A stretch of 46,694 bases of DNA, filler included, from Jimgerdemannia flammicorona (taxonomy: Eukaryota), in NCBI GenBank assembly GCA_003990765.1. It is 2 parts of 2 records of this genome, joined end to end, with 100 filler letters (N's around TTAATTAATTAA, not from the genome) between each part and the next. Parts side by side here need not be neighbours in the genome. Positions count along the whole stretch, not along the records: positions 1 to 23,302 come from RBNJ01001122.1; 1 more part is not named here. The stretch is one strand, 5' to 3'. Below are positions 1 through 46,694 of this stretch, piece after piece. The notes under the pieces are model-generated. The model saw nothing but the letters and a program-made list of their open reading frames with translations, ran no database searches and was not told where the DNA came from. Position 1 is the stretch's first letter. Each line of letters opens with the position of its first letter. Both the position numbers and the translations under genes were made by a program.

Positions 1-58
1 AAAAAAAAAAAAAAAAAAAAAAAAAATTCCGACCCAACATTTCTATATCAAATCATAC

Positions 59-2162
59 CTATGCCTTCCTAACCATCTTCTTCTGCTGTTTCTTCAACTC
101 GGCTTTCTTCTCTTTCTCCTCCCATTTCCGCTGCTCCGCGGGGCTCAGCTTCCTAACCCTCTCCTCTTCTTCCTTCCTCTTCTCCGCCTTCTTCTTTATG
201 AGCTCCTCTTGCCTCTCCTCCGCCGCTGCCTTGGCGTAATCCTTCTCGACCTCTTCCCTGTTCTTCTTGAGTTTGTTGCGGATCTCCGGCTTGAGGTTCA
301 AGGCGCGTCCGGGGAGCGCGTCGATCACCTCTGTCAGCAGCTCAACCAGCGGCTTGGTCTCCTTGAGGCGAGCTCGGTCAGACGGCAGACGGATGATGAG
401 TGTGACGGTATTAGGGAAGGTACCGTCGAACTTGAGCGGCGCCTCCTTGGGATACGAGGAGATGATCAGACCGCCGAAGAATTCATCCGCCTTGTAGATC
501 GCGTCGCCGAGTTTGCCATCCAGGAAGAGGTCTGCGAGGTCGGCGGCCTCGCAGTAGGTCGTGAAGGTGAGGGGAACGCGCTTGCAGTTGACGGATTTGG
601 TGAACTTGAGCTGTTTGTTGGAGATTAGGGATATAATGTACATCTGGTCAGTGGCTAGATGTATCTAGTGTGAGTGTTGACGCTGAGCGTTGCGTGAACA
701 AATGAGCAGGCGGCCACTAACATGACGGAAAAGATCACTACGACATACCAAATCGAACCGCGCCTCCCTGACTTCCTTGGCTTCACTCTTGGGCAAAACA
801 GCCAGAACAAACGGCTCATATTCACCGTCATTCATAACAACATTGAAAGTCTAGAGCGAGCGTTGATTTTTCATTAGATTGTGACGTGAAATAATAAAGG
901 CGCGCATCACAAAAACACTAACAAACGATATATAGCCACCTACCACTTCATCGTACTGAGGCTTCCCGAATCCAACAAGCCGCACAGCCGCCTGAGAGAT
1001 CCAGCCAGCGAGATCATTGCGGAGCTTGAGCTACACGAGGAGCAACCGTTTAGTTTCCATTATTGGGAAAACAAGGAAGGGTGAGTGAGAGTGTACGACT
1101 CCGTGGGGTAGAACATATATCCGGTCATGCCCACCCAAATCAATAACAGCGAGAATGAGCTACCAATTGGATCCTAAAGTCAAACGCGTAGCAGGTATGG
1201 AATGGAACCCTGCAAATACCTTGATGAAACCGTGCACGTATTGCACGTGCCTCCGGCCTGACATGTACAAGATGAAATCGGCGGGGCCGTCCTTGATCAA
1301 CGTATTGCCACGCTCGTCGCCGATGAGAGAGAACTGCTCGCGGAGTTGGCCAATGACGGAGCTGACCCTACGTTGTTAGGCGCAATCAGTGCGTGAGAAT
1401 TTTTAAGAGATGGGCGGTGATGTGCATTTACCTCGTTGTCTTGGTGGAAACTCTTACCATTGCTTTGCGATCGCCTCGTTGTCACTCGAGCCGGTCCACC
1501 AGCGGACGAAGTAGATGAGGAAGAAACCGATCATGAGACCTTCATTTTGGAGGCTGAAGAGTTGGAAGGCTATCAAGCGGAGAAATGGTCAGGTCAGTCA
1601 AGCACAAAGCAAGCGCTTATCTGGGCCCAATGGACGGCATCGAAATCGAATGCGAGAATCGAGCGTTGATTTTGGCGGATACGAGTGACATCGAATCGCA
1701 CTTAGTGTCTGTCACGTTTCTTTAATGGCTCTCTTTTGTAGTGCATGGACGCCATAATCCTTGCTTCAAAATCGCGTACAATACGCATCAATCGACCGAA
1801 TAAACGGGTTTCTTAATGACATTGAGCTCTCGGGATTTTTGACGTGCGATATCCGCGTTGGCGGAAGAACAAGAGAGGCGATGTGAACACAAAGACAACT
1901 TACGTGTAATCTCGCGCTTAATGCCAGCCTTTGGGGGTTCCCACGTGTAGGGTGGATCGTCTTCGTCGTCTTCGTCGTCATCGGGCACTAGAGGAAGAAG
2001 GATGTTAGCGCAGGGCGCGAGACGGCAGGGGATGGTTGGTGCTTCCGGGTTGGGTATCAAGGAATGGATACCTTCGTCCTCTGCACGAGCAGCGCGAGCA
2101 AGTAGCAACATAATGAAAGTGGCCAGGAAGAGCAGCCACAGCCAGTTTCGTTTCTTGAACAT
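59..2162 (-). CDS. CCDC47: ER membrane protein, CCDC47/DUF1682 family (PAT complex subunit), multi-exon
   Basis: ATG at 2162 with signal peptide MFKKRNWLWLLFLATFIMLLLARAARA followed by an acidic stretch. Middle exons contain YMSGRRHVQYVHG. The last exon ends in a charged coiled coil (LSPAEQRKWEEKEKKAELKKQQKKMVRKA*). GT-AG introns separate the exons. Confidence 0.8.
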
Positions 2163-2270
2163 TGTGGAGTGAGGGGTTGCGGAGAGAGAGACGGAGCGTA
2201 TTTGACCAATGATGACAGTTTCCGTACAAGGATACGCACGTGACCTTCCTATCGCCCACCTGGTTTATAT

Positions 2271-2311
2271 ATTTTATTTTATTTATTTTATTTTATTTAT
2301 TTATTTTATTT
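2271..2311. repeat. (TTTTA/TTTA)n microsatellite in the divergent promoter
   Basis: Directly visible attttattttatttatttta... run between the CCDC47 and SPT4 starts. Confidence 0.8.
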
Positions 2312-2505
2312 GAAAGCTCAATTCTCAATAATATTTATTAATGTATTCAATCTATTTATTATTTTTCTTTAAGATCTACCACTAAAGGGTGGTGATAGGA
2401 ACACTTGTGATGACATAATTGATCACCTGATCCGGACGTCACTGAAAAGCAAGACCTTCGACATTTCTTTCCGCATTCTCACCCCACAACTTCACTCCTT
2501 TCGCA

Positions 2506-3118
2506 ATGGCCCACGTTATGCCCACAGAGAAGCGCCAGTACAGAGCCTGTTTGCTCTGTTCCTTGATCAAGGTACGCTCTCTTCTCCACGCCAATTTCGC
2601 TCACTATTACGCTCGTGCTCAACGCACTCCCAATTGGTTCCAGAATGCGACGCAATTTCGAGCCCAGGGATGCGACAACTGTGAAGATATAATGCGTATG
2701 CGAGGGAGCATGGAACGGGTTCAGGAGTGCACGAGCTCGAATTTCGACGGGTAAGTCGGGGTGTCTGTGCCATCTACTTGACACATGGCTTTCCCGGACC
2801 ACCAAACCGTAAACTGGAAAGTGACCACCTCATCTGCTTTCCTACTTTGGCAGCATGATTGCTATGATGCGTCCCGAAGACAGCTGGGTCGCAAAATGGC
2901 AACGTATTGGTGAGTCAGGTTCTCTTGCAATCTCTGCAGCGTTTCGTGTTATGGGACGACTCGTGCTCAATCTATCCGCCTGCGCCTCTCTTCCAGACAA
3001 ATTCACAAAGGGCATCTACGCTGTGAGGGTGTCAGGCCGAGTTCCGGACGACGTGGAAGACGAGCTGGAGCGGAGGGGTATCGTCTATCGTCCTAGGGAC
3101 GGGAGCATCAAGGATTAG
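2506..3118 (+). CDS. SPT4: Transcription elongation factor Spt4, 4 exons
   Basis: RACLLCSLIK / QFRAQGCDNC / VQECTSSNFDG / MIAMMRPEDSWVAKWQRI / GIYAVRVSGRVP...YRPRDGS; zinc ribbon plus canonical Spt4 motifs. Confidence 0.96.
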
Positions 3119-3927
3119 GGATGCACGTTTGGAATGCTGCGTTTGGGCTGGGTGTAAACAAGGGAACTGCAAGAAAATGAGCCTCCGCAATTTATTCTGT
3201 GCTGTCTCTCGTTTGTATTATACACCGCCTGGAATCTACCATTTTACTCATTTTTATGCGCTCTCGTACAGGAGTACTTCGTGGCTATGCAAATGGCGTC
3301 AATTCTAAGCGTGAATGAAATTTTGCAAATTACATGAACGTTTTCTCGATTTTTGATTTTGATTTTGATTTTTTTTTTGTAAAATAGTATATTAGCGGTA
3401 CTCTAATAGAAATATACACGCTTGGCCTTAGAACTTCCAATTCTTCGAATTTGTACGCCGCACGCTCATATTTATGGTTATACGTTTTGAATTCCTTCCA
3501 TGTTTTGCATGGCAGAGATGAGAAGGTGGCAGTTGTGATACAATATGATATATCGGATCGTTGGAAAGTTTGAGCGATGTCCCTCCAACACACAAAGCGC
3601 CGACACCAACAGACGGGTCATCATTTAGCCATTGGATCACGAACCCTCGAAATGACTGCTGGACTAACGGCCAGTGTGATGGCCATCGTTCCCATAAAGG
3701 GTGCGCGGTCAACTCCAAATGAGCCTACGTAGTTGACGAAACAATAGCATGACGTTTCTCAGTAAATGAGGAAGCCGCCCATCCTGTTTCAATTATTCGA
3801 TCGACCCGGTGCTAAGTCAACTAAACCAATTCAAGGCAAAGCCGCAACTGAGGGGAATATGTTGAGCGAGATATAAGGTATCCGAACATCTGCATAAGTC
3901 CAGATAGGCCACTTGCCGGCACCCACG

Positions 3928-5425
3928 TCACGCTCGCGGCAAGATCATCTCCCTCCTCCTTCCTTTCCCCCCTTCAACATTAATATCCAGCAGCTCCCGC
4001 AAACTATGCACCACAACCGGCCGATCGGGATTACGACCACGCGCGGCCGCGAATTGGGGCGCGGACTCCTCGTACGACAGGCGGGCCCGGTTGATCAACA
4101 CGGCGTTCATGCCCGCGGAGAGGGCTCCTTGGTAGTCTCTGCGGGAAGTAAAGGATTTCCAAAATGAGTAGGAATCCTATAACGTAAGCTTAGGGTAGGC
4201 TAAATAATTCCTCCCTTTGTCCATTCAGAAATGGAAGAATCCACGAAACGGATGCCTCGCTTACTTGGTCTCGTCGTCACCCACATGTAACGCCTCGGCC
4301 GCCGTTAATAGAGGAACCGTCGCGTTTGTGACTTTGTTCGTGGCAACGATTCGCTCGTTCGCAATATCGATCGCGCGTTCAAAGATACAAGGTGAAGGTT
4401 TTTCCTCGCCGAATTCGGCACTGAGGAGGACAAAGTCAAGGTAGGGATCGAGTTCGAGAGAAACAATAACTTTGGCTGAATAAAGGCGTGAACGTGAAGG
4501 TGAATATATCAGTGTTCCACAATATCGCGTTCATAAAGACATCAAAATGCTTCTGCCTTTGTGGAATCAATACCCACCGAGTCTTTCATCCGTATTGCTG
4601 ACGATTCCCATCCTAACCCCTTGTGCACTCAGCCCTTTCAGCGTCGATGTCACATCCGGAAAGAGCTCATAACCTTCCTTTGATGAGAAGCGATTGTAGA
4701 GCGTGCTGAATATGTCGTCGAAGTGGGGCTCCAAATCTGTAAAATCCCACGAACCTCATCTGTAATAAGTAGTAGATACAAACAAACACACATGGCAGGG
4801 GATATTGATTAAGAGATAACATAAATACCAGCTTCAGATGCTCCTGCCTTAATGAAGGTGTTTTTGACAACCTGTGCGTGTGCGTTGTTACGTGTAAACA
4901 TCTGACTCAGTGGAAATACGGGAGTGCTTTGGTTTCAACTGCAAGTAGCTGAGGAATAATCAAGTAGGCTGAGGTCAAACCATTTTTGCCGACCCATTTC
5001 GCGTCTTCGTAAGGGAGAAAAAAAAAACAAAAAAAAAAAAAAAAAAAAAAAACTGCAGTCGAAAACATCGCGAATCTTACCTGGACCCACCATTCCCGAG
5101 CGGTCATTCCGTTTTTCCTGCCGTAGTTGGGGTGCAGTTCCGATTGGGTACGCATCGCCTTCCCAAACCCTGCGGAAACGGCATTTTTGGAAACGTTGAT
5201 TCCTCGGAGCCGAGCCTCTGCCGTCTCCGTTGGCAACGAAAAATGTGGCGTTAGGATGAAGGTCAGGCTCTTGTGCAACAGATTGGACGCGCTTGGCTCA
5301 CGTACGTATTGGGAAGAGAGACCTCCCTTTGGCTTGAAGAGAGTGTTGAAGGCGTCGAAGGTGACGAGCCGTATGCGAGATACAGCGGACATGGATGGTG
5401 TATTGTTCATCGGATTGGATTTCAT
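3928..5425 (-). CDS. HAD-superfamily hydrolase (HDHD3/REG-2-like), multi-exon; start may be 5425, 5410 or 5392
   Basis: Motif I IRLVTFDAFNTL, cap region HPNYG...WW, motif II GIVSNTDE, KPS, motif IV LHVGDD, terminal GMNAVLINR. Confidence 0.85.
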
Positions 5426-5642
5426 CGGAGATGAAATTAATTATCGGCAAAATCCTTGCCTTGCACCGACCGACGTCATACCGCACACATCTATAAATTC
5501 AACAATTTCCCGCCGTCATATCTCTTTAGCTCTTTGATCCCAACCCCACCCCTCCCCTCTCCCTTCTTCCATGATCCATACTCCTTAATCCTTTATCCTC
5601 AAAACAACCCCCTCCCCACCCCCAAAACTCTATCCTCCCACT

Positions 5643-6858
5643 ATGGGCTTGACCCTCACTTGGTCCGATGGCGGTAACCTCTCCCTCGAGGGTTTCGCCC
5701 TTGTCTTCGTGTGCCTTTACGTCATGATTGGCCGCATAGCCAAGATGTATGCTTTCGACACTGGCTCCCCCGTTTTGCGCACGAGACCCGTTGTCCAGGT
5801 CGTGGTGCTCGGAGACATTGGCCGGTCACCTAGGATGCAATATCATGCCGTTTCGTTGGCCGAGGCTGGGTGCTCCGTCGATTTCATCGGATATAAAGGT
5901 GGGTCTACATGAGGATGTTATCAAGAACTGCTAGAAGGATCGCTAATGAGATGAGATGATGAATTGACGCGAAAAAAGCTCTAGAATTACCATGATAATC
6001 CATGATTAGAGCACCGCAATATTCTGATTCAAATTCTGCGCATGAGATGCCGCGCATACAAAGGGTGGATCGTCTTCTGACTAACCTTGAATATCTTATC
6101 CTTTCTCACAGGCACTGCGCCTTCCAACCGCGTCCTCACCAACCGCTTCATCAATCTCCGCTACATCCGCAACCCATGGTCTGTCCCAGAAGGCTTCCCC
6201 AAGGTTCTGTACCTCCTCTGGGCGCCCTTCAAGGCCCTTTTTGTCAGCATCCAGCTCCTCATCTACATGGGTGGTATTACAGTGTACCCTGATTTCATCT
6301 TCGTCCAGGTAAGGATCGTTCTGTCCCGCATCCCAAAAATCTGCCCCGCACCCCAAAAATCTGTCCCTTGATCCAAACTTATCTGCACATTCGACATATA
6401 CCCAGAACCCCCCTTCAATCCCTACCCTTGTGGTCAGCAAACTGGTTAGCTACCTGCGTGGCGCCTGGTTAATTATTGATTGGCATAATTTCGGGTACTC
6501 GATGCTCGGGCAAAAATTCGGGCCCGATCACCCGGTTGTTAAGTTCAGTAAATGGTACGAGCAGACGTTCGGAAACAAGGCATACGCGCACCTAACCGTG
6601 ACGAATAAGATGGCCCAGGAGTTACATCGTTGGGGTGTCAAGTAAGTTTGATTTCCCAATGTTGGCGGGGGACATAAAGGCTGGGGTGAGGTTGAAGGGA
6701 AATCCAACTGGGCATATTCATGTATAAAAGAATGATTATAACTTCGGCTAATCACATCCCTGTTTCATCTTGCGCGACCTATAGAGGTAAGGTCATTACC
6801 TTCTATGATAAGCCTCAGGCACACTTTGCCCGTTTGGAGGTCGAGCAAATCCATAAGG

Positions 6859-6944
<86 letters not shown>

Positions 6945-7903
6945 AATGTATATGCCATCACTTGGTATATCTATCAGAAATATTCATTTTCTCCTCAACC
7001 GATCCCCATTTCAGTTCCTTAAGCGCATTGAGTTCAGTAAAGCCATTGAATCCCAAATCCTCAATGCCCGTGACTTCCTTGGCGACATCTCCCAGCCCGA
7101 AACCACCCTCCTCACCATCAAACACACCTCGACCACAGATGCCGAATACCGCACTGACCGCCCACAGTTGATCGTCTCCTCCACCTCTTGGACCGAAGAC
7201 GAGGACTTCACCATTCTTCTCGACGCCATGCAGAAGTACGAAACCGTCGCCGCCGCCTCCGTCGACCCCGCCACGTACCCGAAGCTGCTGTTCGTCATCA
7301 CAGGCAAGGGATCCCTTAAAACGTATTACGAGCAGAAGATCTCCAAGATGCAGCTGAACCGCACGCGCATCGTCACTCTCTGGCTCGAGATGATCGATTA
7401 TCCTCTGCTACTGGGCTCTGCCGACCTGGGCATCAGCTTGCACAAAAGCACGTCCGGGATGGACTTGCCGATGAAGGTGGTGGACATGTTTGGGTGTGGG
7501 TTGCCCGTGTGCGCTCTTGGGTTCGATTGCATTGACGAGCTCGTCCACAACGACGAGAACGGCCTAATTTTCAAGGATGCCGCGCAGCTGTCCGAGCAGT
7601 TGATTGTAAGCGTTTTTTTTTTTTTTTCGATTCCGCCTTCTTTGCATAGCCATAACGGCTTCGTAATTCCCGACGTCGATTGCGTCCTCAAAATTTTCTT
7701 ATCTCTTTTTTCATTCGCAGGATCTCTTCGCCACTCCTGCCTCTTCAAAGAAACTCGCGTGTCTGCGCGAAAATGTCATCTTCGAACACCAGCAGGAAAG
7801 TTGGGAGAAGAACTGGAAGGAGCAGTTGCCCAGGCTGTTCATTGATGATCAGCTACTTGGGAACAACAGCAGTGAGGTTACAGTGAGGCGCGGGGGTTGG
7901 TAG
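5643..7903 (+). CDS. ALG1: Chitobiosyldiphosphodolichol beta-mannosyltransferase, multi-exon
   Basis: [82 protein letters not shown]. Intron 7606-7720 leads to a last exon ending at TAG 7901-7903. Confidence 0.96.
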
Positions 7904-8041
7904 AGTGTAATTAGAATTGGATTAGATATTGGGTATGATGGTTGTCATCATTTGGTTGTGGCCAATGGTTGACCTTGTTTATTAAATTCTCTGTCCCGTC
8001 ATAGATATGAAAATATATTAATCTGGTTGAAATATAACCGG

Positions 8042-8075
<34 letters not shown>

Positions 8076-9273
8076 ATATTGCACATCCTTGTTCGGGAAA
8101 GACACCGTGAAATGTCTGGGTCTTCCAAATAGCAGCAACAAAAGCAATTTCGAAAAATAAAAGCCCAGCTTATGACCTCTCCAGAATCTCCTTGTATGAA
8201 AGAGGATTTTAAAAAGGTATTTGCATCCTTTTTACTTTCGCGATTATATCGTAATTACATCACATGATAATTTATTGATTCAACGTGTCAGCCTCTATAA
8301 CCATCCCAGTTGTCAGGAACCCTGGCAACGGGAGAAGGCGCAGAACCACAATATCGGCCCAGCTGTTCTTATGTACAAGAGAACCTCAACATCCTCTGCA
8401 GACTTCAAGCAGAGATTTTTCTGAATAAATTCCAGTGCCTGCAGAGAATTCTGGGGCTTGAATAAGCGGAAGCACGTTTCCTGAAGGTACACAACGCAAT
8501 CTGATGGATGTTTGCATCACTCGCGAAATTCGGGCAGTGAGGCTTTTGCGCTAGGGGGTACGTGACTTCCCGTGCTTAACATAAACACAGGACTTCCATT
8601 TTGAATCAACCTCGCACGACTCATCCTTTTACAATTTTGTTGCACGCTCGATTTCATGACTTGAAGATAGAAGGTACCAAAAACGCTGATATGGATAAAC
8701 GCTAAATTTCTAATATGGCATGTGCTATTTGACAGCTAACTATCCTGTATTTAGGTTTGGGCAGCAGCAATCTCGTGCAGGTGCGAACCATCGTTTTGTT
8801 TTGAGACGCGTAAATTATTTCCCGACCACTTTGCAAAGAGCATTTACCTGGGAATTTCGACGACCTTCCTGAACCTATGGATGAAATCTTCTTGATGGCT
8901 GTCAACGTAGGCGAAGATGGGGGGAAGCGTGCGAAAAAAAGTTTGGGAATTTGCACTGAACGACGGATGCTGGCCAAAATGGCTATCAGTGCAGGGCAGA
9001 CAATGAACGGATGGATGACATGCACGTCCACATGTCCCTTGGAATTGGTCATTCCTCTTGAGGCAGGGGAGCAAAAGGGTCATCTACTGGCTCTTGCGTC
9101 TCCACCGATTTGATTGGCTGGGCTTTCCTCAGCACCATGGCATTGATTGGTGCGTGCCAGTCAACAAACGGCGCAGCATCCTCTCGTCTTTCATGTTCAT
9201 CTCCTTTATTGCTTGCGCAAGGGCTCTCGGTTCCACAAAAGCTGTACTCCACGGAACACTCACGCCAGTAACA

Positions 9274-10640
9274 ATGACCGTCACAAACGCAAACTCAACC
9301 ACAATTGCTCCCGTCAGGCAGAAGCTCTCGGGTTACGACTTCTACCGCCAGGTTCTCGGCTCTCCTCGTTACATCGTTGCTCCAATGGTCGACCAGTCTG
9401 AGCACGCATGGCGTGTCCTTTCGCGTCGCTATGGTGGTCAGCTGTGCTATACACCCATGTTCCATGCTCGCATGTTCTCGGATCCGGTGAACGGGCACAA
9501 ATATAGGGCTGAGCAGTGGAGCACAGACGCGCAGGATCGGCCATTGATTGTGCAGGTGCGCCAAACTGTCGATTAGATACAGAAATCGCTCTACGAGAAA
9601 AGGTGTAGACTGACATCCGCATCGCTCTTTATTATATATATTTCGCGTGATAGTTCTGCGCCAACGAACCCGAGCATCTACTCAGCGCCGCCAAGCTCGT
9701 CGAATCCGACTGCGATGCTGTCGATCTCAATCTCGGCTGCCCCCAGCACATCGCCAAACGCGGCCACTACGGCTCTTTCCTCCAAGACGAGTGGGACCTT
9801 GTCCACAACCTGATTAGTACCCTCAACACCGACCTCTCCATCCCCGTCACCGCCAAAATCCGCGTCTTCCCGACCATCGAGAAGACCGTCGCCTATGCCA
9901 AGATGATTGAGCGCGCCGGCGCCCAGATGCTGGTCGTGCACGGTCGCCTCCGCGATCAGAAAGGTCACAAGACGGGTTTGGCGGACTGGGATGCGATCCG
10001 CGCCGTCAAACAGGCCATCACATCCATTCCCGTTATCGCCAATGGCAACATCCTCTATCACGAGGACCTGCAGCGCTGCCTCGATTACACGGGCTGTGAC
10101 GGCGTCATGACCGCAGAAGGGAACCTATACAATCCGGCCATCCTCGCCTCCTCCGAACTCCCGCACACATGGGCCATGGCCGAGGAGTACCTCGGAATCT
10201 GCCGGGAATTTCCAACCCGCCTCAGCCCCATCCGTGCCCATCTCTTCAAGATCCTACAACCCAGCCTGCCTCACCACACGGACTTGCGTACGCGCCTGTC
10301 CAAGGCCGGTACATTCGACGAAGTGTGGGATATTGTTGCAGAACTTAAGGTGCGACTGATGGAGGACGAGGTGAGGATTGGGGAGGAGGGAATGGGTGAG
10401 CGAGACGAGCTGGGATACAAAAAAGTGCCGTATTGGCGGTGCCAGCCATACTTTAGGCCCGAACTGCCCGCGGATAACGGAGCGAGTGGGAGCAAGAGGA
10501 AAAAGGAGGTGGGGGAGATGGAGGAGGTGATGGAAGAAAGGACGCAGCAGAAAAAGCGTGGAACAGAAGAGGGCAAGATCGCAGAAGACGAGGAGTGTGT
10601 GAAAAAGGTGAAAGAGTTTGCGACAGTCGAAGTAGCGTGA
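9274..10640 (+). CDS. DUS1: tRNA-dihydrouridine(16/17) synthase, 2 exons
   Basis: [86 protein letters not shown]. Confidence 0.95.
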
Positions 10641-11176
10641 GTCATTGTGTTTTTGCCAAGAACGTTTTTATATTTTGTGCAGTTCTGGAAGGATTTCCAA
10701 AGGTTTTGTAGACTACTGCACACTACAAGGTTAGAGTTGCATCAACGTTTCTCATTGCTTATCTAAAGTTCATGTATTGATTTTATTGTTGTCATAGATA
10801 AAAAATAAACCAAAATTGTATACATAGATGTGGTCCAAAGTGTCCAAACAGAAAATTGTATATACTTGAACGTCACAGAAGGGTTTTCATATTTTTCGCG
10901 GCATAGTCGGAGGTGGACGACCTACTTAATACTTTTTCCTTTTTTTTTTTTTTTTTTTTCCTGTGTTAGTACAGCGAGAATATAGGCATTCTTCTTGACA
11001 TGATGAGGACGGGGAGGTGATTGATCACATATGGGTTCCTACCGCATATCGTACTCAATGAAACGAGAGAGTTAAAAGTGGCGAGAAGGAAAATCGGCAA
11101 ACAACTCAAATGAGACAAAATTCTCTGTTGCTAATACTACCCACAAACTCACAAAATGAGCGTACCCACGCGTTTA

Positions 11177-13255
11177 TCAGACAAATCCGCACGCTCTCAG
11201 CATATCGACGACCTCCTCCCTATTCATATTCCACGCAATATGATCCAATTTCACTGACGTAAGCCCCATTGGCTTCACAACCTCCACGAACCTCCTTACG
11301 CTCAACACGGCATTCAAAGAGTCACGGCCCCCCCACTGGATACACATTGCCAGAATCTCGGCCGCGTGGGTGCGCAAAAATGGGTCGCCGTTGTCGGTCA
11401 GAAGCCGGGTCAGCGCGTAGGGGTCAAGGCGGGTTACGATGCGCAGGACGAGCGGCTTGTGACTGTGGGTATGGTTTAGGAGAGTGGCGAGCATGAAATT
11501 TCTGGGAGGGAAAAGAAATTTATGACGGAAGACGGTGGGCATGCCATTGTTGGAATCTAGAGTTAATTTGCTGAAGGTGATGAGCGCGCTTAGAACCTTT
11601 CTGTCAGAATAAATGCGATCAAATCTTGCGCGTTGAATACTCGAGGAAACGTTTCTGGTGGAATCGTGGGCGTTTGCATGGGGTTCATCGTCGTATTCAT
11701 CGCCGTATTCATCATCGTATTCATCCTCGCTCTCGCCTTCCTGATTGGCTTCATCGTCAAATATGCTTGCTTCCGAATTTGCCGGGTCCGCTACACCGAA
11801 ATGTGAAAAAATCTCATCCAGTTCAGCATCGACATTTCCACCGGCTGCAATCATCATTTCCACCACTCTCACACGACCGTGACGTACATGCGCCGCCACC
11901 AACCGATTCAAACATGTTGTCGCGTTCGCGTGAGGAACATTCCGCATATACTCCGCCAATGCCCCTTTAATAGTCTCGGTCGTTCTAATCACGGCGTCAG
12001 CCTTGGTCCGCGTGAGCCCCCATCTCGCAAGGAACATCTTTTCCAACCCGCCATCTGGCTCCTCGGCGTACGCGCACTGGATCACCCAAGGCAGCTTAAA
12101 ACAGTCGCGTGCATCGTTGGCGACCAAAGCGCGGAGCAGCCCGACGTGCTGCAGCCGGACCGCAAAGGCAACGACCTGGCCATAGTCAATCCGATTGACC
12201 ATCGGGTTGCACAGCCATCGCGCCACAAGCTTGAGAAGCCTCAGATATCGTTGCCGCACAGGCACGCGGCCTAGGATGGCCACCGCGCGGTCCGGCCGGC
12301 TAGACAGGATCTCCTGCAAGGCGAGGTGAGCAATCGTTCTGGGGTCGGCGCGGCGGCCGGCGGCCATGCGTTTGAGAATTGGCCACCATCCGAGAGATTC
12401 GGCCGCCGATTGCATGCGACGCAGGAGCTCGTCCTCCCATTGTACCTTGGAACGTACGCCGCAGAAGTAGAATCTGACGAACAAGTCGCGATAGATTGGA
12501 GTATTTGCGGGTTTGCCCGTCGTGACGTTTCTGAAGCATATGTCGAGCAGTTCGAAATGACGTCGTGCGCCATGGGCGAGGAGGAGATCAACGATGTCGA
12601 ATCGCGCGCTCGCAAGGCTAACCCTAAGCGCAAAGCATTGCATCGAATTGATGCGCAACCGTTGGTCTTCACGCGCCCCATCCAATATCATCCTGACGAC
12701 CTCTCGGTTCCCAGCAGCGCACGCCGTGTGGAGGGCGATGTTCAAGGCCGACTTGGATATGTCCATGTTGGGATCATCATTCTTGGTATAATATCTCGAG
12801 TTCGGATAATCTATCATGCTGGATTTACAATATGCGCTCATTTTCATCTCGCTCCATCGCAGAAGAAATGATAATTCGTTGCGTTCAACAATGTTCAAGC
12901 TCGGGTCATATGCATTTAACAGAAGCGCAAACAACTCTTTATGTCCAGAATCAGCCGCCCAAACGAGTGGCAAGTCATTCATGATATGAATGTCAATCCC
13001 ACGCGATATCAAGAGAAGGACCACTTCCTCGGTTAGAAACCATCGATAGGAAGAGTGCTTCAGCGTGAGAGCGTTGCTAAAGACAACGGCGAGTGATCGT
13101 GGTCCGTGACTCAGGATAAGCCAGGAGGCCTTGAAGGACGCATCAGCTATAACACCGTCGAAGCGTTTGCAGACGCGTTGGCAGAGGCCCAGAGTAGTGG
13201 GTTTATGGCTTAAAATGAGTATACGAACCAAGATTTCGGTGGGCAATTTATCCAT
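11177..13255 (-). CDS. Intronless F-box-like plus ankyrin-repeat protein
   Basis: Single open frame of about 690 aa from ATG 13255. N-terminal MDKLPTEILVRILIL...CQRVCKRF is F-box-like. Ankyrin-like units include PLVWAADSGHKELFALLL, ALHTACAAGNREVVRMIL and FDIVDLLLAHGA. Confidence 0.75.
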   Translation of the reverse strand: MDKLPTEILVRILILSHKPTTLGLCQRVCKRFDGVIADASFKASWLILSHGPRSLAVVFSNALTLKHSSYRWFLTEEVVLLLISRGIDIHIMNDLPLVWAADSGHKELFALLLNAYDPSLNIVERNELSFLLRWSEMKMSAYCKSSMIDYPNSRYYTKNDDPNMDISKSALNIALHTACAAGNREVVRMILDGAREDQRLRINSMQCFALRVSLASARFDIVDLLLAHGARRHFELLDICFRNVTTGKPANTPIYRDLFVRFYFCGVRSKVQWEDELLRRMQSAAESLGWWPILKRMAAGRRADPRTIAHLALQEILSSRPDRAVAILGRVPVRQRYLRLLKLVARWLCNPMVNRIDYGQVVAFAVRLQHVGLLRALVANDARDCFKLPWVIQCAYAEEPDGGLEKMFLARWGLTRTKADAVIRTTETIKGALAEYMRNVPHANATTCLNRLVAAHVRHGRVRVVEMMIAAGGNVDAELDEIFSHFGVADPANSEASIFDDEANQEGESEDEYDDEYGDEYDDEPHANAHDSTRNVSSSIQRARFDRIYSDRKVLSALITFSKLTLDSNNGMPTVFRHKFLFPPRNFMLATLLNHTHSHKPLVLRIVTRLDPYALTRLLTDNGDPFLRTHAAEILAMCIQWGGRDSLNAVLSVRRFVEVVKPMGLTSVKLDHIAWNMNREEVVDMLRACGFV

Positions 13256-13421
13256 GGAAACAATGTTAGAAGCGATGCCGAGGTTTCCATCGCACACTTT
13301 TGGGGCGATTCTGCGCCACTGTCAACTCACGTGAGCGAATAGCCACACACACTCTTTATCTATTGATACATTCTTCTAATGCTATGTCCAGAACGCCAGA
13401 TGCTTGTTAACATCTTCAACC

Positions 13422-14600
13422 TCAATTCCTTTGCCTATTCACCACCCTCTGTCGTACGTGGTTATACATCTGTTGGTAATTAGGATCGTTCAACAAATTC
13501 AAGTCCACCGCCATCTTCTCCATCTTGCGCTTCAACTCCGTCTGCGCTACCTCATCCCTCGCGAAGGGCGCGAAGGCTTCGCGCGTCAGCTGCAGGCTCT
13601 CGGCGGCGGCAATGTGCGACAGCAACTCGACCTGCTCGATCATAGGTCGGATGTCCTGCGATTCGCTGGGGAACAGGACGGGGCCGACTTGTGACAACGC
13701 GATGGAGACTGTGATAAAGAGCTGGTGGAGGAGCGCAATCTGCTGATATGTGGTACGGTACGGGTAGAGCCACCCGGAGAGGATAAAGGGTGTAGGAGAG
13801 ACGAGCATAGAGAATTCGAGGCAAGCCAAGGCAAAAAAGACGACGAGGCGCCAGAATTTTCCAAATTGTCCTTTGCCGAGGATGTTGAAGACGACGAGGA
13901 TGAGACTGTAGGGCATGAATATGATGTTGTGAAGTACAATAATAGAGGAATAGAAGGAGATGAGGGAATGTGTTAAATTCAGGTCAGAAACTGTGTAATC
14001 GAGATCAATGTAATCGATAATTGTTTCCAGAAAAAAAAAAAAAAAAAAAAAAAATGGAGTAATGTATTGAACCTACCCAGTTCCGAGATAAAACGACACG
14101 GCACCTGATAATCCGTGCAACATGTAATCTCTCAGTGTCAACACATGCTGCCAATCTTCCACTGCGGGCCCAAATTTATCATACGCAGCCCTTTTAATCG
14201 GGTCATTCAGGGTCTCGTATGCTTTTCGTAAATGAATAAAGATTTGACCAGCTATCGCAGACGGGTTCTTGTCCGGATGAAACTCCCTTGACAGCTTGTA
14301 AAAACTAGTTTTGAGCTGCTTGGCGCTGAAATCGTCACCGGAGCCGACACCTAACATGGTGTAATAATTGTGTCCCAACGAGGCGTTGGCTTCCCATATA
14401 GTGTAAAGAAGGTAGCTGACCACAACCAAGGTGTAGATGTTGCGATGGTGGCGACGCCATTTGTTGGAACCAGGTTGCGGTTTGGCGTGGTCGACGGGGT
14501 AGGTAACAGTGTAGTAGAAGCTCTGAATCATGCCTGTGGCAAAGTTTGGGATGAAAGCCCAGGCAAACATGCCGGCGTAGGTTCCGAACATGTCACCCAT
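13422..14600 (-). CDS. Membrane-associated DnaJ (J-domain) protein, 2 exons
   Basis: NYYTMLGV...LSREFHPDKNP...AYETLNDPIKRAAYDKFG J-domain with HPD, flanked by hydrophobic segments. Intron at about 13918-14076. Confidence 0.88.
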
Positions 14601-14628
14601 GGTGTCGAGTGTACTGTCGACCCTCAAT

Positions 14629-14760
14629 TGACGTGGCAAACACTTTATAGACAACACCTTTGGTGGCTTGGATTGGGAGTGACGTCACTTTGATAATTTG
14701 CCATGTATGTCATGTAATTATGTGACGTGTTTAATGGTCGAAGACAATCTATGACGTCAC
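14629..14760. promoter_or_regulatory. Cluster of four TGACGT (bZIP CRE/UPRE-like) motifs upstream of the J-protein gene
   Basis: TGACGTGG at 14629, GTGACGTCAC at 14679, TGACGTGT at 14723 and TGACGTCA at 14752. Confidence 0.4.
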
Positions 14761-14883
14761 CCACAAGGCAAAAGTACCGAATCGGCATACCGGGTCAAAA
14801 TGAGACATACCGAAGTTGACCGGGGCTACGTCTGCAAAAATACCGAAGCCCGTTTTGCCCATCACGCACCAAAAAAGTCTGTG

Positions 14884-15055
14884 TTTCATTCCCTCCCTAC
14901 CGACTCCTACATTACGAACCACGTTCCCTATTTCCTTCATTCCCTCCCTACCGACTCCTACGTCACGAACCAAAAAAGTCCGCGTTCCCCATTTCCTTCA
15001 TTCCCTCCCTACCAACTCCTACGTCACACACTAAAAAAGTCGCGTTCCCCATTTT
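14884..15055. repeat. Three-copy imperfect tandem repeat (about 51-61 bp unit)
   Basis: Core cattccctccctaccgactcctacgtcacgaacca...cgttccc at about 14887, 14938 and 14999. Confidence 0.85.
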
Positions 15056-15129
15056 CTGCATTATATTATGCATGAAACATTTAGAGCTCTTCCAAATCTC
15101 TTTCCACGAAAGCTAGTAGATTCAACTGG

Positions 15130-16676
15130 TGTAACGACTATAAATTCGAAGAAGAAACCAGAGCAGGATGTTGCAGAATCTATAAGAGAGCTGACAAAGG
15201 CAGTACGGGCAATGGAAGAGTTATTGGGTAATTGAGCAACATTGAATTATGAATTAGGACTTTGTCATATAGAAGTAATGGAGAGAGATTCAGAGACAAG
15301 AAGATTTGATGCAGAGATGAGAAGATTGAAGTTAGAGAAGAGATAGAGACAGAATTGATGTAAACATAAAGAGAAGATGTATGTGATCAAAATAAAATAT
15401 ACCACAAGGCCAAGCAAAGAAGAGATAAGTATCAGTAGCAGTAGTGATAGTAGTAGCAGCAATAGTGAGGAGATAGAAGAAATAGAGGAAGAGAGGAGTG
15501 AGTGTAAGGCTATTAGAGCAGATTTGATAAATAGAGATAAAAGAGCAGATCTCTTTATCAGTAAAGAGAAGATTGGTTGGAATGAAGACAGAAGTAGCAG
15601 TAGTAGTAGTAGCAATAGCAATAGTAGCATCAATAGAGAGGAGTAAAGGAAGAGAGAAGAGAGTTGAGCAAGAGATTGTCTAGAGCAGATTTAATATTAG
15701 AGATAAAAGAGTATATCTTCTTATAAATAGAGTGAAGATCAGTAGAGATGGAGGCTATAAGAGGGTTGCTTTTTAGGGTAACCATTACATAGTTTTGGAA
15801 GGGTTTTCTGGAAGTTCTGGATATTCTGGAAGACCATTTTCTTATAATCAAGATCAATTTCATATAGAGTATGTCCTCTATACTTATTGATTTCAAGATC
15901 AGATTGACATCTCAACCAAAGTCTTTTTTCGGACTAATTCTGGATGTTCAGGATTTTCTGTATTTCAGGAAGTTCAAGAAACTAAGACCAGCTTAGTTGA
16001 ATTGGTGTATTACTGCAGACAATACCCAATTAGGAAATTTTGTGATGGGGTTAGGAGTGGGACCTAATGGGGAGCAGATTTACTTAAGAGTGGTTTATGG
16101 GTTATTAAATAGGTTTATTCACTATTCATGATATTGCTATACTAGAAGTAGTTGTATGAAGGGATATTGTGGGAAAGTGTTCAAAAGTTGTGTTTGGATT
16201 GTTCAGGTCTGAGATTCTGAGGTCTGAGGGAGGGGTATTTATATTAGTGAGGGGCTATCTAGACTATGCTAAGTATGGATGTAGCACTAAGTGCCTTGCT
16301 GAGTCAGAATGCAGTCACATAGTATAAGTATGATCTAATATGTCAAGAGATCATCTGACTGCTAAGTCAGTTCACAGTCATGTCATACAAGGCTAATCTA
16401 ACTATACTATGACTGCTAAGCTATTTATAGGTTTAGGTACTGTCTGGGTAGTCTTCGATGACATCACTATTGATGACATCATCGCTAGCAGTTTTCTGAC
16501 TTCTGATATCATCAGTTTCAAGGTGTCATCACTTCTATCTCTTACAAGATTAAGGCTGTCCTTGGTGGCAGTGGTTGTACAAGGATAACAGGTCTTGGTT
16601 CTCTTTTTTTTTGGTCTGCTGATATATTTGTGAGGACTGGCCATTCTCGTCTAAGGTGAGGGCTCCCAATGTCACA
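15130..16676 (-). repeat. Candidate 3' LTR of the Gypsy element (long, degenerate)
   Basis: Bounded by TGTAAC (15130) and GTCACA (16676), giving TG..CA ends with a 5/6 inverted match. Minus-strand TATAAATA at about 16236-16244. Lies downstream of the integrase. No second LTR is available for confirmation. Confidence 0.4.
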
Positions 16677-19600
16677 GCTGGGGGTTCAAACCTCTCAGAA
16701 ATAATATTTTCTGTAATCTGAGGCAATTTCTAGTAGTAATATCTATCACATAGATGGCTTGAGATTGGTTTTGACAATGTTGGCTTTCTTGAGTTCAGAT
16801 GAAGTATTCATTACTCTCCAATAGAGGTGATACAGATAGAGTGAACAGAGTTGTTCAAATGTATTTACTTCTGCTAAGTAATGAGGTCTTGTATAGTTGC
16901 AGTATATCCTGGTCTTGAGTTGATAAGTATAGCTTGTGAACCTTTTGATGAGTAAGATAGGGTTCTTCTTATCTTGGTTTGATTTTGGTACTTTCAGTTT
17001 TCTTTTATAATAGTATGGTATACCAAACTAGTTATAGTAGTTCAGAGTCAGTCTTATGGTTGTAGTACTTCTTCTAGTATTCTTGTATCTTGGCAGTAGG
17101 TTCTCATATTACTGGCATATTTCGTGTAACCAGATGATCTCTTCAGTAACTTGTTTTGTAGTCTCGCATATAGTTTCCAAATTAGTTCTGAGGATGATAT
17201 GTGGTTTTGGTGGCTTGGAGGTTGTGTGCTTATAACTCTCTTCTTTTTAGCTTTCAACGTCCTTATCGGGGCCTTCTAATTTGTTCTGGTGTTGTTGTAC
17301 CATTTGGATGGTTCTTGTAGCTGTATTTGTTGAGGATTTGTTCAACTTTGTATTCTTCTTGGTCATTAATAATGACAGGTACAGGTGGTTTGGTGATTTG
17401 GTTCAGGAATAGCTCATCATCATTTTCATTATATTACTTGAGATATTGAACATTGAAGACTGGGTGAATCTTAATGGTATCTGATAGCACCAATTTGTAG
17501 GAAGTAGGAGAGACTTGTGCAATGATTTCAAATAGTTCAATAAACTTGCTGTTCAGTTTTATAGATGGTCTATACTTGAGGTTGTCAACTCGGTATCCTC
17601 AGATGTCTAGTAGAACTTTTTCTCCAATATCAAAGATTTCTTCTCAGCAGTATTGGTTAACATACTGTGACTGTTATTCTTAAGCTCACGATAAATTCTC
17701 AATTGTGATCTGGCTTAGATTATACATTCAGAGCAGGAATTCTTCAACAGCTTCGACTGTGGAGGGTTCTTCAGTAGTTCAGATGAGTATCAAAGAGGTG
17801 TTTGGGTTTTGTCCAGTGTTGGCGAAGAATGGGGTCATTCCAAGAGAGGCTTGCTTGCTATTGTTGTAGGTAAACTCAATGGTAGTGAGGTGTTCATACC
17901 TATCATCTTGTCTATAGGAGACATAGTTCCTTAGCATTTGTTCCAGAGTTCAGTTCATTTTTTCAGTTTGGCTATCAGTTTCTGGGTGAAAGGCTGTAGA
18001 TAGTGCGAGTTTCATTCTAAGGTGTGCATAGAGGGCTTTCTAAAAGTGGCTGGTAAATTTCGGATCTCGATCACTAACAATGATTTTAGGAAGACTATGA
18101 TAGTGGAAGATGTTGTCAAACAAGAGTGTAGCTATATCTGGTACTATTACAGTAGTGGTAGTAGATACAAAGTGGGCTTGTTTGCTGAGGTAATCTACAA
18201 AGATAATAATTGCATCTTTTCTATTCTTGGTTCGGGGTAGTTGTACAATGAAGTCTATAGAGATTTGTTCTCAATTTGCAGATGGTACTGGGATAGGGTG
18301 CAGTAAGCCAGGTTTTGCTAGTATTGAGGACTTGTTTCATTGGCAGGTATTACAGGAAGTGATATAGGTCTTGAGTTGATCTGCCATCTGGGGCCAATAG
18401 AAGTTCCAGGAGATAACTTTATAGCATTTGTCAAATCCTAAATGTCCAGCTATAGGGGCATCATGACATTCGAATAGGATAGTCCTTCAGAGGTCTCGGT
18501 TGTTTGGGACATATAGTCTGTCCTTGTAGTAGATAGCATTATTCTTGAGTTGATATTAATTGTACCAGGTATGCTTGTCAGCATCATCACCATTCAGAAT
18601 TTCTTGGAGTGCTTGAGCTTCTTTATCATCAGCATATGCTGTGATAATTTGTTCTATAATAGTATTGGTAACCAAGGTGAGAGTTTGGATAACTTCTTCA
18701 ATGAGTGGTCTGGAAATTGCATCGGCAACAGTGTTTTCCTTGCCAGAGTAATACTGGATTTCGTAATCGAAGTTGGTGAGGACTTTCATCCATCTGGCTT
18801 GCTTTTGAGAAAGGGTAGCCTGTGTCTTGATATTGACTAATGACTTGTGGTCAGTCAATACAGTAAAGTGTGCTCCTTCTAGATATGGTTGCTATTTGAT
18901 CAGAGTGTCTATGATGGCTAGCATTTCCTTTTCATAGATTGCATAGTTGATTTTGGTATCATTGAACTTGCAAGAGTGATAGGCCACAGGGTGTCCTTCT
19001 TGCATAAGCACTGCTCTAAGGGCTAGATCAGAGACATTAGTAGTAACTTCATATAGTAGGGCAGGATTTGCTGCTTGAAGTACTGGAGTTGTTATCAAGG
19101 CATCCTTCAGTACTTGAAAGGCTGTATCTTGTTCAGGTCCCCAATTTACAAGATTGTTAAAGTCTTTCTCTTGTTTCGTAATCCAGGGTTGTTCTTCTTT
19201 CTTGCTGTATTTGGTCATTTGGGTAAGAGCTGTAGCAATTTTAGCAAAGTTGGCAATAAATCACCTGTAATAGTTTGCTAATCCTAGAAATGACTGGAGG
19301 TCTTTCAGCTTCCTGGGTCTGGGCCAATCCTTGATTGCAGAGATTTTGCTGGAGTCAACTTTGATTCCATTTGGAGTGACAATGTGTCCAAGGAATTGAA
19401 TTTCTTTTAGGAGAAATTTGCACTTGCTGAGTTTTGCAAAGAGTCAGTTTTCTCAGAGTTTCAGTAGTACTAGTTCAAGGTGTTCAAGATGTTCCTCCAG
19501 GGTTTTGCTGAAGACTAGGATGTCATCAATGTAGACTATAACAAATTTATTCAGGTAGGGGTACAGAATGGTGTTCATTAGTATTTGGAAGGTTGCAAGA

Positions 19601-20212
19601 ACATTAGTTAAGCCAAAGGGCATAATCAGGAACTCAAAGTGTCCATAGCGGGTTCGAAAGGCTGTCTTGTAGATGTCTTCTTCTTTTATGGCAATTTGTC
19701 AATAACCATTTTGTAGATCGAAAGAGCTCATGAATTGTAGATTGGTGAGTCTATCAAATATTTCATCAATTCTGAGTAGTGGGCAACAGTTCTTGATAGT
19801 CTGTTCATTGAGATCGTGATAATCAATGCACATTTGCAGGTCTTCTCCTTTCTTGACAACAAAGAGGACTGGTGCACTATAGGGTGATACACTGGGTCTG
19901 ATGAATCCTTGTTCTAGGAGTTCATCGATTTCCTTCTTGAGTGCATCAATTTCTCTTGGAGACATGTGGTAGATTGACTTGAAGGCAGGCTAGGCATCTG
20001 GAATAGTTTTGATGGCATGGTCTACTGCTCATTTGAGAGGTAGGCCTTTCAGGAGTTTCTTTGGGAATATGTCTTGGAATTTCTGGAGTAGTAGTCTGAC
20101 ATGGCTGTCAATTTTGGAAAAGTCTTCTTCAGAGTTCTCGGGTTCTCCTTTGGATAGATAGATGGAGATAGCAAAGAGAGGGCATTTCTTGGCCAATTTC
20201 TTGAGTTGTAGC
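16677..20212 (-). mobile_element. Degenerate Ty3/Gypsy LTR retrotransposon pol (RT, RNase H, integrase, partial chromodomain); gag/protease side missing
   Basis: RT motifs [32 protein letters not shown] and VYIDDILV (about 19515-19536). RNase H GHPVAYHS, YEKEMLAI, TDHKSL. Integrase CHDAPIAGHLG, TAFHPETD. IHPVFNV followed by EEYKVEQILN (chromodomain start, about 17330-17365). Many in-frame stops. Confidence 0.95.
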
Positions 20213-20240
20213 TAGTGCTCTGAACGAATGGAGTTGATCC

Positions 20241-20440
20241 GGATGAGATTCAATTCAGATTCGTCATGTGATGGATGAGATTCAATTCAGATTCGTCATG
20301 TGATGGATTCGAATCAACTCAGATTGGTCTCGTGATCTGATCCGGATTGATCCGGATTGATCCGGATTGATCCATCCGGATTGATCCATCCAGATTGACT
20401 CATCCAGATTGACCCATCCGGATTGATCCATTCAGATTGA
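20241..20440. repeat. Subterminal repeat array: 2 x 32-bp direct repeat, then (TCCGGATTGA / TCCATCCGGATTGA)n
   Basis: ggatgagattcaattcagattcgtcatgtgat at 20241 and 20273; tandem tccggattga-type units at 20341-20440. Confidence 0.9.
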
Positions 20441-20642
20441 AATCTTTGGTGACGTCACCCTTTCTTTTGTTCATTTCGCTCTTGTTTTTTTTTCCTGCCG
20501 CACTTTGGTGACATCACCCTTTCCTTTGTTCCCTCTCTTTTCTTTGTTCTTTTTCTTTGTTCTTTCCTACTGCATCACGAGCAAACAAAACAGCAGCCCT
20601 AAATTCGTATGTTGGTCCAGTCTACTCATTTTTCACCCTGCA

Positions 20643-22693
20643 ATGATCATCAAAAGAGGGAGTATTCGAGGTGGAAACGCACTCTCTGCTGACAATGTTA
20701 GATTCTTTCTCATATGGACAGCATACAAGCTGCTCATCGAGAGCCAAAGGGGTGACGGCGGTGGCGGTGGCGGTGGCGATGGCGATGGCGAGGATGAGGG
20801 AGAATTCTGGCAATAACTCACGGTGGCCCTTCGGACCTCAGAATTCACAGACCTCATAGCTATGTACGCAGCAGCCTTTTTGGAGCAGCCGATAGTAGAT
20901 ATAGGTTGCTCACTCGGCCGCCACTTGTTTACTTGTGTTTATTTATTTAAACTTCCCCAGCACGACCCAATTCACCTCATGCTTTTCTCAGTGTCCACAG
21001 CTCTACGGCGAGATCTGCCGACTTTATTTGCAACATCTGGTCAAGATGAAGAAAGGCTGGCGGATGTTGCGGGGCATGCCTTTGGTGGCTGAGCTGTTGA
21101 GTCAATGCATCACGTGGCGGAGGTCTCAAAAGGAACAGAAGTAAGCCTTTGTGAGCAATTCTTATGCAACTCGTGCAACTTGTCAGTGTGCAACTCGTCG
21201 GCATGCAACTCGTCGGCATGCAGCTCACTCACTCGTGCTCTTTTTCTGAAATACCCATCTCTATGTTTTATTTAATTTCATTTTTACATGGTCTCCCCCT
21301 AAAAAACACCCACACCCACACGCAACTCGCATGCAACCCATCTGCATGCAACCTGCCCGCCCGCACGCAACCCGCCCGCACGCCACCCGCAACCCACCCA
21401 CATGCAACCCGCCCGCACACAACCTGTCTGCATACTTATCTCGGTCCCTCAGATCAGGGCTCAGTTCTAGTGGAAAGGAGAGTTCAAAGTTACCCGAGTT
21501 CAACCATGTCCGGCATCTGATCAAATAGAGAAATTCGAGGGCAAGATGTTCAGCATGAGCAGTACCAGCATCGTCATCAAGGCTTGGGGGTCTACATTCG
21601 AATCAGAGCCAATCGTACTCGACCAAGGGGTCCATTGGCCAGCAGGAGTAACCAACGACGAAGAGAACCATATCTTTATTAACGAACGCGGAGAGGTGGT
21701 TGCAATGGTGGTAAGGAATCTCTACAGCGACGAGCTTCGCCGCCACATCAACGAGATTTGCGAGGATTGCATCAAATACCGGGTGGCAGGGAAGAGGGGG
21801 CGAAAAAAGCAAGGAGGGGGGGTTTGGACGGGAATTGGGTATACTGCAATACTGGCGAAGGGTGGGTTCCGAAATCCCCCGCACTTGTCTCCCTTTTTTT
21901 TTAACCCCTCCCCAGATAAATCACACTTTTTGCTGACATACTCTTTTTGATACAATTCCAGGGATGCACAAGATTCTGTACCCCTACCGGAACTTTAGAA
22001 GTGCTGTCGAAGAGCAAACTGTGCGCGAGCATGACACGGCCTGTGCGGCAATGGTGGCTATGATCTGGGGTTCTTTGAGCAGATTGGTAGAGCGTATGGC
22101 AGGCCAGCTTGGTGGTGACCTCGGCGCGGCTGTATATACATTCTTGGCGCAATTTAGTGTGCCGTATGAGATGAGGAGCTCCGCTCTTTCAGGGTGCTGC
22201 AGCCCAGGGGGTTTCTGCAGTCCGGGGGGTTTCTGCCCCCCGAATGCAAAAAGGACTGACCGGTTGCCGTCTGTTTTGGCAGGTTTCCAAGCTGGGGCTC
22301 CCGGGGCTGGACCAAGGGCAGGCATCCACCAGCACAGCCTAGCAGTATGAGGTCCTGGGCCAAGGGTTCACCCAACCGTATGCTCACGTCACATCAGGAT
22401 ATGTCGGGCGCAACCTTTCTCTGCCTACACACACAGACAACAACATCACCCCAGTAATGTTTTACATCCCGGAAAGGAAGGGCCCAACCTGGGAGGACAG
22501 CGGCGGAGTCTGGTACAACCTCTCCTACGGTTTCGGGGTCTTGTTTGCGGCCAACACGGCCATCCTATTCCAACCACATGACCACCATGGCACCGTCGCC
22601 TTTGAGGAGAGCTCGGACACAACAGTCGTCGCACTCACAATGGATGACAGGCTCATCAAGGCCTGGGACCAGTGGGTGGAGCAGTTTTTGTGA
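20643..22693 (+). pseudogene. TET/JBP-like 2-oxoglutarate/Fe(II) dioxygenase, spliced, with four in-frame stops
   Basis: Exons join in frame via GT-AG introns (about 20643-20903, 20992-21140, 21453-21860, 21962-22158, 22283-22693). The last exon reads PYAHVTSGYVGRNLSLPTHTDNNITPVMFYIP...SGGVWYNLSYGFGVLFAANTAILFQPHDHHGT, which matches HxD...GG...ILF...H. Stops at 20814, 21090, 21468 and 22340. Confidence 0.6.
21163..21425. repeat. Intronic degenerate minisatellite built on ATGCAAC(T/C)C
   Basis: Repeated atgcaactcgt(cggc) at 21164-21225 and gcaacccgcc/atgcaaccc at 21320-21425. Confidence 0.75.
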
Positions 22694-23302
22694 GGGTTAG
22701 ACAATCTTTCGTGAGGGTTAGGCAATCTTTCGTGAGGGTTAGGCAGCCATTTTGGCGGGTTGGGCAGTCTTATGTGGGGGGATTGGGCCAGGCGCCTCTT
22801 ATGTAGCACTAGCTTAGCCGTTATGCAGGGCCCTACCGGCCCCTCGGCCCTGCTCTGCAGTGCCGCCAGTGTGGCGCTGCAGCGCAGGGCCAGGGTGCCT
22901 GTGGGACCCGAACTGGCGACTTTGATCGCCGGAAATGCCCTCCGACCGCCAGAAGCACCCTCCGACCGCCAGAAGCACCCTCCGCCCCGGACTCCTTGGC
23001 GGCTTGGGGCTGCCCCTATGCTGCTGGCGGAGGGCTGCAAATTTTGCGTGCTCCCTCCGCCTGCCCCGCCCGCCAACCAACCCCACCCACTGACCTGGGC
23101 GCTGACAGCTTGGGGCTGCCCCTCGCTGCTGGTGGAGGGCCGCAAATTTTGTATGCTCCCTCCACCTCCCCCCCCGACCCGGACACTTGTGGCTTGGGGC
23201 TGCCCCTTGCTGCCGGCGGAGGGCTGCAAATTTTGCGCGCTCCCTCCGCCGACCTGCCCGCCAACCTGCCCACCGACCTGCCCCCCGACCCGCCCACCGA
23301 CC
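22690..23302. repeat. GC-rich composite repeat array
   Basis: 3 x 21-bp gtgagggttaggcaatctttc (22690-22745); 2 x 20-bp ccctccgaccgccagaagca; 3 x ggcttggggctgcccc...gagggctgcaaattttgcg.gctccctcc (about 23001, 23107, 23191); 12-bp ccgacctgccc-type units up to the gap. Confidence 0.88.
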
Positions 23303-23402
23303 NNNNNNNNNNNNNNNNNNNNNNNNNNNNNNNNNNNNNNNNNNNNTTAATTAATTAANNNNNNNNNNNNNNNNNNNNNNNNNNNNNNNNNNNNNNNNNN
23401 NN
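23303..23402. other. Artificial assembly spacer (N44-TTAATTAATTAA-N44)
   Basis: 100-base block with a six-frame stop linker in the centre. Confidence 0.95.
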
Positions 23403-24435
23403 TGGAGGCCAGACTCAAGAACTGGAAGGTATGAAAAAAAAAAAAATGCTTGGCAGTGCTCGTGCAACAACAATTCTGATGAAGTTCCTTACAGAATCAA
23501 AGAGTGAAATGGAAGGATATCGAGAGTGCAGCGTCAAGGAATTGAACTACGGCTTATTCAGGTCAGTTGGCAGGAGAAAGATGCCGTTGTTGTTGTTGGA
23601 GTAACGCTTCTAAGAGTGACTTGTTCTTCGTGACAGCGTGGGGAAATCATCGACCAAGCGAAGGCGTGGAGGCGACGCGCGGACCGGGGAGAAGAGGTAA
23701 TTCTTGGCAAGAGGAGACTGGAAGAAATCGAGAGGGGAGAAGATGAAGATGAAGCCGAAGCCGAAGCTGGCGGTATCGAAGATGACGATTCCAGTGATGT
23801 CGAGCCCGAGAAAGACGAAGACACAAACGTGGAAGGCGACAACGCGAAGGAAAAAGATCAAAATCGGTTTGAGGTTGCTTTCTCCCTTAGCAGCAATGAA
23901 GATTTCGTATACCCGATCGATGACGATCAATCCTTAACGGAAGTGGCTGTTAAGTGTCGGTTGCCAAAAAGACAGAGAAGACCTTTGGAAACGATATCTG
24001 TTACGGCGTCGGCGCCAGCAGAAATGGTAACAGCTGCATCCATGTCACCCAGCTGAGAAATGTTTACCGTAGATATTGAATAATAATATAACGCCATGTA
24101 ACTTTCTACTATGAAATGTCTTTCTTTATACAGCCTGGAACCAAGGAACTCTCAGAACCTGTTTATGCTGATGACAATAATGGTGATGGTGGTGATGAAG
24201 TCATTTCGGTCGAAATCAATTCCATTATGGAGGATTTACGGAGAGAACCATTACACGAGATATGCAGCGAAGCTAAATATTGCTCTCCTTTTATTTGACC
24301 ATTCTTCTTACTCTAGTTTCTTTATGTTAGTGGATAGTTGACGGCATCAACGTCACGCAAAAATTCCGCGAGTATCAACAACAAACATTGAAAAAGCTTT
24401 TAGATGTAAATCTCTACCTCCAAGCAATAAAATAA
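23403..24435 (+). CDS. Partial spliced gene of unknown function (acidic region), 5' end in the gap, possibly truncated
   Basis: Exon-like frames RGEIIDQAKAWRRR...EDEDEAEAEAGGIEDDD...APAEM, PGTKELSEPVYADD...LHEICSEAK and WIVDGINVTQKFREYQQQTLKKLLDVNLYLQAIK*, with plausible splice sites. Confidence 0.45.
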
Positions 24436-24448
24436 AGAGCAAAAAATA

Positions 24449-24823
24449 CACTTCTGTGATCAAGCCACAACGCGAGCATTCCAATAGAGTCTTAAGGCCG
24501 GGTCTCTTCCAATTAATGCCGCTTGCGATGTCAGTAAGGACGAGGTGGGAAGGGTATAATTGTTGGAGATGTTACTTCTGTCTTTCAAAGTCGCTTCGTT
24601 GCTTAGGGCTTGAGACTCGCGCATAAATGTATTTAGAGGATTGTTCGGTGGATGTTGGGGTAAGGTTGGAGGTGTGATTGGAAAGGACATAGCTGACATC
24701 ATAGAGACGGACACCACCACAGGTGCGCTCCGCCTTTATACGTCCTTGAATGTGCCAGCGACGAAGGGTTCTGGAGGAGACTCCAAACCGTTTGGATGCT
24801 TGATGAGCAGAAAGAAGAGTCAT
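24449..24823 (-). pseudogene. tnpA: IS607-family TnpA (MerR-type HTH plus serine recombinase), with a premature stop and 3' truncation
   Basis: From ATG 24823: MTLLSAHQASKRFGVSSRTLRRWHIQGRIKAERTCGGVRLY...KYIYARVSSPKQRSDFERQK*HLQQLYPSHLVLTDIASGINWKRPGLKTLLECSRCGLITEV. Similarity continues past the TAA (24572-24574) and ends at about 24449. Confidence 0.88.
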
Positions 24824-24956
24824 TTGGGAATAGCAGAGCACAAAAATACTTAGAAACACGCATACATTATATATACCTGTGCTGCTAAGAGAGGCTGCGG
24901 CGTAAGAAAGACCGGCGGCGTAAAAGAGATGGCGTAAAGGTATTAAGAAAGAATCG

Positions 24957-27900
24957 ATGACAGCCACGTTCTCTGAAAGCAGTCCCAATGCAACTTACGA
25001 CGTTTCTTTGCTTATGACCATGAACAGAACGGAGAACAGTTTCTTCCGAAAGACGCGAAAGAATGCCATTGTCAAGCAAGTTCGTGAACGTAGGAAAATA
25101 CTTCATACGATTTTATTTGGTCTGTGATCGTATTTCTTGGCTCAATACTCCTGTTTGCGAACTCCCACCAGACTATATTCGCCCTGACATTCCTTGCCTC
25201 TCTGAGTTGTGTTCTCGGACGCCTCCCTGCCACCTGAGAGTGGTTGCCGATTCTACCCTGCTTTCTGCGGAGGCAACCCATTATCTAATACCGGACTTGT
25301 CGGTGAGCTAGGCTTGAACCTGTTGGAAAGCAACAGTTGGTAATCATATTAACAACCATGACGATGTTTCAGGTCGTAAGCCGATATTTAGAGATATTGG
25401 AGCAAGAAGAGCTCTCTAACCTAGTCATCGCGCAAACCATTATGGCATCGGTAAGCTATCCATGCATTTTCCTCGTTTCTCTCCATGAAATTGGTTCATC
25501 ATTCTTTTTTATTCTTATCAAAGTTGGAGCAACACGATCGCCTTCGGACATACCGCCGTCTGCGTCAGGTCACCAGCGACCCAAGACGACGCAGCGTTTT
25601 TTTCTACAATGAAATTTTTTCCGAAACGTACGTTGCACGACTACCAAACGAAGGTCAAAAGGAGCGTGAATGGAGAGGTTGGTCCACGGAATTTTGATCA
25701 ACCTCGACAAACATCTTGTAATAGCTCATTCTTCTTACCAATGTACGGCTATGGCTTCGATACAGCTCTATGCAGAGTTGCCGCATGGTACCACCACCAT
25801 CTAAACGGGCTTCTACCAATTCTGTTACTGTCAGAAAATGCACGTTTTATGAGTACTCCAAATGTTTTGACTCCACAGAACTTGTCTAAATGCTTTGTAA
25901 TTTTTTTTTTTTTTTTTTTTTTTTTTTAGTTCACCCAGTCAGATCTAACATCCCAAGAATCATCCGTCGGTATCGTTGTCTGCTCCGTCAAGCAATATCT
26001 GGATCGATTTTGGCCTGGGTGCGCCGTATTGCATGAACTTATGGGCTCGCTTAAGGATGCTGTGTTTGAGGAAGACCTTACTCTTGAACGAATCCGAATG
26101 ACGGGAAAGGTCGGAGAATTGTTGAAGAAGAGTAATGTTGGAGAGCCTGGATATGAAGAGGTACTTGATCTTACAGAACTAATGCGGATTGTTGATCTTA
26201 TGATAATTTGGAATCTTACGCATGTGAGAAACCACCTTTCTTTGGCATTGCATTTTGCGACTAGTACAAGGCCGCGGATGAGCTTGAGGCTGGTGTCAAA
26301 TCTGGAAGATATTTTCAAGGAGTTCTGCGTGTCAGCCCTTCTAACCGCGACCAGGCTTACATCAACGGAGGCTCCAAGATAGGCGGCGACATATTGATAA
26401 TCGGAAATCGGCATAGAAATCGTGCGGGTATTGTCCAGCTATTCTTTTTTCTGTTTTCTTGGACATCTGATTGTCTTCAACGTTGGTGTTCATAAATGAA
26501 GCGAATGAATGAATGAAACGATGTTGCATATCGACAGTCCACGGCGACGTAGTAGTTGTAGAACTTCTTTCGGAGAATTCGTGGACTGTCCCGGCGAACT
26601 CGATGTCGTATGATCTGGACATGGCAAAAGCTGCCGAAGGTGCTGTATGTTCGCTTTGACGAATGCACATTCAATCATGCGATAAAGCTAATTGTCCTTG
26701 CCAATCGCCTTCACACTTAACGTCATTCATGCTCAATCAGAGGTGGGCGAACAGCTTGCGCGACAGTCATCTGAAATTCGTCCAACGGGACGAGTTTTGG
26801 GAGTCATTACTCGCAATTGGCGCTCTTATGTGGCGACGGTGCAAGAAGATGCAATCGATCAAGGTGGTAACGTCCTCCTAACCATTCCACTGGACCCTAT
26901 TATTCCAAAAATTCGTGTTCGATATGGCGATGTCAGAGCTATATCGAGACAGCGCATCGTTGTACGAATTGATAGCTGGTAATTGTAATGAGCGGTTGTT
27001 AAATACACTTCCTAGGACGCAAGGGAGAGCAGTTAATCTTTCTGGGACATAACCGCTGGCTTTTGTTATATGGTAGGCCGACTACATCGCAATATCCCAA
27101 TGGACATTATGTGCGTTCCCTTGGTGAGTACAGGATTATATGCATCAACCGATCATGCATTTTGATCTTTGCTTAATTGCATTGCCATTCCTTTTACCCC
27201 GTAGGCCCTATCCATCAGTTGGACACGGAGATCTCTGCTATCCTCGTAGAGCATGAAATATCCGTCTCTCAAGCGACACAGGGTTTCAGCGAGGCATCTC
27301 TGCGGGAGATGCCGGAGGATACGCAACAAAATCCTTGGAAACCCGATCCCGTAAGCTCTTCACTTTCATCTTCAACATTGAGAAGATGTGTTCGCCTTGA
27401 TTATATTTTTATGTCGGCTTCTCATGGTCATTATTTTGTCACTGTAATCTCTAGACGGAGCTTAAACGACGAAGAGACCTCAGGGAAACACATACCGTGT
27501 TCAGGTTTGTGAATGAAGTGATGTTAATTTTTGATGAAGCATTTTAAAAAATCTATCTCAACACAAACGAATCACAACTCTTATATATGCAGTATTGATC
27601 CCCCAAATTGCCAAGACATTGATGGTAATATTAAATACGGATTTCTGGATTTATTGGGTATAATCGTTGATGGTTCCAAGTTTGACCAAAGCCGCATTCA
27701 TCATAGACGCCTTGTCGGTTCGTGACTTGAACGACGGAACCGTCGAACTTGGCGTCCATATTGCTGACGTTAGCTACTTTGTAAAGGAAAATACGCAAAC
27801 AGATTTGGAGGCCCGTGCAAGGTAGGGTTTTAATCGTGTCCCATTCATTTACAAGGTTTGATGCCAATAGTCCCTCCTTGCTCACTGTCTAATTTCATGA

Positions 27901-30488
27901 TACCAGAGGAACAACAGTTTACCTTGCAGACCGACGGTTTGACATGTTGCCAGCGGTTCTCAGCGAAAGGATATGCTCTCTACGTGGAAACGTCGATCGT
28001 TTCGCAGGTACTGTAAACCAAGTGTGATACTTTGGTATAATTACGAAATCTAATGACTATTGTATCTAACGAACTTTGCAGTGTCCATAATGTGGACGCT
28101 GGATCAATCATATAACATTTTGAGCACATGGTTTGGACGTACCGTCATACGGTCAGCATGTGAAATGGAGTACGAACAAGCACAAAAGTTGTTGAACGGT
28201 GCAAAAAGCGTGGAGGGTCTCGGTATGCGTAGCCCTCGTTTATATTTAGTCTGCTGATGCATTGAAATACCGGATATTGATAAATACGATGACGTTATAA
28301 TATATATAACAGACCAGAGTTTGGCGCAAAAATTGCGCCAGCCTATTCTTCGCCTGGCGGAAGTTTTGCATGTCTTCAAGGTGATACTGTCCTTCCATCC
28401 ATTGCGTCATACGTCCACCGATATCTCTTAGGTTATGCTATACTGAGAGTGTAAAGGGACACATCTCTAGGCACGACGTTCTGCCAAAGGCGCACTTGAA
28501 CTTGAAAGTTCCGAAGTAAAGTTTCGCATGGAAGAAGGCCAAGGGATTAACGACATTAATATCCTCTGATCTATCAAATCGCAGAGTGTTTTCGTTTTTC
28601 GATTTTATTCGCGTATATACTCCTCGTAATCCTTGACTTGGATTTATCCTTTTACTTCCCAAAGATCCTAAGGAAATTCATAAGATTGTTGAGGAAGCAA
28701 TGATCCTCGCAAACTCGTCGGTCGCAGAACGAATCTATCAAAGTTACAAAGATTCGGCGCTTTTGCGTCGTCATCCGTTACCTGTACGGGATCATTTCAA
28801 GATGCTTGAGAAAGCGGCCGCAAGTAGGGTACGTCCGCGTATATGAACTATGTTTTGGTTCAAGTGTCCATTGCAGATTGACAAGAATTTGTCCTTCTTA
28901 CTTTGAACAGGGACTCTCTATAGATTACTCCACCAATAAATCACTGGCCGATTCTCTGGCCTCTTGTGCTCAGCAATACCAGAACGATCGTGAATTCATA
29001 CGACTTATTAAGACTATGGCTACAATGGCAATGTCTGAGGCTGGGTCGGTAATTTCGATCTTTGGGATTACTATGGCCATACACATTTGTAAGCATAGAC
29101 TAATTATTATATTTGACTGATCAGGTACATTTCAACAGGTGCATTCAATATTGATCAGTACCACCATTACGGATTGGCTTTGGATTTTTATACTCATTTT
29201 ACGGTTCGTGTCGTAAAATGAAACATGGCGTTAATGATGAAGTCGTCGCAAACTCCGTGGCATTTCACGCTCACTTCGCTCATTCAATCTCAGTCACCTA
29301 TCCGTCGATACGCTGACCTGGTGGTCCACCGGCAATTGATGGCCTGCATCAACGGCTCTCGAGCGGCCACACCTGAGATTAGCCTTGAATCTCGGCATAC
29401 CTCGCTATTTTTGCATAACGCGAAATTGTCGGATTTGTGCGACCATCTCAATCGGAAGACAAGAGCATCCAAGTTAGCTCAAAGGGTAAGTAGACATTTG
29501 AGAAATGCCGTTTCCCTGCGAAACTCTCAATATGAAATATTGATAAATGGATCTCTGACACGCCGGCATTAGGACTCCACAGAATTGTTCCAAGCGTTGT
29601 ATATCCTCGAACATGTATGATGGTTTGTTATTTGGCCGATTGAGCGGTTACATATGACTCGTTTATTTTTAATAAATTTCTGATGTCCCCATATCGCAAG
29701 TCCCAGCAAGGGCCGATCATTGAAAATGGTGTTATCTCAGAGATCCGAGCCAATGGTTTCTTAGTCTTTGTGCCAAGGTTTGAATTTTCTATTCGCATTT
29801 CCCGATTTCTGTTTTCTAGTTACAGTAACCACCATCCATTTGCACCATATATTTCTTCCATGCTTACTCTTCTACCCGCCCCCTCGCTCTCCTGTCTCGC
29901 TCCAAATGCCATTGACAGATTCGGTATCAAAGGCCCTGTGTATCTAAAGGATAAAGATGGAAATCCAGTAGTTCCGACATCGTTATTATCGGGCAACCAG
30001 GAAGAAGGTTCGTTATGTTCTAAATACGTCATAGAATATATGTTGTATCAAGAATTACGGCAATTTACCCCGTCATTTTCGTTTTAGACTCGACATATAT
30101 TTCGAACTGCACCCTCTCGATATCTCCACCTACGACTATATCGGTGCAAATCCATGGATCCCCTCTTCCTATTATCTTCGGCTTGTTCGACAAGGTCAGG
30201 ATTTCGTTGAAGCTACATATGTCGCATGCGCACCGGCATTCTGTTTACATGACACTGATCGGACTACACCAATCGGAGCCTGCAATTAAGAAAACAATTG
30301 GTGAGAGGCAATTATTACCAGAAATTACAGAAGGTGAACGACACCGCTTGCAGAGGTTTACGATTGAGAATGTAGCGGAGAGTGGACTGGACACATTTGT
30401 TTTCAGACAGACCGAGGTCGATAACAGCGCTTATGGCTTGCTCGAGAAGTTTAGAAGGATGGCAATCATAGAGTTGGGGAATGGATAA
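24957..30488 (+). CDS. DIS3L: DIS3-like exosome ribonuclease (PIN, CSD, RNB, S1), closest in motif to DIS3L/DIS3L1, many exons
   Basis: [20 protein letters not shown]...[94 protein letters not shown]. Confidence 0.85.
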
Positions 30489-30626
30489 TGCCCTTCTGTT
30501 ACATCACCAATATTAGTGTTCATGTATTTGGGTCACACACAAGGAATACGAATGATGATTGGGCAGGCAAATAATCTCTGTCTTTTACTTTGGATGCATG
30601 AACTAATGTGTAACAACAGTTTCATG

Positions 30627-31642
30627 TTACCAGTTGTAGTACGGTTTCGGGTTGTATATAGGTTTACTTTCAATCAAGGGTGTCCACACTTTCTTGGTCT
30701 TACGGTTGCGATCCATGCCTTTTGGCACAGAATCTGGTTGTTCCTTGAGGATGAACTTAATATGTGCTGTGGGATGATGCACCATACCAAATCGACCACG
30801 ACCATGTATTTTGATACGACGGATGTATTTGCCTTTACCGACCCAGGCCTGGGCTGAGATGAGGTATGGAAGTGTTAGTATACATTCTTCAACAGGTTCT
30901 GAGTTTTAGGATGTCTCATCAAAGACCTTCATTAGTCCACCTACCGACAACAGTATTTTTTGGCACCATGCCTTTCTGTTTCTCTGCATTTGTCCTCGCA
31001 AAGGCCAGGTTGTGCAAAATCTTGGTCGATACCCTTTTATTCGAGAACTGCATTTGATTGATGGCTTCTTGAACTGGTAGGCCGCGTATTTGCCGAGCAA
31101 GCATATTCAATTTCTGCGGACTGGCCTTGAAATTTGCCGAAGACCAATGAAACTAGATAAAGGACATTATGTAGACAATAGTTCAGCATACCATTTAGAA
31201 TACATATTTCTTCAGATTATTCGAACATACTTCTTTGGCCCCTTGCCTCTCTCCGGTACTGTCGTCTATCTCCGCTCGATCTTCTAATATATCATCGAAA
31301 ATAGACGAAGCGCTGATTTGTGGCTTTTTTATGGCGGGGTCGTCTTTTAGGTACAAGGCCGATGCATGAAGGCTCCTAAAGCCGACCAAAATAAACATGA
31401 CACTGTTTGTAAACTTTTACGAGTGTATAGAAATTAAGTCTGACACGGCGTAGATGTTACCTGCAGTTTGATTTCAAGGAGAAAACCGCCGCCAATCCTT
31501 GGTTTCGAACTGAAAGGTTTCGAAAAGCGGCTGCTACATAAGAGGCGCACAATAAATAAGATATCGACAGTTGAAGAGGTTTCTCTGACAGAGGAGCACC
31601 CAGAGCTTTATTCAGAACATATGGCATACCCAGTGGGAACAT
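30627..31642 (-). CDS. MRPL22: Mitochondrial ribosomal protein uL22m, multi-exon
   Basis: SSANFKASPQKLNMLARQIRGLPVQEAINQMQFSNKR and AWVGKGKYIRRIKIHGRGRFGMVHHPTAHIKFILKE; ends KPIYNPKPYYNW*. Confidence 0.9.
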
Positions 31643-31760
31643 GGTCAGCGGAAACAAGATGTGTTGAACAACACGCCACGGGAAATATCCTTGGTCCTGT
31701 GGCTTGTGCAATTTTCTTATTCCCAACCGTCGTGTTGCTAAATCAGCAATTTCGTGACCC

Positions 31761-34482
31761 ATGGCCGAACAACGCCAAAAAATCGCCGTTCTATCCGTCT
31801 ATAACAAGGCGAACCTGGTTGAACTAGCAGCCGAGCTGAACGCTCTCAATGTTCGCCTTCTTGGTTCCGGTGGCACCGCAAAGCTCATTCGTCAAGCCGG
31901 ATTGCCAATTGGGTACGTTTTTTTTTTTTTTTTTACAGGCAGACTATTCGACGCGTCCAAATCGCTTGTATTGACGCGGGAAAGGGTTCTATGTTGACTT
32001 AGTGATGTATCCGACATCACGAAAGCCCCGGAAATGCTCGGTGGACGGGTCAAAACTTTGCACCCTGCTGTTCACGGTGGTTGGTATCCAAACCATTGCT
32101 ATTCGTTTGACTAGCATTTATCCTGATTCAATATGAAGTTCTACGCTTCTGGCGATGACATGATTCGCGCTCGTGATCCTTAGGTATTCTTGCTCGCGAT
32201 ATTGAAAGCGACAACGCTGATCTTGCCGCTCAGGGTATCGAGAAGATCGATTTCGTCGTGTGCAATCTGTACCCATTCAAGGAGACCGTTGCCAAGGAAG
32301 GGGTCACTGTCGCCCATGCCGTCGAAGAGATCGATATCGGTACGCGTTGCAATAATTATCCCCTTGAGCAATTAAAACTTGGGTCGAAGTTGAATCGGCA
32401 TGGGTTTTTTTTTTTTTTTTTTTTTTGGGTGGATATTGTAGGTGGCGTAACTTTATTGCGTGCTGCTGCCAAGAATCACAGCCGTGTCACGATTCTCTCG
32501 GATCCTAACGATTACGCCAAGTTCATCACCGAGCTTAAACTCGGTGAGGTTAAGCAGGAGACGCGTAATATCTTCGCCTTGAAGGCATGTACTGATCTTA
32601 CCCATCTTTCGTGCTCGCACGAGGCGTGAAGCACCATTACGCATTTTTGGGCAATATTTTCAGCTTGTAACTTCTCTGACCATTCCAACCTGTTTCTTTC
32701 AGGCATTTAACCACACTGCCGATTACGATTCGGCCATCTCCAATTACTTCCGACAACAATATGCTCATGCTACCGCAATGATTCCCCTCCGTTACGGGGC
32801 CAACCCTCACCAAAAACCTGCCCAAGTCTATGTCACCGAGGGTAAACTTCCCATCACTATCCTCGCTGGCTCTCCCGGCTATATCAACCTCCTGGATGCC
32901 TTCAACTCATGGCCCCTCGTGAAGGAACTCAAGGCCGCCACGGGCCTTGCCGCCGCCGCTTCGTTCAAGCATGTTAGCCCTGCGGGCGCGGCCGTGGGTT
33001 TGCCGCTGAGCGATGTTGACAAGAAAGTCTATCATGTGGACGATTTAAAGGAACCGCTTACGCCGCTGGCTTCCGCGTATGCGCGGGCGCGGGGAGCCGA
33101 TAGGATGTCGAGCTTTGGTGATTGGATAGCCCTGTCCGATGTGGTTGATGTTATAACCGCGAGGATTATTTCCAGGGAGGTGAGCGATGGGATCATTGCC
33201 CCTGGGTATGAACCTGCGGCTTTGGAAATTTTGAAGAAAAAAAAGGCCGGGAAGTATACAGTTTTACAGGTCGGTATTGCTCTTCGTTTAGCCAATTCTC
33301 GCCCTTCACGCTAATATCCATTGCTCTTGTTCTGATAATGACCTCCATGTCTTCCTAATGATACTCATGAACTGAACGTTGATGCATGCTAGATGGACCC
33401 CACCTACGAACCTCCGGAGCTTGAAACCCGCCAGGTCTATGGCCTACATCTGCAACAGAAGCGCAACAATGTGCAGATCACAGAAGAGCTCTTTAACAAT
33501 ATTGTTTCCAAAAACAAAAATGTAAGTCATTCCAGTTACATGTTGTCCGCTTCGTCCTTTTTTATTTCACAGTACTTTTGTCTAACTCATGCATCAATGA
33601 ATAGCTCCCTAGGCAAGCAACTATCGACCTCGTTGTCGCCACAATCGCACTCAAATACACACAGTCAAACTCGGTTTGCTACGCCAAGAATGGCATGATC
33701 ATTGGGTTGGGCGCTGGTCAGCAAAGCAGGATTCACTGCACAAGGCTGGCGGGCGACAAGGCGGACAACTGGTGAGTGTTAGGAGGGTAAAAAAGAGATT
33801 TAATCGAGTGGTGTTCCAGATGTGAACGAACAAAATCAATAGCACACGATGGATAGTTAGGAATCCGCTTCGGCATGAATTGATTTCCAACACCTCACGG
33901 CACACATGTTTTCGTTCAGGTGGTTGCGTCATCACCCTAAAGTACTCGCCTTCGACTTCAAAAAGGTATGGACGACGTTCAATGAGATAATTTGGCATAT
34001 TTCTTTGATAAGTACCTATATTTCGGCCCTCACATACTACACATTTGAACTTGGCAGGAAGTCAAACGTGCCGACAAGTCGAACGCGATCGACCTTTACG
34101 TCATCGAGCAGACAGGCGAGGTAAATACTGCCAGTAGCAACGGGTGCCTCACCGTGAAATCTCTCGCAACACCATCTTTCAACTCGCCTTCGTTTCGACT
34201 TTGCAGGGTGCAGAACGCCAAGCCTGGGAATCTCAATTCAACACCATTCCTCAGAGTCTCACCACGGAGGAGCGCAAAGCGTGGATGGCCGAGTTGAAGG
34301 ATGTCGTTGTTTCGTCGGATGCATTCTTCCCCTTTAGCGATAACGTACATCGCGCCAGGGCGTCTGGGGCGCAGTACATCGCGGCTCCATCTGGTTCTGT
34401 GCAAGACCAGGCTGTGATTGATGCTGTTGACCAATACGGGATGATATTGGCTCATACCAATCTGAGGCTGTTCCATCATTGA
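31761..34482 (+). CDS. ADE17: Bifunctional AICAR transformylase/IMP cyclohydrolase (Ade16/Ade17, ATIC), multi-exon
   Basis: [95 protein letters not shown]. Confidence 0.97.
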
Positions 34483-34633
34483 TCATTGACCTTAGCTAAC
34501 AGACAGACACCAATCGTTGTGTAACCAAAAAAAAAATGTACCCAAACCCGCGTCACAAATTATTGGGAGAGTTGGCGTTGAGTTGTGGACCTTTTCTCCT
34601 CCCTCCGCCATCTTACAGGCCAAGCCAAAGGAA

Positions 34634-36676
34634 ATGCACCACCTCCGAACAATGGGACGGCGCGCCCTTTTCTATACACGTGCACCAGACGCACCCACCT
34701 CTTTTCTCCTCCGCCGCCTCGTTGCAACTGTTCCGCACAAGCGTATCACTCTTGGGGTGACACCGCTCATTGCCCCCAAACTGATTCGCAACCTATCATC
34801 AATATCGCCCCTGCCATCAATATCGACCCTGCCATCAATATCGCCTCTGTCATCAATATCGCCGTTTAACAATATCAAAAACTCGGTTCTCGCCTGGAAT
34901 CGATACACCTCGCTCGACGTGAGCCAACTCGAAATACTTTCACCGGAAGACTTTGTTAACGTCATGTACGCCGTTCGGAATTCCAACTCGCCAGATACGA
35001 TTGCAAAGTTGGAAAAGATAGCTAAAGACTTTCGCAGCGTTCATGGAAGCCTGGCCATACGTGGGTACAACATGCTGCTTCATGCCCACTTCTCTCAAAG
35101 CAATTTGGACGCTGCCAACGCCTTATTCTTAAAGATACAAGACGACCATGACCTGTCGCCGGATTCCGTTACCATCGTTACAATGATCGGTGGTATATCT
35201 AATCTAGGCCAAATTTCGGATTTGCACGGGTTCTGTCGTCAGATGGAGGAATCTGGCAATACGTTATTTCTCTCGCTAGATGTATATAAACGACTTATCA
35301 TCGCGTTCGGGCAGCATGGAGATCCGACCACTGCGAGCCTTTACTTTCGGCAAATGTCCAGCAAAGGAATTCAACCTGATACTGGTGCATACAATCTGTT
35401 GATAGCCATCCTCGTGGATAACAAAGATTTGGAGCGGGCAAGGGCCCTATTCGAGGAAATGGGTGCCAACGGCATTCCCCACTCGGTGGGAACATATCAC
35501 ATCCTTATTCAGGCATACCAAAATGCTCGACGTGAGGATGAGATGCGGGGGCTATATAATCGTCTTAAAACTGCAGGGATTCCACCAAACAGTAGTATTT
35601 ATGCAGCAATGGGGTGGGATCCTCTAAATGCGCTGGAAGAAATGCGCATGCTCGATATTATGCCCTCCACAACCCGAGATTTCAACATGCTTATATCTAT
35701 GGCTATCAAACGGAACAATTTTTCGGCGGCTTTTCAAATATTTCAGCAAATGCAAGAGGCAGGTGTTCAACCAGATGTCGTTAGTCATAGCCTCGTTATT
35801 GATGCGCTTGTCAAAGATCAACAACCAGAACGAGCCTTCGAACTCTTCGACGCAATGAAAAAGTCCGGAGTGGAGGCAGATGTCGTGACCTATACATCGC
35901 TGATTCAAGCATGTGTGCATACGTCGGATCTTAATGGTGCTTTGCTGCTCCTTGAAACAATGCGGGATCATCGAATTACACCGAATTTACACACTTTCAA
36001 CGCCCTCCTTTCGGTTGTGTCCTCGCGGAAAGGTTTATTGGACGGCGATCGGGACTTCACCATGGCAATCTTTCATAAAATGAAGGACATGCGTATCTTT
36101 CCAGATGTTCGGACATATAACCTAGTCCTCGCTGTCCTTTCCAAACAAATTACACATTTAACCTTCCCATCGCTGTCTCCTGCCGATTCGACCCTTATCC
36201 CGCATCGAAATCTTGCATCTTCAACCTTCCCCTCGCCGTCTTCTGCCGACTCGATCCTTATCTCGCAACGAAATCTCGCAAAAATGCGATCCTTGTATTC
36301 TGAGATGCGTCGCTTAAAGGGCAAATCCTCGCGTCCCGACTTTGTCACCTATTCTATCATGATTAATAGCTTTCTCGACGCCGGCGACACCCGCTCTGCA
36401 ATGGGTTTCTATCATGATATGCGTACCCATCGTGGAATCACACTACCGGTGCAAATTTTTAACGCTCTGATGGCGGCATGCGAACAGCAGGGCAATCCGA
36501 CGCAAGTCATCGGACTTTGGAAAGACATGCGAATGGCGCGTGTCAACCCAGATCAGGACAGCTATGATATCGTATTAGAAGCATGTCGGAAATATGGTCA
36601 TATGGATACATGGCAGATGATCCAAGAGCAGCAGCATAAGGATGAGATGTTACTTGGCGCTCCACGAACGAGATGA
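34634..36676 (+). CDS. Intronless pentatricopeptide repeat (PPR) protein, probably mitochondrial
   Basis: Arg-rich presequence-like N-terminus and tandem PPR motifs of about 35 aa (PDTGAYNLLIA, PDVVSHSLVIDAL, ADVVTYTSLIQAC, PNLHTFNALLS, PDFVTYSIMINSF). Confidence 0.92.
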   Translation: MHHLRTMGRRALFYTRAPDAPTSFLLRRLVATVPHKRITLGVTPLIAPKLIRNLSSISPLPSISTLPSISPLSSISPFNNIKNSVLAWNRYTSLDVSQLEILSPEDFVNVMYAVRNSNSPDTIAKLEKIAKDFRSVHGSLAIRGYNMLLHAHFSQSNLDAANALFLKIQDDHDLSPDSVTIVTMIGGISNLGQISDLHGFCRQMEESGNTLFLSLDVYKRLIIAFGQHGDPTTASLYFRQMSSKGIQPDTGAYNLLIAILVDNKDLERARALFEEMGANGIPHSVGTYHILIQAYQNARREDEMRGLYNRLKTAGIPPNSSIYAAMGWDPLNALEEMRMLDIMPSTTRDFNMLISMAIKRNNFSAAFQIFQQMQEAGVQPDVVSHSLVIDALVKDQQPERAFELFDAMKKSGVEADVVTYTSLIQACVHTSDLNGALLLLETMRDHRITPNLHTFNALLSVVSSRKGLLDGDRDFTMAIFHKMKDMRIFPDVRTYNLVLAVLSKQITHLTFPSLSPADSTLIPHRNLASSTFPSPSSADSILISQRNLAKMRSLYSEMRRLKGKSSRPDFVTYSIMINSFLDAGDTRSAMGFYHDMRTHRGITLPVQIFNALMAACEQQGNPTQVIGLWKDMRMARVNPDQDSYDIVLEACRKYGHMDTWQMIQEQQHKDEMLLGAPRTR

Positions 36677-37233
36677 GTCAAATGATGCGAGTAAAAAGAA
36701 TGGATAGACAACAAGCTCTCGGTTGAAATCTTCATCGCGATAAAGCTATGGGCGTTAGAGGATGAAGTAGTCTAGTAGCAGAGCTTGTTACATACACAGA
36801 ACAGTTAAAAGTTAGATTGGATTTGTATCGACGAGTTGCGACGTCATGTTGCGAATCTTCGAATACAAAGATTATCTTTATTATGTCATTGACGTGACTG
36901 TGCAAGCATTATTAACTCAAAAATAATGGCACAATTTCTTTTCTCATTTGTTGTATTTCGATTCAAGAGACAGGATGAGGTTCGTGTTTTGAGTTTGATG
37001 ACGCCAAAATCGCTCTATGTACGGCCACAAATAATACAAGCCTTTAATACAAATTTCCAGCCAAACAAACGATGTTGAATTGTCGGTCCCTATTCAAAAT
37101 CTAGATTGGATAGAAAAACCATTACAGAAATTTGTAACAGAGAAGGCATTTAGAGTCCAGTAGACTTTATCAATCTATCTGTCCGTTTTATTTGTTATTC
37201 TAAGCCGTATCTTTGAAGATCGACATGTCATGA

Positions 37234-40200
37234 TTATGAAGCGTAGGATAATATCTGGCAGATCCAAGTAAAAATGGTTAGAGGTCATCAATATCATTTT
37301 TCTGTGCAAGACTTCAAAATACTAATTGGCTTACCTCAACTACAACTCCAGCTGCCACCGTATCGCCCCCTTTTCGCAACATTACCCTTCCCAGTTCCTT
37401 GTTTTCTTTAAAAGTCTCCAAAGGGATAGGCCTGTTGATGATCTTGATTTGCACAGTAGCCGTAGACGACTTCGACAGGTGTCTATATTACCGCACACAA
37501 ATTAACCACCGATTGGAGCTCACCGAGTTCTATTCTCATCCTAGCCAACATATTTTGCTCACCTTGGGTTTTTCTTCACAATCTCTCCAGTACTCTTATC
37601 TATCACTGCGAGAAGCTTCGTGATAACAGCAGGCTCGTTCAAACTCTGATGATGTAGATCGATCTATCGAATTAGGAAGAATGGAGATAAATATATACCG
37701 TCAGAGTGAATTAAAAAAAAAAAAAAAAAAAAAAAAATGTTGACTCGAAATACTCACCGAAAACCCTGATGTGATCGGCACTTTGACGTCAAACACAACG
37801 ATCCGTGCGATGAATTCGGATGTTACCGGTACTGGGTACGACGACGCGCAAAGAACAGACCCGGTGCTAAATAACGGATAATCGATACACAAATTTCAGA
37901 AATCGGGCAACTTCCATCACCGCGTTAAGTCATCGATTATCAACCAAATGCAAATAACTCGGCACCTTAATTGCACAATATCCAACCCCGTCAGCGACAC
38001 CAACACTGAATCACCTGCGACTGCCCATTTCGCAGACTCGTCGTTCACCTCCAACGCTGCGAACACCCCATGATGTAGTTCATTAATGTCAATTTGGTAG
38101 CTCATCTCAGCGGCCGAAATCGCAGTATGTCATACTAAGATTGTTAAAAATGATAACAGCACTAGGCACCAACCTTTCACGGTACCGAATTCCCCACCCG
38201 GGACAACCATGACTTGATCGCCAACCTGGATATGACCTGCATCCACCCTGCCAGCTACTGAAATGCCCCCTGTAGAACCTATCCCACCTTTGAAGAAATC
38301 GGTTACACCAAGTCGGAACGGTTTGTCCAGCATACGGGTCGGCGGTTCAAACAAATCTAATAAACCCAAAAGAATCGCTTGTTAAGCTGCCACGCGAAAC
38401 ACCAGGACATAAATCGTGAAAAAGAAGATTCAATTAAATGCGAAAGGTTTATGCTCACCGATCTGTTCTACCAACGTCGGCCCTGTGTACCATCTCTCGA
38501 GAACTCCCCCGTGTGTACGCTTCACCACGTTTTCGCCGGTTAATCCGCTTACGGGTATAAATGTAAGATTCTTCTTGCGGAATCCAGCTTGCGTCAAAAA
38601 AGTGCTGAGTTTGCCAACTATATCATCATATCGTGACTGCGACCAATCCATCTGTAATGAATCAACGTCACATATCTCCCTTAGCAGAAACCAAATGACC
38701 AAACTTGAAATGGGAGCTAATGAGGAAAAAAAAAAAAAAAAACTCGCTGGTGTCGTGCATACCACATCTAGCTTGTTTATGGCCACCACCAACTGCTGAA
38801 CGCCTAGACTGCGTACTAGCAGTGCATGCTCCTTGGTCTGGCCGTTGGCTTCAAAACCGGCCTCGAATTCGCCAGTTGTAGAATCGACCACCATAACCGC
38901 GACATCAGCCTGGTCCGATAATGCAAGAATTTTATTAGGTAATGGTATTATCCCATCAACTGTAGTGCTATCTAGACGCACACGACATTAGCCGAAGACT
39001 AACCTGCGATGCTCCAGAAATCATCTTTGGAATGAAATCGCGATGCCCAGGCGCATCAAGAAGCGTGAATTTGCGATGAGTGGTCTCGAATTTGTTCATA
39101 GCGATATCCATCGTGATGCCTCTGAGTAACCGAAATTGCCATCATGGTTAGCAAGAGCTAGTGTTATCATCCAACCAACAAATCTGATTTTCTCGTTTAT
39201 TAGCGATAGCGACCTTCATCCCTAAAAATATCCGGCAAAACTCACCGACTCCTCTCCTCGCCCGTCTCATCAAGTACCCACGCGAACGCAAATGAAGATT
39301 TTCCAATTTTCTGTGAGTCTCGTTCGTATTTCTTCATTGTGCGTTCGTTCACCTCGCCGAGATCAAAAAGCAAATGTCCCATCAGCGTCGATTTACCAGC
39401 GTCGACGTGTCCTATCGATTATAAGTTTTTTTTTTTTTTTTTTTGGGGGGGGGGAAGTGAAAATTTTTAATAATATAATAATAATAATAAAAGCCCAATG
39501 AGAATGATGGAGCACAAGAATCGAGGACACATTATCCGAAGCATTATAACTAACCAATAACCACCAAATTCAACCCCTCCTTGTCTGCATTTCTCTTCCT
39601 ATATTCTTCTTCAATATTGATTTTTTTTCCGGTAAGTGTCTTCGGCGTTCCCGGTGATCTCGCTGCTGCCAATTTCGGAGAACCAGGTGGCGTTGGCTGC
39701 GATGAGTTGACGGCCGACGACATTGCCGAAAAAGGACGTGAAACCGCGGGTTGTTTGCCCTGCGCAACAGCGGAGGCCTTCCCACTAGCGGAAGTGTTGG
39801 TGAGATTGAGACCTGCAATGTCAAAATTCATCTGTTCGGTATCATCGTCGTCGAGAACTTCGACAAAATTGTCGTCGTCCTCTACATAGTTAGGTGAGCG
39901 GAGCGTCGACGAGTTTGTTTTAGAGGAAGGAGAGGTTGCGGATGCAACAATTGAGGAGGAGGGCTTGGAGAATGTCCTTTGTGCTGATGATGCTGAAACT
40001 GCCTTCTTTTCTGTTTTGATATAATGCATGGGCAAAAATCAACGTAGGAAAAAAGATGAGGCATTCAATAGACCAAAAACTCACCTTTGAACGCTTCTTT
40101 CTGCGCTTTACTAACTACATCGTCTGGGCTAGGCTGATCAAACGCAAAGCCTTGGTGTTGTTGTGTACCACCTAGCCACGCGGGAAAGAAGGATGATATA

Positions 40201-42311
40201 AAAGGTTCATCGTTAGATAAGGATCGTGACGATGGCAATTGAAGTGTATCCGTATCGGGATCATGGATATCTTCGAAGAGGAACACCGCGACAGAGGACG
40301 GCGGCGCTTGGACCGGATTGATGGATAAGGACGGTGATCCGGTGGTGGAAATGGGAGAGTTCAGGATAGATGGCTTTACTTCGGCAGAACATTCAGAGAC
40401 GGGGTCAACACCAGTAGCGGATTGTCTCGCCCTATTATCATCACGAATGAGCTTCGGCAATGCACTTTTAAAGTTTGTGTCAAATCCAGCCTTATTAACT
40501 GGAGCGAGGGAGCAATCTTGGAGGTTTCTCGAATCCCTATCGGCGCCCAACGCAATTCCAGAGCCCAGCTTCAACGTCTGTGTGGCATCAATGGCAGAAG
40601 CACCTGCAACGTTTGATAACCCTGTACTCGCATCCTTCGTTTTCTCGAGAAACCCCAATGACGTCATCCTGCCGGTTGAAACCGTATTCAAAGAGCCGGT
40701 TGTCGGGGGCGATGCAAGATGAGGCATTACCGCAGATGATAGTGACAGAGCGGTAACAGGAGGTGTAACCGTTGTTGATGCAGCGACAGGAAATCTCGAG
40801 GTAAATCCCGCCAGTCCTGTTTTTCCTCCACCGGCCGCCAGGCTCGCCAATGGCCTCCTGGTCTGTCCAAGCGAGCTCTGCGCGAGAGAAGACAGCGAAG
40901 GGCCGGTACCACTTCCCAGATCGAACTTCGTCTGCGTTAGTGCGGGCGATAACACCATGCTTTGTCCCAAACCCGTGCCGGTATTGGAAGTAGGCTGCCC
41001 GCCTGCGTCCGTTTTTACCATGCGATCACGTAACTGAGCTAAACTAGAAGTTCCGCCAGCTGGCTGCGTTTTTGGTCGTGCCAATTCAGTTAACGACGGA
41101 CCCAGCGCAGGAAACAACGATGCCGGCGGTTTGCTATTTCCTTGGTCCGCTCCACCCAACAAACCGGAATTGACCGACCCCATTCGCCTATGCCACGATT
41201 TCATATCTGCCGTCGGCTTAGGCGACATCACGTCCAAGAGATCACTGCAACACCCATTGACCCACTTCGTATCGCGCCACCACCATCGCATCAGATCCCG
41301 ATGAAGTTGTTCCCCGGATCTGCTTTCCCTATCCTCTGGATGGCCGTCCCATGCGCACGTTTGCAGAATATCTACTGTATTGGGTTGATTGGGTTGAGTA
41401 GAAAGGAGGGCGACTGATTGAGACCTCTGATTAACTTTTCAACGTTGCCAGAGATGTTTCGCCCTGACTCATTCAGCCCAAAATCGTTGAATCGTCCGGT
41501 CGATAGTTTGCAGTCGGCGAGGCTTTGGCTCTTGATCATGGACGGTCCTGATCTCGGAAGAGTACAATCGGATTGACTTCCGACTCTCGCCGTAAATGAT
41601 CGTTCCACCCTCCACAGCCATATTTAATATGTAGGCTTAATCACATTTTGACAAATCAACGTATAAAATTTACCTTTAGGTGCTGAAGCAACCTTCTTTG
41701 TAGTTGTTTTCTCTTTTTCCAGCTTGTCTCTGGTTATTTTGTCTGATATATATATATATAAATTTTGAGGGTGGGGGTGAGTAATTGGGGTAAAAAGTGC
41801 ATCATGTAAGAATCTGGAAGATATCCGATCTTACATGCGCAATAAGAACAAGCCTTACAAGGATCCAATAAGTGCTCAACAAACCCAGTATCCAGTTCAA
41901 GCTCTTTTCTTTGTTGAAGAAATAGTACCAAAGCGTTTCTTCAATCTCCTCGTCGGATACTGAAGCATTCCCGCCTATTACGCTGCGAATGTGGGCTAAA
42001 CCTTCTTGCATTTGGATCTGATCCTCCTCTGTGAGATCTTCGTTGCAATGTGTACAAAGTTAGCCAGATATGAAAAAAATCTAGTGGGAAATTTGCTTTT
42101 CAGCTGGGCGTAAGATGCTTGAAGGTGCCCACCTTGACCGATTGCTTCCTGCTCCTCGTCAGAGTAGTAGTCATCGTATTCTTGCTCACCAAGAACACCT
42201 GAATAAAGATATGCTGAGTGTGTCTGTGTTAACAGCAGCAGCGCTATTGCTCAGATAGGTAAAGCATTTACCTGAGATGTCAATGTTTCGTACATTTCGG
42301 TGGCGCGACAT
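37234..42311 (-). CDS. HBS1: HBS1 translational GTPase, multi-exon, with a SKI7-like cassette exon (40085-41374)
   Basis: [12 protein letters not shown] start; [14 protein letters not shown] (HBS1_N); [78 protein letters not shown]. Confidence 0.93.
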
Positions 42312-42379
42312 TTCTAACAAAACGGATAAGCCTACCCTGACGCTTCAAGGTTGTGGTCAGTCACATGATATACATTTTA

Positions 42380-42620
42380 GATATTATTTATTTATTTTTA
42401 TAAAATAGACTAAACTTTAAAAATATAAATAAATTAGATTGATTATTAAGTTATATATATTTCTTAGTCTATAATAGCTAAAATTAGCTATTAAAATATT
42501 CTATATTTAAAATTAATTTTATAATATAAAATTATAAATTATAAATTATAAATTTATTCAACTAATTAATATATTATAATATATTTGAAATCATCTAATT
42601 TAAAAGTAATAATATTATAT
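42380..42620. other. Extremely AT-rich tract between the HBS1 promoter and the LINE relic
   Basis: Nearly devoid of G/C; includes (ataaatt)n. Confidence 0.8.
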
Positions 42621-42639
42621 TTGAGACTCTCTTTGGACT

Positions 42640-45600
42640 TCTTTTGCTCAAACCACTCAGAGTGAGCTAAGCTACATGGGTATTTTTTTTTTATAAAAAG
42701 CAATATATTTTCAAGTTTTCACTTTACTTATACTAATATACTAGATATAATGAGAGTCTGGTAATAATACTCAATAAATTTTATTGAAATCCATCAAGTT
42801 TCTGTATAATGGCCAACCAAGGTTCATTAAGCTCTGAGTATTTGGAGAGGAGAAGACCTGGCCTGAGTCTCTTCAAAAGTTTTGTAACAACTACTGAGGC
42901 TGGTAGAGTAGAGAGATAAACTAGTAATCAAGGGCTAGTGACTAGAGTAGATAATTAGTGTACAGTGGTAGAGAATAAGAGGACTATCTCTAGATCTATA
43001 GTAGGAGGACAGGGGGGCATAGTATTGATAGAAGTGAAAGTCAGGTAACTGGTCAGTTGACTGGTCAGGTACCCAGTAGGAGAACTACTAAAACTACCTT
43101 TCCTAGAGCTGAAATAGTAGCTAGAGATATGACTGCTAGTAGTATAATAATTCTTGGTGAGGTAGTAGCTGGTGTTTCTGGGAGTAAGAGTAAGACAACT
43201 CTAGTTGCAGAGACTAGTAAGCTGGTAATATATCCTTTCTTTTATAAGTTAGTATTAATATGAGTAGTCTCCATCAACTTTCTGGGGCTTAGCCTGTTTG
43301 TCAAGGAGGTTCTGTAATTAGTGAGTGAGAAGGTTGCAGAGGCAGAGTTACTGAGATTTATTTCTTCAGTAGAGGTGATAGAGGTTGGCTTTATTGAGAA
43401 GAAAGCCATAGTGAAGGCTCTAGAGAAGAGGCTAATGGTTAAGAATATTAAGGTAGAGATAGTAAGGTACATATCTATATAAGATAGGACCTATATAGTA
43501 TGGCTGGTAGTTGAAAGATTACCAATACTGAGCAGACAGAAGACTAAGATGATAGTAACCAAAGCTCTGAAAGGTTTTGGTGAGATAGCAGATTTTGAGT
43601 TTATATTTTGAGAGAGTATAAAGTTGAGGAATAGTAACTGTGAGATAATGATATAGTTAAAAGAAAAGGAGGCAACTGGATTGAGGTGAGACTGGTCTGA
43701 GATTATTCATATTGGAAGATAGAAGTATTGGATTTGGAGGAGAAAAGGCTCTGAGCAGGAAGAAAAAGAGTTACTGATTGCTCTAGAGGAGTATAATGAA
43801 GCAAAGGCTCTGTAGAAGAGAAAGTGAGAGGAGTTTGTCAAGAATTGGATCTGAATTGAGATAGATAGAAAGAGAAGATAACAATATAAAGAGAATTGGA
43901 AGTAGTTGCAGGCAGTATTGCAAGAGTCTGCAGAGAAAGAAGCTGAGAGGGTCATGACTGACAGGAATCAAATGAAAGAGGTAGAGGCAGCTGAAGTATC
44001 CTTCTTATAGCTGGGGGGAGTGAGAGACTTAGTATACATACCTGTGAAAGAGAAGTGGGCTGATGGCAAGGAAGAGGGGGGAGCAGGTTTTGAAGAGATG
44101 TTAAGGTGGTCTCAGAGACTTAGATAGAGGACATAATGATGGCCAGATCTGTAAATATAACTGAGAATGTCCTGAGGCTGGAGAGGTAGTATGGCTAGAC
44201 AAAGTCTCAGAGGAGAATGATCTGGTAGAGATTGCTTTTGATGTATCTGTAGATAGAGAATTGCTTTAGGAGTTGTGCAGGACTCCTAGGCCTACCACCC
44301 TAGAGCCACTGGCAATGATAGCAGATAGTTAGTTCCAGGTAGTCCTTGAAGAGCTTGTAGAGGAAGACATTAAGAAAGTAGATATATTTCAGAGTTCTTT
44401 GGAGGTATGGGAAGAATTTCTTAATATGATATTATAAGAACCAAAGTTGGTGACCACCATAATAGCAGTCCTCTTAGAGAATGAAAGATATGAGATAGAT
44501 GAAGCCCAGATAGTAGATATCAGAAAGGTGATATCAGAATGAGTAGACTTCTTCTGTAGTAGTATCAATGAAGAGTAAATTTGGAAGACAGTCTGTAAGG
44601 AGTATTGGAACATTATTAAGGGCAGAGTTGAGAAAGTAGCAGCAGTAGTAGCTGATATCTAAACTTACTATTTATAATGAAAAACAACCTATGAATTTTA
44701 TTGATCAATATCAATAGTCTATATAATAGAGTTAAGCAGTGACATCTTTTTTGGTAGCTAAAGATCCAGAGGTATAATGTGGTATTTCTTCAGGATGTTC
44801 AGGCTTATGATGTACAGAACTATGAGTAGTAAAGTAAGGAATAGTTTGGAGGTACTAGTTGGAATATGCAAGTTAGTATTCTAGTTGATATAGAAAAGGG
44901 TAAACTAGTTAATGTAAAAATCTTTGGCAGTCATCTGGTATAGAGAAAGCTGAAGAGAGATACTGGAGATGGACTTTTGGTAGGCTCTATATATCTGCCA
45001 GTAGTTGGCAAAGAGTGAAAGCAATGGGTGAAAGAGTGATTGACTTGGGAGAATTGAGCAGCCCTAGAATTTGACATTCTGGTGAGAGACTTCAATATGA
45101 TATGAGATTGTGCACTAGATCAGTCTGATGGTGGGACTGATATAGCCATCTCTCAGAGGCTGTCTCAGTAACTTCAGATAGAAAAAGGTATAAGACTAGT
45201 AGACAGTATATGGCTGAGAGCTGGAGATAAGTCAGGGCCCTTCACTAGGTAGTATCTGGTGAGTGATGGGATGGTGGGAATATAGATTGATTGGGTGCTG
45301 ATAGCAGAACATTGAGGTAATATATTAGATATTATGAAGATATGATGATACCTATAGTCTGACTATTGGGAAGTTGAAGTATGTGAAAGGTTTCAGATAG
45401 TTAGTAGTGAAGGAGGGCATTAGCATCTTAATGTGGCCTTGCTTCAGCAATTAGTAGAAAGAGAGTAATTTGTTTTCTTTATCAGGTAGGAAGTAAAGAG
45501 GTGGGTGAATAGTGGTTTGTCTATTGCTGAATAGTAGGGTAGGTTTAAACACTTGGTGGATATATATTAGTAGGATGTTGGAGAGATAACTAGAAAGGAG

Positions 45601-46694
45601 CAGAAGAATAAGAAAAAGAGAGTTGAGAGAGGGTTGAGATGATAACTAAAGTTATTAGAAGACAGGATACTGATAGGGAAAGAGTGGTGCCAGCTGGCTA
45701 AAGAGGTGGTATATCTATAGTCAGATATGAAAGAGGCTGAGAATAGAGTGATAAATGGTCTTCTGGTATATCTGAGAGCTCAGTGACTAGAAGAGAGTAA
45801 GTAACCAACAAGATATTTATCTGATATCTTGAAAGCTAGGAAGGTGCAACATAGCTAGGCTTCAGTATTATAAGAGAATAGAGTTAAAGTCTCTAGTATG
45901 GCAGATATATTAAAGAAGATCTCTGGGCAATGGCAGGCTCTCTGGAGTGATAAGAGTAGAGGAGGGGAAGATGATATGCTAGACATTGTAAATATACTAT
46001 TAGTGCAAAACTGACTAGTAGTATTACTGCTAGAGATGGAGACTTCTATAATAAGCAGAGTGTTTTTAGAGAAGATGTTGGGGGTTTTGCAGAAAGTGCC
46101 TGGTGACTTAAGTGAGGATGAACTTTCTTGAGAGTTTTGGAAGGAGTTCTAGGCTGAGTTTAGGGCTTGACTTGTAGAGATGATCAATTACATATTGGAA
46201 GAGAGTCAGTGGGTTGGTAATAGTAACTTAGGGTTGGTCTCTCTATTTTATAAGGAGAAAGGTAACAGGAGGGTTTGGTGAAACTGGAGGTCAATAATGT
46301 TGTTGAATGTAAATAGGAAGTTGGTTATGAAGGTCTTGACAGAGAGATTATAGCAGTGGATTGGTAGACTGGTAAAGGAGGAGCAGAGGGACTTTGTAAA
46401 GGGACAGCAAATCCTACTTGGGTGCAAAATATCTTAGAGGGTTGTAGGAACCATCAGATCAATAAGAGGATAGTCTTTTTAGATTAAGAGAAGATATATA
46501 ATAGGATACAGTAGTACTATCTAGAGACTGTATTATGGAAAGTCAGATTTGATGTTGAGATTGGAAGGCTAATGGATCTAGTGCATAACTATAGAGGAGC
46601 AATTTTGATAGATAGTTAGTATAGTCCAGAGTTTGTTTTGAGTAGAAGAGTTCTACAGAGAGACCCCCTCTCATCTCTCTTTTTTTTTTTTTTT
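42640..46694 (+). mobile_element. Hypermutated non-LTR retrotransposon (L1/Tx1-like LINE): ORF1 relic, APE endonuclease and RT, running off the window
   Basis: Decayed motifs TSWN (about 44854), LVRDFN for GDFN (about 45080), RIDWVL, SDY for SDH (about 45358), LIYKEKG..NWRSIMLLNVNRKL, EQRDFVKG, LD*EKIYNR for LDQEKAYDR, and QRDPLSSL for QGDPLSPL. The 5' boundary is approximate. Confidence 0.88.

What the first reader, a model, noticed from the sequence alone, without database searches (positions are those of the whole stretch)
20643..22693. Hidden TET/JBP-like dioxygenase gene carried inside a nested mobile insert
Seen: the ORF track shows only fragments, but splicing at GT-AG sites and reading through four stops gives one continuous frame. 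It ends in ...NLSLPTHTDNN...SGGVWYNL..GFGV....TAILFQPHDHHGT, the HxD...H iron-binding layout of 2OG-Fe(II) oxygenases with TET/JBP-like spacing. Known: fungal TET/JBP genes travel on Kyakuja-Dileera-Zisupton and Plavaka transposons, mainly described in basidiomycetes, and oxidise 5mC or 6mA. Inference: this is a transposon-borne epigenetic eraser in a Mucoromycota-like genome, possibly a counter-defence against the system that mutated the neighbouring repeats.
Basis: partly seen in the sequence, partly recalled or inferred. Interest (0 to 1): 0.85.

Follow-up and report, generated by a model that had tools for sequence, protein, structure and literature searches.

The report
Decayed TET-like dioxygenase gene copy
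This stretch is a broken copy of a fungal gene for a TET-like DNA-base oxidase that sits in a many-copy repeat; it widens a known class of transposon-linked "methylation eraser" genes, but this copy is dead.

Summary
The hidden gene is real. Homologues and GT-AG introns give a five-exon gene on the + strand, about 484 codons, at 20643-22693. The homology-supported core is 21076-22693. The quoted HxD...H motifs are present and conserved in relatives.

The window copy is a pseudogene. It has three in-frame stops, and other copies read CAA and TGG at two of them. One splice donor is lost, and one exon junction is out of phase by 1 nt.

No Pfam model matches the protein. Only 6 proteins among 1.8 billion representatives match it. 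Three lines still point to TET/JBP:
- Two AlphaFold models of the only full-length homologue (low confidence) are closest to NgTet1, TET2 and CcTet.
- All 30 best named clusters in the language-model search are Tet-like families.
- Its Agaricales relatives carry, by eye, the motifs of Kojima's (2025) "PE-type" transposon TET/JBP proteins. Our lineage has HxD where PE-type has its hallmark HxE.

The whole 3.1 kb (20215-23302) is a many-copy repeat in soil metagenomes, and copies differ almost only by transitions, mostly at CpG. No transposase, terminal repeat or KDZ/Plavaka link was found, and the right end is lost in a scaffold gap. The host phylum was not determined. Verdict: a new HxD variant of a known kind; moderate interest.

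The parts
20215..23302 (.). Many-copy repeat unit that carries the gene. The left edge is approximate and the right edge is lost in the scaffold gap at 23303-23402.
   Evidence: contigs of 4 runs laid at 85-100% likeness. X1 gave 1077 contigs covering 30 of 30 bins, X3 gave 56 contigs covering 30 of 30 bins. Depth is lower in the first bin, 20200-20303. CpG o/e is 0.70 against 1.06-1.09 in flanking genes. The gypsy pol frame ends at about 20211.
20643..20900 (+). Putative exon A, an N-terminal extension with a Gly/Asp-rich run. Contains the in-frame TAA at 20814-16.
   Evidence: The frame is open except for TAA. Position 20814 is C (CAA) in all contigs that cover it: X1 4, X2 3, X3 3. Length is 258 nt, phase 0. 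No homologue support and no Pfam hit.
20901..20991 (+). Intron A, 91 nt. The donor is destroyed in the window (ATAGGT).
   Evidence: Position 20901 is A in the window and G in other copies (X1 200.6 of 204.9 depth, 12 contigs), giving GTAGGT. The acceptor is TCTCAG. This intron joins frame 0 to the frame of exon B.
20992..21140 (+). Exon B. Holds the Met (21076) that aligns with the start of homologue P0007.
   Evidence: By eye, the peptide from 21076 resembles the P0007 N-terminus (MP..LL....W...Q). The donor is GTAAGC at 21141.
21141..21457 (+). Intron B, 317 nt, filled with 15-19-nt tandem repeats.
   Evidence: GTAAGC...GATCAG. The intron position matches intron 1 of the intact relative L001.
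21458..21861 (+). Exon C, the N-terminal half of the dioxygenase domain. Contains the in-frame TAG at 21468-70.
   Evidence: tblastn P0007 residues 92-186 against 21639-21920. P0025 matches 21720-21863. Alignment A6.
21862..21961 (+). Intron C, 100 nt, GTGGGT...TTCCAG, with a branch-like CTGAC 28 nt from its end.
   Evidence: Splicing gives AK-G-MH, which matches 'AKGMH' in P0007. Same position as intron 2 of L001.
21962..22193 (+). Exon D, the helical middle part of the domain.
   Evidence: tblastn P0007 residues 167-240. P0025 residues 48-94.
22194..22282 (+). Intron D, 89 nt, GTGCTG...TGGCAG, with a branch-like CTGAC 26 nt from its end. The junction is out of phase by 1 nt.
   Evidence: Corresponds roughly (not to the codon) to intron 3 of L001. 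The only GT-AG alternative that keeps the frame and the LPGLD motif (donor 22159) removes the conserved 'PYE' stretch. No indel at this place appears among the 12 indel rows shown (11 more rows not shown).
22283..22693 (+). Exon E, the C-terminal beta-helix core. HxD is at 22430-22438, the second His at 22586-22588, the in-frame TAG at 22340-42 and the stop TGA at 22691-93.
   Evidence: Position 22341 is A in the window and G in other copies (X1 217.6 of 227.5 depth). P0005, 84% identical, has W there.

Best explanation
Window 20643-22693 (+), with a secure core at 21076-22693, is a pseudogenised copy of a five-exon fungal gene of about 484 codons. The gene encodes a 2-oxoglutarate/Fe(II) dioxygenase of the TET/JBP kind. 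It belongs to a small, unannotated lineage that is a distant relative of the 'PE-type' transposon-borne TET/JBP dioxygenases of Agaricales and Pezizomycetes. This lineage keeps HxD where PE-type has HxE.

The gene lies in a repeat unit of at least 3.1 kb (about 20215-23302) that exists in many diverged copies. Those copies decay by C-to-T/G-to-A transitions, mostly at CpG, which is the signature of deamination of methylated cytosine.

Shown:
- the gene structure;
- the lesions of this copy (three stops, one lost donor, one phase error);
- conservation of the iron triad in relatives;
- the double-stranded beta-helix fold, with TET enzymes as nearest solved structures;
- the many-copy state and the transition spectrum.

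Inferred:
- Intact copies bind Fe(II) through H-x-D...H and oxidise a methylated base in DNA, most likely 5mC. That would lift methylation from the carrying element and slow its CpG decay.
- The unit is, or is part of, a mobile element whose transposase is not in the window.

The window copy itself cannot make the enzyme.
For: Gene and lesions:
- tblastn of P0007 gives three collinear blocks, joint E 6e-24 and 1e-11.
- The intact relative L001 has canonical introns at the corresponding positions.
- Other copies read C at 20814, G at 20901 and G at 22341.

Family:
- phmmer of the read-through exon E (P0004) found 6 proteins at E<=1e-3 among 1,835,955,588 representatives. They include P0005 (84% identical), P0007 (2.6e-17) and P0009, a Moniliophthora hypothetical protein (7.2e-6).
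- A profile search added P0026 from Paramarasmius.
- P0007 aligns with P0026 over about 340 residues (24% identity, pairwise E 6e-9).
- H283 and H335 are invariant in 7 of 7 sequences.
- The carboxylate is D in 6 sequences (window, P0005, P0006, P0007, P0025, L001), E in 2 (P0009, P0026) and N in 2 (P0008, P0010).

Fold (models of P0007, not of the window protein):
- VIA-align against 48,161 chains put NgTET1 (Z 11.7, 189 aligned) and TET2 (Z 11.0) first for model 1.
- For model 2 it put TET2 (Z 12.3, 227 aligned) and NgTET1 (Z 11.9) first, with CMD1 at rank 4 and CcTet at rank 6.
- In the second look at 999 chains, the first 10 entries are all NgTet1, TET2 or CcTet (Z 12.7-11.3).

Language model:
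- All 30 of the 30 best named clusters carry PF20515 (6 clusters, best score 0.96 with 209 of 256 features shared) or PF12851 (24 clusters).

Link to PE-type:
- Table S1 of Kojima 2025 (PMC12730594, supplement file 1) prints PE-type domains.
- By eye these share the motifs APPCGVF, NYAR, ENQPHK, GGHFY, HGTSL and GLAIVT with P0009 and P0026.

Repeat and decay:
- X1 gave 1077 laid contigs, split 151/413/382/131 at >=99, 95-99, 90-95 and <90% likeness, covering 30 of 30 bins.
- Places by kind of change in X1: 214 transitions against 11 transversions.
- Among the 40 sites listed (369 more not shown), 12 of 20 window-T/others-C sites are TpG and 9 of 12 window-A/others-G sites are CpA.
- CpG o/e is 0.70 in the unit, 0.18 and 0.09 in the two neighbouring repeats, and 1.06-1.09 in genes.
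Against: - No Pfam family matches: 0 of 5 window fragments at E<=1, 0 of 5 homologues at E<=1, and P0026 has none at E<=10.
- No PDB sequence matches, either with the single protein or with the profile.
- Both AlphaFold models are of low confidence (mean pLDDT 49.1 and 51.2, pTM 0.58 and 0.57; MSAs of 9 and 12 rows). They model a homologue only 38% identical to the window's exon E.
- Foldseek ranks prolyl hydroxylase PHD2 first (E 1.5e-4) and CcTet only at rank 30 (E 1e-3).
- In one search the TET rows are within 1 Z of prolyl hydroxylases.
- That P0009 and P0026 are PE-type rests on my reading of printed sequences, not on an aligner.
- No conserved Arg sits in the position of the usual C-terminal 2OG-binding RxS.
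- No transposase, TIR, LTR or TSD was found.
- The copy number comes from metagenome contigs, which may mix organisms.
- No catalytic activity is known for any member of this lineage or of the PE type.
Confidence: 0.7

Rival explanations
1. The protein is a 2OG-Fe(II) oxygenase that does not act on nucleic acid, for example a prolyl-hydroxylase-like or small-molecule hydroxylase. The resemblance to TET would then reflect only the shared beta-helix fold.
For: - Foldseek's best matches are PHD2, PHD1 and bacterial P4H (E 1.5e-4 to 1e-3).
- In one search, P4H (Z 10.6) and PHD (Z 10.5) are within about 1 Z of NgTET1 (Z 11.7).
- No Tet_JBP or 2OG-FeII_Oxy_6 HMM hit.
- The models are of low confidence.
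Against: - TET-family chains rank first in all three VIA runs. They fill the first 10 entries and have longer aligned lengths than PHD2 (218-237 against about 180).
- All 30 of the 30 best named language-model clusters are Tet-like families.
- The family's Agaricales relatives match printed PE-type TET/JBP domains motif for motif.
- The gene sits in a methylation-type decaying repeat.
Confidence: 0.12
2. The repeat is not a transposon. It would be a host gene family spread by segmental or subtelomeric duplication that happens to lie beside a gypsy remnant.
For: - No transposase, TIR, LTR or TSD in or around 20215-23302.
- The unit holds only this gene plus tandem-repeat-rich flanks.
- L001 and L002 show the relative with the same flanks in two metagenomes, which could be a single locus of one species.
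Against: - About a thousand short contigs at 85-100% likeness cover the whole 3.1 kb, non-coding flanks included, in one soil run.
- Transition-only decay and CpG depletion resemble the neighbouring retroelement.
- The nearest characterised relatives (PE-type) are carried by Plavaka, Helitron, Zisupton, EnSpm and IS3EU elements of 8-22 kb (PMC12730594, abstract, sections 3.2-3.4 and Table S1). The window could therefore hold only a piece, with the rest lost in the gap.
Confidence: 0.2
3. The gene is intact in the organism, and the stops, the lost donor and the phase error are assembly or sequencing errors in a collapsed repeat.
For: - The locus abuts a scaffold gap with a linker (23303-23402), so the assembly is poor here.
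- Other copies read sense codons at two of the three stops.
Against: - Five independent lesions are present, and the three that could be compared with other copies (20814, 20901, 22341) are transitions, as in the family-wide spectrum.
- The phase problem at 22193/22283 is not accompanied by any listed indel in other copies.
- Relative L002 also carries stops where L001 is open, so decayed copies are common in this family.
Confidence: 0.05

Closest known systems
PE-type TET/JBP dioxygenases of fungal DNA transposons (Kojima 2025, PMC12730594; Plavaka, Helitron, Zisupton, EnSpm and IS3EU elements of Agaricales and Pezizomycetes)
   Same: - Homologous over the whole domain: P0004 against P0009 gives E 7.2e-6 library-wide, and P0007 against P0026 is collinear over about 340 residues.
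- Shared motif order: LP.(L/M)D, then GRN..., then H-x-acid, then GG.(F/W)Y, then N-T, then HG(T/S), then ...R(L/I).
- Invisible to Pfam HMMs. Kojima likewise reports only HHpred E 1.4 to CMD1 (section 3.2.3).
- Lies in repeated DNA.
   Different: - HxD instead of the HxE that Kojima names as the hallmark of the type.
- Only 24-27% identity to the two Agaricales relatives compared here.
- The motifs THTD, THVD, YGFGV and FYNM occur 0 times in Table S1.
- No carrier transposon was identified.
- The host lineage is unknown, and relatives L001 and L002 come from AT-rich (34% GC) soil organisms.
Solved TET enzymes: NgTet1 (4LT5, 5CG8/9), human TET2 (4NM6, 9HXV), CcTet (7VPN, 8JKK), and CMD1 (7CY4)
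   Same: Best structural matches of the homologue models (Z 10.2-12.7). HxD...H triad on a double-stranded beta-helix with an N-terminal helix-strand extension.
   Different: - 9-12% identity, and no sequence-level match.
- The CcTet positions that Kojima cites for 6mA/5mC handling (Gly331, Asp337, at +5 and +11 from the first His) are Ile and Tyr in the window. This comes from my own counting, not from an alignment.
- The residue that binds 2OG was not identified.
AG-type / KDZ-linked basidiomycete TET/JBP (Pfam PF20515 2OG-FeII_Oxy_6; family name as given)
   Same: Nearest named clusters by language-model features (0.96, 0.93, 0.92). A fungal, multi-copy, transposon-associated kind.
   Different: No HMM match to PF20515 or PF12851. 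No KDZ transposase in the window.

Membership tests
2OG-Fe(II) dioxygenase superfamily | Double-stranded beta-helix fold | tested here: met
   Models of homologue P0007 were compared with solved structures. The Foldseek rows shown with E<=1e-3 are all 2OG oxygenases. VIA Z reaches 12.7, and all top rows are 2OG oxygenases. Caveat: mean pLDDT is 49-51, and the window's own protein was not modelled.
2OG-Fe(II) dioxygenase superfamily | HxD/E...H iron-binding triad, conserved among relatives | tested here: met
   Both His are invariant in 7 of 7 sequences. The acid is D in 6 sequences, E in 2 and N in 2 (P0008, P0010). In the window: H 22430-32, D 22436-38, H 22586-88.
2OG-Fe(II) dioxygenase superfamily | Basic residue that binds the C5 carboxylate of 2-oxoglutarate | tested here: inconclusive
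   Invariant Arg residues lie 7 residues before and 15 after the first His. A mostly conserved Arg lies about 21 residues after the second His. None could be assigned, because residue-level superposition was not available.
TET/JBP (Pfam PF12851 Tet_JBP, PF20515 2OG-FeII_Oxy_6) | Match to the family HMM above its gathering score | tested here: not met
   No hit for 5 window fragments (E<=1), for 5 homologues (E<=1) or for P0026 (E<=10).
TET/JBP (Pfam PF12851 Tet_JBP, PF20515 2OG-FeII_Oxy_6) | TET enzymes are the nearest solved structures | tested here: met
   Ranks 1-2 of 48,161 chains in two models. The first 10 entries of 999 chains are TET-family. In one search the margin over the next family is under 1 Z. 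Foldseek alone prefers PHD2.
TET/JBP (Pfam PF12851 Tet_JBP, PF20515 2OG-FeII_Oxy_6) | Oxidation of 5-methylpyrimidine (or 6mA) in DNA | not testable with these tools
   Needs an enzyme assay of an intact copy.
PE-type TET/JBP (Kojima 2025) | HxE in place of HxD (the stated hallmark) | tested here: not met
   HxD is found in the window, P0005, P0006, P0007, P0025 and L001. HxE is found only in P0009 and P0026.
PE-type TET/JBP (Kojima 2025) | Sequence homology to PE-type domains | tested here: inconclusive
   Homology to P0009 and P0026 was shown. That these two are PE-type rests on a by-eye motif match to Table S1. The printed sequences were not put through an aligner.
PE-type TET/JBP (Kojima 2025) | Encoded inside a complete DNA transposon (transposase, ends, TSD) | tested here: inconclusive
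   No transposase or ends in 20215-23302, but the unit runs into a scaffold gap.
KDZ / Plavaka transposon cargo | Linked KDZ or Plavaka transposase gene | tested here: not met
   A Pfam scan of all 124 stop-to-stop ORFs of 90 aa or more in the window (E<=1e-4) found no transposase of any DNA-transposon class. That Pfam holds KDZ and Plavaka models is recalled, not checked. Decayed or short fragments would be missed.

The most novel reading that the evidence does not exclude
[quoted passage not shown] This lineage has amplified to high copy number in soil fungi outside the three lineages where transposon TET genes are described (rusts, mushrooms, Pezizomycetes), possibly in Mucoromycota or Glomeromycota-like hosts.

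It would ride on a carrier that is neither KDZ nor Plavaka. At the extreme, that carrier could be the IS607-like serine-recombinase element whose remnant lies just across the scaffold gap. Intact copies would oxidise 5mC and so shield their element from the CpG-deamination decay that has ruined the neighbouring retroelements.
Probability: 0.2. Interest if true: 0.7.

Novelty: new variant of a known kind. Interest (0 to 1): 0.42.

Why it matters
Transposon-borne TET/JBP genes are the clearest candidates for a mobile-element counter-measure against DNA methylation in fungi. So far they are catalogued in Basidiomycota and Pezizomycetes (PMC12730594 abstract; passages of PMC13297926).

This lineage escapes every Pfam model and has only a handful of database relatives, all unannotated. 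Family catalogues built on HMM searches therefore miss it. It shows that the divergent 'PE-like' branch is wider than described and includes members with the canonical HxD.

The locus also places a putative 5mC oxidase gene inside DNA that carries the mutational scar of cytosine methylation. That makes the 'eraser against deamination' idea testable: are units with intact copies less CpG-depleted than dead ones? The window copy itself has no function.

Tried and rejected
- The whole genome of the window is not held, so copy number, element ends and linked transposases could not be sought in the host.
- The word-indexed protein search with 'longer' lengths found nothing.
- PDB sequence searches with the protein and with the profile found nothing.
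- No RNA holder was listed for the stretch, so splicing and expression were not tested.
- The repeat finder and self-BLAST found no LTR, TIR or long repeat in the window. The one inverted pair that touches the gene (19550-19578 with 21964-21992) is 29 nt at 86% and was taken as chance.
- Pfam on the ORFs flanking the gene in L001 and in the window gave nothing except the MerR HTH.
- Cluster look-ups gave no names or taxa for the close relatives or for a window housekeeping protein. The host phylum stayed open, and I did not use the protein atlas for taxonomy.
- The first metagenome locus search failed because alignment A4 had no conserved stretch. A closer alignment gave two loci.
- Iyer et al. 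2014 (PNAS 111:1676) is not held. What I say of it is recalled or taken from citations in PMC12730594 and PMC5751038.
- The search 'Rhizophagus' + 'tet jbp' returned 0. It is uninformative, because the slash form 'TET/JBP' is not matched by that term.
- Earlier-scan look-ups by place and by sequence returned nothing.
- I considered that the intron D problem is a private frameshift. I could not decide, because other copies show no listed indel there. The alternative in-frame donor at 22159 removes a conserved stretch.
Full report
SETTING

The window is gene-dense and fungal in style. It has short GT-AG introns and housekeeping genes: CCDC47, Spt4, Dus, a PPR protein, AICARFT and a DnaJ protein.

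Between the DnaJ gene and the next genes lies a repeat island:
- 15100-20215 (- strand): a decayed Ty3/gypsy pol (RNase H-like domains, E 4e-22).
- 20215-23302: the stretch holding the finding.
- 23303-23402: a scaffold gap (two runs of N around TTAATTAATTAA).
- To about 25900: roughly 2.5 kb that includes an IS607-like recombinase remnant.

No whole genome is held for the window.

THE OBSERVATION

The quoted peptide is exactly there. ORF 22343-22693 ends with ...PTHTDNN...GGVWYNLSYGFGV...ILFQPHDHHGT....

A phmmer search of that exon, read through its TAG, against 1.84 billion representative proteins found only six relatives:
- P0005, 84% identical.
- P0006, 56% identical.
- P0007, the only full-length one (374 aa, E 2.6e-17).
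- P0008 and P0010.
- P0009, a hypothetical protein of Moniliophthora perniciosa (E 7.2e-6).

tblastn of P0007 on the window gives three collinear blocks in three frames, so this is a split gene.

GENE MODEL

| Part | Coordinates | Note |
|---|---|---|
| exon A | 20643-20900 | no homologue support |
| intron A | 20901-20991 | donor lost in the window |
| exon B | 20992-21140 | holds Met 21076 |
| intron B | 21141-21457 | tandem-repeat-rich |
| exon C | 21458-21861 | |
| intron C | 21862-21961 | |
| exon D | 21962-22193 | |
| intron D | 22194-22282 | junction out of phase |
| exon E | 22283-22693 | HxD...H core |

- Intron C joins AK-G-MH, as in 'AKGMH' of P0007.
- An intact relative from a soil metagenome, L001, has three canonical introns at the corresponding places. 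Its exons join in open frame across each junction.
- The model totals about 484 codons, close to the 485 residues of the Agaricales relative P0026.
- Exon A is the weakest part. No homologue covers it.

In favour of exon A, its frame is open apart from one TAA. In addition, other copies restore a GTAGGT donor in the phase needed to reach exon B.

THE COPY IS DEAD

The window carries five lesions:
- TAA at 20814-16. All ten covering contigs of other copies read CAA.
- An A at 20901 that destroys the donor of intron A. Other copies read G (200.6 of 204.9 depth in X1).
- TAG at 21468-70.
- TAG at 22340-42. Other copies read TGG (217.6 of 227.5 depth), and P0005 has W there.
- An exon D/E junction that is out of phase by 1 nt.

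So I count three internal stops, not four, and splicing plus read-through does not by itself give one frame. For the phase problem, the indel rows shown list no change in other copies (11 rows were not shown). Either the lesion is shared by the family or the real splice sites differ. The only in-frame GT-AG alternative that keeps the LPGLD motif removes a conserved 'PYE' stretch.

WHAT THE PROTEIN IS

Sequence libraries give nothing:
- No Pfam family for the window fragments, the homologues or P0026, even at E<=10.
- No PDB sequence match.

The family keeps both His in 7 of 7 aligned sequences. The acid is D in six sequences, E in two and N in two.

Two AlphaFold2 models of P0007, from MSAs of 9 and 12 rows, have low confidence (mean pLDDT 49.1 and 51.2; pTM 0.58 and 0.57). 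Both still give the same topology: an N-terminal helix, a hairpin, helices, then eight or more strands.

Structure comparisons:

| Search | Chains compared | Top results |
|---|---|---|
| Foldseek, model 1 | PDB | only 2OG oxygenases among rows at E<=1e-3; PHD2 first (1.5e-4); CcTet rank 30 (1e-3) |
| VIA-align wide, model 1 | 48,161 | NgTET1 Z 11.7, TET2 Z 11.0, then P4H Z 10.6 |
| VIA-align wide, model 2 | 48,161 | TET2 Z 12.3, NgTET1 Z 11.9, FTO Z 10.7, CMD1 Z 10.6, PHD2 Z 10.3, CcTet Z 10.2 |
| VIA-align second look, model 2 | 999 | first ten entries all NgTet1, TET2 or CcTet (Z 12.7-11.3), then FTO |

The protein-language-model search gave Tet-like families for all 30 of the 30 best named clusters. 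Six carry PF20515 (best score 0.96) and 24 carry PF12851. The C-terminal ORF alone had already pointed the same way.

The fold is therefore secure. The TET/JBP assignment is well supported but rests on weak models and on methods that give no E-value.

LINK TO THE KNOWN PE-TYPE

A profile search added P0026, a 485-aa hypothetical protein of Paramarasmius palmivorus. P0007 aligns with it over about 340 residues. P0026 and P0009 carry HxE.

Kojima (2025, PMC12730594) defines a 'PE-type' of transposon-borne TET/JBP-like proteins. I read the abstract, sections 1, 3.2, 3.4 and 4.2, and Table S1. According to that paper:
- HxE is the hallmark of the type.
- The proteins are detectable only by HHpred (E 1.4 to CMD1) and by structure.
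- They are carried by Plavaka, Helitron, Zisupton, EnSpm and IS3EU elements in Agaricales and Pezizomycetes.

By eye, the PE domains printed in Table S1 share long motifs with P0026 and P0009: APPCGVF, NYAR, ENQPHK, GGHFY, HGTSL and GLAIVT. I did not pass the printed sequences through an aligner.

The window's lineage is thus a distant relative of the PE type that keeps HxD. Its own motifs (THTD, THVD, YGFGV, FYNM) occur 0 times in Table S1, so it is not in that catalogue.

THE REPEAT

Contigs of four public runs were laid on 20200-23300 at 85% likeness or more.
- One soil run (X1) gave 1077 contigs: 151 at >=99%, 413 at 95-99%, 382 at 90-95% and 131 below 90%. They cover all 30 bins, non-coding flanks included.
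- X3, labelled with a coded organism, also covers all 30 bins.
- Differences are nearly all transitions: 214 places against 11 with transversions in X1.
- Among the 40 best-supported sites shown (369 more not shown), 12 of 20 window-T/others-C sites are TpG and 9 of 12 window-A/others-G sites are CpA.

This is the pattern expected from deamination at methylated CpG.

CpG observed/expected:

| Region | CpG o/e |
|---|---|
| flanking genes | 1.06-1.09 |
| this unit (20215-23302) | 0.70 |
| gypsy remnant (15100-20210) | 0.18 |
| block 42000-46694 | 0.09 |

The unit holds no other recognisable gene. Its flanks are rich in tandem repeats. I found no TIR, LTR or TSD. Its right end is lost in the gap. 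So 'many-copy repeat' is shown, while 'transposon', 'nested insert' and 'KDZ/Plavaka' are not. Copy counts from metagenome contigs may also mix organisms.

MECHANISM

Inferred from the families involved, intact copies would bind Fe(II) with H-x-D...H and 2OG. CMD1 shows that another co-substrate is possible. They would oxidise a methylated base in DNA, most likely 5mC. This would remove the methyl mark from the element that carries them, as Kojima argues for transposon TET genes (section 4.2).

The CpG-directed decay seen here gives that idea a concrete target, but nothing was tested. The unit itself is partly CpG-depleted, and this copy is dead.

The CcTet positions linked to 6mA/5mC handling (Gly331, Asp337, as cited by Kojima) correspond by simple counting to Ile and Tyr here. 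Substrate choice should therefore not be transferred from CcTet.

HOST

The 'Mucoromycota-like' label could not be tested. Exact look-ups returned no names, and no eukaryote genome search is on hand.

From the papers:
- A 2026 review (PMC13297926, passages) places transposon TET/JBP genes in Basidiomycota and Pezizomycetes.
- Kojima's main text mentions no Mucor, Mortierella or Glomeromycota (0 occurrences).
- Muszewska et al. 2017 (PMC5751038, passages) list KDZ transposases also in Rhizophagus and Mucoromycotina.
- I recall, unverified, that Iyer et al. 2014 mention lateral transfers of TET/JBP to Glomeromycota. That paper is not held.

VERDICT

A real but dead copy of a TET-like dioxygenase gene in a many-copy, methylation-scarred repeat. 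It represents a new HxD variant allied to the PE-type of a known kind of transposon cargo. Its carrier element and its host lineage remain open.

Noticed in passing
window 24353-24994 (- strand): Remnant of an IS607-type serine recombinase. It has a MerR-type HTH (PF00376, E 2e-9), then a 'YARVSS' catalytic-serine motif and a '...DIASGINW.RPGL..LL' stretch, split over two frames and apparently truncated. It lies just right of the scaffold gap in DNA that is not CpG-depleted (o/e 1.04). No TnpB/Fanzor-like ORF was seen beside it.
   Followed up: partly
window 15100-20215 (- strand): Decayed Ty3/gypsy pol with extreme CpG depletion (o/e 0.18) and strong strand asymmetry on the + strand (C 729 against G 1226; T 1741 against A 1415). 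Mutation therefore hit one strand more than the other, unlike the symmetric pattern in the TET-like unit. The pol frame stops abruptly at about 20211, with no gag, protease or LTR to its right.
   Followed up: partly
window 42000-46694: AT-rich block (GC 0.37) with CpG o/e 0.09 and GC skew +0.38 to +0.48. Only one ORF of 90 aa or more (45858-46148, - strand) and no Pfam hit. It shows no DNA similarity to the gypsy remnant in self-BLAST. Probably another heavily mutated repeat.
   Followed up: no
window 23303-23402: Scaffold gap: two runs of 44 N around the linker TTAATTAATTAA. Everything right of it is joined to the finding at scaffold level only.
   Followed up: yes
window 20445-20465 and 20504-20525: Two copies of a roughly 20-nt motif centred on a TGACGTCA-like palindrome (the second copy reads TGACATCA), 120-200 nt upstream of the putative start at 20643, between tandem repeats (32 nt x3, 14 nt x5.8). 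Possibly promoter elements of the unit.
   Followed up: no
L001 1-3666 and L002 1-2870: Two soil-metagenome contigs (34% GC) carry the same relative with the same flanks. L001 is an intact gene whose three introns all have canonical splice sites. L002 has in-frame stops and a broken exon, so decayed copies occur in that lineage too. Two downstream ORFs (L001 2320-2601 and 2661-2945) have no Pfam match.
   Followed up: partly
window 21141-21457 and 22694-23302: Intron B and the 3' flank are filled with C-rich tandem repeats of 12-24 nt (units such as CCGCCGACCTGC) and three 84-105-nt repeats that each hold a short palindrome (GGAGGGC..AAATTT..GCTCCCTCC). Metagenome contigs show many length variants there (joints).
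   Followed up: no

Follow-up and report, generated by a model that had tools for sequence, protein, structure and literature searches.

A truncated IS607-type transposase fragment in Jimgerdemannia flammicorona and its intron-bearing relatives from soil

In this study, we analysed a stretch of DNA of 46,694 nucleotides (46.7 kb) from Jimgerdemannia flammicorona, hereafter the window, and found that the minus strand at ~24398-24940 is very probably the decayed left part of a eukaryote-resident IS607 transposon copy that has been truncated on both sides and survives as a functionless relic. The segment at 24823..24449 is an N-terminal fragment of an IS607-type serine transposase (TnpA). Elements of this kind are known already, and the locus, an unremarkable dead copy, matters little by itself, being one more fossil of a transposon family known to have crossed from bacteria to eukaryotes and their giant viruses.

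The TnpA fragment and its locus

Among 5.8 billion proteins searched there were 55 candidates, 23 of them relatives, the top one (P0002) having 84% identity over the query. When these 23 database relatives were compared with the window by tblastn, all of them mapped to 24823..24449, corresponding to residues 1-125 of TnpA, or slightly inside it; P0002 was again the best (residues 1-125, 89.6% identity, E 5e-71), and nothing in the rest of the window scored below E 0.08. The minus-strand frame running from 24823 to 24353 reads MTLLSAHQASKRFGVSSRTLRRWHIQGRIKAERTCGGVRLYDVSYVLSNHTSNLTPTSTEQSSKYIYARVSSPKQRSDFERQK-TAA-HLQQLYPSHLVLTDIASGINWKRPGLKTLLECSRCGLITEV..., contains the motifs GVSSRTLRRW, GRIKAERTCGGVRLY, YARVSSPKQRSDFERQK and DIASGINWKRPGL, and has as its sole in-frame stop the TAA at codon 84 (24574-24572). 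Both Pfam matches, MerR at residues 8-41 (2.7e-9) and Resolvase at residues 65-117 (1.2e-8, profile positions 2-59 of 145), exceeded their curated cut-offs, while the NCBIfam model transpos_IS607 matched over positions 2-115 of 187 (8.1e-20); truncation of the gene keeps its score, 71 bits, below the cut-off of 110 bits. The order of the two domains, a MerR-like helix-turn-helix (HTH) followed by a serine-recombinase catalytic domain, is the inverted order of IS607 TnpA. The remnant that the sequence-only reading had described on these grounds was thus recovered by tblastn, Pfam and NCBIfam at exactly the same coordinates, on the minus strand.

In an alignment of 18 sequences, Y67, S71 and S72 of the motif YARVSSPKQ (residues 67-75) were invariant, and R69 and Q75 were nearly so; Ser71 of YARVSS (24611-24613) is presumably the catalytic nucleophile of serine recombinases. 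Residues 65-116 match the catalytic domains of PDB entries 3ilx, 3lhf and 6dgc at the sequence level (E 2.8e-6 to 1.5e-4). A complete, open catalytic domain is absent, as the fragment covers 2-115 of 187 model positions, is interrupted by the TAA at codon 84 and lacks the second half of the domain. The window copy is a truncated pseudogene, a fragment of an IS607 member and not a working member.

An index search of sequencing runs found five (X1-X5), and just 6-7% of the sampled words were present in X3-X5. Contigs were examined from X1-X4, those of X3 being two exact contigs and those of X4 host-gene contigs. X1 and X2 represent one organism in two studies and X3 is a soil metatranscriptome. 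The X1 and X2 contigs are RNA-derived, since the downstream host gene appears in them with five GT..AG introns spliced out.

Comparison with paralogous RNA contigs set the break points of the fragment at 24398 and 24940, making the element-derived stretch, at ~540 bases, wider than 24449..24823. At the 3' break, the X2 paralogue diverges from the window at 24398 and reads on as ...CAG|GTTGTGG, which is the end of an intron and the start of exon 2. At the 5' break, the X1 and X2 paralogues match the window up to 24894-24940 and continue with more GGCGTAAGAGA-like units that are not in the window. The leader holds three GGCGTAA direct repeats on the plus strand, at 24899, 24917 and 24931, which are putative TnpA-binding subterminal repeats.

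The missing parts were sought throughout the window. By tblastn, neither exon 2 of tnpA (best E 1.1) nor a TnpB/Fanzor gene (best E 0.38, with tnpB exons) was found anywhere in the 46.7 kb, in agreement with the earlier statement that the nuclease is absent from this copy. In a sensitive blastn of a full related element (L007, described below), homology was confined to 24832-24389, and no left-end, right-end or guide-RNA similarity was detected outside that interval, in a comparison where coding DNA is only 80% identical and non-coding DNA may be too diverged. Rfam gave no family at threshold in the window or in the related loci L007, L009 and L012. The C-terminal 40% of TnpA and the right end of the element are absent from the window, and both ends of the element are missing from this copy.

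The match stops at residue 125 at an intron of the family. In the alignment, intronless relatives run on past this point as ...G(M/L)V.EVVVAHRDRLCRF..., ...EVVVAHRD..., and in the closest relatives, P0002-P0006, the residues that follow ...GLV(S/T)EV are unrelated and represent read-through intron. The window has the donor GAA|GTGTAT and its intron therefore starts at 24451, directly after codon 124, with the first 54 nt kept. Split TnpA matches were present in only 7/239 loci, six of which are the nearest relatives of the window copy and break at the same residue. The description of the gene as intronless accordingly fits the stretch to which it was applied and fails for the locus, where the family intron follows codon 124 and a second, spliced intron of 78 nt lies over the start codon (Table 1).

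Table 1. Features of the TnpA fragment, its host locus and a degraded retroelement elsewhere in the window
Feature	Position	Strand	Basis
Upstream host gene, last exon and stop codon; acidic protein, no Pfam family	24092..24298	+	frames, Pfam, RNA contigs
TnpA internal intron, first 54 nt, donor GAA|GTGTAT	24398..24451	-	alignment, X2 paralogue, blastn
TnpA coding exon, codons 1-124	24452..24823	-	domain scans, tblastn, alignment
Serine-recombinase catalytic domain, beginning only	24473-24631	-	Pfam
In-frame TAA, codon 84; E or Q in relatives, CAA in X2 paralogue	24572..24574	-	translation, alignment, RNA contigs
MerR-like HTH	24701-24802	-	Pfam
78-nt spliceosomal intron GT..AG, includes TnpA ATG 24823-24821	24799..24876	-	X1, X3 joints 24798/24877
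Upstream leader, 5' exon of the transcript and inner part of the element's left end	24877..24940	-	paralogous X1, X2 contigs
Downstream host gene, 5' exons; five GT..AG introns	24999..26427	+	RNA contigs
RVT_1 (1.6e-15)	19456-19698	-	Pfam
RT_RNaseH_2 (4.1e-22)	18895-19260	-	Pfam
RT_RNaseH	18559-18891	-	Pfam
rve, weak (1.5e-3)	18043-18270	-	Pfam

The fragment lies in a spacer of ~660 bp between two host genes. The downstream gene, which we take from inspection by eye to be Dis3/Rrp44-like, starts near 24957-25021, and the fragment lies ~75-190 nt upstream of its possible start codons; the joints of this gene in RNA contigs are 25089/25172, 25301/25372, 25449/25523, 25675/25764 and 26158/26263. 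The neighbouring genes are eukaryotic and intron-dense. A Dus protein was placed at the level 'Eukaryota', and for a PPR protein at 34634-36673 the nearest Atlas cluster was 50/50 Basidiomycota (score 0.97), the Atlas also having this protein itself. This cluster is a single lead, short of proof, towards the fungal nature that the sequence-only reading had given to the locus. One observation at this locus concerns the downstream-gene contig of X2, which skips 24941-24998 (58 nt) and with it the first ATG, at 24957. The skipped segment has the ends TA..AC, which do not fit a canonical intron; a deletion in the strain, an unusual intron or an artefact of the contig could each account for the skip.

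The claim that the fragment is contiguous with intron-rich eukaryotic genes was borne out by spliced host-gene contigs and by contigs that bridge the 24398 break. An assembly chimera or contamination, in which the TnpA piece would not truly lie between the two host genes, is extremely unlikely. Two 44-base runs of N (23303-23346 and 23359-23402) occur ~1 kb from the remnant, and the 24940 side is the weaker one: among the contigs listed, none has at least 31 letters on both sides of that junction, the best being record 11 of X2, with 24 letters, which also carries the 24941-24998 skip. The check for junction-spanning sequence that accompanied the original claim therefore succeeded on one side, 24398, and left 24940 unbridged among the contigs listed. 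Against a chimera, contigs of X1 (24288-24459) and X3 (24272-24441) cross 24398 with 0 differences and at least 43 letters on the shorter side, X1 possibly being the window's own source sample. The same runs have the neighbouring host gene spliced with 0-1 differences, and the GC content around the fragment (43%) is like that of its surroundings.

Other parts of the window have features of their own. The segment at 22525-23402 is GC-rich (59%), with repetitive Pro/Gly/Arg-rich frames open on both strands. At 15000-20300, the minus strand holds a degraded Ty3/gypsy-type LTR retroelement with many stops, identified by Pfam (Table 1). Its GC content is 36-40% and its GC skew +0.18 to +0.30, as expected from heavy C-to-T decay of one strand. 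A weak match at 18284-18364 inside its integrase region (tblastn E 0.3-3) was considered as a second degenerate TnpA copy and rejected as chance; it recurs across queries, the queries being related to one another. The region 43000-46694 has a similarly low GC content and a stronger skew (+0.38 to +0.48), and 0/12 scanned frames of at least 60 aa at 43-46.7 kb matched a Pfam family.

Relatives with introns and a Fanzor2-type nuclease

Relatives of the fragment were sought in three further collections: metagenome contigs (584 relatives, 80 kept), IMG/VR (98 relatives, 79 loci kept) and prokaryote genomes, at one genome per species for 185,579 species (148 relatives, 80 kept). The nearest relatives are soil-metagenome elements that contain GT..AG introns and have 80-90% protein identity to the window copy. 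Three of these loci (L003, L005 and L007) share a unit of 2521-2527 bp that is 99.4-99.5% identical and has unrelated flanks; they are three insertions of one element. No terminal inverted repeats and no target-site duplication were found at the junctions of these three insertion sites. The unit has 79.7% DNA identity to the window over 419 nt. It opens with a 229-bp leader, followed by tnpA, which has a single GT..AG intron; next come a second gene that overlaps the end of tnpA and has two GT..AG introns, and an 80 bp right end. At L003, the left flank (120-146, compared with 2650-2667) ends ...AATCCATCCG plus 3 nt, which is nearly the right terminus of the element, ...GAATCCATCCG; either the element could have inserted beside a right end that was already there, or its target could have an end-like sequence.

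The second gene of the unit encodes a TnpB-type nuclease. Pfam assigns it to Cas12f1-like_TNB (1.7e-19). It also matches NCBIfam guided_TnpB (1.2e-24), under the 100-bit cut-off of that model because one exon alone was scanned. Its translation contains CSLDPGVRTF, IIIPKF at the usual site of the RuvC-II glutamate, SEAYTSKTCSRCG...CGGC, and DRDINGA. There is no glutamate at the usual RuvC-II site; in the L007-type protein it lies in SEAYTSKTC, just before the zinc ribbon. Judged from these motifs, the L007 TnpB bears the marks of Fanzor2: a RuvC-I DPG, a C-terminally shifted RuvC-II glutamate, a C4 zinc ribbon and an RD motif. The three loci represent an apparently recently active intron-bearing IS607-Fanzor2 element of soil eukaryotes; compact RNA-guided nucleases adapted to eukaryotes, as in this element, are of interest as tools for genome editing.

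The linkage of TnpA to TnpB extends beyond these three loci. TnpB lies directly downstream in 11/16 nearest loci, the remaining five ending 5-286 nt past tnpA, and in every one of the 11 nearest loci that have at least 300 nt downstream; overall, a TnpB match was found in 199/239 TnpA loci. As judged through these relatives, the proposed link of the family to TnpB/Fanzor2 holds, with L003, L005 and L007 as relatives in which the nuclease gene is present. In two more distant soil relatives, L009 (1294-2840) and L010 (1569-3124), the TnpB match comes in four to five pieces with gaps of 60-105 nt, which suggests several introns in a nuclease gene whose tnpA partner is unbroken.

The phylogeny of TnpA was examined with 234/239 loci (those with at least 140 matched residues), the window fragment, 11 database proteins, and P0002 and P0006 minus their intron residues. 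After removal of 95 rows that were at least 85% identical to a kept row (P0002 among them), the tree comprised 153 rows and 201 columns, 122 of which the fragment shares; it was computed with IQ-TREE 'quick', is unrooted and has SH-aLRT support only. The window copy groups with L007, L014, L015 and P0006, all of them intron-bearing (SH-aLRT 96), and this group is nested in a 13-row clade of soil-metagenome and database sequences (95), whose sister consists of 11 rows from IMG/VR, metagenomes and short 'MAG' contigs. A separate clade of 21 rows (97) is made up of 19 prokaryote-genome rows and two IMG/VR rows, the former being mostly Cyanobacteria, plus Poribacteria, Thermodesulfobacteriota and others, with most on long contigs. 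Given an unrooted tree and so short a fragment, we claim the nearest kin of the fragment and not its donor.

These results bear on the designation of the remnant as 'prokaryote-type', which we do not retain: the fragment belongs to an intron-bearing, eukaryote-like soil clade, and the tree separates it from the prokaryote clade. Taken literally, that designation would mean a recent, direct transfer from a bacterium and not descent within a lineage long resident in eukaryotes. Some background favours such a transfer, as the IS607 family is bacterial in origin and, according to PMC3673617 and the 2023 bioRxiv/NAR paper, moved into eukaryotes on several occasions, the nearest relatives being cyanobacterial; the bacterial matches found here were likewise mostly from Cyanobacteria and Poribacteria. 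We nevertheless regard it as very unlikely for the window copy. Bacterial TnpAs had best full-length identities of 31-40%, against 80-90% for the intron-bearing soil sequences, and none of the 148 relatives from 185,579 species was a TnpA above 70% identity located on a long contig of clearly bacterial nature. In addition, a spliceosomal intron begins in the window copy at the codon where its relatives also have one, a second intron of this copy is spliced in vivo, and the bacterial clade is separate (SH-aLRT 97). Introns in both genes indicate a TnpA lineage long resident in eukaryotes, and such long residence argues against taking matches of this kind as fresh bacterial transfers or contamination.

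Six TnpAs on contigs binned as bacterial MAGs (L160, L161, L162, L163, L167 and L230) grouped with giant-virus and eukaryote-like rows and not with the well-anchored bacterial clade. The contig of L162 is 15 kb and those of the other five are 0.5-2.6 kb. These contigs are probably mis-binned eukaryotic or viral DNA.

Transcription, splicing and fate of the fragment

The locus is transcribed and spliced. Two X1 contigs match the window with 0 differences, at 24288-24459 and 24430-24755, and the latter independently has the TAA, so that the interruption of the frame described earlier is also present in RNA. The joint 24798/24877, which reads CT..AC on the plus strand, was seen in X1 at a depth of 129 with 28 letters on the shorter side and, as an exact match, in X3 with 38 letters on the shorter side. 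An X2 paralogue has a 79-nt version of the same leader intron spliced, which brings the observation of splicing to X1-X3 and three studies; an unspliced paralogue contig is also present in X2 (24549-24894). Removal of this intron deletes the ATG of TnpA and no in-frame ATG lies upstream of it, so that the spliced RNA is without an in-frame ATG. Upstream of the same conserved acceptor in two related elements there are donor-like sequences that may mark a corresponding intron, GTAAGT at 117 nt in L007 (~465-572) and GTATAT at 89 nt in L015 (~430-520).

A leader intron that swallows the start codon of tnpA is a hint that splicing may control a serine transposase. Conceivably, the host spliceosome acts as a switch on TnpA throughout the clade, with the AUG spliced out and TnpA made only from intron-retaining transcripts, and maybe sets the balance of TnpA and Fanzor2; separately, the HTH relic of 83 codons might damp transposition by binding element ends. 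We put these ideas forward as speculation that is probably incorrect.

Contigs that differ from the window by 6-8% (14/179, 8/122, 25/400 plus 12 gap letters, and 27/346) are further TnpA copies of the same organism, which supports the earlier suggestion that its genome hosts or hosted an IS607 family. The X2 paralogue retains CAA at codon 84 and has a TGA at codon 76, the substitution R69Q and 12 nt of deletions. Hence no fewer than two of the expressed copies are dead, the window copy through its TAA and the X2 paralogue through its TGA, R69Q and deletions. Between the two, 8 synonymous and 10 non-synonymous differences were counted (18 listed exon differences of 25), and for that reason constraint looks relaxed, in a small sample that mixes two lineages.

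The data above show what the fragment is, that it is truncated, carries a stop codon and is transcribed and spliced, and that its relatives are linked to TnpB; from them we infer the following order of events, and with it the absence of function. In intact form, elements of this lineage are ~2.5 kb long and composed of a left end, tnpA with one spliceosomal intron, an intron-bearing Fanzor2-type tnpB and a right end. TnpA of the intact element would excise and insert double-stranded DNA in a way that involves neither inverted repeats nor target duplications, and Fanzor2, with a guide RNA from the right end, would cut element-free sites by the mechanism described in the literature. One copy would have inserted into the ~660-bp spacer, between the host gene that ends at 24298 and the next gene downstream. 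All that follows the beginning of the tnpA intron, ~2 kb comprising exon 2, the nuclease gene and the right end, would then have been lost, as would the outer left end, and codon 84 would have gone from CAA to TAA by a C-to-T change. The resulting remnant would be unable to make transposase or to move, and its minus-strand transcription and splicing would, in the simplest view, be a by-product of a residual left-end promoter or of the promoter region of the neighbouring gene. Some results count against this history: decay is modest, with only one disabling substitution in 124 codons; the locus is transcribed and spliced, in a soil metatranscriptome as well, activity not required of a fully inert relic; and the 24940 junction is unbridged among the contigs listed.

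The same results bear on the quite unlikely alternative that the fragment has been exapted. Potentially, an 83-residue, HTH-only protein (codons 1-83) made from unspliced RNA could bind IS607 ends and damp transposition, as truncated transposase repressors do, or the fragment could serve the adjacent gene, either as a promoter element or through a non-coding RNA that is spliced. Transcription with precise GT..AG splicing in three runs from three studies (with 0 differences in the soil metatranscriptome) would suit such a role, as would an intact HTH that is over the Pfam cut-off, with the only stop in 124 codons falling after it, and the proximity of the fragment to the possible start codons of its neighbour. 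However, the sole splice seen deletes the ATG and there is no in-frame ATG upstream to replace it; the 8 synonymous versus 10 non-synonymous differences give no evident sign of purifying selection, and the paralogue is dead too. Pervasive transcription of relics beside promoters is common. A functionless relic therefore remains the reading that we prefer.

Comparison with known IS607 elements

Elements of this kind have been in print since 2013, and this organism may already be in published lists. Gilbert and Cordaux (2013; PMC3673617) report 80 IS607-like sequences from 13 eukaryotes, among them ascomycetes and the basidiomycete Ustilago hordei. A cyanobacterial affinity with several transfers is described there and in Yoon et al. 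(2023; bioRxiv 10.1101/2023.08.09.552727), and the present tree is in line with it. Bao and Jurka (2013; PMC3627910) place Fanzor2 within IS607 elements, and Jiang et al. (2023; PMC10530073) describe Fanzor genes with introns and an IS607 association. The pattern D..[TS][TS]..C4..RD, the DPG motif and the C-terminally shifted glutamate are given as marks of Fanzor or 'pro-Fanzor' proteins in PMC3627910 and bioRxiv 10.1101/2023.08.09.552727.

The window copy resembles the IS607-family TnpAs of archaea and bacteria in PDB 3ilx (ISC1904), 3lhf and 6dgc (ISC1926) in its HTH-first order and in the match of the start of its catalytic domain. Unlike those proteins, it has only about the first third of the catalytic domain, and its dimer and synapse surfaces would be unable to form. 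It is also like the sequences of PMC3673617 in being derived from IS607 TnpA and residing in a eukaryotic nuclear genome, those sequences being patchy, often fragmentary and species-specific, with bacterial relatives that are mostly cyanobacterial. The clade of the window copy has spliceosomal introns in both tnpA and tnpB, and may or may not be included among the sequences of that paper. The IS607-Fanzor2 elements, as portrayed in PMC3627910, PMC10530073 and bioRxiv 10.1101/2023.08.09.552727, differ from the window copy, which is without any part of a nuclease, and are closely matched by L003, L005 and L007, in which TnpA is followed by TnpB, terminal inverted repeats and target-site duplications are absent, and the nuclease carries the DPG motif and the shifted glutamate.
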